From the IMG/VR virus record IMGVR_UViG_3300042445_002023: a stretch of 64,000 nucleotides of DNA; one strand, given 5' to 3'. Source of the stretch: a virus (lineage: Duplodnaviria; Heunggongvirae; Uroviricota; Caudoviricetes). Both the position numbers and the translations under genes were made by a program. The notes below the pieces were generated by a model. That model was given only the letters and a program-made list of their open reading frames with translations. It was not told where the DNA came from and did no database searches. Position 1 is the first letter of the stretch. The number at the start of each line of letters is the position of its first letter. Below are positions 1 through 64,000 of this stretch, piece by piece.

Positions 1-350
1 ATACTGCAACAATAGTATTATCATCCGCTCAAAGTGGATACGCAGTAGTTGCTAAAGGTGGACATATAGTAAGTGGTTCTACATCTTGGAATAACTTAGC
101 AGGAACGCCAAGTGGGTTGGTGAGTGGGTCTTCACAAATAACTGCATTAACAACCTATAAGGAAACAGTTAGTGGTAATTCAACCTATTCAATCACTCAT
201 AGTTTGGGTGAAGAATATCCAATAGTTCAAGCATGGAATACTACTAATAAAAGACAAGAAGTTCCCTCAATTATAGAATCAACCTCAGTTAATGCGTTAA
301 CTATAACTTTTGCTGGATTATTTTCTGGACTAATTATAATTAAAAAATAA
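1..350 (+). CDS. C-terminal fragment of a tail fibre-like structural protein; the ORF is open to the window start
   Basis: Frame is open from position 3 with no upstream stop; Ser/Thr/Gly-rich like the adjacent fibre-like genes. Confidence 0.45.
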   Translation, partial: TATIVLSSAQSGYAVVAKGGHIVSGSTSWNNLAGTPSGLVSGSSQITALTTYKETVSGNSTYSITHSLGEEYPIVQAWNTTNKRQEVPSIIESTSVNALTITFAGLFSGLIIIKK

Positions 351-355
351 TATAA

Positions 356-1354
356 ATGGTTTACGATGTTTATTATACCACAGGTGGTGGACCGTGGGTC
401 AATGCAGGTTCTGATATTTGGGTAAATCTTTGGATAGAATTAATAGCACCTAAATTAGATATTAAACCAATTCTACTAATTCATAGAAACAAACCCAAAG
501 GACACGAAGATTACGAATTCCCAATAGAAACTTACTGGCATGGTGAAGATATTCAAAAATTTGAAGAACTATGTAAAGGTGCACGAAGAATTAATATCCT
601 ACATGGACATTATACTCCAATGAAACCAATCGTAGATAATAAAGATAAAATCCATTCAAATATATTACACAATTCAATAGACCACATCCTAAAATCTCAA
701 TTTGGAAGTGATTTACCAATAGGACATCATCCTTATATGAGTTCAGAATGGGAACAAGAGGTTACTGATTGGTGTGAAACTAATATATGGGTAGGATTAT
801 ACGAAATACTTTATAAAAATACTAATATACCAAATTTTTACGAATTTAAATGGAATTTACCACTATCCGAATCTAATAGGTTAGGATTTGCAGCAAGAAG
901 TGAAGGTAGAAAAAATCCACACTATTTAGATAAAATTCCTAGTCTTATTTTTACTAACTCTCAAGAATTTAATGTACTTTGGAAAAATGGGGTAAAAGTA
1001 GATATTTCAAAATCAAAATTATATCATTATACTCCAGATTTTAAAGATACATTTTATGATATGGATTGGGGTATATCACACTCTGCGTTTATATCAGAAC
1101 CCTTTGGATATTCAATATTTGAAGCGGTTGATAAAGGTAAATTACCAATACTACATTCGAGTTGGTGTAAAGATTTAGAATATCCATACCGAGCATCGTC
1201 TAAAACTGAATTTTTTGATATTTATACAAAGATTACTACATTATCTTATTCTGAAAAATTATATTGGTTTAATATTATAAAAAATTATATGATTAAAAAA
1301 TATACAGATAAGAATAAGTGGATTGATTCATTATTAGATATTTATAATAAATAG
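356..1354 (+). CDS. hypothetical protein (332 aa), possible tail fibre-associated protein
   Basis: Long ORF packed tightly between structural genes; no recognisable motif. Confidence 0.5.
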   Translation: MVYDVYYTTGGGPWVNAGSDIWVNLWIELIAPKLDIKPILLIHRNKPKGHEDYEFPIETYWHGEDIQKFEELCKGARRINILHGHYTPMKPIVDNKDKIHSNILHNSIDHILKSQFGSDLPIGHHPYMSSEWEQEVTDWCETNIWVGLYEILYKNTNIPNFYEFKWNLPLSESNRLGFAARSEGRKNPHYLDKIPSLIFTNSQEFNVLWKNGVKVDISKSKLYHYTPDFKDTFYDMDWGISHSAFISEPFGYSIFEAVDKGKLPILHSSWCKDLEYPYRASSKTEFFDIYTKITTLSYSEKLYWFNIIKNYMIKKYTDKNKWIDSLLDIYNK

Positions 1355-1365
1355 GAAACACATAA

Positions 1366-2643
1366 ATGGCAACATTAACATCAGGACAAACCAAAAGTTT
1401 AAATTCATTAGGTGCAGCAACAGGTGTTGCAGCAGGACCAAGAGCATTATCAGCAGCAAAGGGAAATTCAACCGGTCCTATTTCAATGTCATCATTTGCA
1501 ATTGATTCGGTAGGTTCAGTAACTGGTTATACATACGGAGTTGAATCTACAAGTGAAACTTATACATTAGGGTTTAGTGGTGCTGGTGCAAATTTTGATA
1601 GAATTAGTAGTAGAGCAGCAAACTTCACATGGAGTGTTCCTGCTGGGTCATTCATAACATTAGGAACAAATAGTGGTACAACCGCTAGTTTTAGTATATC
1701 ATCAATGAACCCACAAGGGGTAGGTGCACAGACTGTACTACAAACAATTCAAACTCATACTATTAGAGCAATATTTGCAGATGGATATAATACACACGCA
1801 ACTGGGTATAATACTTCTAGAGATAAGACGGTTTATTCCGTAGATTCTTATGATGGTAACTCCGTTGCATTATGTTTAACATCTGATTCACCAATAACAA
1901 TGGCTGATGGTTCTATTAAGGAAGTTGGCCAAATTGAAGAAGGTGATAAATTAAAAGGATTTTCTTTAAGTGGATTATCAATCGATTCAGATGGCACATT
2001 CTATGATTGGTCTACATCTGAATTAAATAAAACTGAAAAAGAAGTAACAGTTGTGAATGTAATATATTCATTTACTGGTAAATATTACAATGTTAATAAT
2101 GGTGAAATCACTGCTACATCAGAACATCCATTATTAGTTAAAGATTCTACTGATAATTTATATAGATTTAAACAAATGTTTAATTTAAATCTTAATGATA
2201 AATTAATTAAATTTGAAAATGGTAATACACAAGAAATAGATATAACATCAATAACAATTGATGAAGAAACATCTGAAATCGTATCATTAGATGTGGAAGC
2301 AGAAGATACCTATTTAGTAAATGGATATATTACCCATAATAAAGGTGGTAACGCATTTACGGATTTAGGAGCTCCTGGTGCACCAACCTCATTAGCATAT
2401 GCATCTCCAAGTTTAAGTTGGGTAGCACCTACTGCAGTTGGAACAGCTGGTATTACTGCATATGATATACAAATATCATCTGGAAATACATTTGCTACAA
2501 ATATAGTAGATAATACGGAATGGAGTACTACAACTATTGAAGTTAATACCCTATTAACTGCAGGTACGTGGTATGCTAGAGTTAGAGCAATTGACCAAGG
2601 TCTTAAAGGTGCTTGGACATCTGCTTATTCATTTGTTAGATAA
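1366..2643 (+). CDS. structural, fibre-like protein with an internal Hint (intein-like) domain and a C-terminal fibronectin type III domain
   Basis: Intein blocks present: CLTSDSPITMADGSIKEVGQIEEGDKL, TSEHPLLV, and VSLDVEAEDTYLVNGYITHN ending in HN. Downstream FN3-like segment ends WYARVRAID. N-terminal part is G/S/T-rich. Confidence 0.65.
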   Translation: MATLTSGQTKSLNSLGAATGVAAGPRALSAAKGNSTGPISMSSFAIDSVGSVTGYTYGVESTSETYTLGFSGAGANFDRISSRAANFTWSVPAGSFITLGTNSGTTASFSISSMNPQGVGAQTVLQTIQTHTIRAIFADGYNTHATGYNTSRDKTVYSVDSYDGNSVALCLTSDSPITMADGSIKEVGQIEEGDKLKGFSLSGLSIDSDGTFYDWSTSELNKTEKEVTVVNVIYSFTGKYYNVNNGEITATSEHPLLVKDSTDNLYRFKQMFNLNLNDKLIKFENGNTQEIDITSITIDEETSEIVSLDVEAEDTYLVNGYITHNKGGNAFTDLGAPGAPTSLAYASPSLSWVAPTAVGTAGITAYDIQISSGNTFATNIVDNTEWSTTTIEVNTLLTAGTWYARVRAIDQGLKGAWTSAYSFVR

Positions 2644-2712
2644 TTTTTTTATCGTTTGGTGAAAATCTATATATTTATATATATAACTAATTAATAAACA
2701 AAATATATCAAA

Positions 2713-2982
2713 ATGGCAGAAAAAATTAAGTTTACGGAAGACGAAGTCGCACAAATTAACAAATTACGAATTGATGTTGGGGCTGTTTTTACTGAATTAG
2801 GACAAATTCATATTGAAAAAAGAAGAAGATTGTCAGAATTAGAAGAAAGAGAAGCAGAATTAACTAAACAACATTCGGATTTAGTTATAACGGAAGAAAC
2901 CTTATTTAAAGGATTAAATGAAAAATACGGAGATGGTGATTACAACCCTACAACGGGAGAATTCACACCAATCGCAGAATAA
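2713..2982 (+). CDS. hypothetical coiled-coil protein (89 aa)
   Basis: Preceded by the late-type motif at 2667-2690; charged heptad-like sequence. Confidence 0.45.
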   Translation: MAEKIKFTEDEVAQINKLRIDVGAVFTELGQIHIEKRRRLSELEEREAELTKQHSDLVITEETLFKGLNEKYGDGDYNPTTGEFTPIAE

Positions 2983-3074
2983 TACTACGTTACGCATATA
3001 TAAAATAATATTTTAGAAAAAGTATCTAATACTTATATGTGTATCATTACACAAACTTAATAGGAGTAAATAAA

Positions 3075-5474
3075 ATGGCAGAAAAAATTGTATCACCTGG
3101 TGTATTCACAAGAGAGAATGATTTATCATTTTTATCACAGGGTATCGGAGAAATTGGAGCAGCAATAGTAGGACCTTTTAGTAAAGGACCAGCATTCTTA
3201 CCAACTATCGTAAATACACAATCAGAATTTGAAGAAATATTCGGTACACCTGATGGAACATACTATACAGGGTACGCAGTACAAAACTATCTAAGAGAAG
3301 CAGGAACAGTTACAATTGTTCGTGTTGGTCACTTAGGTGGTTATTCACAAGTAGCACCAATTGGTATTAAAGTAACATTAGAATCTGGTTCTGCTACAGG
3401 AACATATGCAAGTGGTAGTGAACATATCATCGGTACATTACACGCTACATTAAGTGGTAGTGAATCAACCGGATTTGCTACTGGTTCAATAGTATTTGCA
3501 AACGGGACATCAACTGATAGTTATTTTACAATTAGTGGAAGTAATATTGCATATAATGGTTCAGCATCAATTGACCCTTCAGAAGGAAATGATATTGGTG
3601 ATGTATTTGGAGAATCTCCATTTGGAACTAAAAAAGCATATGTGTATACATACTTTGAAAAAACAGCTACTGATTTAAGTGCATACTTATCTGCAGGTTC
3701 TGGTTCTATTTCATTAGTTCAATTACCAACTCAAGTATTTGGAGCTGATACTAATGGTATTACATACGCAGAAACACCAATGGTTAAATCTCAATTAATT
3801 AGCGGTCAACGCCACGATTTATTTAAATTTGAAACATTAGGTGATGGTAATCCATACAATACCGAATATAAAATAAGTATTTTTAACGTCAAAGCAGCAG
3901 GAGTATCTGGTGCAACTGATTACGCTACATTCTCAATAGTAGTTCGTGGATTTAGTGATACTGATAGAAAAAAATCAGTAAAAGAAACATATAATAACGT
4001 TAACTTAGACCCTGCATCTCCAAACTATATTGCTAAAGTAATTGGTGATAGAACATTAACAATTGATGCAAATGGTAAACAAACTGAAACTGGTGATTAC
4101 GCAAATCGTTCTAAATTAGTTAGAGTAAAAGTTGCAGCTGAAGGTTCATTCCCTATCATAGCAGCACCTTTTGGACATGGTGCATACATCAATCCAATCG
4201 ATGCAACGATAGAAACAATCGTTCCTGCAGTTATATATTCAACGGGTTCTGTTAATAATACAGCATCATCTGCATATAGATACTCTGGTATTGATTTAGA
4301 AACTACTGCAGTAAAAATAAATAATACACAATATTTAAAACCATTACCGGGAACTGAATTTAGTACTGGTAGAAATACTGATTTTACATTTGATGCAGAT
4401 ATTACTGCTATTGTAAGTGGTTCGGTTGGAACATATAATTTTGGTTATTCATTATCAACTGATGATTCGGCCGAAACAATTGCTAAAAGACAATTTACTT
4501 TAGCGTTTCAAGGTGGATTTGATGGTACAACGCCAGCAAAAACAATTAACAAAGGTGTGGATATATCAGCAGGTAATTCACAAGGATTTAACTTAGCAAC
4601 ATCAATTGCAAGTGGTTCGGTTGCATATGTAAAAGCAATCAACGCAGTATCTAACCCTGATGATTTTGATATCAACTTAATCGCAGCACCAGGTATAGTT
4701 CGTAGACATCACTCATATGTATTTGATTACATAAGTGAAATGTGTGAGAATCGTGAAGATGTATTCTTCATTGGTGATGTAGTTGGTTGTGATGGTGGTA
4801 ATGATACAATTGATGAAGCAGTTGCACAAGGTGCAGCAGTAGATTCTAACTATGTAGGTACTTATTACCCGTGGGTTAAGACAATCGATAGAAACACTAA
4901 CAAATTAACTGCAGTACCACCATCAGTATTGATGCCAGGTATTTACGCAGCAAATGATGCGGTTGCAGCAGAATGGTTCGCACCAGCTGGTTTAAATCGT
5001 GGTGGAATCGTAGGAGCAGTTTCAGTATTGAATAGATTAACACACGCAGAGAGAGATACATTATACGAAGGAAAAATAAATCCTATCGCATCTTTCCCTG
5101 GCGAGGGTATCGTGGCATTTGGACAGAAAACATTACAAGAAAAATCATCAGCGTTAGATAGAATCAATGTTAGAAGATTACTTATCAAAGTTAAGAAGTA
5201 TATCGCTTCTACATCAAGATACTTAGTATTCGAACAAAATACTTCTACCACTCGTTCAAGATTCTTAAATACAGTTAATCCTTATTTAGAAGCAATTCAA
5301 CAAAGACAAGGTTTATATGCATTTAGAGTAGTAATGGATGAGAGTAATAACACTCCTGATGTAATTGATAGAAATATATTGGCTGGACAGATTTTCTTAC
5401 AACCAACAAAAACCGCTGAATTCATCGTGTTAGATTTCAACATCTTACCGACTGGAGCATCGTTCTCAGCATAA
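3075..5474 (+). CDS. tail sheath protein
   Basis: C-terminal sheath signature: INPIASFPGEGIVAFGQKTLQ ... SALDRINVRRLLIKVKKYI. AGGAG ribosome-binding site at 3063. Start taken at 3075 rather than the track's 3039. Confidence 0.75.
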   Translation: MAEKIVSPGVFTRENDLSFLSQGIGEIGAAIVGPFSKGPAFLPTIVNTQSEFEEIFGTPDGTYYTGYAVQNYLREAGTVTIVRVGHLGGYSQVAPIGIKVTLESGSATGTYASGSEHIIGTLHATLSGSESTGFATGSIVFANGTSTDSYFTISGSNIAYNGSASIDPSEGNDIGDVFGESPFGTKKAYVYTYFEKTATDLSAYLSAGSGSISLVQLPTQVFGADTNGITYAETPMVKSQLISGQRHDLFKFETLGDGNPYNTEYKISIFNVKAAGVSGATDYATFSIVVRGFSDTDRKKSVKETYNNVNLDPASPNYIAKVIGDRTLTIDANGKQTETGDYANRSKLVRVKVAAEGSFPIIAAPFGHGAYINPIDATIETIVPAVIYSTGSVNNTASSAYRYSGIDLETTAVKINNTQYLKPLPGTEFSTGRNTDFTFDADITAIVSGSVGTYNFGYSLSTDDSAETIAKRQFTLAFQGGFDGTTPAKTINKGVDISAGNSQGFNLATSIASGSVAYVKAINAVSNPDDFDINLIAAPGIVRRHHSYVFDYISEMCENREDVFFIGDVVGCDGGNDTIDEAVAQGAAVDSNYVGTYYPWVKTIDRNTNKLTAVPPSVLMPGIYAANDAVAAEWFAPAGLNRGGIVGAVSVLNRLTHAERDTLYEGKINPIASFPGEGIVAFGQKTLQEKSSALDRINVRRLLIKVKKYIASTSRYLVFEQNTSTTRSRFLNTVNPYLEAIQQRQGLYAFRVVMDESNNTPDVIDRNILAGQIFLQPTKTAEFIVLDFNILPTGASFSA

Positions 5475-5528
5475 ATTTTAAAAAAAAGAGAAACCTTATA
5501 TTTATTAATATAATAGGAGAAAATAAAA

Positions 5529-6017
5529 ATGGCAGAAATATTAGAGTTTAACGAAATGTTCTATACCAACTTTGAACCAAAGATGAAAAATCGTTTCATC
5601 ATGGAAATCGCTGGTATCCCTTCATATCTTATCAAAGCAGGTAACAGACCAAACATTCAGTTTGAAGCTGTAACATTAGAACACATCAACTTAAAAAGAA
5701 AGTTGAAAGGTAAAGGTGAATGGCAAGATTTAGAAATCACATTATATGACCCAATCGTACCATCAGGTGCACAGGCAGTAATGGAGTGGGTTAGAACTTC
5801 ACATGAATCCCTAACAGGACGTGATGGATATGCAGATTTCTACAAAAAAGATATTGATATCTATATGTTAGGACCAGTAGGTGATAAAATTGAAAACTGG
5901 AAACTTAAAGGTGCATTTATCTTAAACGCACAATTTGGTGAATTAGATTGGACATCAAATGACCCTGCAGAGATTACATTAACGTTAGCTTACGATTATG
6001 CAATACTTGAATTCTAA
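5529..6017 (+). CDS. tail tube protein (putative)
   Basis: 162 aa ORF directly after the sheath gene with an AGGAG site; size and position are typical of a tube protein; strong terminator follows. Confidence 0.55.
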   Translation: MAEILEFNEMFYTNFEPKMKNRFIMEIAGIPSYLIKAGNRPNIQFEAVTLEHINLKRKLKGKGEWQDLEITLYDPIVPSGAQAVMEWVRTSHESLTGRDGYADFYKKDIDIYMLGPVGDKIENWKLKGAFILNAQFGELDWTSNDPAEITLTLAYDYAILEF

Positions 6018-6042
6018 TAGAATTAAAATATAAAATTAAGAA

Positions 6043-6069
6043 AGGAGATAGAAATATCTCCTTTTTTTT
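6043..6069 (+). terminator. rho-independent terminator: AGGAGATA-gaaa-TATCTCCT followed by T8
   Basis: Perfect 8-bp stem, 4-nt loop and a T-run, seen directly in the sequence. Confidence 0.75.
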
Positions 6070-6082
6070 CAATTTTTTTTTT

Positions 6083-6110
6083 ATTTATATATTTATATAC
6101 AATAACAAAA
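6083..6110 (+). promoter_or_regulatory. late-type promoter-like motif: TATATATTTATATACAATAACAAAA
   Basis: Conserved copies at 2667-2690, 15859-15885 and 55628-55660; each lies 20-30 nt upstream of an ATG. Confidence 0.5.
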
Positions 6111-6122
6111 TAAAGGTAAAAT

Positions 6123-6878
6123 ATGTCACAATACGAATTCTCAACGGAAATAGTTGGATTACCATCTCAAGGTAAATGCTATCCAGAAACAAATCCATTA
6201 TCAAGTGGTAACATCGAATTAAAATATATGACGGCAAGAGAGGAAGAAATTCTTTCATCTCAAAGTTTGATTAAAAAAGGTGTAGTATTAGATAAATTAT
6301 TCGAAGCAATTATAGTAGATAAGAAAGTAAATCCAGATGATATTCTTTTGGGTGATAAAAACGCTATTATGTTAGCAACTCGTATCTTAGGATATGGACC
6401 AGAATATAAGATTGAAATATTAGATGATAATGATACCAAACAACAAATTACTGTTGATTTAGGTAAAGTTCAAACAAAAGATATTGATTATTCAAAGTTA
6501 AATACTGAAAATCGTTATCAATTTACAACATCAACTGGAAATGTATTAGTTTTTAAACTATTAACACATGGTGATGAAAAACGAATTGATGCTGATGTTA
6601 ACGCTTTAAAAAGATTGAACAAAGATTCAATGGGGAGTGAATTAACCACCCGTTATCGTTATATGATACAATCGGTAGATGGTAAAGAAGACACCAAATC
6701 TATAACTGATTTTATTAATAATAAATTCCTTGCTAGAGATACTAAAGGATTTAGAGAACATGTAAAAAATTTACAACCGGATATCAAAATGGAATTTGAT
6801 TACGAAAACCCTGAAACAGGAGAAATGGAGGTAAGACCTATTACAATGGGTGTTAGCTTTTTTTGGCCTACCGAGTAA
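6123..6878 (+). CDS. hypothetical protein, possible tail assembly chaperone (first ORF of a candidate frameshift pair)
   Basis: Sits between the tube and tape-measure genes; ends at a T7 run; the next ORF overlaps it in the +1 frame. Confidence 0.5.
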   Translation: MSQYEFSTEIVGLPSQGKCYPETNPLSSGNIELKYMTAREEEILSSQSLIKKGVVLDKLFEAIIVDKKVNPDDILLGDKNAIMLATRILGYGPEYKIEILDDNDTKQQITVDLGKVQTKDIDYSKLNTENRYQFTTSTGNVLVFKLLTHGDEKRIDADVNALKRLNKDSMGSELTTRYRYMIQSVDGKEDTKSITDFINNKFLARDTKGFREHVKNLQPDIKMEFDYENPETGEMEVRPITMGVSFFWPTE

Positions 6879-7089
6879 TTATTCTATCCTATTACATAGA
6901 CAAATTTTTGAATTATGTTATCATGGAAATGGGTTCATTCAATCGGATGTATATAGATTACCAGTTCATTTAAGAAATTTTTATTACAAAGAATTGGTAG
7001 ATACAAAGAAACGAGAAAGTGATAATGCAAATAAAGCACAAAAAAATAACCAACCATCAAAAGGACCAGGTGTAAGAGTGAGGAAATAA
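6850..7089 (+). CDS. candidate +1 frameshift extension of the 6123 ORF; basic C-terminus
   Basis: Overlaps the upstream stop; the only start is a GTG with no ribosome-binding site; a terminator hairpin lies exactly at its stop; without it there would be a 265-nt gap in an otherwise compact genome. Confidence 0.3.
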   Translation: MLAFFGLPSNYSILLHRQIFELCYHGNGFIQSDVYRLPVHLRNFYYKELVDTKKRESDNANKAQKNNQPSKGPGVRVRK

Positions 7090-7105
7090 ATTCCTCACTT
7101 TTTTT
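7078..7105 (+). terminator. rho-independent terminator: GTGAGGAA-ataaa-TTCCTCAC followed by T7
   Basis: Perfect 8-bp stem and T-run, seen in the sequence. Confidence 0.7.
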
Positions 7106-7142
7106 ATGTCTTATATTTATAGGAGTATAATAGGAGAACCTT

Positions 7143-7409
7143 ATGAAATTAACAAAAGAAGATAGACAACTTTTTAAAGAAATTTATACTAAACATAAAT
7201 TGAAAGAAGGATTTATTAGTAATTTATTTTTATCTATATTAAGTCGTAATTTAAAAAGTGATAAAAATATAGCTAAAGCAATAAAAGATGCAGACGAATC
7301 AATCGAAACTGCTCGTGAAACTATTGAAAAACGATTCGGTGGCGATAAAGAAGCAGTTAAAAAGGCAATACCTCAATCAGTTAGAAAATATTTAGGATTT
7401 GATTACTAA
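7143..7409 (+). CDS. hypothetical protein (88 aa)
   Basis: AGGAG site at 7130; lies between the chaperone-like gene and the tape measure. Confidence 0.5.
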   Translation: MKLTKEDRQLFKEIYTKHKLKEGFISNLFLSILSRNLKSDKNIAKAIKDADESIETARETIEKRFGGDKEAVKKAIPQSVRKYLGFDY

Positions 7410-7411
7410 TT

Positions 7412-9970
7412 ATGGCAAAAAATAAAACAGCAGAAGAAAAAGAATATCAAGATGCAGTCAAATATACCTCATCTATCATAGGTGATATGAAGAGGGCTAT
7501 TGAAGAAACTGCTGAAGCTTCTGATTTGCGCAATAAAAAAATATTTGAAGAAATAAGTTTAACTAAAAAAGTGTTAAACTCATTAAAGGATGAAAAATCC
7601 TACGAAGAGGCTCTAATTAAATTATCGGCCCAAAAAGGACAAGTCCTACAATCAAATTTTGGTGTTAATGAAAAAATGAAATCAACGTATCTAGCACAAT
7701 TAGATGCAGCAGATGCTATTGTAAAAAAGGAATTAGCTAGATTAAAAATAATAAATGAAACCCAACGAATTGCAGATAATTTACAAAATAAATTTGTAAA
7801 ATCATTAGATTCCATTGGTGAAAAAATAAAAGGTATACCCATAATAGGGGAAACACTATTTAATAGATTTTGGACACCCTTCTCAGATAAAGCAAAAGGA
7901 AGTATAGATGCAGTAAAAAAACGTTTTATGACTCAGTTCAAAACGGGATTTACTCAAGCAACTAATAAGGGTTCTAATATGATGGAATCATTTACTTCCG
8001 GATTAAGTAGAGGATTTGGTTCTGCTAAAAATATGATAATGGGATTGTTAGGACCTCAAGGGATAGCAATATTATCCGTTGTCGCAGTAGTTGCAGCAGT
8101 TGCATTAATTGCATATGCTTTATACAAAGCATTTGAAGTAGGGTTGGAGAGATTTAAAGAAATAGAAGCAGCAGCAAAATCTTTTAGAGAGGAAACCGGA
8201 TTATTAAATTCTCAAACTAGAACTTTACAAGGTAACATAAAAGCAGTATCAACTGAATTCGCAGGATTAGGTGTAAGTGCAGAAGATGTAGGTAAATCTG
8301 CAACCGCGTTTACACAAACATTTGGCGGGCTAGAGCAACCTTCAAGAGAAGTGTTGGGTTCTATGGTTATGTTGAATAAAAACTTTGGTGTTGGGGTAGA
8401 ACAAGGTGCCGAATTAAATAAAGTATTTCAAAATATAGGTGGATTAACTGCCGCACAATCACAAGCACTAATCGGTCAAACTGCTGAAATGGCAAAGATG
8501 GCTGGGGTTGCACCTTCAAAGGTAATAGCAGATATGGCGGAGAGTTCTGAATATGCATATCGTTATTTTAATGGTTCTCCAAAAGAATTAGCTAAAGCAG
8601 CAGTTCAAGCAGCAAAATTAGGAACATCGATTAAAGAAGCAGGTGCAGTTGCAGATAATCTTTTGGATTTTGAAAGTAGTATTACCTCAGAATTAGAAGC
8701 AAGTGCAATATTAGGAACAAACCTAAATCTTTCTCAAGCAAGATATCTAGCAGCTAATAATGACATATTGGGTGCACAACAGGCTGTATTAGACCAAGTA
8801 TCGAGTTTAGGTGATTTAACAAAATTAAATAAATTTGAACAAGATGCTCTTACTAAAGCAACTGGTATGCAAATGGGTGATTTAATAAATCAACAAAGAA
8901 TTAGAGAACAATTTGGTAAATTAAATTCAGAACAATTAGCATCGGCAATGTCCTTAATGGATTCTGGTAGAGATATCACTTCATTATCAAAAGAGGATTT
9001 AGATTTACAAACTAAACGATTATCATCTCAAAAGGATATGCAAGGAGTAATGGATAACCTTGCAAATAGTTCATCTGCTCTTAAAACTGGATTTAGTGAT
9101 ATGTTCGAACCAATAGCAGCATTTGTAATGCCAGTATTAAATGATTTATTTACAATATTAAACGCAGTTCTATTACCGATATTTAGAGTTATAGGATTGG
9201 CGTTTAAAATGGTATTCAAACCACTTAAAGCAGTTTATGATGTTATATCTGCAATTGTCATGCCATTAGTAGCAATCGGTTCTGCAATAACAAATGCATT
9301 ACTTACTCCATTTGAAGCTGCGTTTGATGCATTAGAACCATTGTTTTTAAAAATAGGTGAATTCAAAGAAGTAATGATGAAATTTGCACAACCAATAATT
9401 GGAGTTATTAGTAGTATTGGTAAAATATTTGGTTCATTAGTAGGTGGAGCAATTGGATTTTTTGTAGATTTCTTAGTAAAAGGATTTGGATTGATATATG
9501 ATGTAATTAGTTTTATAGGAGATACAATTTCTAAATATATAGTAGACCCGATTATGTGGGCAGTAAACGGAATAGGGAGTGTATTTAGTTCGATAGGTTC
9601 ATTCTTAGGAATAAGTGATGAAGCAAAAACTGATGGAAGTACCGCAACAACTTCAAGTATTAACGATGGTGTGGTTCAAGATGGTAAAGTAATAGGAACA
9701 AATCCAGCGGATGTTTTATTAGCAACTAAAGACCCTGCTAGTTTATTGGAAACAATTGCTACAGGCTTAGGAACTGGTATTGGTGGATTATTGGGTGGTA
9801 TGATGGGTGGAGGACAAGATAACACTGCAGTTGTTGCTAAATTAGATGAATTAATCTCAGCGGTATATTCTAATAGAGATGTCTATATGGATAAAGAAAA
9901 AGTTTCATCAGCAGTAGTGAAAACAAACGAAAAAAGTGGTGAAAACCGATTTGGATTAATGGGAGCTTAA
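7412..9970 (+). CDS. tail tape measure protein
   Basis: 852 aa with an N-terminal coiled coil, hydrophobic segments (IAILSVVAVVAAVALIAYALY and LPIFRVIGLAFKMVF) and a G-rich C-terminus; position is between the tail chaperones and the baseplate. Confidence 0.65.
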   Translation: MAKNKTAEEKEYQDAVKYTSSIIGDMKRAIEETAEASDLRNKKIFEEISLTKKVLNSLKDEKSYEEALIKLSAQKGQVLQSNFGVNEKMKSTYLAQLDAADAIVKKELARLKIINETQRIADNLQNKFVKSLDSIGEKIKGIPIIGETLFNRFWTPFSDKAKGSIDAVKKRFMTQFKTGFTQATNKGSNMMESFTSGLSRGFGSAKNMIMGLLGPQGIAILSVVAVVAAVALIAYALYKAFEVGLERFKEIEAAAKSFREETGLLNSQTRTLQGNIKAVSTEFAGLGVSAEDVGKSATAFTQTFGGLEQPSREVLGSMVMLNKNFGVGVEQGAELNKVFQNIGGLTAAQSQALIGQTAEMAKMAGVAPSKVIADMAESSEYAYRYFNGSPKELAKAAVQAAKLGTSIKEAGAVADNLLDFESSITSELEASAILGTNLNLSQARYLAANNDILGAQQAVLDQVSSLGDLTKLNKFEQDALTKATGMQMGDLINQQRIREQFGKLNSEQLASAMSLMDSGRDITSLSKEDLDLQTKRLSSQKDMQGVMDNLANSSSALKTGFSDMFEPIAAFVMPVLNDLFTILNAVLLPIFRVIGLAFKMVFKPLKAVYDVISAIVMPLVAIGSAITNALLTPFEAAFDALEPLFLKIGEFKEVMMKFAQPIIGVISSIGKIFGSLVGGAIGFFVDFLVKGFGLIYDVISFIGDTISKYIVDPIMWAVNGIGSVFSSIGSFLGISDEAKTDGSTATTSSINDGVVQDGKVIGTNPADVLLATKDPASLLETIATGLGTGIGGLLGGMMGGGQDNTAVVAKLDELISAVYSNRDVYMDKEKVSSAVVKTNEKSGENRFGLMGA

Positions 9971-9972
9971 TT

Positions 9973-12582
9973 ATGCCAACAATATTAGAATTATTTAAAG
10001 GTTCGAATAAAGATATAACTCCAAAAATATTGGACTTAACTCCCGTGCAAGAATTATTTGCAGGTTCTACACAAGAAAAAAGTGTAAAACCAGATAAACT
10101 AACTTTAATAGAACAAGAACTTAGTGGTATTCGTATAAAAACTAAGGTAGAATTAAATAATCCATTAATATATGGTAACGAAGCAATTCGTATAGCAACT
10201 CGTAGTACATCATCGGTTGAGAAAATGAAACAGGCAACGGGTGGAAGTGCAGGAGATGGTGGATTGATTGGTAAAGGATTAGGTGCAATTACCGGTGGTA
10301 AGTTTGGTAAATTTGTTTTTGGTGGTAAAGTAACATCCCTAAACCAAGCAAGAGATGGTATAAATTCTCGTTTAGGTATTCCACAAAATGTGATACCAAC
10401 TTATGTAAATAATACAGGAGAATTACAAGCAGGATTAGAGCCAGATACAATGATTACTCTTTCAAAAATCAAAAATGATGCAAAGGGTACAATCGTTGGT
10501 AGATTCTTAAAGAATACTGGTGGTGGTAATCCAAAAACAATTGGCAAACAAATAATAGGACAAGGTATCTCATTAGTAAAAGATAAATTGAGAACTACCC
10601 TATTTGGTAATCCAAACTCATTAGGTACTAATACTGCAGGTGCAACTGATAAATACGAATATAGTTCAAAACTACCATATTCAAAACAAATTGATAATGT
10701 TAAATTTAATTCAAAATCAGTAAGTAAAGTAGATAAAGCTGCAACTGATATTACCAAAAAAGTAACTCAATTACAACTTGATGCTAAGAAAAAATTAGGA
10801 GAGGCATCTGCAAATGCAACTGCATCTCTAAAACAAAAATTAAAAAAGACTGCAGACCCATCTGCACTTGACAAACTTATAGAGGAAAAAGCTAAAGAAA
10901 GAGCTGATAATTCTAGACCATATAATGAAAAATATAGTTCATATATAACATCAAATAGTACAGAAACTAATTTAAGAATGCCAACTGCTGAATCTACCGA
11001 TACTGCAGTAAAAGATTCTGCAGAAATTGGTAAGGCTAAAGAAAAGTTAGGAAAAAGTGCTACATCAATAAAAGATAAATTAAAAGGTACTGAATCAAAA
11101 CCAGAAATAGATAAAGCAGTTGAAGCAAAAACTAAAACAACTACTGCAACTCCAACCACTTATAGTGGAAAATTAGGTGATTATACAAACGAAAAAGTAA
11201 GTGAACGTATTGATTTGAAATTAGTATCACCGGTATATGGAATTGATAGAAGAGGTACAAATGGTGTATTTGGTACATCACCCTATGCATTTAAAGATAT
11301 AAAAAATAATACTGGTGCTGTTATGCCTAATGACCCAACTAATACATATAGTGGAGTAGCAGGAGGCCAAAAAATTACTACAATAGAAACGCAATATGGA
11401 ATTACAAGTAATAATGGTGATTTAATTAATAGTTCGTATGGAGTAAGTGGTATTGGTAATGGCGATGATAAAGATTTGGTAACATTTTCAATAGCAGGTG
11501 TAAGTGATTCTAAAAAAGTATATTTTAGAACCCTAATAACAAGTTTAAGTGAAACTGTTTCACCAACTTGGGATTCTGCTAAATTTGTCGGTAATCCATA
11601 TAGTTACTACACATATGGTGGAGTAGAAAGAACCTTATCATTGCAATTAAAAATGTATTGTATGAATTCTAATGAATTATCAACAATGTGGCAACGAATT
11701 CAATTTTTAACAGGTAAAGCATATCCAACTATTGATAAGAGTAATTTAGTAAATCCACCATTTATTGAATTTACATTGGGTAATATGTATCAACGAAAAA
11801 CTGCATTTATAAACTCTCTTTCGTACACATTCCCTGATGATGGTACATGGGAAACTGTAAATGGTAATCAATTACCAAAAATAGTTGAAGTCCAAATGGA
11901 ATTTAAATTTGTTGAAAATGTTGGTTCAGAACTTAAACTTTATGGAACTCCAATTTCTAAAGAGGCGGTTAAAGTAATTAATAAGAGAAAGGCTGAACAA
12001 TCTGGTAATACAAATACTGTAAGTCAAGAACCAAAAACCGGTGGTACTTCAGTAATTACAAAAACAAATACAATCCAAGTAGTTCAACCAACAACACCAC
12101 CACCGCCAATTAATAGTGTGGGGGTAGCACAAACTGAACCACCAAAGACAGAATCAACAAGTGGCGGTATGTTAGGGATGGATTCAACTCCAAAATCATT
12201 AGATACAGGACAGCCGGCAGAAACACCAAAAGAAAGTATTGACCCTGCTTTATTGGCTGCAATTATTAAAAAATCGGAAACCAGGGCAGAAGAACTTCGA
12301 AAAGAGGCGTATACAAACTATAAAGATGAACTTGGTATACCAGATTTGATAGCTGCTAGAATGGCCGATGAGATAGCATTAGGTAGTAAAATTAGTGATG
12401 GTAGTATTGAAAAAGCAACTGAAACTGCATATTACGCACCGGTAACCTATAAAGGACAAACATCAAGTAGAGATATGTGTTTCTTTATAAATAAAGCCGG
12501 AGTTGCCGTAGCAATGAGATACAATACGTGGTTCAGAATGGTTAATAACGGAGTTAACCCACTTAAAGAGCAAGGAATCTAA
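9973..12582 (+). CDS. tail or baseplate structural protein (869 aa), possibly hub-like
   Basis: Large ORF next to the tape measure; K-rich low-complexity centre; no catalytic motif recognised. Confidence 0.45.
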   Translation: MPTILELFKGSNKDITPKILDLTPVQELFAGSTQEKSVKPDKLTLIEQELSGIRIKTKVELNNPLIYGNEAIRIATRSTSSVEKMKQATGGSAGDGGLIGKGLGAITGGKFGKFVFGGKVTSLNQARDGINSRLGIPQNVIPTYVNNTGELQAGLEPDTMITLSKIKNDAKGTIVGRFLKNTGGGNPKTIGKQIIGQGISLVKDKLRTTLFGNPNSLGTNTAGATDKYEYSSKLPYSKQIDNVKFNSKSVSKVDKAATDITKKVTQLQLDAKKKLGEASANATASLKQKLKKTADPSALDKLIEEKAKERADNSRPYNEKYSSYITSNSTETNLRMPTAESTDTAVKDSAEIGKAKEKLGKSATSIKDKLKGTESKPEIDKAVEAKTKTTTATPTTYSGKLGDYTNEKVSERIDLKLVSPVYGIDRRGTNGVFGTSPYAFKDIKNNTGAVMPNDPTNTYSGVAGGQKITTIETQYGITSNNGDLINSSYGVSGIGNGDDKDLVTFSIAGVSDSKKVYFRTLITSLSETVSPTWDSAKFVGNPYSYYTYGGVERTLSLQLKMYCMNSNELSTMWQRIQFLTGKAYPTIDKSNLVNPPFIEFTLGNMYQRKTAFINSLSYTFPDDGTWETVNGNQLPKIVEVQMEFKFVENVGSELKLYGTPISKEAVKVINKRKAEQSGNTNTVSQEPKTGGTSVITKTNTIQVVQPTTPPPPINSVGVAQTEPPKTESTSGGMLGMDSTPKSLDTGQPAETPKESIDPALLAAIIKKSETRAEELRKEAYTNYKDELGIPDLIAARMADEIALGSKISDGSIEKATETAYYAPVTYKGQTSSRDMCFFINKAGVAVAMRYNTWFRMVNNGVNPLKEQGI

Positions 12583-12627
12583 CCCACCTTAATATAGTAA
12601 ACTATCCGGTGAAAAATAAATTAAATT

Positions 12628-12915
12628 ATGTCAAGATATACAAATAATAAAATACAAAAACTCAAAGATGGTAGGGAAGTCTTCAGAACAAAGATATATC
12701 CAAATATACCATTACGAGATACTGATATTTACGCAGTGACCCAGACGGGTGACCGATTGGATACACTTGCACATCAGTTTTACGGAGATGCATCCTTATG
12801 GTGGATTATAGCAACTGCTAACAATATCCACGATGCACCATTCGCAGTAAACGATGGAACAATACTAAGAATACCAGAAAATTATTTAGAAATTTCAAAT
12901 AGTTTTTCAAAATAA
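12628..12915 (+). CDS. LysM-like baseplate protein, resembling tail protein X
   Basis: LysM-like segment GDRLDTLAHQFYGDASLWWIIATANNI...NDGTILRIP. Confidence 0.5.
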   Translation: MSRYTNNKIQKLKDGREVFRTKIYPNIPLRDTDIYAVTQTGDRLDTLAHQFYGDASLWWIIATANNIHDAPFAVNDGTILRIPENYLEISNSFSK

Positions 12916-12922
12916 ATAAATT

Positions 12923-15430
12923 ATGCCAGGTTCATTTCCAAATTTATCAAATATATATCCTGAATTAGAAACTACTCTAAAAAATAGAGCAGGTAACAAT
13001 AACCCGTGGAATGTAAAAGCAAATCCCGGTGTTAGTGGTCTATCTACTTGGATTAGATTATTAGCTGGGGTGGCACCAAATGGGTGTATATTAGAATCAA
13101 TAAATCCAAACGCTACTGATTTCACATCGGTATATGGTTCAAATGGTGGTTCTTACATCGGCCCTGGTGCTATCGGTAGAAATTTTAGTGGTGATGAAAT
13201 ATGGATACCATCTGGTAGAAGTAGAGCACTTAGACCACCACCTATTATAACATCTATGACTATGGATGAAAAAGCTGAAGGTGGTAGTCGATTAGCAACT
13301 ATTAAAATTCGTGCATTTACAAAAGAACAATCTGATTTATTAGCCGGATATTTTTTAGAACCGGGATTTCATGCCTTATGTGAGTGGGGTTGGAATACTC
13401 AAAAATCAAATGCACAAAAAGTTGGAGGCGGTGGAAAGGTAACAAATTGTGATTTAGTTGCATACGACCAATGGTCTACAATTAAAGAAAAAAGAATTAA
13501 ATCTGATTTTACTTATGATGCATTTTTAGGTATTGTAACTGGCGGTGGAATTTCATTTGGAGATAATGAAAGTTATGAATTGGAAGTAAAATTAACATCA
13601 GTTGGTAATGTAGCTGAATATATGCAAACGCATAGAGATGCTAATAACACAAATGAAAATAAAAAAGATAGTGGAAAGACTTTTTCACCACAACAAATTG
13701 AAACACAGGTAGGTGATAAAAAAATAGGTGCCGCACTTTTTATGCAAATGTTTAATCAACTTCCTGGACAAAAAAGGACACCTAAAGTTTATAATTTATG
13801 GAACAATCCACAATGGTCAGATACTGCTAATTTTGTAAACATAGATAAAGTAGTTGGGGAAACTTTAAAAGATGCATTATCAGAGGCAGGTGAATTAAAA
13901 TCATCTTCTGGCGCAGAAGTGGCTATACCCAAAGATTTACCGCTATTATCAGAAGAAAAATTTATTAGATTTGAATTGGCATGTGAAATAATGAATAGTT
14001 ATGTATATGATTTAAAAAGTAAACCAAGTTCATGTGGTAGTTATAAAACTCGTAGTAAACTAATTAATATTAAAAATACTTATATTAGTGGATTTCCACA
14101 TATGTTTTCGACTGACCCTACAAAATTATTTATACCAAATCCAACTACTCCAAATTTTAAATTTTTAGATGCACTATCCGCGGATAAAGAAATAAAAACT
14201 TATTTTGAGTTTGATGCGTTAGATGATTCCAAAAATTTTTCAAATATACACCCTTTAGCAGAACTAACATCATACCCCTGGCTACAACACGTAGATTCAA
14301 GAATAGACCCATCAGATGGTAAGAGTAGGTTAGTTCCATATGCATTTCCAAATACAAGGGGAATAAGTGCAAAATCTCAAGCAGATTCTACATTTATAGC
14401 AGTACAAGAAAAAGCTAGATTTTGGGGATACTTAAAAGATTTATATATAAATTTTAATTTTTTCGTAGAATGTATAAGTAAACCAAATTTTGTAGTTAGA
14501 GATGTTTTTTATGAAATGTTAAATGGTATGTCATCTGCATGTAATTCAATTTGGAAATTTCAAATACAAGAAGTACCTGAACCAACTCCAGATGGTAAAT
14601 ATGAATTAGCAGTAGTTGATTTAAATTTTTTAGGTGATATCTCAAATAATAGTGGTATTGTAACATTTCAATCTAGAGGAGTTAAATCGCCATTTATTAG
14701 TTGTGATTTTTCAGTAGAAGTTCCTGCCGCAATGATGTCATCGGTTGTGAATAATAAATTAAAAGATGATAAGGGTCATACATATGACCATAGTCCTGAA
14801 TTAAATCCCCGTCCGGCTTTAGGAACTGTATTTTCTAGAAGACAAGATTTTGTTGGTACTATCCTAGCAGGAATACAACAAGCAGAAAAGGAAGAAGAAG
14901 AAGGACCACCTGATACATCAAATAACCCACCAAAACGAAAAAGTGCAGATGAATTAGAATTAGAGGCTAAGGTAGCAAATTTTGAATTTTTTGTAAAAAC
15001 AGGTGCAGTATATCCTAAAATTCAAGATAGAGAGGCAAAACTAGATATAACTAAAACCTTTTTTGATAGTGCAGCTAACGATAACACAATTGAAAATGTA
15101 TTAATGGTAGGTTCATGGAATGACACATCAGCCCTAAGACAATGTTTTTTAGTTGATAAGGGTTTAGCCGTTAGTCAAACTTTACAAACGAAAGCTGCTA
15201 ATAATACACAAAATCCACCATTTGGTGTTGCTGATTTTGATTTCAAAGTACATGGTGTAAGTGGATTTAAAGTGGGCGACCAATTTCAAGTAGATGGATT
15301 ACCTGATAAATTCGGTCAACCAAATGTATTTCAAGTAGTGAAAGTAGACCACACATTAGATGGTATGACATGGACAACGGATGTTAAATCTAAATTAAGA
15401 ATAGTAGGTAAAGAAAGTAAACCTAAATAA
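12923..15430 (+). CDS. baseplate or tail structural protein (835 aa)
   Basis: Large ORF in the tail module; no specific motif. Confidence 0.45.
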   Translation: MPGSFPNLSNIYPELETTLKNRAGNNNPWNVKANPGVSGLSTWIRLLAGVAPNGCILESINPNATDFTSVYGSNGGSYIGPGAIGRNFSGDEIWIPSGRSRALRPPPIITSMTMDEKAEGGSRLATIKIRAFTKEQSDLLAGYFLEPGFHALCEWGWNTQKSNAQKVGGGGKVTNCDLVAYDQWSTIKEKRIKSDFTYDAFLGIVTGGGISFGDNESYELEVKLTSVGNVAEYMQTHRDANNTNENKKDSGKTFSPQQIETQVGDKKIGAALFMQMFNQLPGQKRTPKVYNLWNNPQWSDTANFVNIDKVVGETLKDALSEAGELKSSSGAEVAIPKDLPLLSEEKFIRFELACEIMNSYVYDLKSKPSSCGSYKTRSKLINIKNTYISGFPHMFSTDPTKLFIPNPTTPNFKFLDALSADKEIKTYFEFDALDDSKNFSNIHPLAELTSYPWLQHVDSRIDPSDGKSRLVPYAFPNTRGISAKSQADSTFIAVQEKARFWGYLKDLYINFNFFVECISKPNFVVRDVFYEMLNGMSSACNSIWKFQIQEVPEPTPDGKYELAVVDLNFLGDISNNSGIVTFQSRGVKSPFISCDFSVEVPAAMMSSVVNNKLKDDKGHTYDHSPELNPRPALGTVFSRRQDFVGTILAGIQQAEKEEEEGPPDTSNNPPKRKSADELELEAKVANFEFFVKTGAVYPKIQDREAKLDITKTFFDSAANDNTIENVLMVGSWNDTSALRQCFLVDKGLAVSQTLQTKAANNTQNPPFGVADFDFKVHGVSGFKVGDQFQVDGLPDKFGQPNVFQVVKVDHTLDGMTWTTDVKSKLRIVGKESKPK

Positions 15431-15432
15431 CA

Positions 15433-15822
15433 ATGAGTATATTAGATTCATATAATAAGTTGATAAACCCAACAACATCATTACCAAATGATTCATTTGA
15501 TACCTATATTCCTACGCCATCTAAATTAGATTATACTCGTGGATATATCAGTAGATATTTTATAAAAAAAGTAAATGATGTGAATTCACCTATATTTGAA
15601 ATCAATGGAAAAACATATTTAAGATTTCAAACAAACCCCTTATTCAGTCGTTGTTCTTTGAAATGGAGAATATCTGGCCCAAAGGAAACTCAATATAGAG
15701 AAAATGGTGATGTATTTGATGTAAGTGTAAGTGAATCAAATAGAAGGGCAATAAAATTGGTATATGAAAAAATACCTACCTTAAAATTATACCTACCAAA
15801 TTTATTACAATTTTATAAGTGA
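15433..15822 (+). CDS. hypothetical protein (129 aa), probably structural
   Basis: Tightly coupled to the upstream baseplate gene. Confidence 0.45.
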   Translation: MSILDSYNKLINPTTSLPNDSFDTYIPTPSKLDYTRGYISRYFIKKVNDVNSPIFEINGKTYLRFQTNPLFSRCSLKWRISGPKETQYRENGDVFDVSVSESNRRAIKLVYEKIPTLKLYLPNLLQFYK

Positions 15823-15858
15823 TAACAATCATAAAAAAATAATTATCGTTTTTACAAA

Positions 15859-15885
15859 TTATATATATTTATATAAAACACAAAA
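15859..15885 (+). promoter_or_regulatory. late-type promoter-like motif: TTATATATATTTATATAAAACACAAAA
   Basis: Same family; precedes the PhyH-like dioxygenase gene. Confidence 0.45.
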
Positions 15886-15888
15886 GTT

Positions 15889-16665
15889 ATGCAAAAATAC
15901 AAACACCTTACAACGGAAGAACTTCAACAAATGTCATTTGATTGGAGATACCGAGGCTTCACAGTTTTGGAATTATTAACCGAAGCAGAAGTAGATGAAA
16001 TCAACGAAGAATTAGACCGTTTACGTGTAGAACGTAATGAAAAAGAACCAGGAAAATGGCAAGAGTTCGAACCCATTATGTATCCACATAGAGAATCAGA
16101 AAAAATAGCTAAATTATTTTCACATCCAAAAATTTTAGAAGCAGCAGAATTCCTAATGGAAGGTGGAGTTGTTGGATTACAAACTTGGGGTTATTACAAA
16201 CCAAAGGGCGAATTGGGTAGAGACCAACATCAAAATGCATTCTATACTGGTTGTGGACACAATGAAATTATCAACACTGCATTGGCATTAGATAATCACG
16301 ACCCTGAAAATGGTGCAGTATGGAACTATGAAGGTTCACATAGATTACCGGTTTTACCAATCGAAGATAACGAAGAAAGAAAAGCAACAAATACCGATAA
16401 CTGGAGAAGTGAGAGAGGTAAAAGTTGTGTAATGCCAGAAGGGCATGATTTCCGTAAGATAGAAGGGTATTTGAAAAAAGGACAAGTTGCACTTTTACAC
16501 TCACATGTAGTACATGGGTCAGAACCAAATAAAGACCCTAATAGAATGAGAAGAAATTTCTTAGGTGGTTATCTTAAAGAAGGTGCATATTTTCATGCTG
16601 GAAATCAAATGAAAAGAGAGGCAATTGATATGTACGAATTAAGACAAAAGTATTGGGGTGAATAA
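15889..16665 (+). CDS. 2-oxoglutarate/Fe(II)-dependent dioxygenase, PhyH-like
   Basis: HxD motif (DNHDPENGAVWNYEGSH) and a distal His (HSHVVHGSEPN) are consistent with the phytanoyl-CoA dioxygenase fold; late-type motif lies upstream. Confidence 0.5.
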   Translation: MQKYKHLTTEELQQMSFDWRYRGFTVLELLTEAEVDEINEELDRLRVERNEKEPGKWQEFEPIMYPHRESEKIAKLFSHPKILEAAEFLMEGGVVGLQTWGYYKPKGELGRDQHQNAFYTGCGHNEIINTALALDNHDPENGAVWNYEGSHRLPVLPIEDNEERKATNTDNWRSERGKSCVMPEGHDFRKIEGYLKKGQVALLHSHVVHGSEPNKDPNRMRRNFLGGYLKEGAYFHAGNQMKREAIDMYELRQKYWGE

Positions 16666-17389
16666 ATACAAACATTTATATATTTTTGGGTGTTCTCATT
16701 CGTTAAATACCAATTCTATTGACCCTAATTGCAAATCATATGTAGATTTGTTAGCGGATAAGTTAAATATATCAGCTAAAAATGTATACAACTATTCAAT
16801 AAATGGTAGTTCAAACATTGAAAATTTATATTATTTAAATTGTATAAATTCTAAATTAGAATTTCCGCATCCTAATAATGATAAGCAAATAGAACTATAT
16901 GGAGATAGATTACCTCGTGAAATATATGATGATTCACTAATAATTTTTCAATTAACCTATTGGAATAGAATAGCATTTCAGCATTCAATTTTAAAAAAAA
17001 ATGACCTGAATTCAATTGTTCCGTTTTCACCTCATAGAAACTTTAATGAAGAATATCCATATTACGATGCGGAGTTAACTACCTTTTGTAATATATTCAA
17101 TAAAAAATTATCAAATGAAATATTTTTACAACGAAATTCTATTTTATCAACATACTATACTTTAAAAGGTATTGATGATAAAAAAAATAATATATCAACA
17201 TTATTATTATCATGGGATAAATTAATGGGTGATAATATTAGGAAATATATTGAACCGGCTTTAACAAATTTACGAGAATTAACCATAAATAAAGGGTGGA
17301 CTTGTGATTCTGAATTAAATAATGGAGATTGGCATCTTTCACCCAATGGAAATAAGGAGTTTTCAGAGTATATATACCTACAAATATAA
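16658..17389 (+). CDS. hypothetical protein, possibly an SGNH/GDSL-like hydrolase
   Basis: N-terminal IFGCSHS resembles GDSL block I; the assignment is weak. Confidence 0.35.
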   Translation: MNKYKHLYIFGCSHSLNTNSIDPNCKSYVDLLADKLNISAKNVYNYSINGSSNIENLYYLNCINSKLEFPHPNNDKQIELYGDRLPREIYDDSLIIFQLTYWNRIAFQHSILKKNDLNSIVPFSPHRNFNEEYPYYDAELTTFCNIFNKKLSNEIFLQRNSILSTYYTLKGIDDKKNNISTLLLSWDKLMGDNIRKYIEPALTNLRELTINKGWTCDSELNNGDWHLSPNGNKEFSEYIYLQI

Positions 17390-17412
17390 CCAATTGATTA
17401 CCAACATATTAT

Positions 17413-17442
17413 AACTCATTGAAAATCAATGAGTTATTTTTT
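17413..17442 (+). terminator. rho-independent terminator: AACTCATTG-aaaat-CAATGAGTT followed by ATTTTTTG
   Basis: 9-bp perfect stem plus T-run, seen in the sequence; closes the structural module. Confidence 0.7.
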
Positions 17443-17518
17443 GTCTAAAAATAAATGAAAAATAAGCGGTAAAATATTTGGAAATGTGGAAAATAATGTG
17501 TAGTTTAGCTGTATAAGA

Positions 17519-17911
17519 TTGAGAGATAATAAACCTTTAAAATATAAAATTATGAGCCTACCATTTAACCTTAATTCCGTTCTCGCTACCGCCTCCTTAA
17601 TCGAAGGGTTCGATGTAGTTAGAAACGCTTTCCCTGTTGAGGGTCGTTTTACTAAAAGAGTAATTACTTACTCCGATGCAGTGTATGAAGCCCTAAATGA
17701 TGTGGCTGAAGATTATCAAGATTGGCCGGAAGACCAGGGGTTTGGTTCATCTGATATGACTTATGTTCGTAAATCATTCGTTGATTCAATGATTGATATG
17801 GCTAACCTTAGAGGTTATTACGAAACAAAGTTTCAACCCTACCTTAAAGTGGCAGAGTATTCAGAGATTGAAAAGGAAGAGTACGATTTGCGTAGAGAAC
17901 AAGGATTGTAA
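17519..17911 (+). CDS. hypothetical protein
   Basis: ORF only; the true start may be the internal Met at about 17552. Confidence 0.4.
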   Translation: MRDNKPLKYKIMSLPFNLNSVLATASLIEGFDVVRNAFPVEGRFTKRVITYSDAVYEALNDVAEDYQDWPEDQGFGSSDMTYVRKSFVDSMIDMANLRGYYETKFQPYLKVAEYSEIEKEEYDLRREQGL

Positions 17912-17939
17912 TATTATTAAAATTTAAAATATAAACGTT

Positions 17940-18161
17940 ATGATGAATAGAATTGATATTAATGTATTAAAGAAAATTGAAGAGGTGTTTGGTTATTTTG
18001 ATATTGACCAGGCTTTTGGTTCAAATGAGGTGTATCTTCGATTTGGATATTGGAATAGAGTTGATGTGAAAAAGTTACAGGAAATAGTAGGTCAATCGGT
18101 TGAAGAAAAGGATGATTATGATGAGGATTGTGGATATCAATTTTGTTATTCATTAAAATAA
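17940..18161 (+). CDS. hypothetical protein (73 aa)
   Basis: ORF only. Confidence 0.35.
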   Translation: MMNRIDINVLKKIEEVFGYFDIDQAFGSNEVYLRFGYWNRVDVKKLQEIVGQSVEEKDDYDEDCGYQFCYSLK

Positions 18162-18225
18162 ATTTGGAAATCTCAGCTATTCTTCGTATATTAGCTTTGT
18201 AATAAATGATTAAACTATAAACAAT

Positions 18226-18597
18226 ATGAACTCTTCTATTTTTGACAACACCCCCGCTGGTCAATTTATTGATGTGACCGTTTCCCTTAATGGTAAGGTT
18301 AAGACCCGAAATCTTAAATTATGTAAGGTTAAATCCCGCTCAGTTCTCTTTATTTTAGTTGATAAAGAAAATAGGGTAAATACCTTCTTTAAGGTAAAAT
18401 ATGGTGATATAAAGGATTTTTTACCGGCAGTTCATTTACTTCGAATGAAGGATGGTACATTACCTGATAAATGGGAATCGCCGTGGGATACTATCGGTCA
18501 ACCATCTAATTCAGTTCAAAGTTTGGGTAGATTTGCTCAAGCATCAAAACCCTTTCGTTCAACAACAAATTCCGTAGCTGGATTTTCAATGGTATAA
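18226..18597 (+). CDS. hypothetical protein (123 aa)
   Basis: ORF only. Confidence 0.4.
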   Translation: MNSSIFDNTPAGQFIDVTVSLNGKVKTRNLKLCKVKSRSVLFILVDKENRVNTFFKVKYGDIKDFLPAVHLLRMKDGTLPDKWESPWDTIGQPSNSVQSLGRFAQASKPFRSTTNSVAGFSMV

Positions 18598-18599
18598 TT

Positions 18600-18947
18600 A
18601 TGAAAATAGAATCACTTTTACCACCAGTATCGTTTCAATCTATTATATCAGGTCAATGGTATATTGTAACGACTGACCCGAAATTGGGTTGGGTGGAGGT
18701 AGATAGAAAATATGAATGGAGTGAGTTAGAAAAGATGTGGACTAAACGACAGTTTACAAATGATATAAAATCAGTAGTAATACTACCAAAAATAGTAAAA
18801 AAACAAACTTTCTCAGTTGAAGGTAGTAAAGGTAAGATTTATGAGGTGGTAAGTGAGAATGGTAGATGGACATGTAGTTGTCCGGCACATGGATTTGGTA
18901 GAGGTAAGGATTGTAAACATATAATAAATTTAAAACTTAAAAATTAA
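18600..18947 (+). CDS. SWIM zinc-finger protein
   Basis: CxCx(n)CxH motif: WTCSCPAHGFGRGKDCKHI. Confidence 0.5.
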   Translation: MKIESLLPPVSFQSIISGQWYIVTTDPKLGWVEVDRKYEWSELEKMWTKRQFTNDIKSVVILPKIVKKQTFSVEGSKGKIYEVVSENGRWTCSCPAHGFGRGKDCKHIINLKLKN

Positions 18948-18951
18948 AACA

Positions 18952-19167
18952 ATGATAAAAAGTAAAAAAGAAAACAAAGGTATTGAGATTGACCTTACAG
19001 GTCCACAAGGTAATGTATTTTTCTTAATCGGAACTGCCGGTAATCTAGCCAAACAATTGGGATTAGATGCTGCAGCAATCAAAAAAGAAATGATGAGTAG
19101 TGATTATGAAAACGCAGTAAATGTGTTTGATAAAAACTTCGGTTCGTTTGTAACATTATATAGATAA
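18952..19167 (+). CDS. hypothetical protein (71 aa)
   Basis: ORF only. Confidence 0.35.
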   Translation: MIKSKKENKGIEIDLTGPQGNVFFLIGTAGNLAKQLGLDAAAIKKEMMSSDYENAVNVFDKNFGSFVTLYR

Positions 19168-19185
19168 AATTTAAAATATAAAATT

Positions 19186-19671
19186 ATGGGAGTAGATGTA
19201 TCGGGCAGAAAGCCCAAAATAGAAACAGGTGATTATTTCGGTGCTAATTGGTGGGGATGGAGACCAATCCAAGCACTTTCTGAAACTGCAATCGAATTAA
19301 AGGGATTGGGGTTTGATACCACAAATTGGGGTTCAAATGATGGTAAAGGTTTAAAGAATCAACGTGAGTGTAATAAGTTAGCAGATGCAATAGAATTATT
19401 GATATCTGAAAAATATGGTGAACATCTTACGGAAGATGAAGACCGATTATATGTTTGTATGGGTATGTGGTGTGAAGCAGGTACGGGTAAATTTATACCA
19501 AACGAAGTTACCGAAGGATTGGATGACCAATACGAATATGGTGATATTCTATTTACCTCAGTTGTAGCATTAGATGGGTCATTAGTTGAACCATCACATA
19601 GTGTATCGTTAGGTAGATTAAAAGAATGGATTAACTTTCTTCGCAATTGTGGAGGATTTCAAATATGGTAA
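19186..19671 (+). CDS. hypothetical protein (161 aa)
   Basis: ORF only. Confidence 0.4.
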   Translation: MGVDVSGRKPKIETGDYFGANWWGWRPIQALSETAIELKGLGFDTTNWGSNDGKGLKNQRECNKLADAIELLISEKYGEHLTEDEDRLYVCMGMWCEAGTGKFIPNEVTEGLDDQYEYGDILFTSVVALDGSLVEPSHSVSLGRLKEWINFLRNCGGFQIW

Positions 19672-19684
19672 ATAAATAAAATAA

Positions 19685-19945
19685 ATGGATAAAATTAAAA
19701 AGTACAAAAAACAAATCTTCACTTTCATAACAATATGGTTGTTATTACAATTTGGAGTGTATCCTAGTCTAACAATGGCAGATACTTTCGCTAATATAGT
19801 AGGTGGTATTGCCCTTTTACTATTACTTATTTGGGGTGGTTTAGCATTATATGATTGGGTTTGGAGTCCTGATGAATCAGTAGACGAAGTTAAACCAATT
19901 GAACCTACAAATGTAAAACCAAAACGTAAACCTAAAACAAAATAA
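19685..19945 (+). CDS. small membrane protein, possible NfeD-like partner of the SPFH protein
   Basis: Two hydrophobic helices (FTFITIWLLLQFGVY and IVGGIALLLLLIWGGLALY); stop overlaps the start of the SPFH gene. Confidence 0.4.
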   Translation: MDKIKKYKKQIFTFITIWLLLQFGVYPSLTMADTFANIVGGIALLLLLIWGGLALYDWVWSPDESVDEVKPIEPTNVKPKRKPKTK

Positions 19946-19946
19946 T

Positions 19947-20858
19947 ATGGCAGTATATGATACGGATTATCAAGCTCTAAGACAAAAAGAGATTGAAGAA
20001 TATAAATTAAACAAACAATTAAAAATCAAAAAAATGATTAAAGCAATTAGTGCAGGTGTATTAGGATTTATCCTATTAGTAGTATTATTCAATTCATGTG
20101 AAAGAATTGATGCAGGATATGTTGGTGTTAAAGTAAACCAATATGGTGATAACAAAGGGGTGGATGATGTAGTAGCAGTTACCGGTATGGTATTCTATAA
20201 TCCAATTACAACTAAGATTTATGAGTTCCCTACATTCATTCAACATAAGGAATACAAAGGTGAAAATTCATTCATTGTAAATAGTAAGGATGGTTCTGAA
20301 TTTAACGTATCTCCGATTATGAACTATTCAGTTCAGAGGGATAAAGTTCCGGCAATATTTTCTAAGTATCGTAGACCTTTGGAAGATATTGAGGAAGGCT
20401 TTTTAAAAACAGCAGTGTATGATGCATTCAGATTAGCAACTAACAAATATACCGCAGATGAGTTAATCTCAAATAGAGCAATATTTGAAATTGAAGTTCG
20501 TAGGTTATTAGATGGACAATTATTAAAAGAGGGATTTACAATTAATCAGTTCACATCGAATTTGATTTATCCAGAAACATTCAAACGTTCAATCGAAGCT
20601 AAGAACAACGCAGTTCAAGCAGCATTAAGAGCAGAGAACGAAGTGAAAACTGCTGAAGCACAAGCGAAGATTAAAGTAGCAACTGCGGAAGGTAATGCAC
20701 AGGCAATGTTAACCTCTGCAAAGGCAGAAGCGGAATCAAATCGAATGAAGCAAGTAACTCTAACACCATTGTTGTTACAATTGGAATATATTAACAAATG
20801 GGATGGTAAATTACCGGTCTATGGGCAAGTTCCACAAATGTTTAAAAATATCCAATAA
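19947..20858 (+). CDS. SPFH/band-7 (prohibitin or HflK/C-like) membrane protein
   Basis: N-terminal transmembrane segment (ISAGVLGFILLVVLF) then a band-7-like body and an Ala/Glu-rich coiled coil (AEAQAKIKVATAEGNAQAMLTSAKAEAESNRMKQ). Confidence 0.55.
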   Translation: MAVYDTDYQALRQKEIEEYKLNKQLKIKKMIKAISAGVLGFILLVVLFNSCERIDAGYVGVKVNQYGDNKGVDDVVAVTGMVFYNPITTKIYEFPTFIQHKEYKGENSFIVNSKDGSEFNVSPIMNYSVQRDKVPAIFSKYRRPLEDIEEGFLKTAVYDAFRLATNKYTADELISNRAIFEIEVRRLLDGQLLKEGFTINQFTSNLIYPETFKRSIEAKNNAVQAALRAENEVKTAEAQAKIKVATAEGNAQAMLTSAKAEAESNRMKQVTLTPLLLQLEYINKWDGKLPVYGQVPQMFKNIQ

Positions 20859-20987
20859 AATTAGATATGAAAATAATCTATATGGAACAAACCATTATGT
20901 TATTGGTACAACAAAATCCAAAAATGGTAGATAAATTAATCCAAACAGGTATAATCAAAGAACATAAGGATAAGAAATATTTGGTCA

Positions 20988-21314
20988 TTGAAGAAAAAAC
21001 AGAAACAAGTGAGTAGTAACGAAAAGAAAAGTGAATTTTATATTGGAGATGCGAGTTATCTGACAATGAAAACGAGCACCATTATTGAAATGAGAGACCA
21101 TTTGAGGTTAATAGTTGGTGATGATGACCGTATATCATTAGATGTATCAATCAAAGCAGATTTTGAAGGAATACCACCTGAATATCATCAAATCTTTTGT
21201 CAAATGATGAGTGTAAGGTATGGGGGTATAGTAAATGTTTGGGATAACACCCAACCATTTGCAAAACCGGATGTAAAAAATAAAAAATGGTATCAATTTT
21301 GGAAATCTAACTAA
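20988..21314 (+). CDS. hypothetical protein
   Basis: ORF only; start uncertain; a 49-aa ORF at 20867-21015 is an alternative. Confidence 0.3.
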   Translation: MKKKQKQVSSNEKKSEFYIGDASYLTMKTSTIIEMRDHLRLIVGDDDRISLDVSIKADFEGIPPEYHQIFCQMMSVRYGGIVNVWDNTQPFAKPDVKNKKWYQFWKSN

Positions 21315-21333
21315 TTTTTCGTATCTTTGTAAA

Positions 21334-22596
21334 ATGATTATAGTAGAAACCGAACAAGAAGTTCAAGAGTTTTTAAACTATTGGGGTAATCATACCTCAA
21401 TAGTTTTTCCTATATGGGCTGATTTGGAAAAGCATCCAATGAATACCTATATATCGTTTCTCTATGTCCGATTCGAAACAAAGGGAGAATGGGTAATTCC
21501 ATTTGACCATACCGATTGTGAACCGATTACAATTGACCTTAGTGAATCTACACAACCTAAAAAAGTGTGGAATAAGAAGGGATTGCTACAAACGAATTTG
21601 GGTATTCAATCCCTATATGATTTGGAAACTGAATCCTTTTTCCTCCATAATAAAACAATCCCATATAACACCCTTTTAGAACCTGCCCTGAACTTTTATA
21701 CTCGTTTGGGTATAAGAGATGATTTGGGTAAAAGTTTCCCTATAATGAAGTGGGTAGAGGTATTAAACCTTATTAGTAAAGATATCCCTTATACAACAAA
21801 CGATTTGTGGATTGATGATACGATGATTCCTATCCTTTCAGATATTGAACGAATGGGACTCCACGTCGACTACAAAAAATTTATTGATAGATGGCCTTCC
21901 AATACTAAACACCTCCATAATGAAATCATTTGGACAGAATACAATCCCTATACCCTAACCTCCCGTCCCTCCAATCGACATGGTGGCATCAATTTCGGTG
22001 CATTGAATAAGAAGGATGGTTCGAGAGAAGTTTTTATTCCCCGTGATGGAACGATGTTTTTAGGGATGGATTACGATGCGTATCACGTTCGAATTATTGG
22101 CAAGTTGATTGGGTATGACCTTCCAACCACTTCCGTCCACCAATGGTTGGCAGACCAATATGGTTGTTCCTATGAGGACTCAAAGGCTCGAACCTTTAGG
22201 ATTCTTTATGGTGGAGTGAGTGAGGAGGATAGGAGTATCCCATTTTTCCAAAAGGTTGATGAGTTCATTCAAAAACTCCATATCGGTTCATTGGAGAGAG
22301 GATGGATACAAACCGGAAAGGGGCGTAAAATCCCTATCGAATGGATTGAAGGGCTAACCCCACAAAAGGCATTCAATTATCTCCTTCAAGCAACCGAAAC
22401 GGAATTTAATATGGAAGTCATCCACAAATTAAAAGCATCCGACCTTCCACTACCGGTTCTATATCTCTATGATTCATTCCTCTTTGAGTATCCTCTGAAT
22501 TGGGGGATGGAGTCTGCAAAGGGGATTAAAATCGTGCTCGAAAGTTTTGGCTTCCCAATTAAGGCGAGTTGGGGCATGGATTACTCTAAAATTTAA
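21334..22596 (+). CDS. hypothetical protein (420 aa)
   Basis: Long ORF immediately after a TTTTCGTATCTTTG promoter-like motif; no motif recognised. Confidence 0.5.
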   Translation: MIIVETEQEVQEFLNYWGNHTSIVFPIWADLEKHPMNTYISFLYVRFETKGEWVIPFDHTDCEPITIDLSESTQPKKVWNKKGLLQTNLGIQSLYDLETESFFLHNKTIPYNTLLEPALNFYTRLGIRDDLGKSFPIMKWVEVLNLISKDIPYTTNDLWIDDTMIPILSDIERMGLHVDYKKFIDRWPSNTKHLHNEIIWTEYNPYTLTSRPSNRHGGINFGALNKKDGSREVFIPRDGTMFLGMDYDAYHVRIIGKLIGYDLPTTSVHQWLADQYGCSYEDSKARTFRILYGGVSEEDRSIPFFQKVDEFIQKLHIGSLERGWIQTGKGRKIPIEWIEGLTPQKAFNYLLQATETEFNMEVIHKLKASDLPLPVLYLYDSFLFEYPLNWGMESAKGIKIVLESFGFPIKASWGMDYSKI

Positions 22597-22627
22597 TATT
22601 TATATACTAAACGAGAAAAGTTAGTAT

Positions 22628-23293
22628 ATGAGAAAAAATTTAGGAACAATAGTGGGGATTACGTTAATGACGTTGATGCTATCATTCGTTACAATTGTAA
22701 CATTCGCACAAGATGTAGTGGTTTTAAAACACACAAATTACACCTCACACTTTAGTAAATCAAAAAGATATCCTGTCTTAGTAGAATGGTGGGAAACCAA
22801 AGCAAAAATTGGTTGTCCAAATCCAATTCCACGTAAAGATAATTTTAAACCCGACCCCCTTTTACCAAACGAAACCAATATTGGAAACGATTATGTAGGA
22901 AGTGGATTTGATAGAGGTCATCTAATGCCGGCAAAATCAAATCAATGTCAAACTCCGGCGATACAAGATGAAAGTTTCTATTATTCAAATATGGTAGCAC
23001 AATACCATAGATTAAATGCGGGAGATTGGAAATCCTTAGAAACCCTAACAAGAGATGTTGCTCTAATATCAGATTCCGTTCATGTGTGGGCAGGAAATGT
23101 GGGTGAGTTAAAAAAGATAGGAAAGATTTCCGTACCGACACAATGTTGGAAAGTTTTTTATGTAGTTAGAAATAAAGAATGGTTTGCGTTTTTATTTGAG
23201 AACGACTTATCTAAACCAGATGGTATAAATAATAATAAAGTAGAGGTTTCGGATATTGAAAAACTAACAGGGTTTAAATTCAAACAAAAATAA
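22628..23293 (+). CDS. secreted non-specific DNA/RNA endonuclease of the Serratia-nuclease (DRGH) family
   Basis: N-terminal signal peptide (LGTIVGITLMTLMLSFVTIVTFAQD) and the active-site motif GSGFDRGHLMPAKSN. Confidence 0.6.
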   Translation: MRKNLGTIVGITLMTLMLSFVTIVTFAQDVVVLKHTNYTSHFSKSKRYPVLVEWWETKAKIGCPNPIPRKDNFKPDPLLPNETNIGNDYVGSGFDRGHLMPAKSNQCQTPAIQDESFYYSNMVAQYHRLNAGDWKSLETLTRDVALISDSVHVWAGNVGELKKIGKISVPTQCWKVFYVVRNKEWFAFLFENDLSKPDGINNNKVEVSDIEKLTGFKFKQK

Positions 23294-23304
23294 GGAAAAA
23301 CAAA

Positions 23305-23922
23305 ATGGCAATAGTATTAACAAACGGAATAATAACTGAATTAAAAACATCTACAAGTGGTAAGAATTTAGCATTTGGTGATTTTGTTGGTAAAGCAATT
23401 ATATCAGGTTCGGTAGTATCATCACCAACTACAACACAATTATTAACCAATTCTGACTTTAGTTCCGGAACAACGGGATGGACAGCAAGTGGTGGATTTG
23501 GAACATGGGATTTTTATTCATCAAATCAAGCTGCAGTTTTAAATGGAGTATTGTACTTCACATATGTAAGTAGAACAGTTAGTCAATCTGTAAATGTTAG
23601 TAGTTATGTTTCTACTGCAAATTCTTTTACTGGAATTGTTAATATTAAACGTGAGAACAACGGCCCAAATAATAATGATACTTATAATTTTACATTATTA
23701 TTTAAAAACTCCGGTGGAACAACCCTTGTAACAAAAACAACAAATCAAAGTATCGCTCCTTTGAACTATACCGATGTAACATTGACTTTAGATAGAAGTG
23801 AAATTCCGGCAACATTTGATACAATAGCATCCGTAGAAGTTCGAATAACCGGACAAGATGTAGGAAACTGGAATGGTAATCACGGCCCATGGGTTGATTA
23901 TGTACAACTAAATGTATCTTAA
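23305..23922 (+). CDS. hypothetical S/T-rich protein (205 aa)
   Basis: ORF with AGGA site; rich in predicted beta structure. Confidence 0.4.
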   Translation: MAIVLTNGIITELKTSTSGKNLAFGDFVGKAIISGSVVSSPTTTQLLTNSDFSSGTTGWTASGGFGTWDFYSSNQAAVLNGVLYFTYVSRTVSQSVNVSSYVSTANSFTGIVNIKRENNGPNNNDTYNFTLLFKNSGGTTLVTKTTNQSIAPLNYTDVTLTLDRSEIPATFDTIASVEVRITGQDVGNWNGNHGPWVDYVQLNVS

Positions 23923-24039
23923 CATAAAAACAACTTACGGGATATAATTCGGAATATGGATATTTATATAAATAAGCAAAGATAAATTAGGAAAACCGAA
24001 ATATTTTTTGTATATTTGTAATGGGTAAAAAAAATAAAA

Positions 24040-26283
24040 ATGACTTCAAATCAATTTTTCAATAAATTATTACGTGAACTTTCTTATAGGAGTACCGAAG
24101 GGTATCCTATACTCGCTAAAAAAGAACATCAAGACCTAATATCAGATATTCTATCAGAATGGGGTTTGAGTTCAATGGAATCGGAACTAATCCAAAATTT
24201 AACCGAAGGTGGAGAAGAAGATGCTCAATACAAACACGTTGGACAGGGATTCTATGTAAAAGTAAGTGATGAAGGTAAAGAAGGTGCACAGAAATTTAAA
24301 AAAGATGATAATGGAAAATATTCACCGGTAAGTGATGATGAATATGAAAAACAAAAAAATAAAGCTGGTGAAGAGGGCGGACCAACTAACAATCCAAACG
24401 CTAAACCACAGGAAAAAGGTAACGGGGAAGAAGGTCAAGCGGTAGGGGGTGAACAACCACCTGCAGAACCGGAAAAGGGAACTTCATTACAAGACCCTCA
24501 ATCTCAAGAACGATTTAAGAAAGAGAAAGAAGCATCGGAGAAAGCAGCTAGAGAATCCAATCGAAAATATTCTAAAAAAGACCAATCTGCTATAAATGAT
24601 TTTCAAAGAAGAATTGGTGAAAATACCCAATTTCTAAATGCACAACAACAGGAATTAGTAAATGAAGCATTAAGTAGAATTGAAAATCTTTATGATGAGA
24701 ATTCATCAGATGAATTAAAAAAAGAGAGTGCACAATGGTTAGTGGATAATATGAAATTCTCTACCAATGATAACGGAACTAAAGCATATTTTAATGCATT
24801 GGGTGGAAATCGAAAAATCATTTCAGGAAAAGCAGGAACTGCATCAGCAGCAGAATTAGTTAATAGAGTAAAACAACACGCGGAAGTAAGAGAACATAAT
24901 CAAAAGGGTATTAAGGATAAATTATCATCCGCAGCTAAACCGGATTTAGGTAAAGAAAACGAAGCAAATCCAAAAAAATATAAACAAGTAAAGGAATTTT
25001 TCCAAAGTAATCCAATTTTAAGTAGAGTAAATGAATCATTATGGGGATTCTTTTCAGTTATGGATGAGAGTGGAAATCCTAAAATGCCGAGTAATAAATA
25101 CTCAAAAGAATATTTGGAACAAAGTTTTAAAAATCCGGCATTAGATAGAACAATTCAAGTCGCAACTGACATGTCTAAGAATGGTGAAATTGATGAAAAA
25201 TTTGTTTCTGCGTTACAAAATCATAAAAATAGATTACAAAGTCTATTAGATAAATACGAATCACCATCTGAAGAATTAGCTACAGCAATTGATGAGTCTT
25301 ATAATCAAATGATGGTTGATTTACACGAGGCAGATGCAGATGCTGCTTCTGCGGTAATGAAACAATTAGCTGAAAATCGTTTATATGAAACCCTATTGGC
25401 AAGAGGAGAAGAAGTGTACTTACCATCTAAGGGTAATTTCCCAGCAGGAGATGTTATTATGAAAGATGGTAGTGGTATGGTTTCATTGATTAGTTGTAAG
25501 TTTGGTAAATCAGGTAGAACGTATGGTTGCCCTGCAAATGCAAAAGCTATTCAATCGGTACATCCAGACCCAAACAAAAGAGAAATGACTGGTCAGTATT
25601 TAGGAGAAGGTGGTCATTTATTAGTATTAAATGATGAACTATATAGAGGAGATACTAAAGAGGAAACTATCGATAAAACTAAAAAATTCGTAATAAATTC
25701 ATTAGGTGAAATTGGATTAACAGGGGTATTCGATGAAAAAGAATTAAATGAATATGCTACTATTATAGCAGAATACACATCTGAAATTGAAAAAATAAAA
25801 CAGGAAATGGCATCAACTTCATTTCCTAGTAAAGATAAATATTGGGAAGAGTTTGGTAAAAGGTTGGCTGGAATCGATAAGGAATATGCGACTAGGATGG
25901 GTAAAATAATGACCGAAGAAAAAATTGAAAAATTAATAGGTAAAAATAATGTAGGTAATGCTCGTAATAAAAAAGGAGAAGTACCTGTTGAAGTTGCACT
26001 TTGTATGATTAACGATGCGAATAGTATTAGAACTTCAGATGGATACGGATTAGAACATAATAAACAATATTATGATGATAATGGTGAACCACATTTTGTA
26101 ACTGATAAAGGTACAAATGAACCTAATGATTATTCGATTACATATAGAACTAGAAGAACTGCAGGTAGAGCAGGAGGTGGGCCACAATATTCATTCACAG
26201 GTGATGGGAAAGTTCCAGATACAATGGTAGATAATGAAAATACTGCATACGATACCGAAAGTGGTGATGATTTAGATGACTAG
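24040..26283 (+). CDS. large acidic hypothetical protein (747 aa)
   Basis: Long ORF with low-complexity K/E/D-rich segments; no motif. Confidence 0.5.
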   Translation: MTSNQFFNKLLRELSYRSTEGYPILAKKEHQDLISDILSEWGLSSMESELIQNLTEGGEEDAQYKHVGQGFYVKVSDEGKEGAQKFKKDDNGKYSPVSDDEYEKQKNKAGEEGGPTNNPNAKPQEKGNGEEGQAVGGEQPPAEPEKGTSLQDPQSQERFKKEKEASEKAARESNRKYSKKDQSAINDFQRRIGENTQFLNAQQQELVNEALSRIENLYDENSSDELKKESAQWLVDNMKFSTNDNGTKAYFNALGGNRKIISGKAGTASAAELVNRVKQHAEVREHNQKGIKDKLSSAAKPDLGKENEANPKKYKQVKEFFQSNPILSRVNESLWGFFSVMDESGNPKMPSNKYSKEYLEQSFKNPALDRTIQVATDMSKNGEIDEKFVSALQNHKNRLQSLLDKYESPSEELATAIDESYNQMMVDLHEADADAASAVMKQLAENRLYETLLARGEEVYLPSKGNFPAGDVIMKDGSGMVSLISCKFGKSGRTYGCPANAKAIQSVHPDPNKREMTGQYLGEGGHLLVLNDELYRGDTKEETIDKTKKFVINSLGEIGLTGVFDEKELNEYATIIAEYTSEIEKIKQEMASTSFPSKDKYWEEFGKRLAGIDKEYATRMGKIMTEEKIEKLIGKNNVGNARNKKGEVPVEVALCMINDANSIRTSDGYGLEHNKQYYDDNGEPHFVTDKGTNEPNDYSITYRTRRTAGRAGGGPQYSFTGDGKVPDTMVDNENTAYDTESGDDLDD

Positions 26284-26356
26284 TATCAGTAAATAAGTCT
26301 TTCGATTTCGTTTTTTATACTTATTGTAGAGAGTATAAAAAAATAGGAGAGAATCG

Positions 26357-26767
26357 ATGCAAACACAATTATTGTGTACCTTTACAAAAAGAGATGAGTT
26401 ACAAACCATACTAGAAAAAATTAGACAAACATATACAATTGTTTATAATTACATATACGTGCTTCAGAATAAATCTAACTTAGATGAATTATATATTACA
26501 TACAATATAGATACTCAATATAAACCATCTACTCCACTAAAAGATACTATTTTAGTACATAGAAAAAAACAATCTAATACCTTATATACAATCAACGCCC
26601 TAAATGAATTAGTTAAAGAGGAAAATGGTGGTAAATTAGATAAGAGTTTTGAGATAGATTGGGAAAAATTTAGAAACACTATTATAGTGACAAATACCGA
26701 AGGAACTAAGAAACTTAGTACAAGAATTTTTGAAGTGATAGAAACTTCTGAAAATACTCCTCAATAA
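26357..26767 (+). CDS. hypothetical protein (136 aa)
   Basis: AGGAG site upstream. Confidence 0.45.
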   Translation: MQTQLLCTFTKRDELQTILEKIRQTYTIVYNYIYVLQNKSNLDELYITYNIDTQYKPSTPLKDTILVHRKKQSNTLYTINALNELVKEENGGKLDKSFEIDWEKFRNTIIVTNTEGTKKLSTRIFEVIETSENTPQ

Positions 26768-26770
26768 ATT

Positions 26771-26800
26771 TGGTAATACGAAATATTATTCGTATCTTTG
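26771..26800 (+). promoter_or_regulatory. early/middle promoter-like motif: TGGTAATACGAAATATTATTCGTATCTTTG
   Basis: TATCTTTG matches the Bacteroidetes sigA -7 consensus TAnnTTTG. An upstream TACGAA-N6-TTCGTA palindrome is present. The motif family recurs at 21316-21329, 27324-27342, 29011-29043, 38528-38556, 47746-47780, 53393-53440 and 54703-54733. Confidence 0.55.
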
Positions 26801-26827
26801 AATTAATAAAAATAAATAAAGGTTATA

Positions 26828-27298
26828 ATGGCAAAAAACACACCCCCACAATCAAGTGGCCCTAAGATTATAGGCCAACAGGTGAAGAATCAACTTCAAA
26901 TGAACATCGCTCCTAAATTGGAGACTAAAGATGATGAGGTTGCATTTATCAAATATGATAATCCCAAAATCATAGAACAGGTCGAAAAAGAATATCCAGA
27001 AATGACGGATGAGTTTAAACGACTTATGTTTACTCAATACGAATTGTTTTGTCTAAAACAATCAAACTACGGCCCAAACAATATTTCGGTTGGTACTAAA
27101 TTAGAAACTGCTGAGGATAAGAAATTATCACTAACGGGATTATGGTTTAGAATGAACGATAAAATCCAAAGATTAAAACAATTGGTAGTCCTAAGTAAAG
27201 AGGATTCAGTTGGGGAATCAATAGAAGATACCTTTCAAGACCTATCAGTATATGGAATTATTGCACAAATAGTTTCTAATGGTAAATGGGCAAAATAA
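26828..27298 (+). CDS. hypothetical protein (156 aa)
   Basis: Preceded by the full early motif at 26771-26800. Confidence 0.45.
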   Translation: MAKNTPPQSSGPKIIGQQVKNQLQMNIAPKLETKDDEVAFIKYDNPKIIEQVEKEYPEMTDEFKRLMFTQYELFCLKQSNYGPNNISVGTKLETAEDKKLSLTGLWFRMNDKIQRLKQLVVLSKEDSVGESIEDTFQDLSVYGIIAQIVSNGKWAK

Positions 27299-27369
27299 AC
27301 GATAGAATATTTGGATATATCAGATAATAATCGTATCTTAGCTTAATAATAAAACATAAAACTTAAAAT

Positions 27370-28992
27370 ATGAAGTATAGTAAAAAAGAATATTGTGAAA
27401 ATTGTAACGCTATATTAGGTTATGAATGTACCTATACCTTACCAATTGATAACAATTCAAAAGGTATTTTAACAATTGAACACTGGGATGGTAATCCTAA
27501 TAATAATTTATCAGATAATCTTTTAACATTATGTGGTAATTGTGCACAATACAAGACAAATTTATATCAAGATTGGCAGACACCGGGTAGAAACTTAAAA
27601 AAAGTAGAAGGTAGTAGTTGGATAGACCCTATCGATTTTATATGGAAAGATTGGATTGCATATTGTAATTCACCTCTATTTCCAAAAATAACAAATAATA
27701 TTGGTATTATTGTTGGTAAAACTGGTCAAGGTAAAACATTTACGATTACTAAATATATGATACCAGAATGGTCAAAACCAAAACATAATCTTCAATTAGT
27801 GATAGTATCGGCACCACAATGTGGTATTTTAGATGAAATTGATTTTTTATTATGTGCACAAACAAATAAATGGTTTTTTTCAGATAACCCTCAACGTACA
27901 CTTGAACTTTTAGAAGATGGTCATCGTGTAATCCATATTTCAACTCACAAAGGATTGGTAAGTAAGAATGGAAAGAATCTTATAAAATATTGTAAGAAAA
28001 GTAACGTAAAACATGCGATAATTATCGATGAGGCCCACACGTGGTTATGTACTAATCCAGAAGTTTATAAAAAGGTAGTAGGTTGGAATACCGATGGTTA
28101 TTCTGCATGCCTCTATAATTTATTATCTGAAATTACACGTTACAATCCATATGTATTTGGTTTAACCGCAACACCAAATGGTGAACAAACTGGAAAAGTA
28201 GCAATCAATAATTCAAAAACTACTTTTCAAATTATAAATAAAAGTTGTCCTGTGCAACTTTTACTACCAAAACAGGCATGGATTAAAGAACATGGATATT
28301 TGAATTTAGAAAAGGTAGAAGAAACATTTGATAAAGTAAAAGAAAGAATTATTGAAATTGAAAACTCAAAATTAATTACAGGAGTTAAGAAAACACTTTT
28401 GTTATCATGTGCTATTAGTGGATATGATAATCCATATGAAGTAGATTCCGTATTGGAAAGGGTAAATCAAATTTATTTAGATTTGGGAATGGAAGGTGAT
28501 TTTAAAACATGTGTTATGACAAGTGGTAGAAATGAATCTTACTCTCCCGATGGAAGTATTGAACAAGAAAATGAAACTTCATTAAAACGAAAATTAAATA
28601 ATAACGAAGACCCTTTATCCGTAATTCTTGTCGTTCATAAAGGAACTATGGGAATGAATATTCCTACTATGAGTGGAGTAATGGTTTTAAAGAGAACTGA
28701 TAAAGATGATGGTGACGGGCTATCACTTACTGAATTCGCAAGACAATTAATAGGTCGGTTGGTTCGAATAAATGTACTTAATCAGAAATCGTTGAAAGAG
28801 CAATATAATTATGATTTTTCTGAATACTATCAAACATTATCGGATGAAGAAAAGATAAATGCAATTGAAGCTAATTCATTCTTTGTAGATATTCCGGCTA
28901 ATAATGAAATGTGGGAATTAGCTATACAAGAATTCAGACAAACATATGTTAATAACGTTGAATTTGCAATTGAATCGTTGAATAAATTATAA
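27370..28992 (+). CDS. DEAH-box superfamily-2 helicase or ATPase with an N-terminal Cys4 zinc finger
   Basis: Walker A (IGIIVGKTGQGKTFT), DEAH motif (IIDEAHTW), and an N-terminal CENCN...CGNC cluster. Confidence 0.6.
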   Translation: MKYSKKEYCENCNAILGYECTYTLPIDNNSKGILTIEHWDGNPNNNLSDNLLTLCGNCAQYKTNLYQDWQTPGRNLKKVEGSSWIDPIDFIWKDWIAYCNSPLFPKITNNIGIIVGKTGQGKTFTITKYMIPEWSKPKHNLQLVIVSAPQCGILDEIDFLLCAQTNKWFFSDNPQRTLELLEDGHRVIHISTHKGLVSKNGKNLIKYCKKSNVKHAIIIDEAHTWLCTNPEVYKKVVGWNTDGYSACLYNLLSEITRYNPYVFGLTATPNGEQTGKVAINNSKTTFQIINKSCPVQLLLPKQAWIKEHGYLNLEKVEETFDKVKERIIEIENSKLITGVKKTLLLSCAISGYDNPYEVDSVLERVNQIYLDLGMEGDFKTCVMTSGRNESYSPDGSIEQENETSLKRKLNNNEDPLSVILVVHKGTMGMNIPTMSGVMVLKRTDKDDGDGLSLTEFARQLIGRLVRINVLNQKSLKEQYNYDFSEYYQTLSDEEKINAIEANSFFVDIPANNEMWELAIQEFRQTYVNNVEFAIESLNKL

Positions 28993-29119
28993 AAATTCTT
29001 TGATTAATTATATACGAAAATCGGAAATTCGTATATTTATATACACACACCGCGAGTAGGAAAGACTCGTAAATAAAACCATAAAACAACTTAATTTTAA
29101 ACACTTAAACGGAGAAAAA

Positions 29120-29956
29120 ATGGCATTAGACATTAACGCAATTAGAGGTAGACTAAACAAACTACAAAACACACAAAAGAAAACGGATGCATTGTGGAAA
29201 CCAACACCTGGCAAATCCCAAGTCCGTATCGTCCCTTACAAGTTCAACAAAGATAATCCTTTTATCGAACTTTATTTTCACTACAACGTAAATAACAAAA
29301 CTTATCTATCTCCAATTTCATTTGGTAGACCTGACCCTATTGTTGAGTTTGCAGACAAACTTAAAAGAATGGGTGATAAGGAAGATTGGAAAGCAGCAAA
29401 GGCAATGGAGCCTAAGTTGAGAACCTTCGTTCCTGTTATTGTTCGCGGTCAAGAAAGTGAAGGAGTTAAATTTTGGGGATTTGGCAAGACAGTTTATCAA
29501 GAAATTTTGGGTTACATTGCTGACCCCGATTACGGAGATATTACTGACCCAAATGCCGGTAGAGATTTAACAGTTGATTACATTTCTGCGGAAGATGCAG
29601 GTACATCGTATCCTACGACTACACTGCGTGTTAAACCAAATCAAACACCATTGGCAGAAGGTGGAGACCTTCAGAAATTCTTAGATAATCAAACTGAGAT
29701 TACTGAATTGTATTCCGAACTTTCTTACGCTGAATTAAAGAATGTATTAGAAGGATGGTTAAATCCATCTGCAACATCGGAAGATGATGATACAACTTCA
29801 GTAGTAGAGGAAACCCTTTCAACCAACACTACATCTAAGGCTACACCAAGTGTATCACATGATTTAGGCGGTTCAATCGAAACTCCATCACAACCACCAG
29901 TTTCTAAAAAGACTGATGATGTAGCTGCAGCATTCGATGATTTATTTAACAATTAA
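29120..29956 (+). CDS. single-stranded DNA-binding protein (gp32-like, putative)
   Basis: Acidic C-terminal tail ending DDVAAAFDDLFNN, typical of SSB tails; lies directly upstream of the recombinase. Confidence 0.45.
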   Translation: MALDINAIRGRLNKLQNTQKKTDALWKPTPGKSQVRIVPYKFNKDNPFIELYFHYNVNNKTYLSPISFGRPDPIVEFADKLKRMGDKEDWKAAKAMEPKLRTFVPVIVRGQESEGVKFWGFGKTVYQEILGYIADPDYGDITDPNAGRDLTVDYISAEDAGTSYPTTTLRVKPNQTPLAEGGDLQKFLDNQTEITELYSELSYAELKNVLEGWLNPSATSEDDDTTSVVEETLSTNTTSKATPSVSHDLGGSIETPSQPPVSKKTDDVAAAFDDLFNN

Positions 29957-29968
29957 TAACCAAATTTT

Positions 29969-31090
29969 ATGGCAAAACAGGAATTGGATTTAGCCGATAT
30001 TCTAGCGAGTGAGCTAAATAAACAATCTAAAGACCAAAAAGTAGCATTCTTCTTAGATGATGATGCGACTCCTACAAACGTAGAGGGTTGGGTATCAACC
30101 GGATGTGCTACATTAGATGTTGCGATTTCAAATCGTCCTTATGGTGGATTGCCTGTTGGTAGAATTGTTGAGATAACAGGATTAGAACAAAGTGGAAAAT
30201 CATTAGTATCTGCACACATCCTTGCTGAAACACAAAAGCAAGGTGGTGTTGCAGTGTTAATAGATACTGAAACTGCAGTGAGTAGAGAATTTCTTGAAGC
30301 AATCGGTGTGGATGTAAAGAAATTACTTTATGTATCAGCAGACTCAGTTGAACAAATTTTTGATTTTACTGAAACTATTATTGAGAAAGTTAGACAGACA
30401 GACAAAGACAGGTTAGTAGTAATTGTAACCGATTCAGTAGCAGCAGCATCCACTAAAACGGAGTTGGCTTCTGATTATGGTAAAGATGGCTATGCAACTG
30501 ACAAAGCAATCATCATCTCAAAGGCGATGAGAAAGATTACCAATATGATTGGTAGACAAAAAATCTTATTAGTATATACAAACCAACTTCGTCAGAAAAT
30601 GAACGCAATGCCGTTCGGTGACCCGTGGACTACATCCGGTGGTAAAGCCTTAGCATTCCATGCTTCGGTTAGATTACGTTTGAAAGGAATGGGACAGATT
30701 AAGATGAAGGTAAATGGTAACGATAAAATCGTTGGTATGAAAGTAAGAGCTCAAGTCGTTAAGAATAGAATGGGCCCACCATTAAGATGTGCCGATTTTG
30801 ATATCTTCTTTGATAGAGGAATCGATAACTATGGTTCGTGGTTAGTTGTAATGAAAGATAATAAAATCGTTAAACAAGCAGGTGCTTGGTATGAATATAC
30901 TGATACTGAAAGTGGCGAAGTTATTAAATTCCAATCTAAAGATTTCATTACTTTGATGGAAAGTAGGGTTGACGTTAGAGAACAAATATATAAAAAGATT
31001 TGTGAATCTACGATATTACAATACAAATCAGATACATTAGATATCGAAAATATGGAAATCGATGAATCAGGTGCAGGAATGGATGATTAA
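29969..31090 (+). CDS. RecA/UvsX-family recombinase
   Basis: Walker A (GLEQSGKSL), a RecA-like core (VVIVTDSVAA; LVYTNQLRQKM), and a size of 373 aa. Confidence 0.65.
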   Translation: MAKQELDLADILASELNKQSKDQKVAFFLDDDATPTNVEGWVSTGCATLDVAISNRPYGGLPVGRIVEITGLEQSGKSLVSAHILAETQKQGGVAVLIDTETAVSREFLEAIGVDVKKLLYVSADSVEQIFDFTETIIEKVRQTDKDRLVVIVTDSVAAASTKTELASDYGKDGYATDKAIIISKAMRKITNMIGRQKILLVYTNQLRQKMNAMPFGDPWTTSGGKALAFHASVRLRLKGMGQIKMKVNGNDKIVGMKVRAQVVKNRMGPPLRCADFDIFFDRGIDNYGSWLVVMKDNKIVKQAGAWYEYTDTESGEVIKFQSKDFITLMESRVDVREQIYKKICESTILQYKSDTLDIENMEIDESGAGMDD

Positions 31091-31105
31091 TTTAAAAACA
31101 ACACA

Positions 31106-32149
31106 TTGAAAGCAATATACAAAAACATTTTAGAATCGGTAGAAAAAGAACACACTAGCAATTCTATTAAAACTAGAAATTCTAGAGTTCTGATAATTGA
31201 TGGATTAAATACATTCATCCGTTGCTGGTCATCCATTCCCACAATGAATGATGATGGCGACCATTTAGGTGGTGTAACGGGTGTCTTAAAATCAATAGGT
31301 TACGCAATCCGTCAGGTTCAACCGACTCGTGTTATTGTAGTTTTCGATGGTAAAGGTGGCTCCCAAAGTAGAAAAAAGAGATTTTCGGGTTATAAGGCAG
31401 ATAGAGACCCAAACAAACTTAGAGTGAATCGTCAATATGCCGGTATGATGAATATCGAGGATGAACGCGAATCAATGAAAAGACAATTTGTTTGGTTGAA
31501 CGAAATGCTAAATTATCTACCTGTAACCAACATGATATATGATGGTGTAGAGGCAGATGATGTTATGGCCTATATCACTACACAACTACTTAAAGAGGAT
31601 GAACAAGCGGTGGTTATGTCAACTGATAAGGATTTCCTTCAATTGGTTAACGAAAAAACCATCGTTTGGTCACCCACCAAAAAGAAAATCTATAATAGGA
31701 ACGTTGTTAAGGAAGAATTCGGTATCGAATCAAAGAATCTACTTTTATATAGGGTATTGGATGGTGATAAATCGGATAACATACCAGGAGTTAATGGATG
31801 TGGTGTAAAAACCCTCGTAAAGAGGTTTCCAGAACTGACTGAGGATGTTAAATTATCTGTTGATGACTTATTCCGCCTATGTGAAGAAAAGAGAGGTAAG
31901 ATTAAGATATACGATGATATCCTTTCTGCAAGAGAGCAGATTCTTATGAATAGAGAATTGATGCAATTAGATGACCCCGATATATCAGGTATTATAAAAA
32001 TGAATATATTGAGTAAATTTAACGAACCAAACGACCAATTAAATAAATTAGATTTTATGAAGGTATGTTTAAAGTATAAAGCGGTAAACAACTTTGGTGA
32101 TATCAATGATTGGTTAAAAACAACATTTGGAAATATTATTACAAAATAA
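31106..32149 (+). CDS. 5'-3' exonuclease / flap endonuclease (RNase H-like)
   Basis: Shows the conserved acidic motifs of the PolI 5'-exonuclease/FEN family: LIIDGLNTF, DGKGGSQSRKKRFSGYKADR, EADDVMAYI and STDKDFLQL. Confidence 0.7.
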   Translation: MKAIYKNILESVEKEHTSNSIKTRNSRVLIIDGLNTFIRCWSSIPTMNDDGDHLGGVTGVLKSIGYAIRQVQPTRVIVVFDGKGGSQSRKKRFSGYKADRDPNKLRVNRQYAGMMNIEDERESMKRQFVWLNEMLNYLPVTNMIYDGVEADDVMAYITTQLLKEDEQAVVMSTDKDFLQLVNEKTIVWSPTKKKIYNRNVVKEEFGIESKNLLLYRVLDGDKSDNIPGVNGCGVKTLVKRFPELTEDVKLSVDDLFRLCEEKRGKIKIYDDILSAREQILMNRELMQLDDPDISGIIKMNILSKFNEPNDQLNKLDFMKVCLKYKAVNNFGDINDWLKTTFGNIITK

Positions 32150-32171
32150 CAATTAAACATGGAGGAAAACT

Positions 32172-32402
32172 ATGAAGTGTATTAAAACAATTAAGGAAGG
32201 AAAATCCTATACGTTAGGAGAAATTAAAAGAGTGACTGATATCGAGGCAGATGAGAGAGTAAAAGGTGGGCATTGGAAATTTGTTCCAAAGAGCGAATGG
32301 AAATCATCCAAAGGAAAGAGTAAGACCGAAGTGATTACCGAAGAAGTCGAAACTCAAGTTGAAGAAATTAAAACAAAAACAAAGAAGGAAAAAAATAAAT
32401 AA
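32172..32402 (+). CDS. hypothetical lysine-rich protein (76 aa)
   Basis: GGAGG site upstream; stop overlaps the helicase start. Confidence 0.4.
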   Translation: MKCIKTIKEGKSYTLGEIKRVTDIEADERVKGGHWKFVPKSEWKSSKGKSKTEVITEEVETQVEEIKTKTKKEKNK

Positions 32403-33763
32403 TGCAAGATATAGACAACTTATCGAAATACGGACAGTCTTTCCAATCTAAAGTTGTATCTGCATTATTAACCGATAATAAATTCTTAGACCAAATATCA
32501 GAAATTGTTACACCCAAATTTTTTGAATCGGATGCGAACAAATGGATAGTTAGTGAAATTGTTAACTATCATACTGAATATAGACAAGCACCCACAATGG
32601 ATGCTTTCAAAGTAAGTTTATCGAAATTAGATAACAAAGGATTACAAACAACGATTGTAGAACAATTACGCCATATCTACACACAAGTAGGTAACGTAAC
32701 TGATTTAGCCTACATTAAAACGGAATTTACATCCTTTTGTAAAAATCAAAACTTAAAACAAGTAATTCTACAATCAGTAGATTTATTAAAGGCAGGAAGT
32801 TACGATAAAATCAAAGACCTCGTAGATAGGGCAATGAAGGTTGGAGTTGAAAACGATTTAGGACATGATTATGTTTTAGATTTTGATGCACGTTCAACTG
32901 ATGAAAAGAGAGATACCGTCCCAACTGATTGGAAACCCATTACTGATTTAATGGATGGAGGATTAGGACCAGGAGAATTAGGAGTAGTAGTTGCACCATC
33001 TGGTGTTGGTAAGACATGGATTTTAACCGCATTAGGTGCATCGGCAGTTAAAGCAGGATTAAGTGTAGTTCATTATACAATGGAGTTATCAGAACACTAT
33101 GTAGGTGCAAGATACGATACAGTCTTTACTCATATCCCATCTGCAGATTTGAGAGATAGAAAAGAGGATGTTAAAGCAAAAATCAAAGGATTAAAAGGAA
33201 AATTACTTATTAAATATTATCCACCGAAGGGGGTAAGTGTTAAGAAGTTGCAAATGCATATTGAAAAAATGATTGCAGCCGGAAACCGACCTGACCTGAT
33301 TATTGTGGATTACGCAGATTTACTTCTTTCCCATTCAAATAAAACGGATTCAACTTATGCCGAACAAGGTGGTGTTTACATTGACCTTAGAGGTATGGGT
33401 GGTGAATTGAGAATTCCAATATGGACTGCTTCTCAAACAAATCGTTCTGCGATAGATTCAGATGTAATTGAAGCAGATAAGATTGCAGATTCATATGCAA
33501 AGGTTATGAATGCGGATTTCATTATGAGTTGGAGTAGAAAATCAAAAGACAAATTGAATAACACTGCAAGGGCTCACATTATGAAAAACCGATTCGGACC
33601 AGATGGAATTACATTTCCTTGTAAGATGGATACAAACACAGGATTTATTGAAGTATATGATGCAGCTTCCGCTGATGGAATCATTGCTTCAAAGGAATCT
33701 AACAATGGACAAATGGTTCAAAAACAACTTCTGCATAAAAAGTATGTAGAAAATATGGGATAA
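32402..33763 (+). CDS. DnaB-like replicative DNA helicase
   Basis: Walker A (VVVAPSGVGKTW), Walker B (LIIVDYADLL), DnaB-like N-terminal domain. Confidence 0.65.
   Translation: MQDIDNLSKYGQSFQSKVVSALLTDNKFLDQISEIVTPKFFESDANKWIVSEIVNYHTEYRQAPTMDAFKVSLSKLDNKGLQTTIVEQLRHIYTQVGNVTDLAYIKTEFTSFCKNQNLKQVILQSVDLLKAGSYDKIKDLVDRAMKVGVENDLGHDYVLDFDARSTDEKRDTVPTDWKPITDLMDGGLGPGELGVVVAPSGVGKTWILTALGASAVKAGLSVVHYTMELSEHYVGARYDTVFTHIPSADLRDRKEDVKAKIKGLKGKLLIKYYPPKGVSVKKLQMHIEKMIAAGNRPDLIIVDYADLLLSHSNKTDSTYAEQGGVYIDLRGMGGELRIPIWTASQTNRSAIDSDVIEADKIADSYAKVMNADFIMSWSRKSKDKLNNTARAHIMKNRFGPDGITFPCKMDTNTGFIEVYDAASADGIIASKESNNGQMVQKQLLHKKYVENMG
33720..33759 (+). repeat. 40-bp direct repeat, copy 1 (the 3' end of the helicase gene)
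   Basis: AAAAACAACTTCTGCATAAAAAGTATGTAGAAAATATGGG occurs again exactly at 34873-34912. Confidence 0.9.
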
Positions 33764-33766
33764 GTT

Positions 33767-34873
33767 ATGAAATTATTACTAGGAGATTGTTTAGATAAAC
33801 TTAAAGAATTAGATGATAATTCGGTGGATAGTATTGTTACTGACCCGCCATATGGACTTGCATTTATGGGCAAACACTGGGATTATGATGTTCCATCACA
33901 GCAGATATGGGAAGAATGCCTTCGTGTTCTAAAACCAGGAGGTCATATCCTTTCATTCGCGGGTAGTAGAACTTATCACAGAATGGCTGTAAGAATTGAA
34001 GATGCAGGGTTTGAGATTAGAGACCAGATTATGTGGATATATGGTTCAGGGTTTCCTAAATCACATAACATAGGACATAAGTTAGAAGAATGGCAAGGTT
34101 GGGGAACTGCTCTTAAACCGGCACATGAACCTATTGTAATGGCAAGAAAACCTTTGAGTGAAAGCACAGTAGCAGAGAATGTTTTAGAATGGGGAACTGG
34201 TGGGATAAACATAGATGGTTGCAGGATTGAACTTAATGGTGATTATAAATCAAAAGCAAATGGTAGACCCTCATTGACAGGATTAGATGATGGTTATGAT
34301 AGTAGTAACGCTAACATAGCAGATACAATAGGCAGATTTCCAGCAAATGTAATCTTTGATGAAGAAGCAGGTAGGTTATTGGATGAACAAAGTGGAGTAT
34401 CAAAATCACCAGGAGGTAGTGGGGATAAATCAATGGGAGAATTGGGCAAAAACGGTAAATATGGAAACTATGCATTAGATGTTAAAGCTGCAAATTTAGG
34501 TGGATTGGGAGATGTTGGTGGTGCTAGTAGATTTTTCTACTGTCCTAAAACATCAAAGAGTGATAGAAACGAAGGAAGTAATAACACACACCCGACTGTC
34601 AAACCAACGGATTTGATGCTATACCTTATTCGTTTGGTTACTAAAAACGATGGAACGATATTAGACCCGTTTATGGGAAGTGGAAGTACTGGTAAAGCAG
34701 CAATTAGAGGTGGTTTTGATTTTATTGGTATTGAAAGAGAAAAAGAATACTTTGAAATTTCGAAAACAAGAATTGAATATGAAAAAAACAGACCGGTTAG
34801 CAAACCAATAAAAGGAAACCGTGTAGAAGTGAAACCGGAAGTGAAAGAAAAAATAAATCAATTTTTTGAGTAA
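33767..34873 (+). CDS. DNA N6-adenine/N4-cytosine methyltransferase, beta class
   Basis: Motif IV (IVTDPPYGLAF) lies before motif I (LDPFMGSGSTGKAA); the gene is flanked by 40-bp direct repeats. Confidence 0.7.
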   Translation: MKLLLGDCLDKLKELDDNSVDSIVTDPPYGLAFMGKHWDYDVPSQQIWEECLRVLKPGGHILSFAGSRTYHRMAVRIEDAGFEIRDQIMWIYGSGFPKSHNIGHKLEEWQGWGTALKPAHEPIVMARKPLSESTVAENVLEWGTGGINIDGCRIELNGDYKSKANGRPSLTGLDDGYDSSNANIADTIGRFPANVIFDEEAGRLLDEQSGVSKSPGGSGDKSMGELGKNGKYGNYALDVKAANLGGLGDVGGASRFFYCPKTSKSDRNEGSNNTHPTVKPTDLMLYLIRLVTKNDGTILDPFMGSGSTGKAAIRGGFDFIGIEREKEYFEISKTRIEYEKNRPVSKPIKGNRVEVKPEVKEKINQFFE

Positions 34874-34912
34874 AAAACAACTTCTGCATAAAAAGTATGT
34901 AGAAAATATGGG
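34873..34912 (+). repeat. 40-bp direct repeat, copy 2
   Basis: Identical to 33720-33759; duplicates the last 12 codons and the stop of the helicase gene. Confidence 0.9.
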
Positions 34913-34913
34913 G

Positions 34914-34946
34914 TAACCCTATTATAATAAAGGGGTTAGCTTTTTG
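34914..34946 (+). terminator. possible rho-independent terminator: TAACCCT ... AGGGGTTA followed by TTTTT
   Basis: Imperfect hairpin plus T-run immediately after the second repeat copy. Confidence 0.4.
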
Positions 34947-35079
34947 TTAGTATGGGATAATAAAAAAGAAAAAAAATATTAAAAAAAATCATTTCTTTTT
35001 TTCATATATACAATAGTTATACTCACCAACAAGATATTTTGTTGGAGTAATTTTTAACAATTTAACAAACAAACAATTT

Positions 35080-35250
35080 ATGGCAACATCAACTGAATTA
35101 TTCGAACAAATGAAGGATTTATTTACTCAATTCGAAGCAGAACACAACGGAGCAACTAAAGCATCCAAATCAAGAGCAAGAAAAGCGATTGGAGAATTAA
35201 AAAAACTTATTACAGATTATAGAAAATTATCAGTAGAAGAGAACAAATAA
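35080..35250 (+). CDS. small basic protein (56 aa), histone-H1-like or nucleoid-associated (not in the supplied track)
   Basis: ATG at 35080, in-frame TAA at 35248; sequence KASKSRARKAIGELKKLITDYRK. Confidence 0.3.
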   Translation: MATSTELFEQMKDLFTQFEAEHNGATKASKSRARKAIGELKKLITDYRKLSVEENK

Positions 35251-35263
35251 AAAAAGTTACAAA

Positions 35264-36277
35264 ATGAGCAAACTATTTACTGAAAGAATTCCATTCAAAC
35301 CTTTTGAATTTCCGATATATTATACTGAGGGATGGTTAAAACAAGCACAGGCATTTTGGTTACATACCGAAATCCCAATGCAAGGTGATATTAAGGATTG
35401 GAATGAAACTCTAACTGATTCTGAAAAGAATTTAGTAGGTAACATCCTTTTAGGATTTGCTCAGACTGAGTGTGCCGTATCTGATTATTGGACTAATATG
35501 GTTACCCAATGGTTTCCAAAACATGAAATCCGTCAGATGGCAATGATGTTTGGTTCTCAAGAAACAATTCACGCAATTGCATATTCGTATCTAAATGAAA
35601 CTTTAGGATTAGATGATTTTGAAGCATTTTTACACGAACCTGCAATTGCAGAAAAGTTTGAATTATTAACAAAAACTACTTCGGATTGGACACATGAGGA
35701 TTTGGCAACAAACCCAATTGCAAGAAAAGAAGTTGGTAGAAGTTTAGCAATATTCTCAGCATTTTCAGAGGGTGTATCCCTTTATTCATCATTTGCAGTT
35801 CTTTACTCATTCCAAATGAGAAATAAATTAAAAGGAATTGGACAACAAATGAAGTGGAGTGTAAGAGATGAATCCCTACATAGTAGAATGGGATGTCAAT
35901 TATTCAGACATATGTGTGATGAATTTCCAGAATTATTAGAAGATGCTAAAGTATCAATTTATGAAGCAGCAAAACTAATAATGGAATTAGAACATAGATT
36001 TATTGATAAGATGTTTGAACAGGGTGATTTAGAGAATATGAAAAAAGATGACCTAAAACACTTTATTATTAAACGAATTAATGAGAAACTTGCAGAGTTA
36101 GGATACAATCCAATGCCTGGCGGTGATGATTATTTTGAATTCAATAAAAAGAAAGCAGCTGAATTGGATTGGTTCTATCACCTAACTGGAGGTTTAACTC
36201 ATACGGATTTCTTCGCAATGAGACCTACTGATTATTCAAAAGCAGGTGAGGGTGAGAATTGGGATGACTTATTTTAA
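35264..36277 (+). CDS. nrdB: ribonucleotide reductase class I small subunit
   Basis: Di-iron ligand motifs: SVRDESLH and an EEAIH-like HAIAYSY region; 337 aa; lies directly upstream of the large subunit. Confidence 0.7.
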   Translation: MSKLFTERIPFKPFEFPIYYTEGWLKQAQAFWLHTEIPMQGDIKDWNETLTDSEKNLVGNILLGFAQTECAVSDYWTNMVTQWFPKHEIRQMAMMFGSQETIHAIAYSYLNETLGLDDFEAFLHEPAIAEKFELLTKTTSDWTHEDLATNPIARKEVGRSLAIFSAFSEGVSLYSSFAVLYSFQMRNKLKGIGQQMKWSVRDESLHSRMGCQLFRHMCDEFPELLEDAKVSIYEAAKLIMELEHRFIDKMFEQGDLENMKKDDLKHFIIKRINEKLAELGYNPMPGGDDYFEFNKKKAAELDWFYHLTGGLTHTDFFAMRPTDYSKAGEGENWDDLF

Positions 36278-36290
36278 ATAAAACAATATT

Positions 36291-38072
36291 ATGGCAAAAA
36301 ATCAAGGTGAAGAATTTGGATGGGAACTTGGTGTCGATTTTCCGGAGTGGGGTAATACCGAAGTATATGTTAAAACCATATCAAAGGGTTACTTGATTGA
36401 GGGAGAAACACCGAAAGATGCGTATTGGAGAGTGTCTACAAAAGTAGCACAGAGATTAGGCCAACCGCAACTAGCATCTAAATTTTTCGATTATATATGG
36501 AGAGGATGGTTATGTTTAGCTACACCGGTATTATCAAACACAGGTACTGATAGGGGATTACCTATTAGTTGTTTTGGTATAGATGTAGCAGATTCCATTT
36601 TTGATATAGGTTCAAAGAATTTAGAATTAATGCTATTAGCAAAGCATGGTGGTGGAGTTGGTATTGGTATAAACCAAATCAGACCAGCAGGTGCAAAGAT
36701 TACCGGTAATGGTACATCTGATGGAGTAGTTCCATTTGCTAAAATATATGACTCAACTATTCTTGCAACGAATCAAGGTTCGGTAAGAAGAGGTGCAGCA
36801 TCAGTAAACTTAAACATCGAACATAAAGATTTTGAAGATTGGTTGGAGATTAGAGAACCGAAGGGTGATGTTAATCGTCAATGTTTAAATCTTCATCAAT
36901 GTGCAGTTGTGGGTGATAAGTTTATGAGAAAACTACAAGATGGAGAATCTGAGGCTAGAAGAAAATGGAGTAAACTACTTCAGAAAAGAAAAGCAACAGG
37001 TGAACCTTATATCTTATTTAAGGGTAATGTTAATAAGCAAAACCCATCTATGTACAAACAAAATGGATTGAAAGTTTTTATGACTAATATCTGTTCTGAA
37101 ATTGTATTACATACCGATGAATCACATTCATTCGTTTGTTGCCTAAGTTCTTTAAACTTAGCAAAATATGATGAGTGGAAGGATACGGATTTGATTTACA
37201 CATCAACTTATTTCTTAGATGGAGTTCTTTCAGAATTCATACAAAAGGCTAAGAATATGAAAGGATTTGAAAATGCAGTTCGTTCAGCAGAAAAAGGTAG
37301 AGCATTGGGGTTAGGTGTATTAGGATGGCATACTTACCTACAACAAAGAGGAATTCCATTTGAAGGAATGCCTGCTCAATTTGAAACTCGTAAGATATTT
37401 TCTCAAATGAAAATTGAATCTGAAAGAGCAAGTAGAGATATGGCATCTGAATATGGTGAACCACTTTGGTGTAGAGATAGTGGTTTCCGTAATACTCACT
37501 TACGTGCAATCGCACCAACAGTTTCTAACTCTAAATTGAGTGGAGATGTAAGTTCTGGTATTGAGCCGTGGGCAGCAAATGTATTTACGGAACAAACTTC
37601 AAAAGGAACATTCATTCGTAGAAATTCTGAATTAGAAAAACTACTTAAAAAAGTGGGAATCAATACCAAAGAAATTTGGGATAAGATTTTAGAAGATGGT
37701 GGTTCTATTCAAGATATAGCAGAATTAGATAATTGGTGTTTTGTAAATGGTAAAGCAATTCTTTGTGAAGAGGTATTACCTGAAGACAAACATAAAACAT
37801 TTAATGTTAAGGATGTATTTAAAACATTCAAAGAAATTAACCAATTAGATTTAGTAAGACAGGCGGGTATTAGACAACAATATATAGACCAATCAGTTTC
37901 ACTAAACTTAGCATTCCCTGCAATTGCAGAACCTAAATGGATTAATCAGGTAACAATGGAGGCTTGGAAACAAGGAGTTAAGACATTGTACTACATGAGA
38001 ACGGAATCCGTATTAAGAGGCGATATTGCTACAAAGGCAATGGACCCTGAATGTGTAAGTTGTGAAGGATAA
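36291..38072 (+). CDS. nrdA: ribonucleotide reductase class I large subunit, lacking the ATP cone
   Basis: Active-site NICSEI motif and a C-terminal redox Cys pair (ECVSCEG). Confidence 0.7.
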   Translation: MAKNQGEEFGWELGVDFPEWGNTEVYVKTISKGYLIEGETPKDAYWRVSTKVAQRLGQPQLASKFFDYIWRGWLCLATPVLSNTGTDRGLPISCFGIDVADSIFDIGSKNLELMLLAKHGGGVGIGINQIRPAGAKITGNGTSDGVVPFAKIYDSTILATNQGSVRRGAASVNLNIEHKDFEDWLEIREPKGDVNRQCLNLHQCAVVGDKFMRKLQDGESEARRKWSKLLQKRKATGEPYILFKGNVNKQNPSMYKQNGLKVFMTNICSEIVLHTDESHSFVCCLSSLNLAKYDEWKDTDLIYTSTYFLDGVLSEFIQKAKNMKGFENAVRSAEKGRALGLGVLGWHTYLQQRGIPFEGMPAQFETRKIFSQMKIESERASRDMASEYGEPLWCRDSGFRNTHLRAIAPTVSNSKLSGDVSSGIEPWAANVFTEQTSKGTFIRRNSELEKLLKKVGINTKEIWDKILEDGGSIQDIAELDNWCFVNGKAILCEEVLPEDKHKTFNVKDVFKTFKEINQLDLVRQAGIRQQYIDQSVSLNLAFPAIAEPKWINQVTMEAWKQGVKTLYYMRTESVLRGDIATKAMDPECVSCEG

Positions 38073-38091
38073 ACAAAAAGGAAAAAACAAA

Positions 38092-38355
38092 ATGGTAACA
38101 GTTAAGAAATTTTCAGCAGTGTGGTGTGGCCCTTGTAGAGCATTAGCTCCGGTTATTAATGAAATAAAAAATCAATTTTCAAATGTTAAATTTGAAGATT
38201 ACGATGTAGATATCGCATATGATGAGGCAACAAAGTACGGAATTCGTTCAGTACCGACCGTAATCATTGAAAAAGATGGTAAAGAAATAAATCGCTTTAC
38301 TGGAATGTCTTCGAAGATGGCATATATAAACGCAATAAATGAATGTATCCAATAA
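38092..38355 (+). CDS. thioredoxin
   Basis: WCGPC active site; start taken at the ATG at 38092 rather than the track's GTG at 38062. Confidence 0.7.
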   Translation: MVTVKKFSAVWCGPCRALAPVINEIKNQFSNVKFEDYDVDIAYDEATKYGIRSVPTVIIEKDGKEINRFTGMSSKMAYINAINECIQ

Positions 38356-38524
38356 TAGACGAGGGGAAAATCATCCTAAGGCTAAACTAACAAACGAGCA
38401 AGTTATATCAATAAGAGACCTTTTTAAGAAAGGGTTTTCAGTTAATGTTATAGCAAGAAACTTTAAAGTTAGTAAGTGGAATATTTCAGAAATTGTAAAA
38501 CGTCAAACGTGGACACACATTTGA
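38339..38524 (+). CDS. small helix-turn-helix-like protein (61 aa); possible remnant of a homing-endonuclease DNA-binding module
   Basis: The segment NHPKAKLTNEQVISIRDLFKKGFSVNVIARNFKVSKWNISEIVKR resembles the helix-turn-helix modules of free-standing endonucleases; sits in the RNR/thioredoxin neighbourhood. Confidence 0.3.
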   Translation: MNVSNNRRGENHPKAKLTNEQVISIRDLFKKGFSVNVIARNFKVSKWNISEIVKRQTWTHI

Positions 38525-38527
38525 TTT

Positions 38528-38556
38528 GGAAATACGGAATATTTTTCGTATCTTTG
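38528..38556 (+). promoter_or_regulatory. early/middle promoter-like motif: GGAAATACGGAATATTTTTCGTATCTTTG
   Basis: Same motif family; 35 nt upstream of methyltransferase paralog 1. Confidence 0.5.
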
Positions 38557-38590
38557 ATAAAATATAAACTGAATAAAATAATAAAAGGTT

Positions 38591-39823
38591 ATGTATATAG
38601 AGTATTTTGATAAATTTTATGGTATGACACCATATCTTTATATCGGTAAGGAAGAGTGGTCTCACATTAAAAAAACATACCAAAGAGAAGACGTTAAGGA
38701 ATCTCTTGCCAAAGTATGTATGACATATGAATTACCATATGCAGATATTTCTGAAGAGGATGCAAGAAAAGAGTATCTTAAATTAAAAGGAACTCGTTAT
38801 CACGAACTTCTAACCGAAGGTGAGTGGTTTCCTCGTAAGGCATCTGAAACCCGTTATCCATTAGGATTTCAAGGTAAACAACAATATGTAAGAAGGCTGA
38901 ATACTGGTAATGGGGCATCGAATCATTTTCAACAAGCAAATAGATGGAGCGTAGATGGGACAGTATCGCCTGGCCCATTCCGTACTTGGAATAACCCTGA
39001 TTTTATGTTTTCACTAATCGGTGGAATGTATACCCTAAAATTTGATGAGGTTAGTAAAAATACCCTAAGAACTTGTCTATCTTTAAGAAAGTATATTTGT
39101 TCTCAGTTCAAACCAAACGTAGCAAAGGCACTTTATGATTTCGTTCAAGCAAAGAATGTATTAGATATTTCTGCTGGATGGGGTGATAGATTATGTGGAT
39201 TTTTCGCATCAGAATATGGTGAGCATTATGTAGGTATTGACCCGCGTAAAGAAAATCATCCAATATACGAAAAACAAGCCGAATTCTATAAAAAGAATAA
39301 TGGTTTTTTTGAAACTGATAAGAGGGCAACCTTTCATTGTTCTCCCGCAGAGGATATGGATTATAGTGAGTATACCGATTACTTTGATATTGTATTCAGT
39401 TCGCCACCATATTTCAACGTAGAGAGATATTCATATGATGATACTCAAAGTTGGATTCGATATAAAAATATTGATGCATGGAATAAATTATTCTTACATG
39501 CAACGATTGAAAAAGTATGGCCTACTATCCGTAAGGGTGGGTATCTAGCAGTTAATATCGCAGATGTATATGCATCCTCAAAGGGTGATGGCAAAGGTCA
39601 ACAGGAAATCACTAACCCAATGAACGATTTTATTTCCACATTAGAAGGTGCAGAGTATCAAGGATGTTTAGGTATGGAAATGGCTAAGAGGCCAGGTTCA
39701 ATTGGAGCAGGTGCAATGATTGAGGGAGATGAAGACCGATATTCCGAAGAAGAAAAGCAAAAGGCAATTGAAAATGCCGGTAAAACTTTCTGCGAACCGG
39801 TATGGGTATTTAGGAAAATGTAA
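38591..39823 (+). CDS. SPPY-motif methyltransferase-like protein, paralog 1 (putative DNA amino-methyltransferase with an unrecognised N-terminal domain)
   Basis: Motif I-like DISAGWGDRLCGFFAS...HYVGIDP, then motif IV FSSPPYFN about 75 aa later; paralogous to 39828 and 48533. Confidence 0.5.
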   Translation: MYIEYFDKFYGMTPYLYIGKEEWSHIKKTYQREDVKESLAKVCMTYELPYADISEEDARKEYLKLKGTRYHELLTEGEWFPRKASETRYPLGFQGKQQYVRRLNTGNGASNHFQQANRWSVDGTVSPGPFRTWNNPDFMFSLIGGMYTLKFDEVSKNTLRTCLSLRKYICSQFKPNVAKALYDFVQAKNVLDISAGWGDRLCGFFASEYGEHYVGIDPRKENHPIYEKQAEFYKKNNGFFETDKRATFHCSPAEDMDYSEYTDYFDIVFSSPPYFNVERYSYDDTQSWIRYKNIDAWNKLFLHATIEKVWPTIRKGGYLAVNIADVYASSKGDGKGQQEITNPMNDFISTLEGAEYQGCLGMEMAKRPGSIGAGAMIEGDEDRYSEEEKQKAIENAGKTFCEPVWVFRKM

Positions 39824-39827
39824 TTTA

Positions 39828-41048
39828 ATGATAAAAGAATATTTCAAAAAGTTTTATGGAATGACCCCCTATATCAATATTGATAAGGAGGAGTGGAAAC
39901 ATATACTAAATACATTTGAAAAGGAAGAGATAGTAGAAACATTATCAGAAGTATTACATACTTATCCACCACCTATTCCTATTATTACAGAACAAGAAAC
40001 GATTGATGCATATAAAAAGTTAAAGGGTACTTGGTGGCCGGATATTTTAGTGGAGGGAGAATGGTTTCCGCGTAATGAAAGGGAATCTGCATATCCACTT
40101 ACATTTGATAGTAGTAATTATTACTTTAAAAGAACGAATGTTGGTAATAACGCATCCAACCCATTCCATATAGAAAATCGATGGAAGGTAGATTGGTCAA
40201 GAACACCATCAGGTTGGAAGACATGGCAGACAGTTAATGGTATAAAAACCATAGTTCGGGCATTCTTCACATTAGAACAAGTCCTAACTGATGTAAATAA
40301 GGAAACACTAAAGATGGCAACTACATTACGAAAGTATGTGGCATCACAATTCAAACCTGTAATTGCTAAAGCATTTTATGATAGATTCCAAAGTGAGAAT
40401 ATATTAGATTTTTCAGCAGGTTGGGGAGATAGATTATGTGGATTCTTTGCAAGTGAAACGGGTAAACATTATGTTGGTATAGACCCTAATTTAGATAATC
40501 ACCCAAATTATGAAAACCAAATAGAATTTTATCAGAAACACAAAACGTTTTTTGAGAATCCTAAAACTGTGGAACTGATAAAGTTACCGGCAGAAGATGT
40601 GGATTATTCCAAATATGAAAACTTTTTTGATACAATCTTCACTTCACCTCCATACTTCAATACTGAAAAGTATTCCACACATGATACTCAAAGTTATTTA
40701 CGCTATAAAAAGATAGATGATTGGAATACCAATTTCCTACATAAAACAATTAAAAAAATAATCCCTACCTTAAAGAAGGGTGGGTTATTAGCAGTTAATA
40801 TTGCAGATGTATTTTCAGCACCAGATAAGGGGTATGTTGATATTGTAAATGCTATGAATGACTTTATTAAATCAGAGGGATTAGAATATATGGGTTGTAT
40901 TGGAATGGAAATGACAAAAAGGTTTAATTCCGGCGGTGCAGGAAATGCTAAATCTGAATATTTTGCAGAAGAACTCAAAGAAAAAACAGAACTCAATAAA
41001 AATAATGCATTTGGTGAACCCATTTGGATTTGGAAAAAAATAAAATAA
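39828..41048 (+). CDS. SPPY-motif methyltransferase-like protein, paralog 2
   Basis: DFSAGWGDRLCGFFAS...HYVGIDP and FTSPPYFN; start placed at the ATG at 39828, directly after the paralog 1 stop, to match the paralog 1 N-terminus (MIKEYFKKFYGMTPY against MYIEYFDKFYGMTPY). Confidence 0.5.
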   Translation: MIKEYFKKFYGMTPYINIDKEEWKHILNTFEKEEIVETLSEVLHTYPPPIPIITEQETIDAYKKLKGTWWPDILVEGEWFPRNERESAYPLTFDSSNYYFKRTNVGNNASNPFHIENRWKVDWSRTPSGWKTWQTVNGIKTIVRAFFTLEQVLTDVNKETLKMATTLRKYVASQFKPVIAKAFYDRFQSENILDFSAGWGDRLCGFFASETGKHYVGIDPNLDNHPNYENQIEFYQKHKTFFENPKTVELIKLPAEDVDYSKYENFFDTIFTSPPYFNTEKYSTHDTQSYLRYKKIDDWNTNFLHKTIKKIIPTLKKGGLLAVNIADVFSAPDKGYVDIVNAMNDFIKSEGLEYMGCIGMEMTKRFNSGGAGNAKSEYFAEELKEKTELNKNNAFGEPIWIWKKIK

Positions 41049-41054
41049 AATAAT

Positions 41055-41753
41055 ATGACAGTTATAGAAGCAACATCTCCGGGAGATGCATGGGTAAAGG
41101 TATCTAAACACCTTATTGCCAATGGCGTAAAGGTAGGCGATTTAACCGAAGAGTTAAACGTAATGACAGAAATCACCGAATTTAAATCTGATGAATGGTT
41201 CGACCCACATTTTAGAGAAATTATGGGAGATGATAGAATTGATTACGCAAAGACCGTAACCTTCTTAGAACCACAACCAAAGGTATCGGATAACCCATTC
41301 TTTGTAGCCGAAGAGGGATTGGAATACAAATTCATTAAAGACCACTGGCATGATTCATATTGGGGTAGAATGATTGCATGGCAAGGAACATTTAATCAAG
41401 TAGAAAATGTAATTAAAATCCTTAAAACTGGTAAAGCAGTTAAGAGATGTGAATTGATTATCTTTGACCCGAGCAGAGATGCTAGGAATCCATACTCACA
41501 ACCTTGTATGTTAGGGATTGATATTAAACCTCGTGGTGGTAAAATCTACCTAACATCAATCATTCGTTCAAATAGAGTATCCAAATCAGGTTACGCAGAT
41601 TACACTGCATTGGTTGAGATGGGTAAGTTCTTAGCGAGAGAAAGTGGTATGGAGTTAGGGAAAGTTTCAGTTTTAGCTTGTTCTTGTCATATCGGTAAAA
41701 TGAATGATGAAACGAAAAAGACTCATAAGTTATTAGAAGTATTAAATAAATAA
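41055..41753 (+). CDS. thymidylate-synthase-fold enzyme (232 aa); could be a dUMP/dCMP hydroxymethylase or a TS-like pyrimidine-modifying enzyme
   Basis: A candidate nucleophile segment, SQPCMLGIDIKPRGGKIYLTSIIRSNRVS, is similar to the ThyA active site PCH...YQRSxD; shorter than a canonical ThyA. Confidence 0.45.
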   Translation: MTVIEATSPGDAWVKVSKHLIANGVKVGDLTEELNVMTEITEFKSDEWFDPHFREIMGDDRIDYAKTVTFLEPQPKVSDNPFFVAEEGLEYKFIKDHWHDSYWGRMIAWQGTFNQVENVIKILKTGKAVKRCELIIFDPSRDARNPYSQPCMLGIDIKPRGGKIYLTSIIRSNRVSKSGYADYTALVEMGKFLARESGMELGKVSVLACSCHIGKMNDETKKTHKLLEVLNK

Positions 41754-41754
41754 T

Positions 41755-42177
41755 ATGAAAAAAGAACAACAAGAGTTCGTAGCATTTGAACCACAAAAAG
41801 TAAATAGATTTTTAATTGAATTTAATTCCCCATTTGTTATCCCAACATATGCGGTCCATAAAATGAGTGAATTAAAAGTAGTTTGTGTTTATGATGATGG
41901 GTGGGTAAATTGGGGTGATTTAACAATTGAGATGTATGAAACTTCAGAAATTCCAATTGCTTCAATTATTTGCAAGGGATTAGCAGAAAATAAATCTAAA
42001 CAAACTAATACAATTTCGTTTCAATTATTAGAATTAAATGTAGTAGGAGATATTATTCAACGTTGGGAAATCAATGCAAAGATAAAGGATATAGCATTTG
42101 GAAAATATGATTGGTTAAATGATGAGTTGAAAATGATAGAAATGAATTTAAAAGACGTAGAAGCTGATATAAAATAA
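41755..42177 (+). CDS. hypothetical protein (140 aa)
   Basis: Tightly coupled ORF inside the candidate modification cluster. Confidence 0.45.
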   Translation: MKKEQQEFVAFEPQKVNRFLIEFNSPFVIPTYAVHKMSELKVVCVYDDGWVNWGDLTIEMYETSEIPIASIICKGLAENKSKQTNTISFQLLELNVVGDIIQRWEINAKIKDIAFGKYDWLNDELKMIEMNLKDVEADIK

Positions 42178-42182
42178 ATAAT

Positions 42183-43688
42183 ATGTGTGGAATTGTAGCA
42201 ACGATTGGATATAAAAGAGATGATGTGAATGTAATGCTCGAAGCAATTGAGCATCGTGGTAGAGATAATCGTGGTATTAAAGAATTCCAATATAACGATA
42301 AACATATTATCTTAGGACATAACCGATTATCAATCAACGATACTTCACCATTGGGTAATCAACCTATGGAATGGGATGGAGTTGAATTGGTAGTCAATGG
42401 TGAGATTTGGAACTATCCTCAATTGCGTAAAGAATACGAAGGAAGGGGGTATCACTTTAAATCTAATTCAGATTCAGAAATTATTCTATATCTTTACAAG
42501 GAAGGTGAATTAAAGAGATTAGAGGGTATGTTCTCATTCATTATATACGATAATGATAAGTTGATACTATCGAGGGACTGGGTGGGTAAATTGCCCCTTT
42601 ATATTCACAATACAAACAACTATATCATCGCTAGTGAATTGAAATCCATTACAACACAGGTAAAGAGTTCAGATATTAAGTTTGTACCTAAGAATTCATT
42701 GGTAGAAATTGATTTAAATACTGATACGATTGTAGTTCATAAAGATTATTATTTTCAATTCTCAAACGAACCTACTATACCGGCATCACATGAAGAAGTT
42801 GGTGAAACTACATTTAAGTTATTAGAAACTGCAGTAGATAAAAGATTATTATCAGATGTACCAATTGCTACATCACTAAGTGGTGGGATTGATTCTGCAA
42901 TCATTACCTACCTACTATCACAACGTATACCAAACCTAAAAGCATACACAATTGCATTTGATGAAACCTCAAAGGATTTACAAAAGGCAAGAGTATGTGC
43001 GGAGTATTTAGGAGTGGAGTTAGTTGAAGTATTTGTTCCTAAAGATGAAGAAATAATTAAACAAAGATTTTTAGATTCAATTAGAGTAATCGAATATCCA
43101 TCGACCGTTCAAATGGAAGTGGGTATCCTACAATCCTTTATTGCAGAACAAATGGCAAGAGATGGTATTAAGGTAGCATTTAGTGGTGAGGGTTCTGATG
43201 AATCCTATGGTTCGTATGGTACATTCCGTATGTTCAGTAAGAAACCAGATTGGAGTGATGTTCGTAAAAAGTTATTTGAAAAACAATACTATGGTAACCT
43301 ATTAAGAGGTAATACTATCTTTATGAATTATGGAACAATCGAATTAAGATGCCCATTCTTTGATACCGAATTTTTAAACTATACTACTAATTTAACCGAT
43401 GAATACTTATCTAAAGGAGGTCAATGGAAATTACCACTTGCTAATGCATTCAGAGGTAAACTGCCTGATGAGATTTTAGACCAGGAAAAAAGAGCATTTC
43501 AAAAAGGAACAAATTTTAAACAATACATCGAAGAAATCATTTTAAAAGATGAATCTATTAATTTTAAGAAAAGAAAAAATATGATTCATGTCATTGGTGA
43601 TAACTTTGAAAAAATACACGGGTTCTCTCATAGAAAAATGAAAGGAGAATTAACGTCAAACTCAGGAGGAATATATCAATGGATTTAA
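42183..43688 (+). CDS. asparagine-synthetase-like enzyme: class II glutamine amidotransferase fused to a PP-loop ATP pyrophosphatase
   Basis: N-terminal Met-Cys-Gly (MCGIV) nucleophile and PP-loop motif SLSGGIDSA; 501 aa. Confidence 0.65.
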   Translation: MCGIVATIGYKRDDVNVMLEAIEHRGRDNRGIKEFQYNDKHIILGHNRLSINDTSPLGNQPMEWDGVELVVNGEIWNYPQLRKEYEGRGYHFKSNSDSEIILYLYKEGELKRLEGMFSFIIYDNDKLILSRDWVGKLPLYIHNTNNYIIASELKSITTQVKSSDIKFVPKNSLVEIDLNTDTIVVHKDYYFQFSNEPTIPASHEEVGETTFKLLETAVDKRLLSDVPIATSLSGGIDSAIITYLLSQRIPNLKAYTIAFDETSKDLQKARVCAEYLGVELVEVFVPKDEEIIKQRFLDSIRVIEYPSTVQMEVGILQSFIAEQMARDGIKVAFSGEGSDESYGSYGTFRMFSKKPDWSDVRKKLFEKQYYGNLLRGNTIFMNYGTIELRCPFFDTEFLNYTTNLTDEYLSKGGQWKLPLANAFRGKLPDEILDQEKRAFQKGTNFKQYIEEIILKDESINFKKRKNMIHVIGDNFEKIHGFSHRKMKGELTSNSGGIYQWI

Positions 43689-44518
43689 AACTAAAAGGAT
43701 TAACCGAAGATACCCCATTAGAACTTTATCACATTAAGGGTAGAGAAGTATGGGTAAAGAGGGATGACTTGATGGGCGATGGTATGATATTACCGCCGTG
43801 GGGTAAATTAGCAGCATTATTTGAATTGGTTAAAAAATATATTGATAAATCAAAACCACTGGTTCACCTTTCCGTAGATGGTAGTTGGACAGCATGGGCA
43901 TTGAGTGCAATATGTGAGGAATTGGGAATTGAATTTTATGCAGCACACCCTGATTCTAAAAAGATATCACAGGAATATTTGAGAATGATTAAGGAAATGC
44001 ATCCTAAAACAAACCTATATCCAATTAGACCTAATATGATGCAGATTATGTATAATTCGTTAAAGAAAGATGCAAGAGAAAGGGGATGGCAAATGTTACC
44101 TTACGCTTTTGACCACGATTTCTATAAAGATTATCTTGCAGATAGAATTCAACCCCTTGCCCATTTTGATAATTTAGTAGTATCATCTGGTAGTGGTGTA
44201 ACTCTTGCAGGATTAGCAAGAGGATATTATAGAGAGGAACTTAAAGAGTTTTTTCCACAAGTTAAAAAGAAGATTTGGACAACATGTGTATCATCGGTTA
44301 GTTCAATCAATAAAACACTTAAAAAGAGTGGGATTCCAATTCCCCTAAATATACGAAAATCAGAGTATCTATTTGAGAATAGATTAGATGGTTACGAAAC
44401 CCCATTCCCTTGCAACCAATTTTGGGATGTAAAGCAATGGAAGTGGTTAGAAGAAAACATAGACCAAATCGAAGGAACTATTCTATTCTGGAATATTGGT
44501 GGAATTTACAAATTTTAA
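43679..44518 (+). CDS. PLP-dependent fold-type II enzyme of the ACC deaminase / D-cysteine desulfhydrase family
   Basis: Collinear matches to the D-cysteine desulfhydrase family: TPLELYHIKGREVWVKRDDL (family: TPLEYL...REIFIKRDDV), VVSSGSGVTLAGLA, and LFWNIGG; overlaps the upstream stop by 10 nt. Confidence 0.55.
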   Translation: MDLKLKGLTEDTPLELYHIKGREVWVKRDDLMGDGMILPPWGKLAALFELVKKYIDKSKPLVHLSVDGSWTAWALSAICEELGIEFYAAHPDSKKISQEYLRMIKEMHPKTNLYPIRPNMMQIMYNSLKKDARERGWQMLPYAFDHDFYKDYLADRIQPLAHFDNLVVSSGSGVTLAGLARGYYREELKEFFPQVKKKIWTTCVSSVSSINKTLKKSGIPIPLNIRKSEYLFENRLDGYETPFPCNQFWDVKQWKWLEENIDQIEGTILFWNIGGIYKF

Positions 44519-44530
44519 AAAAATAAAATA

Positions 44531-44773
44531 ATGGCAGGTGATATAAAAAAGAAGAGTTCATTTAAACCACATAAGATATCTTTACCAAAAGAAGGTAGTT
44601 TAAAAGCTGAAAAATGGTTCAATCGTAGAGAGGAAGAACTGCGTAAAAAACAAATAAAACAAGAGTTACTTAATCAAGGAATTGATATAAATAAAAAACC
44701 ACCATTTGTAATTAAAGATGGGATACCTCATAAAATAGTTGATGGTAAATTAGTTCCATTAAAAAAACTATAA
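44531..44773 (+). CDS. hypothetical basic protein (80 aa)
   Basis: ORF only. Confidence 0.4.
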   Translation: MAGDIKKKSSFKPHKISLPKEGSLKAEKWFNRREEELRKKQIKQELLNQGIDINKKPPFVIKDGIPHKIVDGKLVPLKKL

Positions 44774-44840
44774 TTAAAACAAAAATGTAAAATTGGGTGT
44801 TAAATCCAATTTATTTTATATTTATAAACAAATAACAAGG

Positions 44841-45206
44841 ATGTCCAATATGATAAAGTTAAAGAATCTAATTACCGAATTCGGCGGAAAACAATTTAAA
44901 GGAGCTGAAGGAATCCCTGCTAATAAATCTTTGGAAAAAATTAGTAAGACTGAAAAGTTAAATATAATCAAAGGTAAAGGTAATATTATTGATTTTATCG
45001 TTCCTGATGAATATAAAGGTAAAAGAAACTTTTGGCAAGTAATATCTACCGGTAGTATTAAAAAATCCTCATCTGGTAAGATTGTTATGTTAATGGGTGG
45101 TGGTCTGATAAATTCTCCATCATTTGATACCATTGATGATTTGATTGATGGTGTGAATTGGAAATCAATGGAAGAGAGAAGAAGATTTAATGAATCAATA
45201 AAATAA
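44841..45206 (+). CDS. hypothetical protein (121 aa)
   Basis: Start taken at the ATG at 44841 after AAGGA; the track began at 44793. Confidence 0.4.
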   Translation: MSNMIKLKNLITEFGGKQFKGAEGIPANKSLEKISKTEKLNIIKGKGNIIDFIVPDEYKGKRNFWQVISTGSIKKSSSGKIVMLMGGGLINSPSFDTIDDLIDGVNWKSMEERRRFNESIK

Positions 45207-45233
45207 TAAAATTACACATAAAAAGTTACAGAT

Positions 45234-47741
45234 TTGTACAAAAACATATATTATCAAAGGGAACGAAATCTCATTCACCTTTGGGATTCTCATTTAGGTT
45301 ACCGAACCTTCCCATACACCAGATACGCATACGAAAGAGCAGAGAGAGGTGAAGCCCGTTCTATTTATGGTGATAAATTAACTAAGATTTATAAATTCAA
45401 AGGGGATGACCCAAATTTATTTGAATCGGATGTACCCGAAACAACACGTGTTTTAGTCGATACTTATACCGATTCCGATATTCCATCAGATACCATCGTA
45501 ACAATGACATTTGATATTGAGGTGGAAATGGAAAGTGGATTACCTGATACCGAAAAAGCTGAAAACGAACTTACCGCTATTGGTCTACAAGATAATATCA
45601 CCAATCAATATTGGGTATTGATTATGGATAAGAAAGGTAAGATGGTGGAACGAAAAACCGATAAGGCAATCATTCTACCATTCAGAGATGAAAGGGATAT
45701 GTGTATGAAGTTCTTAGAACTTTATGAAGGTATTGCACCGGATATTTTAACTGGTTGGAACATTGATAATTTTGATATTCCGTATCTATTCAACCGAATG
45801 AAACGCATCTTAGGTGAATCTCAAGCAAAGAGGTTATCACCTATTGGTCAAGCATTTTATTCTCCATATCGTCAAAGATGGTTCTTTGCAGGAGTAAGTT
45901 GTTTGGATTACCTATCACTCTATAAGAAATTTAACTACAACGAATTACCTAACTATCGATTAGATACCATTGGTACGATTGAATTAGGTAAGGGTAAGAT
46001 TGAATATCAAGGTTCATTGGATGATTTATTTAATGAAGACATTGAAAAGTTCATTGAGTATAACTTAGTCGATGTTGAGATTGTTGTGGAGTTGGATAAG
46101 AAATTACAATTCATTGATTTATGTAGAGGTATCTGCCACGCAGGACACGTTCCCTATGAGGACTTCGTTTATTCATCTAAGTATTTAGAGGGTGCATTGT
46201 TATGTTTCCTTAAACGTAAGGGATTAGTTGCTCCGAATAAACCATCAGACCGTAAGGAAATGATGCAGGCATTGAGAGATAATGAACAAGAAAAGTTTAT
46301 CGGTGCGTATGTAAAAGACCCGATTGTGGGTAAGTATGATTGGGTATATGATTTGGATTTAACATCTCTATATCCATCAATCATCATGACAATCAACATT
46401 TCTCCTGAAACCAAAGTTGCTAAAATTGCAGATTGGGATGTTCAGAAATATATGAAGAGGGAGGTTGATTACTATCAAATGGGTGATAATAAAATCTCAC
46501 GTGATAATTTAGAAAAGTATATTAAAGAGGCAGATTTAACAATATCATCAAATGGTGTGTTATATCGTAAAGATAAAATAGGATGTATTCCTGAAATTTT
46601 AGATATTTGGTTCAATGAAAGGGTGGAGTTTAGAAAGTTGGAAAAGAAGTACGGCCAGGAGGGTAATAAAGAAAAATATGCCTTTTACGGCAAAAGACAG
46701 TTGGTTCAAAAAATTCTACTTAACTCTCTTTATGGTGTGCTTGGTCTTCCTGCCTTTCGGTTTTATGATGTTGATAATGCGGAGGCAGTTACGACTACGG
46801 GTCAGACGGTTATTAAGAACTCTGCGAATATGGGAAACATCAAATACAATAAAGAGTTAGGTACTACTGATGTGGATTCTAACATTTACATTGATACGGA
46901 TTCAGTATTTTTTTCTGCAGTACCACTTTTAGATTTCCGTCATCCAAATTGGAAGGAAATGCCAGATAGTGAAGTTGCAGTATTGGTAGATGGAATCGCA
47001 GGTGAAATGCAAGATTATCTAAATAAGTTTTATGATATTCTTTCAGATAAGTTTTTCAATGTTCAAAATCACCGATTAGAAATTAAAAAGGAATACGTTG
47101 CTAGGGCAGGTATTTGGATTGCAAAAAAGAGATACGCACAATGGATTATTTCAAACAATGGTGTTGCCGTAGATAGATTGGATGTAAAGGGATTGGATGT
47201 TAGAAGGTCATCATTCCCTAAGGCGTTTCAAGATTGTATGGGGACGGTTCTAATAGATATCTTAAAAGGTAAAACTGAAGAGGAATTAACAGCATTTGTT
47301 CTTGCGTTTAAAAAGAGTATGGTAAGTAGACCGATACATGAAATTGCAAAGAACTCAGCAGTTAAAAACCTTTCAAAATATTCACCAAAGAAAAGACAAT
47401 TATTCCATATGGAAAAAGGTGCACCTGCTCACGTTAAAGCAGCAATTCTATATAATGATTGTTTAACCCACTTTAAAGCCCCATTCAAATATTCACCAAT
47501 GAAAGATGGTGATAAAATCAAATGGGTCTATCTTAAAAATAATCCATTAGGAATTGATGGATTGGGATTCACAGGATATGATGACCCACAAGAAATAGTT
47601 GATTTCATTACAACTTATACCGACCATAATCGAATCTTCGAAGCGGAATTAAAAGGTAAGTTACAAGATTTCTATAACGCCTTAGGTTGGGGTGAAGTAA
47701 TGAGTGAACAAAAAAATGCAGAAAAATTCTTTTCTTTTTAA
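45234..47741 (+). CDS. family B DNA polymerase
   Basis: Exo I (FDIEV), motif A (DLTSLYPSII) and motif C (YIDTDSVFF). Confidence 0.8.
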   Translation: MYKNIYYQRERNLIHLWDSHLGYRTFPYTRYAYERAERGEARSIYGDKLTKIYKFKGDDPNLFESDVPETTRVLVDTYTDSDIPSDTIVTMTFDIEVEMESGLPDTEKAENELTAIGLQDNITNQYWVLIMDKKGKMVERKTDKAIILPFRDERDMCMKFLELYEGIAPDILTGWNIDNFDIPYLFNRMKRILGESQAKRLSPIGQAFYSPYRQRWFFAGVSCLDYLSLYKKFNYNELPNYRLDTIGTIELGKGKIEYQGSLDDLFNEDIEKFIEYNLVDVEIVVELDKKLQFIDLCRGICHAGHVPYEDFVYSSKYLEGALLCFLKRKGLVAPNKPSDRKEMMQALRDNEQEKFIGAYVKDPIVGKYDWVYDLDLTSLYPSIIMTINISPETKVAKIADWDVQKYMKREVDYYQMGDNKISRDNLEKYIKEADLTISSNGVLYRKDKIGCIPEILDIWFNERVEFRKLEKKYGQEGNKEKYAFYGKRQLVQKILLNSLYGVLGLPAFRFYDVDNAEAVTTTGQTVIKNSANMGNIKYNKELGTTDVDSNIYIDTDSVFFSAVPLLDFRHPNWKEMPDSEVAVLVDGIAGEMQDYLNKFYDILSDKFFNVQNHRLEIKKEYVARAGIWIAKKRYAQWIISNNGVAVDRLDVKGLDVRRSSFPKAFQDCMGTVLIDILKGKTEEELTAFVLAFKKSMVSRPIHEIAKNSAVKNLSKYSPKKRQLFHMEKGAPAHVKAAILYNDCLTHFKAPFKYSPMKDGDKIKWVYLKNNPLGIDGLGFTGYDDPQEIVDFITTYTDHNRIFEAELKGKLQDFYNALGWGEVMSEQKNAEKFFSF

Positions 47742-47815
47742 AATAAATTTGGATAATTCAAAAATTATTCGTATCTTTACACTTACAATAAATTAAAACA
47801 ATAAAAAAAAACAAC

Positions 47816-48529
47816 ATGGAAAAAGGTAAATTAGGTCGTTTCGTACAAAAGTACAATCTTGCAGGTTTAGTAGAATCTGTAAAGTGGGAAACAAAAGACA
47901 ACTCATTAACAACTGCATTCATTTCTGATGACAAATCAGTATTGGGTAAAGTAACAATGACAGATTTTGGTTATAGTGATACAACATTTGGTGTATATGA
48001 TACATCTAAGTTGACTAAAATGTTATCAGTATTAGGAGAATCAATTGATTTTGAAATTTCTGATGTAGATGGTAAAGCGGTATCATTAAAGTTTAAAGAT
48101 GGTTCAACTTCAATCAATTATATGTTGGCTGACCTTTCGGTTATCCCAAATGTACCTGATTTGAAACAATTACCAACTTTCAACATTAAAATTAAGTTAG
48201 ACGAAAACTTTATTACAAAGTTCATCCGTGCTAAATCGGCGTTGACAGATGAGAACAATTTCACATTTGTTGCAAAAGATGGTAAGTGTCAAATTATCTT
48301 AGGTCATTCAAACATTAACACTAATAGAATTTCTATTGATGTTGATTGTGAGTGTGAAGGTAGTATTAACCCAATCTCATTCTCAGCAACTTACTTAAAG
48401 GAAATCTTAGTTGCAAACAAAGAAGCTAAAGATGCTATCTTAGAAATTTCATCACAAGGATTATCTCACATTCATTTTGAAGTAGATGCCTATACATCCG
48501 ATTACTATTTAGTGGAAATCGCTAACTAA
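47816..48529 (+). CDS. sliding clamp (gp45-like, putative)
   Basis: 237 aa ORF between the polymerase and clamp-loader genes, preceded by the early motif; no strong motif, assigned from size and context. Confidence 0.35.
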   Translation: MEKGKLGRFVQKYNLAGLVESVKWETKDNSLTTAFISDDKSVLGKVTMTDFGYSDTTFGVYDTSKLTKMLSVLGESIDFEISDVDGKAVSLKFKDGSTSINYMLADLSVIPNVPDLKQLPTFNIKIKLDENFITKFIRAKSALTDENNFTFVAKDGKCQIILGHSNINTNRISIDVDCECEGSINPISFSATYLKEILVANKEAKDAILEISSQGLSHIHFEVDAYTSDYYLVEIAN

Positions 48530-48532
48530 GAT

Positions 48533-50167
48533 ATGAGTAAACACTATTACGAAAGGTCTAAATTTTCTGAATTCCAATCCAATACAACTTATCATCGGTT
48601 ATTAGAAATGACTGATGATGAGTTTATTAGTTGGGCAAAGTTACTACGCATAGAAGTAACTAAACAATGGGATACCGATGGTGTTCCTCCTGTTATCGGA
48701 AAAGATAAGAATGATATAATCGATTCATTCAAAAAGTTAAAAACAAATGATTGTGATTTCCTTCAAAAAGATTTGACGGGAGATGATAACTCATTGGGTA
48801 TTTTACAAAACTTCAATAAAGATGCATCAGCCGTAAATCAATTCTTTCCAACTATGTTGAAAACCAAAATATCAATCGGTAAATCAGCAGAAGGTGGATT
48901 ATCTATTTATGACCATTTCTCAGACCCGAAATTAGAAGATACCTTCGTTCATATAATGAAGAGGGCGGTTAAGAAAGATTCTATGTATTCGTGGTCACGT
49001 TCTATTGTGAATAAGAAAGATGAGAATGAATTTTGGGATGGTGAAACTGGAATTGAATTTATACAAAAAGTACATGAAGGTAAAGTGTTCGTTGGTAAGT
49101 ACGAAAACATAGGTATTGTTCTTGCGAAAGTAAAGGAGGATACCTTAGATAATTATGGTACTATCAATGAACAATATATTGGATTTGGTAATCTATACCT
49201 AACTGCTGAACAAGTACAAGAATGTAAGGATAAGGGATGGTTATCACATACTCAATTATCTAATATTAAAACGATTGAACCATCTACCACTTTAAAAGAT
49301 GGGACGGTTAAAAAGTTTTTCTATCTGATTCGTTGGTATGATAAGACAATTGGTATCTTTCCAAAGATATTACAAGTGTTTCGTTTAAGTTGTGGTCAAC
49401 CTGCAGTGAATTTCCCTGCACTAACTGCTAAGTGGTTATACGAACATTACACTTCACATATTGAACAATCAGACCCCCTACACATTTATGATTCATCAAG
49501 TGGATGGGGTGGCAGAATATTAGGTGCAATGAGTTCTCGTAAGAAAACCCATTACATTGGAACTGACCCGAACCCTGATAACTTTATACCGGAATTAGGT
49601 ATTTCACGTTATGAGTATGTGGCTGATTTCTATAACAAAAATTGTGTAGATGATTACTCAGAAACATTTGGTAAGTTCTTTGAGGTTCAAAAACAATCAA
49701 ACACTTATGAGTTATTTCAAGATGGCTCGGAGTTGATTCAACATAATCCTAAGTTTCAAAAGTATGCAGGTAAATTGGATTTAGCATTCACATCACCCCC
49801 ATATTTTAATAGAGAACAATATTCACAAGATGAGAATCAATCATTCAAAGCATATGGTGAATATGAGGATTGGAGACAAAACTTCTTACGTCCTACTCTA
49901 ACTACCATTTATGATTATCTTAAAAATGATAGATACATTCTATGGAACATAGCCGATATTAAAATTGGTAAGGATACCTATTATGCATTGGAACAAGATT
50001 CTATTGATATTCTAACCGGATTAGGTTGTGAGTATAAAGGTAGATTGAAGATGTTAATGACCCGAATGGTAGGATTAGACCCATCTAAAACCGGTATTAA
50101 AAACGCAGTTAAACACGATGGTAAAGCGTATAAGTTTGAACCCATTTTTGTATTTTACAAACCATAA
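48533..50167 (+). CDS. SPPY-motif methyltransferase-like protein, paralog 3, with an extra N-terminal extension of about 300 aa
   Basis: SSSGWGGRILGAM...HYIGTDP and AFTSPPYFN; C-terminal block YILWNIADI aligns with LAVNIADV in paralogs 1 and 2. Confidence 0.5.
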   Translation: MSKHYYERSKFSEFQSNTTYHRLLEMTDDEFISWAKLLRIEVTKQWDTDGVPPVIGKDKNDIIDSFKKLKTNDCDFLQKDLTGDDNSLGILQNFNKDASAVNQFFPTMLKTKISIGKSAEGGLSIYDHFSDPKLEDTFVHIMKRAVKKDSMYSWSRSIVNKKDENEFWDGETGIEFIQKVHEGKVFVGKYENIGIVLAKVKEDTLDNYGTINEQYIGFGNLYLTAEQVQECKDKGWLSHTQLSNIKTIEPSTTLKDGTVKKFFYLIRWYDKTIGIFPKILQVFRLSCGQPAVNFPALTAKWLYEHYTSHIEQSDPLHIYDSSSGWGGRILGAMSSRKKTHYIGTDPNPDNFIPELGISRYEYVADFYNKNCVDDYSETFGKFFEVQKQSNTYELFQDGSELIQHNPKFQKYAGKLDLAFTSPPYFNREQYSQDENQSFKAYGEYEDWRQNFLRPTLTTIYDYLKNDRYILWNIADIKIGKDTYYALEQDSIDILTGLGCEYKGRLKMLMTRMVGLDPSKTGIKNAVKHDGKAYKFEPIFVFYKP

Positions 50168-50169
50168 TT

Positions 50170-51522
50170 ATGATTAATATAGTATCAAGAGAACCTCAAT
50201 TATTTTCCTTATTCGGTAAATCTAAATTTAAACAATTAGAACTAACACCGGAGTATAAAGTACTCAATCTTACGCATGAAGGTGAGGAATTTCAGATTAA
50301 GTTATTTAGTGATTTCGATGAAAATAATATTGTGTGGATGACACGCGATGATAGAGGTCAGGAAATTACAAATCATAATTTCTTTGCTACTAATCAAGAT
50401 TCCATTTTTATTAACCCACCTGAAAATGCAACTTTCATTTTAGATAGATGGCAATTTGTAGGGGTATGGGTTAAACTATTTAGAGTGTTTGGTATTGGGT
50501 TTGTAAAACAACTTGAAAAAGTATATAAGGAACGTAATTGTAGAATAGCGTTTGGATTATCATATTTTGAACCTTGTGATTATGAAGCAGACCACTATGT
50601 GGGATGTATTAATGATTACGATTTTGATTATATCAAAATGGCTGATTATCCATTATTTGAAGGATTGAAAAATACTAAGGTAAATACATTCAATTCACTT
50701 TGGAATTACATTTATGATATTCTTGCATTTGAGGTATCACCAAATAACTGGCAACAAATCCTAAATGGTGAAGAAACGTTTTACGATTGGTTACATAGAT
50801 TGGTAGAACCAATTAAAGATAGGGAAAAAGTATTTGGAATGTTGGGTGGTAAACCACGTTATCATAGATTATATTTTATTAATAACATTATAGAAAATGG
50901 GTTGATTGATAAGGGATATGTAACTATGAATAAGTTCTTTTTCAAAGAATATTCAGAAATGGTAAGAACTAAAAATCCAAATACTGATGGAACTAATTTA
51001 ATCAAATCCGAAGTATACAAGTATTGGAATAGTGATTTTTATAAACCAATATCACACTACGATAAGATTTACGACCCATTAGGAGAGCATAAACGATTTG
51101 AATATTCAACTGAAAATATTGTCAATAAAGATTACAACAAAAGTTATATTGAAGTGGTGGGTGAAACTCATATACTATTTAATAAATTATTTGATTTTTG
51201 GTCTGAAAAAACATATCATGGATTATTCTTTGAAAAATTATATATTTCAGTAGGTTCAAATAAATTTTATAGAGAATTTGAGAAATTGGGAGGCCATACC
51301 TTTATAAAAGAATTGGGAATCAATCCTTTATTTTTAGAAACTGAAGACCCGATTAAACAAATGGATTATGTAATTGAAGCATTAGGGAATATATCACTGG
51401 AAGATGCTAAAAGAATTTATTTAGAAAATTTACCTAAAATTAAACATAATAAGAAATTAATTTTAGATTGGATTTATAATGAAATGAATTATTTTAGAGA
51501 GTTTATCCTTATTAAGAAATAA
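50170..51522 (+). CDS. hypothetical protein (450 aa)
   Basis: Starts 3 nt after the paralog 3 stop; no motif. Confidence 0.45.
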   Translation: MINIVSREPQLFSLFGKSKFKQLELTPEYKVLNLTHEGEEFQIKLFSDFDENNIVWMTRDDRGQEITNHNFFATNQDSIFINPPENATFILDRWQFVGVWVKLFRVFGIGFVKQLEKVYKERNCRIAFGLSYFEPCDYEADHYVGCINDYDFDYIKMADYPLFEGLKNTKVNTFNSLWNYIYDILAFEVSPNNWQQILNGEETFYDWLHRLVEPIKDREKVFGMLGGKPRYHRLYFINNIIENGLIDKGYVTMNKFFFKEYSEMVRTKNPNTDGTNLIKSEVYKYWNSDFYKPISHYDKIYDPLGEHKRFEYSTENIVNKDYNKSYIEVVGETHILFNKLFDFWSEKTYHGLFFEKLYISVGSNKFYREFEKLGGHTFIKELGINPLFLETEDPIKQMDYVIEALGNISLEDAKRIYLENLPKIKHNKKLILDWIYNEMNYFREFILIKK

Positions 51523-51543
51523 AACAAATAATATTTATACATA

Positions 51544-52131
51544 ATGACATCGAAAGAATACGTTATATGGCTTAAAGGTTTTGTAGAAGCCTGCCACGAA
51601 TACGCACCAACTCCAAAACAATGGGATGCGTTAAAAGATAAATTGGTAGAGGTTAAGGATGAAGAACCAATAGGATTTCCGTTTGGAGTTCCTAATACTG
51701 CACCAATACAAACATTACCATTTATCCAACCATATAACCCATATAACCCATATCAAATAAATTGTGGTAGTGGTTCATCTGGAACAATAACAACAACACC
51801 TGGTCAAAGTTCTATTACATACGCAACACCACAATTTGTAACATCAACTCCATCAGCAACTGCATATGGGTATCCAAGTGGGAGTACAATGAGTTATACT
51901 AATTCAACATGGAAACCGGAACACGGCCCAAATTCTCCAACTATACAAAATATAAACAAATCATTAGGCGAATCATTAGAGGAATTAGAAAATGATTTCT
52001 TTGGTGCAATTGATGATGGTGGTTGGACACCTGAATTGGAGCAACAATTTTGGTCTGAACAACCTCCTGAACCATTTGCAACACCTGAGGAATTAGCAAA
52101 ATATAATACGGATACAACACAAAATAAATAA
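51544..52131 (+). CDS. hypothetical protein (195 aa) with an acidic C-terminus; possible clamp-loader small subunit
   Basis: Lies directly upstream of the clamp loader; low-complexity PYNPYNPYQ segment; assignment is speculative. Confidence 0.3.
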   Translation: MTSKEYVIWLKGFVEACHEYAPTPKQWDALKDKLVEVKDEEPIGFPFGVPNTAPIQTLPFIQPYNPYNPYQINCGSGSSGTITTTPGQSSITYATPQFVTSTPSATAYGYPSGSTMSYTNSTWKPEHGPNSPTIQNINKSLGESLEELENDFFGAIDDGGWTPELEQQFWSEQPPEPFATPEELAKYNTDTTQNK

Positions 52132-52132
52132 T

Positions 52133-53080
52133 ATGGCATTTTTCGAAGAAAATATAAAAGAAGAAACCCCCAACACACTTTGGGTTGAAAAATATCGTCC
52201 TAAGAAATTAGAGGATTATGTTGGCAATGACCATTTAAAACAAAAGATTCGCGATTATATTGAAAGTGGAGATGTCCCACATTTACTTTTATTTGGTAAA
52301 GCGGGAACAGGTAAAACCACTCTTGCAAAGTTGATTGTTAATTCAATCAATTGTGATTTTATGATACTAAACGCATCTGATGAAAACAATGTGGATACTG
52401 TCCGTAATAAAGTAAAATCATTTGCATCTACAATTGGGTTTAAAGATATAAAAATTGTTATCTTAGATGAGTTTGATTATATGACTCCTCAGGCTCAAGC
52501 AATCCTTAGAAATCTAATGGAAACATTTAGTAAACATTGTCGATTCATTTTGACTTGTAACTATGTGGAGAAAATCATTGACCCGATACAAAGTAGATGC
52601 CAAACCTTTCAGATTATACCACCCACTAAAAAAGATGTGGCAGTACAAATTAGTAAAATATTAACAGAGGAACGAATCCAATTTGAATTAAAAGAATTAG
52701 TTCCAATAGTAGATTCATCATATCCAGATATTCGTAAAATTATTAATACCTGTCAACTTAATTCCTCAAAGGGAATATTAAAAATTGATAGTAGTAGTAT
52801 ATCTGATGCAGATGTTAGAGTAAAAATTATAGATATTCTTAAATCAAAGGATGATAAGAGAAATCGTTATGTAAATCTAAGACAAGCAGTTGCAGATTCT
52901 CGTATACAAGATTTTACTGAATTATACACCCATCTTTACGAAAAGGTAAACGATTATGCAGTGGGTAATACTTCTGCCGTAATTATGATTCTCGCACAAG
53001 GACAATACAAAGATGCTATGATTGTAGATAAGGAGATTTGTTTTATGGCAACTCTTATCGAAATAAACGATGTGATATGA
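52133..53080 (+). CDS. clamp loader AAA+ ATPase subunit (gp44/RFC-like)
   Basis: Walker A (LLFGKAGTGKTTLAKL), Walker B (VILDEFD), SRC-like motif (QSRCQTF). Confidence 0.7.
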   Translation: MAFFEENIKEETPNTLWVEKYRPKKLEDYVGNDHLKQKIRDYIESGDVPHLLLFGKAGTGKTTLAKLIVNSINCDFMILNASDENNVDTVRNKVKSFASTIGFKDIKIVILDEFDYMTPQAQAILRNLMETFSKHCRFILTCNYVEKIIDPIQSRCQTFQIIPPTKKDVAVQISKILTEERIQFELKELVPIVDSSYPDIRKIINTCQLNSSKGILKIDSSSISDADVRVKIIDILKSKDDKRNRYVNLRQAVADSRIQDFTELYTHLYEKVNDYAVGNTSAVIMILAQGQYKDAMIVDKEICFMATLIEINDVI

Positions 53081-53391
53081 TAGAGTTGGTTAATGATAAT
53101 CTTAAAGAAATTATTAATAACCATTCTAAGGTATTCATAATGTTCTACGCAGATTGGTGTCCTGATTGTGCAAAGATAAAACCTCACTTTGAAAGATTAT
53201 CTACATATTATGAAAATATATCATTTGTGTATATCAATGCAGATGAATCACCAAAGAGTAGGAGCATTATCAATTTAACGAATATACCTACGTTTCTAGG
53301 AGTCTTTGAGGGAAATATAGTAGAAACACCCCTAATAGGAAGTAAACCTGAAAAAATCGAAGAATACCTTCAAAAAATAGTATCCTTATAA
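53077..53391 (+). CDS. thioredoxin-fold protein
   Basis: WCPDC CxxC motif; start taken at the ATG that overlaps the upstream stop (ATGA). Confidence 0.55.
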   Translation: MIELVNDNLKEIINNHSKVFIMFYADWCPDCAKIKPHFERLSTYYENISFVYINADESPKSRSIINLTNIPTFLGVFEGNIVETPLIGSKPEKIEEYLQKIVSL

Positions 53392-53441
53392 TTTGGTAAT
53401 ACGGATATATTTTCGTATATTTAAGGATAAATACGGATATA

Positions 53442-53651
53442 ATGATAACATACGACCCTAAAAACCCACTAACTGACGATGATTTAAAGAAATTATCAGA
53501 GGATGATTTTTTCTCTTATTTAGACCAACTAGCCTTACATAAGCGTAAAGATAAAAAAGTAGTAGGTGAGTGGAAAAAGAAAGGCCACGAAGTTCTTAGA
53601 AAAAGTGGTGTAACTAAGTTAAAGACCAATAGAGGACAATGGTTCGATTAA
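53442..53651 (+). CDS. hypothetical protein (69 aa)
   Basis: Preceded by a long early motif with an internal direct repeat. Confidence 0.4.
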   Translation: MITYDPKNPLTDDDLKKLSEDDFFSYLDQLALHKRKDKKVVGEWKKKGHEVLRKSGVTKLKTNRGQWFD

Positions 53652-53671
53652 TAAATTAAACAAAAAAAAAT

Positions 53672-53980
53672 ATGTCAACAGAAGTACAATTAGCAAAACC
53701 ATTAGGAGATAGAGTCCTAATTAAAGTAGAGTCAGGAGAAAAAAAGATTGGTGGAATCATCATACCAGACACTGTTCAAGATGGTGATAACAAATTTGGT
53801 ATAATTGTTTCAGTAGGGAATGGTATTTATACCCAAAATGGAGCTAAAATTCCAATGGAAGTATCAGTAGGTGATAAAGTATTATTACCGCATGGTGGAA
53901 TGAATATTCAAAAAATTAAATTAGATGATACTGAATATTTCTTATGTAGAGAAATGGATTTATTAATGGTTATAAAATAA
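53672..53980 (+). CDS. groES: co-chaperonin GroES (Cpn10) homolog
   Basis: LAKPLGDRVLIKVESGEKKIGGIIIPDTVQD...GIIVSVGNG matches the GroES consensus along its length. Confidence 0.7.
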   Translation: MSTEVQLAKPLGDRVLIKVESGEKKIGGIIIPDTVQDGDNKFGIIVSVGNGIYTQNGAKIPMEVSVGDKVLLPHGGMNIQKIKLDDTEYFLCREMDLLMVIK

Positions 53981-53986
53981 AATAAT

Positions 53987-54253
53987 ATGGCACAAATTTT
54001 AGGAGCAGGTGGTCAACCAATTGGTGGACAAAATGATGAAGTTGAAATCCCATTAGAAAAAACAACATCAATCGCATGTAACAAATGTGGTGGTGAAGTT
54101 TTTGTACAAGGATTTGGATTTAGAAAAATATCTAAGTTATTAACAGGTAAACCAAAGGATGAAGTTCTACCAGTAGAATTATTTCTATGTGGTGAATGTG
54201 GCGAGGTACTTAATGAAGTACTACCTCCTGGTTTAAAAGTAGAACAAGAATAA
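53987..54253 (+). CDS. zinc-ribbon protein (88 aa)
   Basis: CNKCGG ... CGECG. Confidence 0.45.
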   Translation: MAQILGAGGQPIGGQNDEVEIPLEKTTSIACNKCGGEVFVQGFGFRKISKLLTGKPKDEVLPVELFLCGECGEVLNEVLPPGLKVEQE

Positions 54254-54702
54254 TGGCGAAATCACTATTCGACCATATAAAGGCAATTACAACCGAACAA
54301 GACCCAAAATATTGGGATAAGTTGGATGATGCTGATAAAAAGACTTGGTCTAATTATATGGTACATCGTTTCATCTCAATGAATCCAGATTGGATATCTG
54401 TTATTTCAGAGATACAACCTTATACTGAAATATTAGAACCCAAACAATTATATCTAGCACTAATTGGTATTATCCCAAAAGGGAAATATTACCTTAGATA
54501 TGTAAAAGGTAAGAAAGAAGATACCTACGAAAAATGGTTAGTTGAATTGGTTGCAAAGGATTATCAATGTTCTACAAAACAGGCTGAAGAGTATTTAGAA
54601 ATCTTATATTCAACAAAAGAAGGTAGGGAACATATTAAGTATACCTGTGAGAGATATGCAATCGAACCAAAAGAAATTACAAAATTAAAATTAAAAATAT
54701 AG
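54253..54702 (+). CDS. hypothetical protein (149 aa)
   Basis: ORF only. Confidence 0.4.
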   Translation: MAKSLFDHIKAITTEQDPKYWDKLDDADKKTWSNYMVHRFISMNPDWISVISEIQPYTEILEPKQLYLALIGIIPKGKYYLRYVKGKKEDTYEKWLVELVAKDYQCSTKQAEEYLEILYSTKEGREHIKYTCERYAIEPKEITKLKLKI

Positions 54703-54733
54703 TTGGTAATATCGAATAATTTTCGTATCTTTA
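54703..54733 (+). promoter_or_regulatory. early/middle promoter-like motif: TTGGTAATATCGAATAATTTTCGTATCTTTA
   Basis: Same motif family; upstream of the PD-(D/E)XK nuclease. Confidence 0.45.
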
Positions 54734-54752
54734 TAGTATAAAAAAACAAATA

Positions 54753-55610
54753 ATGGCAAGAGTAAGTTATAGTCAATATGGAATGTGGACAAGTTGTCAA
54801 CAACAATTCAAACTAAGTTATATAGATAAATTAGGTGAATCATCTGCAAACATCCATACAATCTTTGGTTCGGCAATGCACGAAACCATTCAACATTTTC
54901 TTTCCGTTATGTATGGGGTATCCAAAAAACAGGCACTTCTATTAGATGTAGAGGGTATGTTAAAGGAAAAGTTAGTAGAACATTTTACTACTGAAAAGGC
55001 TAAAATGACTGAAGGTACTCCATGTACTCAAATTGAATTAGAGGAATTCTTTGGCGATGGTAGACAAATTCTACATTATTTTAAAACTAAGTTAGATAAA
55101 CTTTATACTAAAAGTGGGTTTGAATTAGTTTCAATTGAGTTACCCCTAAACGCAGAAGTAAGACCGGGGGTTAATTTTGTTGGGTTTATTGATATTGTAT
55201 TGAAGGAAGTATCAAGTGGTAAAATTATTATCATTGATTTAAAAACATCAACACGAGGTTGGAATCAATATCAAAAAGCAGATAAGGTTAAAACATCTCA
55301 GATGCTTCTATATAAGAAGTTTTATTCAGAAAAGTATAATGTTCCATTAGATAAGATTGAGGTTGAATACCAAATCCTAAAAAGAAAGGTATCAGATACG
55401 ACTGAATTCACAATACCACGTATATCTAAGTTTGTTCCAGCCAATGGAAAACCCTCAGTCAATGCAGCTTGGAAAGGATTTATGGAGTTTGTTGACTCCG
55501 TATATAATGAAGAAGGTGTAGTAAAACAAGTTGATTTCCCTACCAATAAATCAAAATCTTGTGATTGGTGTGAATTCAAAACCCGAAAAATTTGTCCTAT
55601 TTGGTCATAA
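54753..55610 (+). CDS. PD-(D/E)XK nuclease, Cas4/RecB-like, with a C-terminal Cys cluster
   Basis: FVGFIDIVL...IIIDLKTS core and the C-terminal cluster CDWCEFKTRKICP. Confidence 0.55.
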   Translation: MARVSYSQYGMWTSCQQQFKLSYIDKLGESSANIHTIFGSAMHETIQHFLSVMYGVSKKQALLLDVEGMLKEKLVEHFTTEKAKMTEGTPCTQIELEEFFGDGRQILHYFKTKLDKLYTKSGFELVSIELPLNAEVRPGVNFVGFIDIVLKEVSSGKIIIIDLKTSTRGWNQYQKADKVKTSQMLLYKKFYSEKYNVPLDKIEVEYQILKRKVSDTTEFTIPRISKFVPANGKPSVNAAWKGFMEFVDSVYNEEGVVKQVDFPTNKSKSCDWCEFKTRKICPIWS

Positions 55611-55627
55611 ATTTTATCTTTTTTATA

Positions 55628-55660
55628 TTTGTATATATTTATATACATAACAAAAAAAAG
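55628..55660 (+). promoter_or_regulatory. late-type promoter-like motif: TTTGTATATATTTATATACATAACAAAAAAAAG
   Basis: Same family as 6083; precedes the glycosyltransferase cluster. Confidence 0.5.
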
Positions 55661-55667
55661 GAGAGTT

Positions 55668-55862
55668 ATGACAAATACAAAACTGACTACGGTCAAAATC
55701 GTAAAAGATGTTTATTCAAAATTCAAACAATTATCGTTTGAATCAAACATCACACTACAAAAATTAGTTAATCGTTCTTTAAACAAATACATTGAAGACG
55801 AAACATTTAGAACTCAGATTAATGAGTATTCAGAATTACACGCAAGTGGTTCACAATTTTAA
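55668..55862 (+). CDS. hypothetical small protein (64 aa)
   Basis: AAGGAG site; preceded by the late-type motif. Confidence 0.4.
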   Translation: MTNTKLTTVKIVKDVYSKFKQLSFESNITLQKLVNRSLNKYIEDETFRTQINEYSELHASGSQF

Positions 55863-55879
55863 TTTTTAATTTTAAGTAA

Positions 55880-57274
55880 ATGACAGAAGTAAGAAAGAAA
55901 AAGAAAATTCTTTTATTATCCGATGATTTCAGAATGTCCTCTGGTATAGCAACTGTATCAAAAGAATTAATTTTTGGTACATTGGATAAGTACGATTGGA
56001 TACAATTAGGTGCAGCAGTAGAACATCCTGAAAAAGGTAGAGAAATTGATTTAGGTGATGATGCTAGAAAAATTAGTGGTGTATTTGATGCTTCAGTTAA
56101 AATCGTTCCGTGGAGTGGTTATGGTGATGCTGATATTTTACGCGAGTTAATAATGAGACATCAACCTGATGCAATCCTACACTTTACCGACCCTCGTTAT
56201 TGGAGATGGTTGTATGATATGGAAGCAGAATTACGTGAAAACGTACCTATTTTCTTTTATCATATTTGGGATGATTTACCAGACCCTCAATATAATAGAG
56301 ATTATTATGAGAGTTGTGATTGGTTAGGATGTATTTCTAAACAAACATATGGTATTGTACGAAGAGTAGGACAAAGAACTGATTCACCAACATTCAAACC
56401 CCTTGAAGATTGGCAAGTATCATATGTACCGCATGGTATTAACTCAAATACCTTCAAACCTGCTGAAGTACCTGATGAATTCCGTAAAAGAGTATTAGGT
56501 GATAAAGATTATAAATTTGTCCTATTTTGGATGAATCGTAATATCAAACGAAAACAACCATCCGATGTCATTTGGGCATATAAACGCTTTGTAGATTCTT
56601 TACCAATTGAAGATAGAGATAAGACTTGCCTAATTATGCATACCCAAGCGGTTGACCAAAACGGAACGGATTTGTTTAAAGTAAAGGAAACCATTTGTCC
56701 TGATTACGAAGTTAAGTTCTCAGAAACTAGAATTTCACAAGAGGAATTAAATTGGTATTATAACTTATCAGATGTTACTATTAACATTGCAGGTAACGAA
56801 GGATTTGGATTAACAACTGCAGAATCAGTAATGGCCGGAACTCCTATTATTGTAAACGTTACGGGTGGATTACAAGACCAATGTGCATTTACATTAGATG
56901 GTAAAGAATTAACGGCAGAAGATTATGTGAAAATCGGTTCGGTACATGATTGGAGAGTATGGGCAGATAAGTTAGGACATGGAGAATGGGTTAACCCAGT
57001 ATTCAGTAAAGTTCAAACACTTGTAGGTTCAGTTCCAACGCCATATATTATTGATGATAAGGTTGATATTTACGAAGTTGCTGATGCAATGAAGTATTGG
57101 TATGATATTCCTAAGAAAGACCGTAAAAAGAGAGGTTTAGCGGGCAGGGAATGGATGTTAAACGAAGGTGGATTAAATCATACAAATATGTGTAAAACTC
57201 TTTCTGATGGTATGGAAACAGCTTTCCAAAATTGGAGACCTAAAGATAGATTTGGATTATATAAATTAAAATAA
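55880..57274 (+). CDS. glycosyltransferase, GT-B fold, family 4-like
   Basis: E-x7-E region NEGFGLTTAESVMAGTPIIV. Confidence 0.6.
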   Translation: MTEVRKKKKILLLSDDFRMSSGIATVSKELIFGTLDKYDWIQLGAAVEHPEKGREIDLGDDARKISGVFDASVKIVPWSGYGDADILRELIMRHQPDAILHFTDPRYWRWLYDMEAELRENVPIFFYHIWDDLPDPQYNRDYYESCDWLGCISKQTYGIVRRVGQRTDSPTFKPLEDWQVSYVPHGINSNTFKPAEVPDEFRKRVLGDKDYKFVLFWMNRNIKRKQPSDVIWAYKRFVDSLPIEDRDKTCLIMHTQAVDQNGTDLFKVKETICPDYEVKFSETRISQEELNWYYNLSDVTINIAGNEGFGLTTAESVMAGTPIIVNVTGGLQDQCAFTLDGKELTAEDYVKIGSVHDWRVWADKLGHGEWVNPVFSKVQTLVGSVPTPYIIDDKVDIYEVADAMKYWYDIPKKDRKKRGLAGREWMLNEGGLNHTNMCKTLSDGMETAFQNWRPKDRFGLYKLK

Positions 57275-57275
57275 T

Positions 57276-57701
57276 ATGAAAGTTAATATAAAAAGGTTAC
57301 AAGAAAATGCAATACTCCCATTTTACGCAAAAGAAAGTGATGCGGGCATGGATTTGGTAGCAACATCAATTAAAGAGAATACTACATTTCAAATAACATA
57401 CGGATTGGGTATAGCATTAGAAATACCAGATGGGTTTATGGGTTTAATTTTCCCGCGTTCATCTATTAGAAATACGGAACTTATTTTAAGCAATTCAGTT
57501 GGAGTAGTTGATGCTGGATATAGAGGAGAACTTCAAGCAACATTCGTTAAATCTAATGGACTTGATTCCCTAGCATATAAAGTGGGAGATAGAGTGTGTC
57601 AACTTATAATCATACCACACCCAATCGTAGAATGGACAGAAGTAAATGAATTAAATAATACCGAAAGAGGAGCCGGAGGTTTCGGTTCAACAGGAAAATA
57701 A
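57276..57701 (+). CDS. dut: dUTP pyrophosphatase (dUTPase)
   Basis: Contains the five conserved dUTPase sequence blocks (AGMDLVA, PRSSI, GVVDAGYRGE, RGAGGFGSTGK). Confidence 0.75.
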   Translation: MKVNIKRLQENAILPFYAKESDAGMDLVATSIKENTTFQITYGLGIALEIPDGFMGLIFPRSSIRNTELILSNSVGVVDAGYRGELQATFVKSNGLDSLAYKVGDRVCQLIIIPHPIVEWTEVNELNNTERGAGGFGSTGK

Positions 57702-57711
57702 AAAATAAAAT

Positions 57712-58998
57712 ATGAGCAAACCATTATTAGTATTTCAAGCACCAGTTTTTACAAGGAGTGGATATGGTGACCATAGTAGAGATTTACTTCAGAGTTTATT
57801 TGATTTAGATAAATATGATGTGAAAGTAGTACCAACTCGTTGGGGTTCTACACCACAAAATCAACTCGATGGTGTGAGTGAATTTAGTAAAAAAGTATTG
57901 AGTAGTGTCATTACAACGTTAGATAGAGAACCGGATGTATATATTCAGGTTACAGTTGCTAATGAATTTAAAAAAATGGGTAAATACAATATTGGTATTA
58001 CCGCAGGAGTTGAAACTACTTTAGCACCAAAGGATTTTATTGATGGTTGTAATAGAATGGATTTAGTTTTAGTACCATCTAACTTTACAAAAGAGGTATT
58101 ACAAAAAACTTCGTTTTCTGAAGTGGATAAAGCATCAGGTCAAAAAATTAGAGATATAAGTGTTCAAACTCCAATTGAAGTTCTTTTCGAAGGAGTTGAT
58201 TTAGATATTTTTTTAAATAGAACTAATCAAGAAACTGATGTTCTTATTAATACTGAAAAATTAGATAAAAAAATTGAAACTGATTTTAATTTCTTATTTG
58301 TAGGTCATTGGTTGAGTGGAGATTTAGGACAAGACAGAAAAGATGTAGGAATGTTAATTAAAACATTTTGTACTATTTTTAAATCCGTTCCAAAAAATAA
58401 ACAACCCGGTTTGATATTAAAAACATCTATGGCTGGATTTAGTATTATCGATAGAGAAGAGATTAGTGAAAAAATTAAAACCATAACAAAAGAATATGGT
58501 GAAAACTGTCCACCTATTTATTTATTATTTGGAGATATGAAATCAAGCGAAATAGCAAATTTATATCATCATCCAAAAGTAAAGGCTATGTTATCATTTA
58601 CTAAGGGTGAAGGGTATGGTAGACCACTTGCAGAGTTTGCTACAACGGGTAAACCTATTATAGTTTCAAAATGGAGTGGATTGACTGATTTTTTACCTGA
58701 AACTAATACTATTTATTTGGATGGAGAATTAACAAATGTCCACCCATCAGCAGCAAACCAATTCTTAATGGCGGAATCACAATGGTTCTCCGTAAATTAT
58801 TCAACTGCAGCACAAAAAATAATGGATGTATTTAAAAATTATAATAAATATTTAGATAGTTCAAAGGGATTACAATCAAATATTAAAAATAATTTTTCAT
58901 TAACAAAAATGACAGAAGTATTTGGCAATTTACTTAACAAATATGTTAAAGTTACAACTCGTGTTGAATTAAAATTACCTAAACTAAACAAATTATAA
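57712..58998 (+). CDS. glycosyltransferase, GT-B fold, family 4-like
   Basis: GEGYGRPLAEFATTGKPIIVS. Confidence 0.6.
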   Translation: MSKPLLVFQAPVFTRSGYGDHSRDLLQSLFDLDKYDVKVVPTRWGSTPQNQLDGVSEFSKKVLSSVITTLDREPDVYIQVTVANEFKKMGKYNIGITAGVETTLAPKDFIDGCNRMDLVLVPSNFTKEVLQKTSFSEVDKASGQKIRDISVQTPIEVLFEGVDLDIFLNRTNQETDVLINTEKLDKKIETDFNFLFVGHWLSGDLGQDRKDVGMLIKTFCTIFKSVPKNKQPGLILKTSMAGFSIIDREEISEKIKTITKEYGENCPPIYLLFGDMKSSEIANLYHHPKVKAMLSFTKGEGYGRPLAEFATTGKPIIVSKWSGLTDFLPETNTIYLDGELTNVHPSAANQFLMAESQWFSVNYSTAAQKIMDVFKNYNKYLDSSKGLQSNIKNNFSLTKMTEVFGNLLNKYVKVTTRVELKLPKLNKL

Positions 58999-58999
58999 A

Positions 59000-59521
59000 A
59001 TGCAATTCTATACTAATCAGTATAAAGAAATATTAAAACCGGAACGAAGAATTAGTAAATCACTAATTTTACCTAGAAACGTTTATCGTATTTCTACATA
59101 TGTTGATGGTGTACCACCAACAAAAGTTGGGATGGAAAGTAGATATGTATTTGTAATTGGTAAAATTGATAACAAAATTCATTGTCTTTTATTGAATCAC
59201 GTCTTGCCTGCTAATTTTATTACATTTTTAAATAAACTTAGAGATAAAACAAAACCAATTGAAAAAGACCAACCCTTAAGCGAATTACTTAAACTAATGG
59301 CTAAAGATGGACAACAATTATTTGAAACACATGTAAAAAGAAATAGAACAATCTATTCACATAAATTAGACAATTATAGAACTTACTTTTTAGATAAAAT
59401 TCAAAATGTTTGGGAAATTAGATTTGAAGATGGATTTTTACAAGAAATATTTAAAGAAGGAAATACTGCTTCAGATAGACGAGAAGTTATTAAAAAAGAA
59501 ATAAACGAAAAAGATGGCTAG
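59000..59521 (+). CDS. hypothetical protein (173 aa)
   Basis: ORF inside the glycosylation cluster. Confidence 0.4.
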   Translation: MQFYTNQYKEILKPERRISKSLILPRNVYRISTYVDGVPPTKVGMESRYVFVIGKIDNKIHCLLLNHVLPANFITFLNKLRDKTKPIEKDQPLSELLKLMAKDGQQLFETHVKRNRTIYSHKLDNYRTYFLDKIQNVWEIRFEDGFLQEIFKEGNTASDRREVIKKEINEKDG

Positions 59522-60140
59522 TATAAGTTACGCAGTTACAGTTTGTAATGAAATTGATGAGTTGACACAACTTCTTAATTTTTTACAATTACATATTAGA
59601 GAAGAAGATGAAATTGTTATTCAATATGATGAAGCATCGGTTACTAAAGATGTAACGGATTATCTTAATTTAATCAATGTAATACATTCCAATCACAAAG
59701 TGGTTGGATTTTCATTAAATAACGATTTTGCATCATTCAAAAATAATCTTAAATCACATTGTTCAAAGGATTATATTTTTCAAATAGATGCTGATGAGAT
59801 TCCACATGAATATCTAATAGAAATATTAGGGGAAGTGTTGGATAGTAATAATGTAGATATTGTATTTGTCCCGCGAATCAATACGGTCGAAGGTTTAACT
59901 CAATCTCATATTCAAAAGTGGGGTTGGAATGTAAACGAAACCCAATGGGTAAACTTTCCTGATTATCAGACAAGAATATATAAGAATACGGATGATGTTA
60001 CATGGATGGGGAAAGTACATGAAAGAATTACTGGATACAATACATTCTCAAATTTTCCAGCAGAAGAACAATTTTGTTTATATCATCATAAACAAATAGA
60101 AAGACAGGAAAAACAAAACTCTTTCTATGCAACCATCTAA
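59514..60140 (+). CDS. GT-A (family 2-like) glycosyltransferase
   Basis: DxD-type motif QIDADEIP; N-terminal Rossmann-like beta strand (YAVTVCNE). Confidence 0.45.
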   Translation: MASISYAVTVCNEIDELTQLLNFLQLHIREEDEIVIQYDEASVTKDVTDYLNLINVIHSNHKVVGFSLNNDFASFKNNLKSHCSKDYIFQIDADEIPHEYLIEILGEVLDSNNVDIVFVPRINTVEGLTQSHIQKWGWNVNETQWVNFPDYQTRIYKNTDDVTWMGKVHERITGYNTFSNFPAEEQFCLYHHKQIERQEKQNSFYATI

Positions 60141-61014
60141 AATAACATTCGTATATAACCACGCTCCAAATGAAACGTGGTCAACTCCTTTATCATTATT
60201 AAATGAATTCCAAAAGAGAGGATGGGAAACTGAAATAGTTTCAATAACTGCAACTGATGATTCTCAATTACAATTATGGATTCAACAAGATATTCCAACT
60301 GATATTGTATTATTTATGGATTGGGGTAGAATTGATTCTAAGTGGTTAGATAAATCATTAAAACCAAATACATTTTGGATACAAGAAAGTGGAGATGACC
60401 CACAAAACTTTGTAAGAAACTATCCAAAAGCAAGTAGGTTTCATTATACAATAACACCGGATAAAGTATCGGCAGAAGAATATAGAAAAAGAGGTATAAC
60501 TGCTGATTGGGTTTCCCATTGGGCAGATACGGCAGTTCAATTTCCAATGAATGAAAGACCTCAATATGTTGCGGTTACAAGTAGAGGAAGAGGTGGTTCT
60601 GAATTTTTAGATTACCTTACGGAATGGGGTGAGGGTCTAATTGGAAACCGAAACGGAATGAATGCAATAGAACATACTGAATTTTTGAATAGTGGTTTAA
60701 TGGTTATTCAGAATAGTAGATGGGGAGAAATAACTCGTAGATTATTTGAAGGAATGGCATGTGGTAAGATGGTTATAACTGATAGATTAAGAGAATCAAC
60801 TGGTCTTTCTGAAATGTTTATAGAGGGTGAAGAAATAGTTTATTATGATAATATGTTAGATTGTATTGAAAAGATAAATTATTATAATGAAAATAGAGAT
60901 GAACTTAATCGTATTGCCTTAAACGGAATGAATAAGGTTTTAAATAACCATACTCAAATACAACGAGTAGATAAGTTAATAACGGAATTTAATAATTTTA
61001 AAAAAATTAAATAA
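60127..61014 (+). CDS. glycosyltransferase with a GT-B C-terminal domain
   Basis: RLFEGMACGKMVITD resembles the GT1/GT4 C-terminal motif. Confidence 0.4.
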   Translation: MQPSKITFVYNHAPNETWSTPLSLLNEFQKRGWETEIVSITATDDSQLQLWIQQDIPTDIVLFMDWGRIDSKWLDKSLKPNTFWIQESGDDPQNFVRNYPKASRFHYTITPDKVSAEEYRKRGITADWVSHWADTAVQFPMNERPQYVAVTSRGRGGSEFLDYLTEWGEGLIGNRNGMNAIEHTEFLNSGLMVIQNSRWGEITRRLFEGMACGKMVITDRLRESTGLSEMFIEGEEIVYYDNMLDCIEKINYYNENRDELNRIALNGMNKVLNNHTQIQRVDKLITEFNNFKKIK

Positions 61015-61238
61015 TGGCATTATTAAAATTAGATTGTCAATCAAGCGTTAAAGCACAAGGAAAATTTGTCACTCAAATAATACATTTTGTAGGTGGAGAA
61101 AAACGAACTTTTGAAAATATAGAATCAGATTATATTAAGCAAGGTCAGTTTACTAAACTTATGACAAGTGATGGTAGAATGATTTTAGTAAACGATAAGA
61201 ACGTATTATGTATAGAAGTATTCCAACAACCAGAATAA
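61014..61238 (+). CDS. hypothetical protein (74 aa)
   Basis: ORF only. Confidence 0.35.
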   Translation: MALLKLDCQSSVKAQGKFVTQIIHFVGGEKRTFENIESDYIKQGQFTKLMTSDGRMILVNDKNVLCIEVFQQPE

Positions 61239-61242
61239 AAAT

Positions 61243-61833
61243 ATGAATTATTTAAATAGATGGGATATTATTAATATCTTAATTAAAAAAAACAATTATA
61301 AATCTTATTTAGAAGTTGGAACACAAGACCCCAATTCAAATTTCAATAAAATAGAAATTGAAAATAAAGTATCGGTAGACCCATTTCCAAAAGGAGAAGT
61401 AACATTTGTTGGTACATCTGATGAATACTTTCAATCAATATTAGAAGATGTAAAATTTGATATTATTTTTATAGATGGATTACATCACGATGACCAAGTA
61501 TTAAGAGATATTGAAAACTCTTTAACTCATTTATCGGATAGTGGAATTATTGTATGTCATGATTGTTTACCAACAACCGAACATATGCAAGAAAGAAACG
61601 ACCATGGCGGTATATGGTTGGGTGATGTTTGGAAAGCAATTGCAGAATTGAGAGTTGAAAGAATTGATTTAGACATTAAAGTAATTGATTCCGATTTGGG
61701 GTGTGGATTGATTAAACCAGGAACAAACATACCATATATGACTAATGAAAATTATTTAACATATAGTTATTATAATTTACACAAATGGCAACTTATGAAT
61801 ATAATATCAGTAGAGGATTTCTTAAAATTATAA
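61243..61833 (+). CDS. class I SAM-dependent methyltransferase, TylF/MycF-like (sugar O-methyltransferase family)
   Basis: IIFIDGLHHDDQVLRDIEN ... GIIVCHDC, matching the Methyltransf_24-like signature. Confidence 0.5.
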   Translation: MNYLNRWDIINILIKKNNYKSYLEVGTQDPNSNFNKIEIENKVSVDPFPKGEVTFVGTSDEYFQSILEDVKFDIIFIDGLHHDDQVLRDIENSLTHLSDSGIIVCHDCLPTTEHMQERNDHGGIWLGDVWKAIAELRVERIDLDIKVIDSDLGCGLIKPGTNIPYMTNENYLTYSYYNLHKWQLMNIISVEDFLKL

Positions 61834-61836
61834 TAT

Positions 61837-62832
61837 ATGAAAGTTTTAATTACAGGAGTAGCAGGATTATTGGGTAGTAGATTAGCAGATTGGTTAGTAG
61901 AAACTCATCCAGAAATAGAAGTAGTAGGTATCGATGATTTGAGTGGTGGTTATAGAGAAAACATAAACGAAAAAGTTGAATTTTGGCAAATGAATTTGGT
62001 AACACATCCAATTGAAAATTGCTTTGAAGTTCATAAATTTGATTATGTATTTCATTTTGCAGCATATGCAGCAGAAGGGTTATCGCCATTCATTAGACAA
62101 TACAATTATGAAAATAATTTAGTAGCAACTGCAAGAATAGTTAATCAATGTATTAAGCACGATGTTAAAAGATTGGTATTTACCTCAACTCTTGCAGTAT
62201 ACGGACATGGTTATGGTGGAATATTTGATGAAAACCAAATACCAAAACCAATCGACCCATATGGAGTTGCAAAGTATGGTTGTGAAATGGATATACAAAT
62301 TGCAGGTGAACAACATGGATTAGATTGGTGTATTATCAGACCTCATAATGTATATGGTATTAAACAAAATATTTGGGACAAATATCGTAATGTATTGGGG
62401 ATTTGGATGTACCAACATTTGAATGGAGAACCAATGACTATATTTGGAGATGGTGAACAAACTAGAGCATTTAGTTATATAGATGATATCGTTGAACCAC
62501 TATGGAACTCAGCAATAAGACCAGAAGCATCCAAAGAAATCATTAATTTGGGTGGAATTGAAGAGTGGAGTATCAACGATGCAAATAAAATTTTGAAAAA
62601 AATAATTGGTGGTGGGGAAGTGGTTTATAAAGAGGGTAGACATGAAGTTAAACATTCTATACCTACGTTTCAAAAATCAATTGATATCTTAGGATTTGAA
62701 CATAAAACTCAGTTTGAAAATGGATTGAATGATATGTGGAAATGGGCAAAAGAACAACCTAAAAGAGAAAGATTTGTCTGGTCGTCCTATGAGTTAGATA
62801 ATGGAATTTATTCCTTTTGGAAAACAAAATAA
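61837..62832 (+). CDS. NAD-dependent sugar-nucleotide epimerase/dehydratase (SDR family)
   Basis: Rossmann motif VLITGVAGLLGSRL and catalytic YxxxK (YGVAKYGCE). Confidence 0.65.
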   Translation: MKVLITGVAGLLGSRLADWLVETHPEIEVVGIDDLSGGYRENINEKVEFWQMNLVTHPIENCFEVHKFDYVFHFAAYAAEGLSPFIRQYNYENNLVATARIVNQCIKHDVKRLVFTSTLAVYGHGYGGIFDENQIPKPIDPYGVAKYGCEMDIQIAGEQHGLDWCIIRPHNVYGIKQNIWDKYRNVLGIWMYQHLNGEPMTIFGDGEQTRAFSYIDDIVEPLWNSAIRPEASKEIINLGGIEEWSINDANKILKKIIGGGEVVYKEGRHEVKHSIPTFQKSIDILGFEHKTQFENGLNDMWKWAKEQPKRERFVWSSYELDNGIYSFWKTK

Positions 62833-62850
62833 TAAATAAAAAACCCAATT

Positions 62851-63495
62851 ATGAAATATACTGCAGTTATACCAACAATGTTAAAATCACCGAGATTGAA
62901 AAAATTGGTTGAGGATTTACAAACTCATGAGTTAGTAGATGAAATCATAATTATCGATAATTCTGGAAATTTAGAACCTAGTTTAGAACCACATCCAAAA
63001 CAAAAATATATTTGTGAAGGTAAAAATATCGGATGTAATCCGGCATGGAATAAGGGTGTAAAGTTAGCTTCAAATGAGTTGATTGCTATTTGTAATGATG
63101 ATATAAATTTTAATCCAATTATTTTAGAAGTATTGGATAATGAAATATTGGATACACATGGTATCATCGGTATGGGAGAAGGAAATTTTAATGAAAATTT
63201 TAACTATGATGGGAATCCATATTTAGAAGAATGGTATTCCGGTGTAAATGATAGTGGATGGGGTAGTTTGATGTTTTTAAAGAAATCAATGTGGGTGCAT
63301 ATACCTGATGATTTAATAGTATGGTATGGTGATAACTTTATAAAAGAAATAAATCCTGTAAAAAAATCAATTTTAAGAGGATTTAGAGTAGAAACCGAAA
63401 TGAGTACTACTTGTGATTTACCAGAACTAAGTGAATTGAAAAAACAAGACGGAATAAATTGGATTAATCATTTGTCAGCAAAATTCGGAAATTAA
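62851..63495 (+). CDS. GT-A (family 2-like) glycosyltransferase
   Basis: IIIIDNSGN ... CNDDINF, a DxD-like motif. Confidence 0.45.
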   Translation: MKYTAVIPTMLKSPRLKKLVEDLQTHELVDEIIIIDNSGNLEPSLEPHPKQKYICEGKNIGCNPAWNKGVKLASNELIAICNDDINFNPIILEVLDNEILDTHGIIGMGEGNFNENFNYDGNPYLEEWYSGVNDSGWGSLMFLKKSMWVHIPDDLIVWYGDNFIKEINPVKKSILRGFRVETEMSTTCDLPELSELKKQDGINWINHLSAKFGN

Positions 63496-63506
63496 AAATA
63501 TAAGTT

Positions 63507-64000
63507 ATGAAAAAATTACCAATTAGTATAGGGATATTAGCCTGGAATAGTGGGCAAGTCCTTGTAGATACACTAACTACCTATTACGAAAATGGGCTAT
63601 TCGATATGGTAAACGATGTTACGATTCTATTTCAAGAAGTAACTCCACAAGATATTGAAATTGCAACTCATTTTGGTTTAGATTTTATAGGTTTACAAAA
63701 GAATATAGGAATTGGTCAAGCGTTTATTAGATTGACAGAATCTGCTCAAAGTGATAATATTTTGGTATTAGAACACGATTGGAATCTGATAGAGAATAAA
63801 GAAACTACCTATGAAAGATTAGAATCTGGACTAGAATTATTAGGTGGTAGTGTTGATGTTGTAAGATATAGACATAGAGCACAACCAGGCAATCCACATT
63901 TTTCATTTAGAAATATAGGAAAAGAATTAACTTATTATGATGATGAAATTGAATGTACATCACCACATCTTTTAGATTCATTACATTGGTTAGACCCTAA
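63507..64000 (+). CDS. partial ORF (N-terminus) of a probable glycosyltransferase; continues past the window
   Basis: ISIGILAWNSGQVLVDTL resembles a GT-A N-terminus; the ORF is still open at the window end. Confidence 0.35.
   Translation, partial: MKKLPISIGILAWNSGQVLVDTLTTYYENGLFDMVNDVTILFQEVTPQDIEIATHFGLDFIGLQKNIGIGQAFIRLTESAQSDNILVLEHDWNLIENKETTYERLESGLELLGGSVDVVRYRHRAQPGNPHFSFRNIGKELTYYDDEIECTSPHLLDSLHWLDP

Follow-up and report, generated by a model that had tools for sequence, protein, structure and literature searches.

Illegitimate, microhomology-mediated recombination creates mosaic junctions and gene gains in phage genomes and is covered by template-switch models such as MMBIR, a typical signature of a template switch being a duplication of the sequence between departure and landing points. 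In addition, the free-standing homing endonuclease genes of T4-like phages, known from 'intronless homing', are inserted between or at the ends of conserved genes and regenerate the gene end that they interrupt. A further arrangement in T4-type phages is the PeSL (promoter-early/stem-loop) cassette, for which mini-circles have been described (Arbiol et al. 2010, PMC2839356; PMC4122927).

The locus compared here with these systems lies in a 64-kb window, by which the whole stretch of phage DNA analysed is meant, and comprises the following genes and signals:

32402..33763, plus strand: gene of a DnaB-like replicative helicase of 453 aa (Pfam DnaB_C 2.5e-16; PHROG 19 at 1.5e-76)
33767..34873, plus strand: gene of an orphan beta-class DNA methyltransferase of 368 aa (Pfam PF01555 N6_N4_Mtase 1.4e-36; PHROG 67 at 6e-80)
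34222..34520, plus strand: central variable module of the methyltransferase, presumed target-recognition domain; unrelated in contig L086, with flanking modules about 97-100% identical
34914..34946, plus strand: terminator-like hairpin TAACCCT...AGGGGTTA, then GCTTTTTG; the same sequence stands 3' of the helicase stop in empty-site genomes
35004..35022, plus strand: conserved box ATATATACAATAGTTATAC, shared by all relatives in front of Hc1; marks where the variable spacer ends on the right
35080..35250, plus strand: Hc1 (histone H1-like) gene (Pfam PF07432 6e-10), conserved right neighbour of the hotspot

The methyltransferase gene is bracketed by two copies of the helicase 3' end, and this repeat is probably the insertion scar of a gene gain, brought about by short-homology and microhomology recombination with a related phage. 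The helicase ends in ...QKQLLHKKYVENMG before its stop codon, and the methyltransferase start codon follows only 3 nt later, which leaves no room for a promoter; the two genes are presumably co-transcribed. At its other end, the last A of the methyltransferase TAA stop is at the same time the first base of the right repeat copy, directly past which a hairpin UAACCCU...AGGGGUUA of -11.5 kcal/mol is followed by GCUUUUUG. Open reading frames and folding thus agree with the preliminary description, which had the methyltransferase stop meet a second repeat and then a terminator-like hairpin; a simple terminator scan misses this hairpin because its loop exceeds 8 nt. Just upstream lie phage genes for RecA/UvsX-like, gp32-like and 5'-3' exonuclease proteins.

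The assignment of the methyltransferase to the beta class (N6_N4) is backed by a PF01555 score of 126.9 bits against a gathering cut-off of 26.7, with motif IV (DPPY) near the N-terminus at residues 26-29 and motif I (FMGSGSTG) near the C-terminus at about residue 300. Among PDB entries the best matches are CcrM (6pbd, 2.8e-21), RsrI (1eg2) and DpnA (5hek), and the matches to these three enzymes are significant at 2.8e-21 to 4.6e-13. The window's enzyme shares with them the order of motif IV (DPPY), variable region and motif I (FxGxG), but only the catalytic and SAM-binding modules align, while the central about 100-120 residues are unrelated, so that the target sequence cannot be inferred. 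That central module recurs at 95% identity in L081-85 and L192 (94.7% in L192). Most likely, the enzyme would protect the phage DNA against host restriction.

The repeat itself and the segment that it delimits are laid out as follows:

33720..33763, plus strand: left repeat copy; 40 nt perfect (33720-33759), then A, then TAA; last 44 nt of the helicase gene and its functional 3' end
33729..33751, plus strand: 9-bp hairpin/palindrome in the left repeat copy, TTCTGCATA-AAAAG-TATGTAGAA
34873..34916, plus strand: right repeat copy; non-coding scar ending in GGG TAA like empty-site helicase genes
33760..34912, plus strand: segment of 1153 nt missing from empty-site relatives, equally writable as 33720-34872

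An exact repeat search, together with the open reading frames, bore out the earlier claim that a perfect 40-bp direct repeat brackets the DPPY methyltransferase gene: the 40-mer AAAAACAACTTCTGCATAAAAAGTATGTAGAAAATATGGG has two exact occurrences in the 64-kb window, at 33720-33759 and 34873-34912, against a chance expectation of 0 (100 shuffles), and no further copy in the window even with 3 mismatches allowed. The perfect repeat comprises 12 whole codons and two partial codons. It reaches 44 nt with one mismatch, GGA TAA versus GGG TAA, and both copies hence include the helicase-frame stop codon; of the original wording, 'last 12 codons and the stop region', the codons stand, while the stop belongs to the imperfect 44-nt repeat only. 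The GGA TAA ending of the left copy is typical of methyltransferase-bearing relatives. The same 9-bp palindrome is present in the right copy at 34882-34904; with -8.5 kcal/mol and a z of -4.8 it is more stable than all of 200 shuffled sequences. It is kept in the window's clade and broken in many relatives, and is not conserved family-wide; in a covariation check, the variable positions proved to be wobble bases paired with fixed second codon positions. A promoter-like match overlaps the repeat at 34900-34928 only and is no better than shuffled sequence (18 found versus 17.9 expected). A +1 frameshift or readthrough fusing the methyltransferase to the duplicated helicase tail was considered, the helicase frame being +1 relative to that of the methyltransferase, and was rejected for want of a supporting signal.

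The insertion can be observed directly by comparison with empty sites. In at least 18 close-clade contigs, the helicase stop (GGGGTAA) runs directly into CCCTATTATAATAAAGGGGTTAGC..., with Hc1 following 163-164 nt later; they include L001-L007, whose helicase is 98-100% identical, and L165-L171, which encode the very same helicase protein. These are the relatives that the preliminary description had asked for, in which the helicase runs straight into the hairpin without the methyltransferase. Since the empty-site sequence equals the window's right copy plus downstream sequence, the window holds an exact insertion of 1153 nt, and the methyltransferase does appear as a cassette placed at the helicase end. 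That the repeat might instead be a generic regulatory element, or an artefact of assembly or sequencing, had been named as a possible refutation; it contains a stable hairpin, and repeats of about 40 nt can confuse short-k assemblers, but both versions are very improbable. There are only two copies in 64 kb and just one in every empty-site genome, which speaks against a generic element. As to an artefact, the identical methyltransferase is found in no fewer than 8 public contigs, which stem from several samples and assemblers; both repeat copies are present in L162-L164, which are 99.96-99.98% identical to the window, and the independent 4.2-kb contig L086 has the same right junction amid different neighbouring sequence. 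Moreover, both junctions consist of unique sequence, and one read of 150 nt could cross either of them.

An insert immediately flanked by a perfect direct repeat also calls to mind a transposon or IS-type insertion with a 40-bp target-site duplication, a reading that is effectively refuted and to which we give next to no credence. The insert is a single methyltransferase ORF devoid of transposase or integrase, no terminal inverted repeats were found at its ends, a duplication of 40 nt is far longer than usual, independent scars of 34 and 22 nt (see below) speak against a fixed length, and at the left junction the two genes meet as they natively do in relatives. Of the earlier likening of the duplication to a target-site or recombination-arm product, the idea of a transposase-type target-site duplication is at odds with the missing mobility gene, the missing terminal inverted repeats and the scars of 40, 34 and 22 nt. 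An att-type site fits no better: the crossover points differ in three events and there is no recombinase in or beside the insert. No compositional anomaly of the insert was detected, its GC content matching that of its neighbours.

Both junction sequences are directly readable, and they differ in kind. On the left stands GGATAA-GTT-ATGAAATTA... (GGATAA-GTT-ATG), by which helicase and methyltransferase are natively joined in the distant relatives L019, L119, L131, L132 and L141; L106 has nearly the same native junction. On the right, two features meet:

33720..33725, plus strand: recipient side of the microhomology at the right junction, AAAAAC in helicase codons Q-K-Q; donor-type flanks 3' of the methyltransferase have ...TTTTTTGGTTAAAAAAC and then TCACAG
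34873..34878, plus strand: right junction, a 6-nt overlap AAAAAC common to donor-type methyltransferase 3' flanks and helicase

Contigs L190-L192, which carry related methyltransferases with native 3' flanks, end in ...CAATTTTTTGGTTAAAAAAC and then TCACAG. The identity of L192 to the window runs to 34878 and helicase identity begins at 34873, the overlap thus being AAAAAC. This right junction is illegitimate to judge from these alignments, since donor-type flanks and helicase overlap in AAAAAC only and share no longer homology, the 6-nt microhomology being read from the flanks of L190-192 as relatives rather than from the true parent. The donor is not in the databases; its best matches are mosaic, with 76-78% identity overall and 95-99% in segments, and in place of the window's GAG TAA the donor-type flank shows GGT TAA.

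Where the two copies come from can be traced by their haplotypes. Both window copies carry the rare haplotype CAA...CTG, where all other empty alleles except L182 carry CAG...CTA; likewise, both copies in L179, another duplication described below, show CTA CAC, matching the local empty alleles L003 and L006. These shared haplotypes indicate that in each event both copies derive from the recipient, though identical copies could also result if donor and recipient had the same helicase end, or from later gene conversion.

Taken together, the preferred reading of a gene gain by short-homology and microhomology recombination would run as follows. The ancestral order would have been helicase, terminator hairpin and Hc1, and the donor a related phage with a methyltransferase natively behind its helicase gene, joined in by two short-homology events. 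The left exchange would have taken place within the final ~17-20 nt of the helicase gene, which are highly conserved (...TATGTAGAAAATATGGG), bringing in the native GGA-TAA-GTT-ATG. For the right joint, AAAAAC just past the donor methyltransferase stop would have paired with AAAAAC of the helicase codons Gln-Lys-Gln, 40 nt before the recipient's stop, where the donor end would read ...TTTGAGTAAAAAAC and then unrelated sequence. Because the right joint landed upstream of where the left exchange departed, the 40 nt of recipient sequence in between came to be present twice. Such a course would fit template switching (copy-choice or MMBIR-like) and equally two single crossovers between genome copies, of which an infected cell contains many, the phage encoding recombination proteins of the UvsX/gp32 type; the order of events and the choice between template switching and sequential crossovers are matters of reconstruction. 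The left copy completes the helicase and the non-coding right copy provides the methyltransferase with the old helicase 3' hairpins, in line with the original suggestion that the helicase C-terminus is regenerated on one side. Subsequently, the scarred cassette would have spread and been remodelled among strains via ordinary homologous recombination.

The spacer between helicase and Hc1 is a hotspot for DNA-modification genes. Relatives carry one to three tandem methyltransferases, Mom-family genes and HNH genes there, and the 3344-nt contig encoding P0001, from sample 3300059473, has the helicase, a 470-aa methyltransferase and then Hc1 164 nt later. Helicase-end duplications recur at this site. 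In L179, an independent 34-nt copy is joined to the remnant of a Mom-gene start and the duplication flanks different methyltransferase genes; its junction differs and shares only ~3 nt, which marks it as an independent scar and not as evidence for a regulatory repeat. An independent 22-nt copy occurs in L008, and no further helicase-end duplication was found among 129 loci with a helicase end, nor any second copy in cargo-bearing relatives outside the close clade. Counted back from where the duplicated helicase segment ends (last G of ...ATGGG), the right junction is 40 nt away in the window, 34 nt in L179 and 22 nt in L008. All three scars are duplications and none is a small deletion, which may indicate a more specific mechanism, e.g. 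a site-preferred break, than random illegitimate joining.

A rival reading involves a homing-type endonuclease of a co-infecting relative, which would cut near the helicase end or the methyltransferase start, whereupon the broken end would invade the donor, copy the cassette and be recaptured imprecisely, yielding repeated duplications. HNH ORFs lie directly upstream of methyltransferase genes in L022/L122, L098 and L121, L022 has a 13-nt methyltransferase-start remnant before its HNH module, and in L008 the 22-nt duplication is followed by the start of a Cys-rich ORF resembling the L022-type HNH N-terminus. Three independent duplications inside the same 40 nt, and a recipient haplotype right up to the junction in two events, would also be in keeping with it. 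Nevertheless, we regard this trigger as unlikely: the window's hotspot contains no endonuclease gene and nothing homologous to the L022 HNH was detected in the window, HNH is weakly supported by Pfam (E = 0.008) although the sequence does show the motif, the HNH genes go with the methyltransferase rather than the helicase (the L121 pair lies ~3 kb from the helicase), and no cleavage site is known. A speculative proposal, for which we see a small chance, is that the last ~40 nt of the helicase gene with its 9-bp palindrome and the following hairpin form a preferred break or stalling site, maybe HNH-targeted, which would act as a capture point for modification cassettes (tandem methyltransferases with swappable recognition modules, Mom) by break-induced template switching. 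If true, this would amount to an integron-like 'modification island' that works without an integrase.

Presence and absence of the cassette are polymorphic within the population, as is its content. In L086 the scar and flanks are identical, but the central methyltransferase module and the gene upstream are not the same as in the window. Conversely, the empty-site contig L182 has the window's exact repeat haplotype, in a mismatch-free tract extending 110 nt to the left and 64 nt to the right of the insertion point, while the rest of its helicase differs by 5.9%. It could equally be an excision product or the pre-insertion state, the flanking SNP pattern fitting either. Excision by repeat recombination is plausible, and L182, as expected of precise excision, favors a scheme in which a small circle, made up of the methyltransferase and one helicase end, integrates via the 40-nt homology and is excised by the reverse reaction (Campbell-type). 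A single gene flanked by direct repeats, the recombination genes of the phage itself and the mini-circles formed by such recombination from PeSL-flanked ORFs in RB49/phi1 (PMC2839356) point the same way. Such a circle would have the junction ...TTTGAGTA + 40-mer + ATAAGTTATG..., i.e. the methyltransferase end, the 40-mer, ATAAGTT and the methyltransferase start. On the other hand, a circle that carries a helicase end presupposes a copy already flanked in this way and hence covers the spread of the cassette, not its origin; beyond the close clade, relatives with a methyltransferase lack the helicase copy on the right, the three scars differ in length and junction (40, 34 and 22 nt), and the repeat is coding sequence rather than a promoter-plus-stem-loop cassette. 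Scans for the right junction, in which no circular junction came to light, gave only L086 among viral contigs and 0 matches in metagenome contigs, and a broader metagenome-contig scan for helicase end plus hairpin returned a single contig that was already known. A circular intermediate is, in our estimation, quite improbable.

Comparison of the 2.9-kb region with 50,697 GenBank phages gave no near-identity match, and the best relatives by protein, the cultured Flavobacterium phage immuto and Microcystis phage Mel-JY01 together with an uncultured 484-kb phage, are 42-48% identical, so that the phage is known from metagenomes only. The recombination scar constitutes an unusually well-resolved natural case of a lytic phage gaining an anti-restriction gene: environmental genomes allow direct reading of the duplication and its 6-nt microhomology as well as of the empty site and the native junctions of donor type. 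In this uncultured phage group, methyltransferase specificity modules, Mom and HNH genes are shuffled in the helicase-Hc1 spacer, and the hotspot bears on phage-host arms races as well as on the reading of strain-level variation in viromes.

With respect to the systems described, the locus resembles PeSL cassettes in that direct repeats containing a stem-loop enclose a single accessory ORF, which shows presence/absence polymorphism between close relatives and could conceivably be excised by repeat recombination, and in that the phage is large and has T4-like recombination genes. In contrast to PeSL, which combine a sigma-70-like early promoter with a terminator stem-loop and are dispersed over many loci in hyperplastic regions, the window's repeat is the coding 3' end of the helicase and no promoter-terminator module, has a hairpin but no promoter, and occurs at this locus only. 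With morons and orphan anti-restriction methyltransferases, the gene shares its stand-alone N6_N4 family without a partner endonuclease and its position between conserved genes, in some strains and missing in near-identical ones. It differs from morons, which have a promoter and terminator of their own, by reusing the terminator of the empty-site helicase and by belonging to a modification-gene hotspot; of the initial alternative, recent horizontal acquisition or a moron, the evidence hence supports acquisition from a related phage and not a classical moron, given the 3-nt spacer and the lack of an own promoter. The regenerated end of a conserved gene is common to this insertion and to homing endonuclease genes, and an L022-type HNH module with a duplicated methyltransferase start occupies the same hotspot, but the window's insert lacks an endonuclease, and any link is therefore indirect. 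Overall, no new kind of element is revealed, and the locus is a clean but fairly ordinary pickup of an anti-restriction gene. It matches illegitimate or MMBIR-type recombination by its junction at a 6-nt microhomology, the lack of a dedicated recombinase and the related-phage donor, and departs from it in that natural populations yield the empty site as well as the two parental types of junction, and in that one 40-nt stretch at the 3' end of an essential gene has been struck at least 3 times.

The 40-mer AAAAACAACTTCTGCATAAAAAGTATGTAGAAAATATGGG is present in exactly two copies in the whole 64-kb window, with no third copy detected there at up to three mismatches and none expected by chance, so that a generic regulatory repeat is effectively excluded. 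This bears out the preliminary description of a perfect 40-nt direct repeat that brackets a DPPY methyltransferase gene and duplicates the helicase 3' end.

32402-33763, DnaB-like helicase gene, 453 aa (Pfam DnaB_C), with the left copy as its true 3' end
33720-33759, left copy of the 40-mer
33767-34873, methyltransferase ORF, 368 aa (Pfam N6_N4_Mtase, 1.4e-36)
34873-34912, right copy of the 40-mer

With a single mismatch (GGA TAA left, GGG TAA right), a repeat finder lengthens the match to 44 nt, and the helicase-frame stop codon is therefore present in both copies. The right copy overlaps the methyltransferase TAA stop by one base, its own first and the stop's last, and directly 3' of this copy lie a hairpin and then GCUUUUUG. 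The methyltransferase is intact, featuring DPPY and FxGxG motifs, lacks a partner endonuclease, and among solved structures is closest to CcrM, DpnA and RsrI, adenine methyltransferases of the beta class. Because its ORF starts 3 nt past the helicase stop, both genes presumably share a transcript. Judged by its family, the enzyme most likely shields phage DNA from restriction.

Two other sets of direct repeats were observed in the window. The first, ATTTGG(A/T)AAT...ATT.TTCGTATCTT, comprises eight dispersed members of 40-45 nt and resembles a regulatory motif such as a phage promoter, while the second, a 40-nt pair of 73% identity and 903 nt spacing (family D13), may reflect paralogous genes.

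18153, 21288, 23977, 26759, 27300, 38524, 47738, 54692, + strand, members of the eight-member family
60461-60500 and 61364-61403, the D13 pair

Using the helicase protein as query against IMG/VR, 80 related loci of 78-100% identity were retrieved. L001-L007, the seven nearest at 98-100%, have CCCTATTATAATAAAGGGGTTAGC... directly behind the helicase stop GGGGTAA and the start of Hc1 163-164 nt further on, and their sequence past the stop is base for base that past the right copy of the window. Moreover, an exact-protein-sequence look-up recovered the identical helicase in two contexts, namely with the methyltransferase (L164 and five similar contigs) and without it (L165-L171), and the empty arrangement extends to less closely related loci within the clade (L009, L011-L014, L053). 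Since close relatives, some with an identical helicase, have the empty site, the window carries an insertion of exactly 1153 nt at a site that was ancestrally empty, in keeping with the earlier proposal that the methyltransferase is a cassette inserted at the end of the helicase gene; the earlier question whether in relatives this gene leads straight into the terminator is answered in the affirmative. Three contigs 99.96-99.98% identical to the window (L162-L164) contain both repeat copies; as several independent assemblies share the structure, an assembly artefact is effectively excluded.

Among all relatives, the distance from helicase to Hc1 is either ~91-190 nt or 1.0-3.1 kb, which marks this locus as a hotspot. 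The cargo of the long spacers comprises beta-class methyltransferases, singly or in tandem (up to three), Mom-family genes (PF25680, 6e-53) and unknown ORFs of 330-405 aa; a few loci also have a gene for an HNH endonuclease immediately upstream of that for a methyltransferase. The main interpretation of the preliminary description holds, the scar left by the insertion is clear and well documented, and its site is a hotspot of DNA modification.

Several features of the cargo deserve mention in their own right. The Mom-family gene, whose name refers to adenine modification, lies downstream of methyltransferases in many relatives (L015-L022, L137, L141). Tandem methyltransferase genes (L016, L017/L018, L049/L112, L119, L131/L132) have common 52-57-nt 5' ends of 92-98% identity (ATGAAATTACTATTAGGAGATTGTTTAGA...), their proteins being otherwise only ~37% identical; in L049/L112, two paralogues are ~88% identical outside the variable module. 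The HNH ORF (191 aa; HNH motif visible, Pfam match weak) directly precedes a methyltransferase in three different contexts, and in L022 a 13-nt leftover of a methyltransferase start (GTTATGAAATTCTTAT) ahead of the HNH module suggests that a homing-type insertion hit the 5' end of the methyltransferase gene.

L022 6359-7029, HNH endonuclease ORF
L098 958-1530, HNH endonuclease ORF
L121 3406-3963, HNH endonuclease ORF

Immediately downstream of the hotspot, all relatives keep the Hc1 gene (window 35080-35250), encoding a 56-aa chlamydial histone H1-like protein (PF07432, 6e-10), with a conserved box ATATATACAATAGTTATAC upstream at 35004-35022.

The left junction, GGATAA-GTT-ATGAAATTA..., recurs in distant relatives with a methyltransferase right behind the helicase (L019, L119, L131, L132, L141 and nearly L106). 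Because the window matches them, this junction is the one native to donor-type genomes and not a product of random insertion. At the right end, methyltransferases keeping their native 3' flank (L190, L191, L192) end in ...AATCAATTTTTTGGTTAAAAAAC, followed by the unrelated spacer TCACAG.... L192, which has the central module of the window at 94.7% identity, matches the window as far as 34878, and the right copy matches the helicase from 34873 on; the parental overlap would therefore be AAAAAC only, which makes this a microhomology junction. A donor with GGT TAA would give a match of GGTT[A/C]AAAAAC (10/11 positions). The insert shows no compositional anomaly.

Both copies in the window share two synonymous variants (CAA, CTG). 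Of the empty alleles examined in the close clade, only L182 has them. This pattern fits an origin of both copies from one recipient template by template switching, or else a pair of crossovers between sister genomes. L182, an empty-site genome 5-6% divergent overall, has no mismatch to the window in the final 110 nt of the helicase, where the rare repeat haplotype lies, nor in the 64 nt that follow the insertion point; at its background divergence, the calculated chance of 110 mismatch-free bases is ~0.001 (0.941^110). Its allele is either the state before insertion or the outcome of a precise excision.

Among 129 loci that include the helicase end, only three groups have a significant second copy of it.

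Window group, 40 nt
L179, 34 nt, 100% identity
L008, 22 nt, 95% identity

L179, a 166-kb contig of the same 97-98% identity cloud, contains two different methyltransferases (226 and 241 aa), ~20 nt of a Mom-family gene start joined to the 34-nt copy, the hairpin and Hc1. Like the window, it has GGA TAA left and GGG TAA right; both its copies carry a different haplotype, CTA CAC, that of the local empty alleles L003 and L006, and local-type sequence is mismatch-free for ~90-100 nt up to the junction. All three scars lie in the clade with an empty ancestral state, and the 129-locus scan revealed none in relatives with 'native' cargo. Judging from their breakpoints, the scars are independent events, and these differing breakpoints argue against a single-point site-specific crossover as well as against a target duplication of fixed length. 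Transposition is effectively excluded, given the varying scar lengths and the lack in the insert of terminal inverted repeats and, by ORF and Pfam survey, of a mobility gene.

In L179, the spacer after the helicase stop (3338-3380; GTTATAAAATTATTAATAAATCTGAAAAAAATAGAAAAT) opens with a degenerate methyltransferase start (ATG to ATA) and has 38 nt in common with an unrelated ORF downstream of the methyltransferase in L081-85, apparently another patchwork junction. In two close relatives (L008 6340-6470, L176 4740-4870), the helicase ORF extends beyond ...ENMG by ~13 hydrophobic residues (GVLIP...), followed by a 55-75-nt insert in which the helicase end recurs in degenerate form and, in L008, by a Cys-rich ORF start; this structure may be the eroded leftovers of an earlier insertion.

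L086 shares the right junction, scar and downstream sequence of the window (2 mismatches in ~500 nt). The N- and C-terminal methyltransferase modules are ~97-100% identical, whereas the central ~300 nt (window 34222-34520, L086 478-780), presumed to be the target-recognition module, are completely unrelated, and the 22 nt upstream come from the end of a 241-aa methyltransferase gene and not from the helicase. Because an identical scar thus accompanies a different central module and upstream gene, the scar is older than the cassette remodelling. The central module of the window occurs in other contexts (L081-85, L192 and the protein P0001) at 95% identity and with extra insertions, and its exchange looks like modular swapping of specificity.

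The cassette probably stems from a related phage by short-homology exchange on the left and microhomology joining on the right, the scarred cassette having afterwards spread through homologous recombination. The 40-nt duplication would be a by-product: the recipient-side landing point (33720-33725) would lie upstream of the recipient-to-donor departure point (after 33759), so that the intervening 40 nt would be present twice. An endonuclease trigger of this event is suggested by the HNH genes of relatives and by the clustering of the three scars within 40 nt, although the window has no such gene. A Campbell-type circle, as described for the mini-circles of promoter-early/stem-loop (PeSL) cassettes of T4-type phages (PMC2839356), could account for spread and loss of the cassette but leaves its origin unexplained, and the helicase-end repeat differs from PeSL cassettes in the very features that define them.

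Follow-up and report, generated by a model that had tools for sequence, protein, structure and literature searches.

Here, we describe genes from an uncultured T4-like aquatic phage that on balance probably form a conserved DNA-hypermodification module with a tailored cytosine as its predicted outcome. Four families come together in the window, the whole stretch of 64,000 nucleotides that was analysed: SPPY amino-(methyl)transferase-like proteins (A, B and K), a cytosine-type thymidylate synthase (TS) homolog (C), an AsnB/CmoY-type amidotransferase (E), and a PLP enzyme of the M6 gp52 type (F). Cytosine is most likely the base that would be decorated in the phage DNA, with a decoration so far undescribed, and our literature search did not find a description of an SPPY/TS/AsnB/PLP module in any paper. 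A preliminary description had proposed a candidate hypermodification cluster matching no named pathway; this proposal held up in each computational test that was run, and the SPPY, TS, AsnB and PLP genes stay linked from one lineage to the next.

The six genes are all present with the coordinates, strand and motifs first given for them (Table 1), and the ribonucleotide reductase (RNR), thioredoxin and PolB genes flank or interleave with them as originally described. In every lineage of the clade the module is set between thioredoxin/RNR and PolB/clamp/clamp loader. E and F overlap by 10 nt; the genome is densely packed on a single strand, however, so that adjacency alone is weak evidence.

Table 1. 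Genes of the predicted module and of its surroundings in the window.
Feature	Position	Strand	Description
Ribonucleotide reductase	35264-38072		neighbour of the module
Thioredoxin	38062-38355		neighbour of the module
A	38591-39823	+	410 aa; motif FSSPPYFN; SPPY class-I SAM-dependent amino-methyltransferase-like
B	39828-41048	+	406 aa; motif FTSPPYFN; SPPY paralog of A
C	41055-41753	+	232 aa; divergent, predicted cytosine-type thymidylate-synthase-fold enzyme
D	41755-42177		within the A to K span, outside the module
E	42183-43688	+	501 aa; glutamine-hydrolysing AsnB/CmoY-type amidotransferase
F	43679-44518	+	279 aa; PLP-dependent, M6 gp52 / ViI gp226 family
Two small ORFs	44531-45206		within the A to K span, outside the module
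PolB	45234-47741		within the A to K span, outside the module
Sliding clamp	47816-48529		within the A to K span, outside the module
K	48533-50167	+	544 aa; motif FTSPPYFN; third SPPY paralog, longer N-terminal region

The grouping of these genes exceeds chance. We counted genes no more than 5 kb from the TS-like gene in 44 IMG/VR loci that extend for 4 kb or more on both sides and are phylogenetically non-independent. SPPY genes were present at 42 of these loci, PLP genes at 41 and AsnB-like genes at 37, with all three at 33; where TS identity is below 60% (n = 19), the numbers for SPPY, PLP and AsnB-like genes are 19, 16 and 15. The four families co-localise, in the order K-TS-Asn-PLP among others, even in contigs whose flanks have no counterpart in the window. 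In Mel-JY01, the nearest isolate (PolB 51% identical), the replication block is the same but the module is absent, which marks the module as an accessory island. This island varies in its further tailoring enzymes (GNAT, radical SAM, D-2-hydroxyacid dehydrogenase, PdxH, P-loop+GNAT, GmrSD-like), the GmrSD-like type IV nuclease homolog being an insertion seen in close relatives. Combinatorial variation also marks known hypermodification clusters. Neither the window nor the flanks fetched for loci with the module contain a recognisable dCTPase, 5-hmdU-type kinase, aGPT-Pplase, C5-MTase or CmoA, and a dNMP kinase was seen only in a distant relative (L007), where an enzyme of T4-gp1 type directly follows PolB.

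C belongs to a new subfamily of thymidylate synthases, predicted to be of cytosine type. It scores 19.5 bits against the Pfam thymidylate synthase model, under the threshold of 24.3, and is recovered by PHROG 5131 (1.5e-9) and TIGR03283 (7e-18). By residue criteria taken from PMC13326640, Cys151 aligns with the catalytic Cys146 and Arg171 with Arg166, while Asp182, Ser148 and Arg174 stand at the Asn177, Leu143 and Asp169 positions, respectively. Asp in place of Asn177 changes the substrate of TS-family enzymes from dUMP to dCMP (PMC13326640; PMC8670742), and Asp is found here in 13 of the 13 full-length subfamily members aligned, making cytosine a more likely target than the 5-hmdU-derived thymidine that had been offered as an example. 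At the cofactor position, Asp169, the subfamily has Arg or Ala, in contrast to the Asp of folate enzymes and the Asn of flavin-dependent hydroxylases (PMC13326640). The subfamily is small, with 14 representative clusters at ≤1e-30 among 1.84 billion proteins. The residue alignment and profile matches set C apart from an ordinary ThyA, an identity that the preliminary description had left open. C shares its TS fold, catalytic Cys, N177D cytosine signature and T4-like myovirus origin with the dCMP hydroxymethylase T4 gp42 and the 5hodCMP synthases RB69 gp48 and DLP3 gp80 (Lee et al, 2026, PMC13326640), but it has Ser rather than Asp or Glu at position 143 and is without a demonstrably linked adjacent dNMP kinase or DNA glycosyltransferase. 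The best PDB match of C is the CMP 5-hydroxymethylase MilA (5b6d/5jnh; E 1.3e-5 with the family profile), with low identity confined to core residues 111-217. MilA likewise carries Asp at the Asn177 position, but it differs from C in having retained Asp169, in its length of 325-342 aa and in being part of an antibiotic pathway of Streptomyces. That an antibiotic-biosynthesis CMP enzyme is the best match weighs against the DNA-modification reading.

E starts with MCGIV, contains SLSGGIDS, and keeps Cys2, the glutaminase residues and the PP-loop. Its AsnB-like nature is borne out by Pfam (Asn_synthase 1.8e-42, GATase_7 2e-30) and can be sharpened, as its closest match is a glutamine-type ligase of a CmoX/CmoA cluster. 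This closest relative from a cultured phage, gp124 of Streptomyces phage TurkishDelight (32% identity over 90% of E), lies in the uncharacterised gp123-125 cluster with the order ParB-C5 MTase-gp124-CmoA-like, and has in common with E two substrate-site changes relative to E. coli AsnB, Arg325 to Glu and Asp384 to Asn. Synechococcus phage S-B43, in its CmoA-CmoX-CmoY 5-carboxymethylcytosine system, likewise has an AsnB homolog beside a cytosine-modifying enzyme (Yang et al, 2025, PMC12783734). AsnB homologs (CmoY) join an amine to 5-carboxymethylcytosine on DNA, and glutamine-type ligases are the second-largest ligase cluster in CmoX-encoding contigs (PMC12783734). The module resembles CmoX-type systems in having a methyltransferase-fold partner and cytosine as the probable target base, but the window has neither a C5-MTase (SPPC motif) nor CmoA; E is instead accompanied by SPPY amino-MTase-like proteins, a TS homolog and, in addition, a PLP enzyme, and CmoY, unlike E, has no glutaminase domain and uses glycine. 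Close cellular orthologs, which had been considered for an AsnB/PLP pair from amino-acid metabolism, were not found for E in a scan of GTDB species representatives. The score of E above the NCBIfam asparagine-synthase cut-off (TIGR01536; 282.6 against 267.1), on the other hand, is a point against the DNA-modification reading.

F had been assigned to the ACC-deaminase family, which is correct in that the ACC-deaminase homolog 1j0a is its only meaningful match in the PDB, with Lys43 on the PLP lysine, but incomplete, as F is also a full-length homolog of M6 gp52 (tblastn, 24.9% identity, E 4e-16). Lys43 aligns with Lys36 of gp52, the SGSG loop is kept, and the C-terminal motif PFPCN.F.D.K.W.W...G.I.FWN.G is common to F and the gp52 family. 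F matches PHROG 7093 (1e-23) and, weakly, Pfam PALP (1.4e-4); tblastn against phage records returned 64, each covering at least 80% of F, and in one relative a true PdxH adjoins the F homolog. M6 gp52 and ViI gp226 act on amino-acid-base conjugates in DNA, which they decarboxylate (PMC8989533), and their family has so far been reported from thymidine pathways only. With M6/ViI thymidine hypermodification (Lee et al, 2018, 2021; PMC5889632, PMC8989533) the module would share a C5 step by a TS-family enzyme before replication and tailoring on DNA thereafter, and it shares the homology of F to both PLP decarboxylases, a location next to replication genes and combinatorial variation. It differs in its cytosine-type TS homolog lacking Asp169, in the absence from the window of a 5-hmdU DNA kinase, an aGPT-Pplase (amino-acid:DNA transferase) and a radical-SAM isomerase, and in having SPPY methyltransferase-like paralogs and a glutamine-type AsnB instead.

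The three SPPY proteins are paralogs, as had been claimed, A sharing 52% identity with B and 25% with K; for B, the ATG at 39828 aligns with the N-terminus of A, and a TTG start at 39720 would give a longer ORF that reaches into A. The class-I SAM fold, canonical motif I and SPPY motif IV are those of N4-cytosine/N6-adenine amino-methyltransferases, and an SPPY motif IV is of the type seen in N4-cytosine enzymes. The Pfam N6_N4_Mtase model is defined by beta-class enzymes, from which A, B and K differ in having motif I ahead of motif IV, and its threshold of 26.7 bits is reached by B alone (27.0; K 26.0). Further differences from these enzymes are a unique N-terminal domain of 165-300 aa (about 165 aa and uncharacterised in A), conservation exceeding that of PolB, and the presence of 3-5 paralogs per genome in tight linkage to the TS, AsnB and PLP genes. 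The AF2 model of K is moderate (pLDDT 69), and in another lineage, where the order is K-TS-Asn-PLP, the K ortholog (73% identical) extends into the start of the TS-like gene; in close relatives, a 390-aa P-loop+GNAT protein takes the position of B. The preliminary description is to be corrected for A, which belongs to the replication module across the clade as well and which many relatives carry without C, E and F (Pol-Clamp-A-ClampLoader); the SPPY genes may thus be ordinary methyltransferases at an insertion hot-spot.

Could these genes lie side by side without a common product? Under such an arrangement, which we regard as unlikely, the SPPY proteins would be ordinary anti-restriction N4-cytosine/N6-adenine methyltransferases of the replication module, and C, E and F unrelated auxiliary metabolic genes with free metabolites as substrates: C a methylase or hydroxymethylase of dCMP/dUMP, E an asparagine synthetase and F a PLP enzyme of the ACC-deaminase/D-cysteine-desulfhydrase type. 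The occurrence of A by itself, the canonical SPPY motif and methyltransferase core, the TIGR01536 score and intact glutaminase site of E, the lone PDB match of F and the dense one-strand genome all agree with it. However, the four families remain neighbours even in lineages with unrelated flanks, F has the gp52-family C-terminal motif, E has lost AsnB Arg325 and Asp384 through changes common to the ligase of a CmoX-type cluster and has no close ortholog in the GTDB scan, and C combines the cytosine-type Asp with the loss of the cofactor Asp169.

The nature of the substrate can also be questioned. MilA and BcmA work in nucleoside-antibiotic pathways, and the module might target RNA (tRNA or rRNA) or free nucleotides, giving for instance a modified cytidine-derived small molecule, rather than virion DNA. 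MilA as the best solved relative of C and the lack of a dNMP kinase and dCTPase in the window are in line with this. C-containing 4-bp palindromes are, moreover, strongly avoided in the lineage (GATC 0 observed against 246 expected; observed/expected 0.42 for CATG, 0.35 for CTAG and 0.14 for GCGC), which argues against a blanket bulky replacement protecting every cytosine and suggests that the DNA is not broadly shielded. We nonetheless consider an RNA or free-nucleotide target quite improbable, given the embedding among replication genes in every clade lineage, the DNA substrates of the characterised homologs of E and F, the dNMP kinase just past PolB in the distant relative and the GmrSD-like homolog in the island of close relatives. 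Thymidine hypermodification of the M6/ViI type, derived from 5-hmdU, would suit the family membership of F, and uncharacterised amidotransferases near such clusters have been remarked on by Lee et al. It is highly improbable in view of the Asp at the Asn177 position in all C-subfamily members aligned and the cytosine-N4 type of the SPPY motif; Pfam and tblastn searches, moreover, found no aGPT-Pplase, radical-SAM isomerase or 5-hmdU kinase (5-HMUDK), the last in agreement with the preliminary description.

How might the favoured cytosine pathway proceed? C would act on the cytosine nucleotide pool, with Cys151 attacking C6 and a C5 substituent being put on dCMP, which the phage polymerase would then incorporate; the Cys and the cytosine-type Asp are present, and from them we infer substrate and product. 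On DNA, the SPPY enzymes may, as their motif suggests, attach a group derived from SAM to an amino nitrogen, which could be N4 of cytosine or belong to a side-chain amine or amide. By analogy with CmoY and M6 gp52, E could use ATP and glutamine-derived ammonia to turn a carboxylate on the base into a carboxamide, and F could strip the alpha-carboxyl from a base-borne alpha-amino-acid moiety or process this moiety otherwise. E and F would vie for one carboxyl, which counts against the proposed mechanism, and so does the lack of the partner enzymes listed above, which would account for the pre-replicative route and the carboxyl or amino-acid source. The end product of the proposed pathway would be a tailored cytosine that hinders host nucleases.

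The four enzyme families of the candidate cytosine hypermodification module, SPPY methyltransferase-like, TS-like, AsnB-like and PLP, are co-inherited across phages of distinct backbones. Loci were fetched with the PLP enzyme F, the SPPY protein A and the TS subfamily of the TS-fold enzyme C as seeds, and were mapped by BLASTP against the window proteins. The TS subfamily is almost never alone: among 44 TS loci with at least 4 kb on both sides, an SPPY gene lies within 5 kb in 42, a PLP gene in 41, an AsnB-like gene in 37 and all three in 33, counts that come from loci which are not independent samples and which involve at least five distinct backbones. The pattern holds in the 19 of these loci whose TS identity is below 60%, where SPPY, PLP and AsnB-like genes accompany it in 19, 16 and 15 cases, respectively. 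In another three of the 44 loci the AsnB slot contains a 303-306-aa ORF, which in the one scanned (L294) encodes a PP-loop-only Asn_synthase. The order K-TS-Asn-PLP, with overlapping genes, recurs in contigs that have no flanks in common with the window (K 73%, TS 47%, Asn 66% and PLP 44% identical to the window proteins), other loci show ClampLoader-A-TS-Asn-PLP or A-TS-PLP-Asn, and in jumbo contigs of 149-376 kb the set TS-PP-loop-PLP has three to five SPPY paralogs around it.

By its Pfam content the window belongs to a T4-like myovirus, with every sizeable ORF on the + strand and a G+C content of 28-36%. The tail genes are followed by gp32, UvsX/RecA, a 5'-3' exonuclease and a DnaB-like helicase, and after an ordinary N6_N4 methyltransferase come both RNR subunits, thioredoxin, PolB, clamp, clamp loader, a GroES-like protein and a PD-(D/E)XK nuclease (all Pfam). 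An ORF check recovered all six ORFs of the preliminary description with the coordinates and motifs that it reported (see the table). No DNA-level relatives of the region were found by megablast among 50,697 phage records; the nearest isolate, Microcystis phage Mel-JY01 (PolB 51% identical), keeps the thioredoxin-PolB-clamp-loader backbone and lacks all module genes. Near-identical IMG/VR and JGI contigs do exist, for example 3300033996_001274 (63 kb), and relatives reach 287-289 kb, as in the contigs IMGVR_UViG_3300012347_000377 and 3300033076_000838. Genes in the region are tightly packed, with gaps of 1-6 nt and a 10-nt overlap of E and F. Spacing alone proves little, since the whole genome is equally packed and a promoter/terminator scan of 37800-52200 returned fewer sites than shuffled sequence, so that operon boundaries could not be called.

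Features of the window: the module and its surroundings
Feature	Coordinates	Strand	Remarks
Tail sheath, tube, baseplate	3039-6878	+	Pfam
gp19-like tail tube protein	5529-6017
PhyH-family 2OG dioxygenase	15889-16665		Accessory gene
Band_7/SPFH	19947-20858		Accessory gene
Non-specific DNA/RNA endonuclease	22628-23293		Accessory gene; Endonuclease_NS, 4e-36
DUF1599 protein	26828-27298		'Nucleotide modification associated domain 1', 4.7e-6
Ordinary N6_N4 methyltransferase	33767-34873	+	Pfam
Helix-turn-helix-like ORF	38339-38524		61 aa; KGFSVNVIARNFKVSKWNISEIV
A, SPPY methyltransferase-like	38591-39823	+
B, SPPY methyltransferase-like	39828-41048	+
C, TS-fold enzyme	41055-41753	+
D	41755-42177		140 aa; TS-like/AsnB-like gap
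E, AsnB-like	42183-43688	+
F, PLP enzyme	43679-44518	+
Two small ORFs	44531-45206		80 and 137 aa; F-PolB gap
K, SPPY methyltransferase-like	48533-50167	+
ORF past K	50170-51522		450 aa
GroES-like	53672-53980		Accessory gene
Glycan/sugar-nucleotide gene block	55880-63495		Directly past clamp loader and PD-(D/E)XK nuclease
dUTPase	57276-57701		Within the glycan block, between the two GT4 genes

Several other genes of the window recur in relatives. The helix-turn-helix-like ORF lies between thioredoxin and the island in many of them, at 53-97% identity, and in many relatives the DUF1599 gene has an ortholog flanked by clamp-loader subunit A and the PD-(D/E)XK nuclease; a Cpn60 gene sits between PolB and clamp in relatives. 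The glycan block comprises a GT4 pair, for which 'GT4 in conflict systems' is the best Pfam match (1.5e-6), the dUTPase, a GT2, Glyco_trans_1_2, Methyltransf_24, an NAD epimerase/dehydratase and a second GT2, and Mel-JY01 carries a similar block. The 450-aa ORF past K has no family match and occurs in only a few close relatives. The 137-aa ORF in the F-PolB gap likewise has no family match, and the fetched loci contain no homolog of either ORF in that gap; conservation with the module is seen for none of these three ORFs. ORF D was rejected as a pathway member, as it is weakly paralogous to the gp19-like tail tube protein (23% identity, E 5e-5) and is absent from all module copies except those of three near-identical relatives.

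How does the module relate to its genomic slot? On its own, A is a clade-wide replication-module gene in the typical order Pol-Clamp-A(-B)-ClampLoader, and in such loci no TS, AsnB or PLP gene lies within 10 kb of a solitary A. Immediately upstream of A or K lies a hot-spot that alternative gene sets occupy; by Pfam these include TS-AsnB-PLP (the window), AsnB'-D-2-hydroxyacid dehydrogenase-PLP, TS-Fpg/Nei-like-PdxH-PLP, AsnB'-GNAT, PLP-CxxCxxCC protein and PLP-dUTPase-S-AdoMet-lyase-like. The last of these is seen in four loci (L120, L126, L128, L129) as thioredoxin-PLP (gp52-like)-dUTPase-215-aa S-AdoMet-lyase-family protein-SPPY A (lyase, for example, at L128 8724-9371; Pfam 3e-13), an order that brings a SAM-cleaving enzyme next to a SAM-dependent one. 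A protein with GmrSD_N and HNH, a homolog of type IV modification-dependent nucleases, is encoded directly past the PLP gene in close relatives, in L016 (7293-8783) and also in L071, L088, L274 and L137. In the close relatives L002-L005 and L016, B is replaced by a 390-aa protein combining a P-loop NTPase with GNAT; compared with the M6 5-hmdU kinase, this protein has only Walker A in common with it, an uninformative likeness.

The active site of C is that of a cytosine-type TS in which the co-substrate position is altered. C is a short TS-fold protein, as the preliminary description had proposed and as profile and structure-database sequence matches bear out, and its Pfam TS score of 19.5 bits is below the gathering threshold of 24.3. 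It was analysed by HMMER alignments to MilA, the 9iqu/9iqc chains and E. faecalis TS, and by MAFFT, with E. coli ThyA numbering and the residue criteria of Lee et al. 2026 (PMC13326640). The catalytic nucleophile Cys146 and the phosphate-binding Arg166 correspond to Cys151 and Arg171 of C, and neither residue varies in the alignments of close homologs and of the subfamily. At position 177, where Asn selects dUMP and Asp dCMP, C has Asp182, and Asp is found in 13/13 full-length subfamily members aligned (C and 12 others), the cytosine type. Position 143, Leu in methylases and Asp/Glu in hydroxymethylases, is Ser148 in C and varies in the subfamily (G, S, R, K, L). Position 169, Asp in folate enzymes and Asn in 5hodCMP synthases, is Arg174 in C; across the 13 full-length members it is Arg in nine and Ala in four, within the motif FRS[QNMC][RA].SK[SA]GY[AG]D[YFVM], and Asp169, a folate contact in TS, is mostly retained in more distant TS-like proteins. 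The 9iqu/9iqc chains, which we infer to be 5hodCMP synthase, carry Asn here. The D169N hallmark of the flavin-dependent 5hodCMP synthases (PMC13326640) is absent from the subfamily of C, which has Arg or Ala and not Asn. HMMER, run exhaustively over 1.84 billion representatives, gave 689 TS-like matches, only 14 of them at or below 1e-30. Given the invariant Cys, Arg171 and Asp182 together with Arg/Ala at the Asp169 position, C defines a small, distinct cytosine-type subfamily, with a co-substrate site unlike those of folate- and flavin-dependent enzymes. Radical-SAM enzymes accompany some members of the subfamily, as fusions or as neighbours: the metagenomic protein P0247 (676 aa) is a fusion with a radical-SAM domain (CPRKCSYC), and in L273 a separate 447-aa radical-SAM gene (4966-6309) stands between the AsnB-like and TS-like genes, in the order AsnB-radical SAM-TS.

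F and E belong to families whose characterised members work in DNA, on amino-acid or carboxyl groups carried by a base. F, put down in the preliminary description as an ACC-deaminase-family enzyme, is indeed a fold-type-II PLP protein. By tblastn it has homologs in 64 phage records, and in all of them 80% or more of F is covered; most records are from M6/YuA-type Pseudomonas phages, with Bordetella and a few other phages besides. The M6 gene matched by F is gp52, annotated 'threonine dehydratase' (96% coverage, 24.9% identity, E 4e-16), and F also matches PHROG 7093 at 1e-23. The two proteins align end to end: Lys43 of F falls on M6 Lys36 and on the PLP lysine of the ACC-deaminase homolog 1j0a (the GNK lysine), the glycine loop SSGSGVTLAGL of F aligns on AAGSGGTLAGL, and both have the C-terminal signature PFPCN.F.D.K.W.W...G.I.FWN.G. 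Lys36 is the PLP-binding residue proposed for gp52, and Lee et al., who purified M6 gp52 and ViI gp226 and saw PLP spectra, found that these enzymes decarboxylate C-alpha-glycinyl-thymine and O-seryl-thymine in DNA (PMC8989533). Full-length homology, PLP lysine and glycine loop thus place F, as judged from its sequence, in the gp52/gp226 family. In the distant relative L006 the F homolog is directly preceded by a PNPOx-like gene, which was considered as a base oxidase and rejected because it encodes a genuine PdxH (218.9 bits, cut-off 180); the simpler reading, PLP cofactor supply for F, is plausible.

E has the MCGIV nucleophile, the intact glutaminase site (equivalents of R49, N74-G75-E76 and D98), the SGGIDS PP-loop and SGEGSDE, and is thus the AsnB-like amidotransferase that had been described. 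It passes TIGR01536 (282.6 against a cut-off of 267.1) and falls short of NF006949, AsnB proper (252 against 499). Alignment to E. coli AsnB (1ct9) shows conserved ATP and PP-loop residues, whereas the T-T-I-R of Thr322, Thr323 and Arg325 becomes V-Q-M-E and Asp384 becomes Asn; these four AsnB residues belong to the aspartate/beta-aspartyl-AMP site. The same changes are found in 41/41 other phage AsnB-like sequences aligned and in gp124 of Streptomyces phage TurkishDelight, the best cultured-phage homolog of E (32% identity, 90% coverage, E 7e-53), in which, as in E, Q-x-E replaces T-I-R and Asn replaces Asp384. Gp124 is encoded in the array ParB-ParB-C5 DNA methyltransferase (TIGR00675, 1e-48)-gp124-CmoA-like (TIGR00740, 2.6e-25), which has the architecture of the system of Yang et al. 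In that system carboxy-SAM is made by CmoA, and cytosine in DNA receives a carboxymethyl at C5 from CmoX; CmoY, the AsnB homolog, joins an amine to the carboxylate of the resulting 5-carboxymethylcytosine, still on DNA. Another large cluster of ligases contains the glutaminase domain, with ammonia as the predicted substrate (PMC12783734). From the shared substrate-site signature, E appears to be nearer to this glutamine-type ligase cluster than to metabolic AsnB. Close cellular orthologs, which the preliminary description had named as evidence for amino-acid metabolism, were not found for E: a pattern scan of 185,579 GTDB species genomes, which detects close relatives only, gave a single match, at 32% identity.

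The three SPPY proteins are paralogs, as had been recognised earlier; identity to A is 52% for B and 25% for K. In all three, a SAM motif I (GWGDR or GWGGR) precedes an exact SPPY, which is also exact in every paralog from related loci. Against the N6_N4_Mtase Pfam cut-off of 26.7, B just passes at 27.0, and K and A score 26.0 and 17.1. The class-I fold was confirmed. The AF2 model is confident for A (pLDDT 85.8) and only moderate for K (pLDDT 69). In BFVD, A has full-length structural relatives in pithoviruses, a poxvirus and Satyrvirus (TM 0.64-0.73), named N4-cytosine or type I methyltransferases in UniProt. The active-site motif of A, B and K is that of amino-methyltransferases of the cytosine-N4 type. 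A has 2856 homologs and is more conserved across the clade than PolB, at 81% versus 59% identity in L034 and 66% versus 54% in L018. Full-length A-like proteins are encoded by salmon gill poxvirus and pithoviruses, and the Satyrvirus protein A0A3G5AD75 (699 aa, named 'glutathione synthase'), which matches the whole A model (TMq 0.66), may join an ATP-grasp amide ligase to an A-like SPPY protein in one chain.

In the mechanism that we propose, C would alter C5 of dCMP before replication, the SPPY enzymes would add a SAM-derived group to a nitrogen, E would amidate a carboxylate on the base, and F would decarboxylate, or otherwise process, a base-borne alpha-amino-acid moiety. For the installation of the carboxyl or amino-acid group the window has no kinase, aGPT-Pplase, CmoX or CmoA, and E and F would have to share a substrate with, normally, one carboxyl only. 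Queries with CmoA-like, C5-MTase, aGPT-Pplase, M6 rSAM, 5-HMUDK and DNMK proteins gave no tblastn match in the window, where no dNMP kinase or dCTPase was found either; Pfam and tblastn detected no 5-hmdU DNA kinase or aGPT-Pplase beside F in the window or the module-bearing loci, in line with the missing kinase of the preliminary description, and no CmoX-type C5-MTase (SPPC) or CmoA was found near E in the window or related loci. The DNMK of L007, used as an IMG/VR seed, had matches of at most 45% identity in other contigs and none in the clade of the window. A possible but doubtful reading is that the module makes a new cytosine derivative without kinase plus aGPT-Pplase or CmoA plus CmoX. 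The SPPY proteins would then not be simple methyltransferases; they would move the 3-amino-3-carboxypropyl (acp) group of SAM, or the carboxymethyl of carboxy-SAM, to a base nitrogen, and the TS-like subfamily would set up C5 with a non-folate co-substrate. Such an alpha-amino-acid handle would account for the presence, in one phage or another, of an AsnB-type, GNAT, gp52-type PLP or S-AdoMet-lyase-like gene directly upstream of A, and we speculate that the 3-amino-3-carboxypropyl group is the substrate for amidotransferase, GNAT and PLP decarboxylase alternatives.

Site avoidance bears on the extent of such a modification. GATC is absent from the 64-kb window, where a Markov model expects 246 sites; CATG, CTAG, GTAC and GCGC have observed/expected ratios of 0.14-0.52, and CCGG and GGCC of about 1.0. 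The avoidance of GATC and other palindromes is clade-wide (L001, most related loci and Mel-JY01), whether the module is present or not, and is not seen in jumbo-phage copies of the module. Clade-wide avoidance suggests that these phages still experience restriction at cytosine-containing sites, which argues against a bulky shield on every cytosine and favours a partial, sequence-specific or differently purposed modification.

Hypermodifications of phage DNA determine how restriction, CRISPR and type IV defence turn out, and they are a source of enzymes for epigenetic sequencing and DNA labelling. As a kind of system they are already known, and pyrimidines are modified by three routes: formation of 5-hydroxymethyl or 5-hydroxy pyrimidines followed by glycosylation, transfer by kinase plus aGPT-Pplase, and carboxy-SAM via a C5-methyltransferase. 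Unlike these routes, the module has no known attachment enzyme, and it unites a gp52-type PLP enzyme, a CmoY-type amidotransferase, a new TS subfamily and multiple SPPY paralogs. We found no paper describing the module, which agrees with the earlier impression that it matches no named pathway, and none describing the combination of TS, amidotransferase, PLP enzyme and cytosine; searches with the PDB codes 9IQU/9IQC/9IR2, DUF1599 and Mel-JY01 likewise found no description of it. The only related remark, in Lee et al. 2021, concerns uncharacterised amidotransferases near thymidine clusters (PMC8989533). What seems not to have been described before is this combination of enzymes, together with the TS subfamily and the family of SPPY paralogs.

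In conclusion, the module is widespread in metagenomes, among them lake samples and Tara Oceans sequences, and occurs in contigs of up to 376 kb; it is compact, K-TS-Asn-PLP spanning about 4.6 kb, which makes heterologous expression a direct test. If it modifies DNA, it would represent a fourth route of pyrimidine hypermodification in phages, probably leading to a new base.

Follow-up and report, generated by a model that had tools for sequence, protein, structure and literature searches.

SPPY-motif methyltransferase-fold paralogues in the replication module of an uncultured aquatic phage, predicted to act on phage DNA

DNA amino-methyltransferases of the N4-cytosine and N6-adenine types (REBASE Type II and orphan enzymes; PF01555 and PF07669, Eco57I) are built on the class I Rossmann SAM fold, with a motif I glycine loop, acidic motifs II and III and an (S/D/N)PP(Y/F) loop after β4. 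The N4-cytosine enzymes have a PROSITE-type signature, [LIVMF]-T-S-P-P-[FY]. Most bacterial N4-cytosine methyltransferases use SPPY as their catalytic motif, as opposed to DPPY or NPPY (PMC8885841). In Synechococcus phage S-B43, the CmoA–CmoX–CmoY 5-carboxymethylcytosine pathway includes CmoX, a C5-methyltransferase homologue that has an SPPC motif, binds carboxy-SAM through Arg350 and is usually accompanied by CmoA, and CmoY, an AsnB homologue that is a proven DNA-adduct amide ligase and of which a GATase-bearing subclass has been described (PMC12783734). The thymidine hypermodification clusters of phages M6 (gp51–54), ViI and PaMx11 represent a combinatorial ‘sculpting’ toolkit, in which M6 gp52 is a proven decarboxylase of amino-acid adducts in DNA (PMC8989533); the described clusters contain no SPPY methyltransferase-like genes. 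Here, we analyse three methyltransferase-like genes, denoted P1, P2 and P3, in a stretch of 64,000 nucleotides of DNA (IMG/VR record IMGVR_UViG_3300042445_002023; hereafter the window) from an abundant uncultured aquatic phage, whose lineage is among the most widespread of aquatic myoviruses. Our literature search found no paper describing this family and no characterised member, and homologues in the phage records searched have no annotation beyond hypothetical protein or an automatic methylase label. P1–P3 have the same fold and core motifs as the DNA amino-methyltransferases and are likewise orphan and phage-borne, but their extra domain lies N-terminal to the core, with motif I followed by motif IV, and the domain proposed to serve in recognition resembles no known fold.

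Catalytic and N-terminal domains of P1, P2 and P3

All three open reading frames of the original prediction, which had been made from the nucleotide sequence, were confirmed (Table 1). The start of P2 is assigned to the ATG at 39828 and not to the TTG at 39720, because homologues of 401–410 amino acids align from the methionine at that ATG. The proposed three-way paralogy holds along the full length for P1 and P2 (51% identity, E 1e-154), whereas P3 is related to them in its C-terminal catalytic domain of roughly 240 amino acids only: pairwise alignments of P3 with P1 (29% identity, E 6e-24) and P2 (34% identity, E 3e-28) are confined to the C-terminal 220–245 residues or so, and hhalign pairs residues 173–410 of P1 with residues 294–544 of P3 at a probability of 99.8%. 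In a regular-expression search, four of the five collinear motif blocks that had been proposed, DxS(A/S)GWG(D/G)R, HY(V/I)G(I/T)DP, F(S/T)SPPYFN and (L/I)xxNIAD(V/I), occur in all three proteins, and the fifth, Y(F/I)xKFYGMTPY, occurs in P1 and P2 only.

Table 1 Position and main characteristics of the genes and domain discussed
Feature	Coordinates	Strand	Description
P1	38591..39823	+	410 aa; novel basic helical N-terminal domain (aa 1–186), then class I SAM-methyltransferase domain (aa 187–410)
P1 N-terminal domain	38591..39148	+	aa 1–186; mostly helical; pI 8.96; no known fold or family
P2	39828..41048	+	406 aa; P1 paralogue along full length; strain-variable accessory gene
P3	48533..50167	+	544 aa; 293-aa N-terminal region, then homologous SPPY catalytic domain (aa 294–544)
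DPPY N6/N4 DNA methyltransferase	33767..34873	+	PF01555, 126.9 bits; PHROG 67, E 6e-80
Thymidylate-synthase-like protein	41055..41753	+	232 aa; weak Pfam, PHROG and NCBIfam matches
AsnB-like glutamine amidotransferase and adenylating synthetase	42183..43688	+	Profile matches
PLP (PALP-fold) enzyme	43679..44518	+	Homologue of Pseudomonas phage M6 gp52

The catalytic domain has the seven-stranded α/β fold, glycine-rich motif I and acidic β2 and β3 ends of class I SAM-methyltransferases. In P1, motif I reads D192-x3-G196-W-G198-D-R200, motif II is represented by D217, motif III by E254-D255 and motif IV by S271-P-P-Y274, which in the structural model directly follows the β4 strand (residues 265–270); a (D/N/S)PP(Y/F/W) motif IV in this position is the mark of the amino-methyltransferases (N6A, N4C, N2G or Gln-N5). 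D192, G196, G198, D199, R200, D217, E254, D255, S271, P272, P273 and Y274 are invariant in 77 P1/P2-family sequences, the motif residues are likewise invariant within the P3 family, and SPPY is invariant across both sets (77 + 34 sequences). The fold and these invariant residues bear out the methyltransferase-like nature originally proposed for the three proteins, with SPPY as motif IV. P2 and P3 match the N4-cytosine pattern (FTSPPY); P1 in the window reads FSSPPY, and the P1-family consensus is FTSPPY.

The weak profile matches of P1–P3 are all to DNA methylases: PF01555 and Eco57I in Pfam, PHROG 498 and 67, and PADLOC Type II methyltransferase models, one of which is collinear with the paralogues across motifs I–IV. 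Against PF01555 (cutoff 26.7 bits), P2 scores 27.0, P3 26.0 and P1 17.1 bits in alignments that cover only profile positions 2 to 60–106 of 221, the motif-IV end. The order of motif I before motif IV with no recognition domain between them is γ-like and differs from that of classical β-class SPPY N4-cytosine enzymes; on account of this order and the partial alignment, we do not place P1–P3 in the β-class PF01555 family. Among phage families, P1 and P2 match PHROG 12517 best (E 1e-15 to 1e-17, catalytic domain); this family is unannotated, covers part of the protein only and conveys no functional information. Searches with P2, the P1/P2 profile and the P3 profile returned no sequence relatives with solved structures.

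The N-terminal domain of about 186 amino acids, originally thought to be shared by all three proteins, is common to P1 and P2 only, and there it indeed matches no known fold or family. P3, which had been described as carrying this domain plus an extension of about 300 amino acids, has instead a different N-terminal region of about 293 amino acids in its place, which is either unrelated or too distant for a relationship to be detected. Comparison of the N-terminal regions alone, P1/P2 against P3, gave no significant profile–profile match (probability 2.4%, E 0.019); hhalign of the family profiles recovers the C-terminal domain only, and we rejected homology between the two regions as unproven. 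With a more diverse profile, the P3 alignment reaches into the N-terminal region at near-zero confidence. A short collinear resemblance, PPxI...(Y/F)KKLK, occurs at residues 51–71 of P3 and 47–67 of P2. The P1/P2 domain is basic (pI 8.6–9.0) and the catalytic domain acidic (pI 4.9–5.6), and the two proteins diverge most in the basic domain (43–46% identity, against 56–57% in the catalytic domain). On the basis of this charge and divergence, we propose that the N-terminal domain may serve in nucleic-acid binding or target-site recognition.

Distribution and predicted action on phage DNA

The P1–P3 family has thousands of homologues in freshwater and marine metagenomes and is essentially restricted to viruses and mobile elements: among 185,579 species genomes there were 19 matches, all on MAG contigs. 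In the three of these contexts that we inspected, the neighbours included an integrase, PolB and RecA, or a MazZ-like protein, and none of the ten neighbouring proteins scanned contains an endonuclease domain. A role as restriction-modification methylases was rejected, as no cognate endonuclease or specificity subunit was found nearby in the window, where the neighbours are replication and nucleotide-metabolism genes, and no endonuclease domain in the three contexts inspected. In every relative examined, the genes lie in a replication module beside PolB, the clamp and the clamp loader, and P3 always directly follows the sliding-clamp gene; it is highly conserved, with its best 120 homologue clusters 78–99% identical. 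The fourth methyltransferase-like gene, encoding the DPPY enzyme, is a genuine canonical β-class N6_N4 methylase, as had been predicted, and its topology is unrelated to that of P1–P3. The count of four such genes in 17 kb is thus correct, and two of the four are strain-variable accessories: a relative with 96–98% nucleotide identity in the flanking blocks (L010) cleanly lacks P2 and the DPPY gene, both of which are exact gene-sized indels, and P1 and P3 are present in it and throughout the closest lineages. Such presence and absence between near-identical genomes is typical of anti-restriction accessories.

Our best explanation, to which we assign about as much weight as to everything else combined, predicts that P1, P2 and P3 are SAM-dependent orphan enzymes of amino-methyltransferase type whose substrate is the phage’s own DNA. 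In the Rossmann domain, SAM would be held by motif I (DxSAGWGDR), by the acidic residue at the end of β2 (HYVGID) and by motif III (AED); a flipped-out base would fit the pocket that the (S/T)SPPY loop makes after β4, and the methyl group would be placed on an exocyclic amino nitrogen, for which the Ser-Pro-Pro-Tyr form points to N4 of cytosine. DNA binding and the choice of site would come from the basic helical N-terminal domain in P1 and P2 and from the unrelated 293-aa region in P3, so that each paralogue may mark a different site and, with the DPPY enzyme, help to hide the genome from host restriction; P1 and P3 would be conserved members of the replication module, and P2 and the DPPY enzyme swappable accessories. 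The anti-restriction role originally suggested fits the restriction of the family to viruses and mobile elements without an endonuclease, the P2 and DPPY indels and the divergence of the paralogues’ N-terminal domains. If the proteins are plain methylases, their combination of a novel N-terminal domain with a following γ-like SPPY core would be an architecture not seen before, a single phage would hold several specificities, and natural pairs of genomes with and without P2 would permit motif assignment from meta-epigenomic data.

Tailoring-enzyme genes beside the P1 family

An alternative suggestion of the original prediction, that the proteins act on a modified base, gained unexpected contextual support: P1-family genes recur beside genes for AsnB-like, GNAT and M6-gp52-like PLP enzymes. 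Of 43 loci with full flanks, 20 have an AsnB-like gene no more than 3.5 kb away from the P1-like gene, and AsnB-like matches were found in only 14 of 50,697 phage records. GNAT or PLP genes take the AsnB position in further arrangements. Altogether there are at least five syntenic arrangements: Trx-AsnB'-GNAT-P1; clampLoader-AsnB'-GNAT-P1; TS-like-AsnB-PLP-P1 or P1-P2-TS-like-AsnB-PLP; AsnB''-2-hydroxyacid dehydrogenase-PLP-P1-Asp/Asn-hydroxylase-like; and PLP'-P1. The GNAT neighbour had no match in the phage database. These recurrent neighbours suggest that the role of P1 may go beyond simple methylation.

In the window, the best phage homologue of the AsnB-like protein is gp124 of Streptomyces phage TurkishDelight (32% identity, 90% coverage), a GATase-type CmoY-like gene; it is flanked by an SPPC methyltransferase, gp123, and a methyltransferase, gp125, read as CmoX-like and CmoA-like, respectively. 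The locus therefore resembles that of S-B43 in placing a methyltransferase-fold protein of DNA-modifying type beside an asparagine-synthetase-like amide ligase or amidotransferase. P1–P3 are not CmoX enzymes, however: they have Tyr where CmoX has its catalytic Cys and otherwise show no C5-methyltransferase similarity, and tblastn with gp123 and gp125 found nothing significant for CmoX or CmoA in the window. The PLP enzyme aligns with M6 gp52 (tblastn, 96% coverage, E 4e-16; phmmer, 70 bits), and its 64 phage-database matches (52 Pseudomonas, 9 Bordetella and 3 others) are mainly M6/YuA-like and Bordetella phages, all 30 of the matches listed individually being in line with this tally. The thymidine-cluster toolkit also has counterparts in the acetyltransferase, amidoligase/glutaminotransferase and TS-family hydroxymethylase neighbours. 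In contrast to the thymidine clusters, no 5-hmdU DNA kinase, aGPT-Pplase/amino-acid:DNA transferase or radical-SAM enzyme was detected in the window; phmmer searches of all window ORFs with M6 gp51, gp53 and gp54 gave nothing better than E 0.16, and the M6 kinase, transferase and radical-SAM enzyme were not found in related loci either. With gp52 as the only one of M6 gp51–54 that has a homologue in the window, we rejected a cluster of the 5-HMUDK plus aGPT-Pplase type. The thymidylate-synthase-like protein, which has only distant and uninformative ‘thymidylate synthase’ matches in the phage database, retains the catalytic Cys and, in an alignment to the CMP hydroxymethylase MilA, has Asp at the position equivalent to Asn177 of thymidylate synthase, and we infer a probable cytosine-nucleotide C5 hydroxymethylase or methylase.

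It is possible, at clearly lower probability than plain methylation, that P1, and perhaps P2 and P3, act on DNA at the core of a variable cassette for base hypermodification. P1 might attach to an exocyclic amine a SAM-derived group other than methyl, such as 3-amino-3-carboxypropyl, or carboxymethyl from carboxy-SAM; the AsnB-like enzyme could then amidate the carboxylate, the GNAT could acetylate the amine, and decarboxylation would fall to the gp52-like PLP enzyme. Tyw2 is a methyltransferase-fold enzyme that transfers 3-amino-3-carboxypropyl. Alternatively, P1 might methylate an amine or amide of an adduct built by the neighbouring enzymes. The case for such a cassette is made by the several distinct arrangements in which tailoring enzymes flank P1-family genes, by the rarity of AsnB-like proteins in other phages and by the kinship of the window enzymes to a proven DNA-adduct decarboxylase and to a CmoY-like protein. 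Moreover, searches of the window for known installing enzymes (M6 kinase, M6 amino-acid:DNA transferase, CmoX and CmoA) gave no homologue, and the SPPY proteins are thus its only visible candidates for base flipping. In the closest isolate, Mel-JY01, on which we found no literature, the 32.5 kb around PolB contain no SPPY genes and no such cassette, and its genome gave no tblastn match to P1 or P3 at the thresholds used. Several points speak against the cassette. Roughly half of the P1-family loci, among them most of those in the PolB-clamp-P1-clampLoader class, have no tailoring gene next to P1, which argues that P1 works without such genes, and adjacency may reflect only a common insertion hot-spot or a general ‘DNA-modification island’. 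Furthermore, the canonical methyl-transfer motifs are all intact, with no sequence sign of another donor or SAM orientation; CmoA was not found in the window; and the TS-like gene suggests pyrimidine C5, not an exocyclic amine, as the cassette target. We regard as rather unlikely the specific proposal that the SPPY proteins are base-flipping installers of an undescribed exocyclic-amine DNA hypermodification, for example aminocarboxypropyl or carboxyalkyl, whose adduct is diversified by swappable AsnB-like, GNAT, PLP, dehydrogenase and hydroxylase modules. A link between P1 and the adjacent cassettes would give this lineage a DNA hypermodification pathway lacking the known installing enzymes searched for, extending phage DNA-modification enzymology and offering new DNA-labelling tools.

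RNA, protein and regulatory alternatives

The structural neighbours of the model are RNA and small-molecule methyltransferases as much as DNA methyltransferases, and so the fold gives no preference to DNA as the substrate. The top neighbours include the tRNA m2G enzymes TrmN, Trm11 and Trm14, the rRNA m6A enzyme METTL5 and HEMK2; the RNA enzymes among these likewise place a substrate-binding domain N-terminal to a Rossmann domain with (D/N)PPY, and JGI pipelines call some homologues ‘RsmD’. P1–P3 might accordingly be RNA or protein methyltransferases (tRNA or rRNA m2G or m6A, or HemK-like glutamine) that remodel host or phage translation, with an N-terminal domain that binds RNA or protein. 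We consider this improbable. P1–P3 have no sequence-level relationship to these neighbours and no match in Pfam or NCBIfam to RsmD/Cons_hypoth95, THUMP or any RNA-methyltransferase family; the RsmD assignment (16S rRNA m2G966 methylase) was rejected as there was no PF03602 match and no NCBIfam match at all. The N-terminal domain shows no resemblance to THUMP or to any solved RNA-binding fold, Ser replaces the Asp or Asn of the motif in a form characteristic of DNA N4-cytosine enzymes, and the weak profile matches described above favour DNA. The window contains no tRNA genes, and the P1–P3 genes are embedded in a viral replication module. Finally, inactive methyltransferase-like partners are known from other systems, and the tandem layout and three copies would permit subfunctionalisation, but it is very improbable that at least one paralogue is catalytically dead and assists another as a subunit for DNA binding or regulation, given that the SAM-binding and catalytic residues are all invariant in the three subfamilies and that P1-type genes are solitary in many genomes.

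Catalytic and N-terminal domains of P1, P2 and P3

The three SPPY-motif methyltransferase-like proteins of the window, P1, P2 and P3, share a catalytic domain, and P1 and P2 align from end to end (51% identity, E = 1e-154). The start of P2, an ATG at 39828, is supported by homologues of 401–410 aa. The matches of P3 to P1 (29% identity, E = 6e-24) and to P2 (34%, E = 3e-28) cover only the C-terminal ~220–245 residues, and profile–profile comparison pairs P1 173–410 with P3 294–544 at a probability of 99.8%. The first 293 residues of P3 have no detectable homology to the N-domain of P1 (residues 1–186) and P2 (profile–profile probability 2.4%); a more diverse profile added columns at low confidence only, and a short collinear resemblance, PPxI...(Y/F)KKLK, is a hint only. 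The original prediction of three paralogues with a common N-terminal domain thus holds for the catalytic domains, the novel N-domain being present in two copies, not three: four of the five motif blocks assigned to all three proteins occur in each of them, and the YFxKFYGMTPY block occurs in P1 and P2 only.

Within the P1/P2 family the positions for SAM binding and catalysis do not vary (D192, G196, G198, D199, R200, D217, E254, D255 and S271-P-P-Y274), and the same is true of the P3 family. Motif I precedes motif IV without an inserted domain, a gamma-like order that differs from the one in beta-class enzymes of PF01555, among them the DPPY methylase at 33767 (126.9 bits to that profile). P2, P3 and P1 score 27.0, 26.0 and 17.1 bits, respectively, against PF01555 (cutoff 26.7), marginal matches that cover only its motif-IV end, and generic Methyltransf_23/25/31 profiles cover motifs I–III. 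PHROGs returned family 12517, whose function is unknown, and weak matches to DNA-methyltransferase families, PADLOC weak Type II MTase models and NCBIfam no match. A Ser-Pro-Pro-Tyr motif is a reported hallmark of N4-cytosine DNA methylases (PMC8885841), and P2 and P3 match FTSPPY. We found no characterised member of the family, which is large and has a new architecture, an unclassified N-domain joined to a gamma-like SPPY core, within a known methyltransferase superfamily.

A phmmer search of 1.84 billion cluster representatives found the N-domain in 199 proteins, and among the matches examined it mostly lies at the N terminus of 360–430-aa proteins with the same MTase domain behind it. Two P1-family sequences (P0369 and P0454) have LAGLIDADG homing endonucleases inserted in the N-domain region or ahead of it. 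Structural relatives of the N-domain in BFVD are limited to four proteins. Three are from giant viruses (A0A3G5AD75, A0A481Z6B6 and A0A481Z5K5): a Satyrvirus protein of 699 aa labelled ‘glutathione synthase’ and a pair from Pithovirus labelled ‘Type I R-M methyltransferases’. The fourth is an unnamed viral protein. In the Satyrvirus protein an ATP-grasp ligase may be fused to an MTase, which, if true, would link the SPPY family to amide-forming enzymes. The N-domain is basic (pI 8.6–9.0), whereas the catalytic domain is acidic (4.9–5.6), and P1 and P2 differ more in it than in the catalytic domain (46% versus 57% identity); this charge and divergence are consistent with nucleic-acid recognition but are not proof of it.

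Genomic setting and distribution

The window has a low GC content (~32%), and every gene lies on the + strand. Judged by its gene content, the phage is a myovirus, because it has a tail sheath gene and a T4-style replication module (gp32-like SSB, UvsX/RecA, FEN, DnaB, RNR, thioredoxin, PolB, clamp and clamp loader). No nucleotide match was found among 50,697 phage records. The closest isolate by PolB is Microcystis phage Mel-JY01 (51% amino-acid identity); tblastn of P1 and P3 against its genome gave no match at the thresholds used, and P1, P2, the TS-like, AsnB-like and PLP genes and P3 are all missing from the inspected 32.5-kb stretch around its PolB.

Coordinates of features in the window
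Feature	Position	Strand	Remarks
Tail sheath gene	3039–5474	+	
DUF1599 ORF	26828–27298	+	156 aa
DPPY methylase	33767–34873	+	
P1	38591–39823	+	410 aa
P2	39828–41048	+	406 aa
TS-like gene	41055–41753	+	catalytic Cys
AsnB-like glutamine amidotransferase	42183–43688	+	GATase + synthetase
PLP enzyme	43679–44518	+	M6 gp52 homologue
P3	48533–50167	+	544 aa
orf450	50170–51522	+	450 aa; strain-variable
Second thioredoxin	53038–53391	+	
GroES (Cpn10)	53672–53980	+	
Glycosyltransferase run	55880–63495	+	
dUTPase	57276–57701	+	inside glycosyltransferase run

JGI, ENA, Logan and Tara data contain 2856 metagenomic homologues of P1, 2090 of P2 and 2181 of P3 at E ≤ 0.001, the contigs reaching ~289 kb; P3 is the most conserved, its best 120 clusters being 78–99% identical. 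The 185,579 species genomes yielded 19 matches only, all on MAG contigs. Three of these contexts were inspected and adjoin an integrase, PolB and RecA, or a MazZ-like dNTP diphosphohydrolase, with no endonuclease domain in the ten neighbouring proteins scanned. L093, a CPR contig from a Paceibacterota MAG, has a distant member of the P1 family at 9071–10072; next comes a MazZ-like gene for a dATP/dGTP diphosphohydrolase (PF18909), a type known from 2-aminoadenine phage genomes.

P1-type genes of relatives occupy the thioredoxin/PolB–clamp, clamp/clamp-loader or clamp-loader/clampA interval, and the clamp gene always precedes P3 there. The IMG/VR contig L010, whose P1 is 100% identical to that of the window as a protein, shows 96–98% nucleotide identity to the window in long shared blocks and 83–92% in two shorter ones. 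Precise gaps remove from it the DPPY methylase (window 33764–34874), P2 (39824–41050), two small ORFs (44532–45219) and orf450 (50170–51528), the gene directly after P3, which matches nothing in Pfam, PHROG or NCBIfam; ~690 bp at window ~52113–52116 are present in L010 only. P2 and the DPPY enzyme are thus accessory; P1 and P3 are kept.

Probable tailoring genes near P1

The TS-like, AsnB-like and PLP genes immediately follow P2. The TS-like protein has Asp at the TS Asn177 position, as in cytosine-specific homologues such as MilA, and established knowledge of TS and dCMP hydroxymethylases suggests a cytosine substrate. Among the 50,697 phage records, 64 match the PLP enzyme: 52 come from Pseudomonas phages, 9 from Bordetella phages and 3 from others, and the 30 matches listed are to M6/YuA-like and Bordetella phages. 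Its match in Pseudomonas phage M6 is gp52 (96% coverage, E = 4e-16), shown by experiment to be a PLP decarboxylase acting on glycine–thymine adducts in DNA (PMC8989533). CmoY proteins, which are AsnB homologues, are proven ligases on 5-carboxymethylcytosine in DNA and include a subclass with a glutaminase domain (PMC12783734). The best phage match of the AsnB-like protein is a GATase-type CmoY-like gene of Streptomyces phage TurkishDelight (32% identity, 90% coverage), whose neighbours are a C5-MTase-like gene with SPPC, a methyltransferase interpreted as CmoA-like, and ParB genes. The three genes (41055–44518) are probably a cassette for DNA base hypermodification; the window has no homologue of the known installers sought (M6 kinase, M6 amino-acid:DNA transferase (aGPT-Pplase), radical-SAM isomerase, CmoX and CmoA).

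We surveyed 80 IMG/VR loci; of the 43 with full flanks, 20 have an AsnB-like gene no more than 3.5 kb from the P1-type gene. The arrangements include Trx-AsnB'-GNAT-P1, clampLoader-AsnB'-GNAT-P1, TS-like-AsnB-PLP-P1, AsnB''-2-hydroxyacid dehydrogenase-PLP-P1-Asp/Asn-hydroxylase-like and PLP'-P1. Amino-acid-type enzymes of other kinds accompany the P1-like gene in further lineages: in L043 (6734–12400) it is surrounded by a 2-hydroxyacid dehydrogenase and a cupin resembling Asp/Asn beta-hydroxylases, and in L046 (12865–16824) a class II aaRS-like gene and a fragment of an AMP-binding enzyme lie a few kb from it. Roughly half of the loci, most of the PolB-clamp-P1-clampLoader class among them, lack an adjoining tailoring gene. 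What surrounds these genes suggests that a very abundant lineage of aquatic phages has a DNA-modification island not yet described.

Possible functions and other genes of the window

The best-supported reading, to which we give an even chance, is that P1–P3 are orphan DNA amino-methyltransferases: they would methylate DNA, probably at N4 of cytosine, through novel recognition modules, and may place several protective marks. This reading fits the conserved position of the genes in the replication module, the restriction of the family to viruses, the absence of partner endonucleases and the accessory status of P2, and the earlier proposal of anti-restriction methyltransferases is in part supported. 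The main alternative, possible but rather doubtful, couples P1 functionally to the neighbouring hypermodification cassettes, where it would either add a SAM-derived group other than methyl or act as the methylase of the adduct. Their adjacency recurs in different syntenic frames and the installers searched for are missing from the window, but many loci are cassette-free, the methyl-transfer motifs are intact and the TS-like gene is C5-directed. An RNA or protein substrate, compatible with the fold alone, is improbable, given no family-level support in Pfam or NCBIfam and no tRNA genes within the window.

The glycosyltransferase run (two GT4, two GT2 and Glyco_trans_1_2, with a Methyltransf_24 protein and an NAD-dependent sugar epimerase/dehydratase) is probably independent of the SPPY genes, because the matching region of Mel-JY01 has annotated glycosyltransferases too. 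The DUF1599 (‘nucleotide modification associated domain 1’) ORF lies upstream of the genes for a ResIII-type helicase and for the gp32-like SSB. The second thioredoxin and GroES genes lie between clamp-loader subunits, and in relatives (L001) GroEL (Cpn60) lies between PolB and the clamp.
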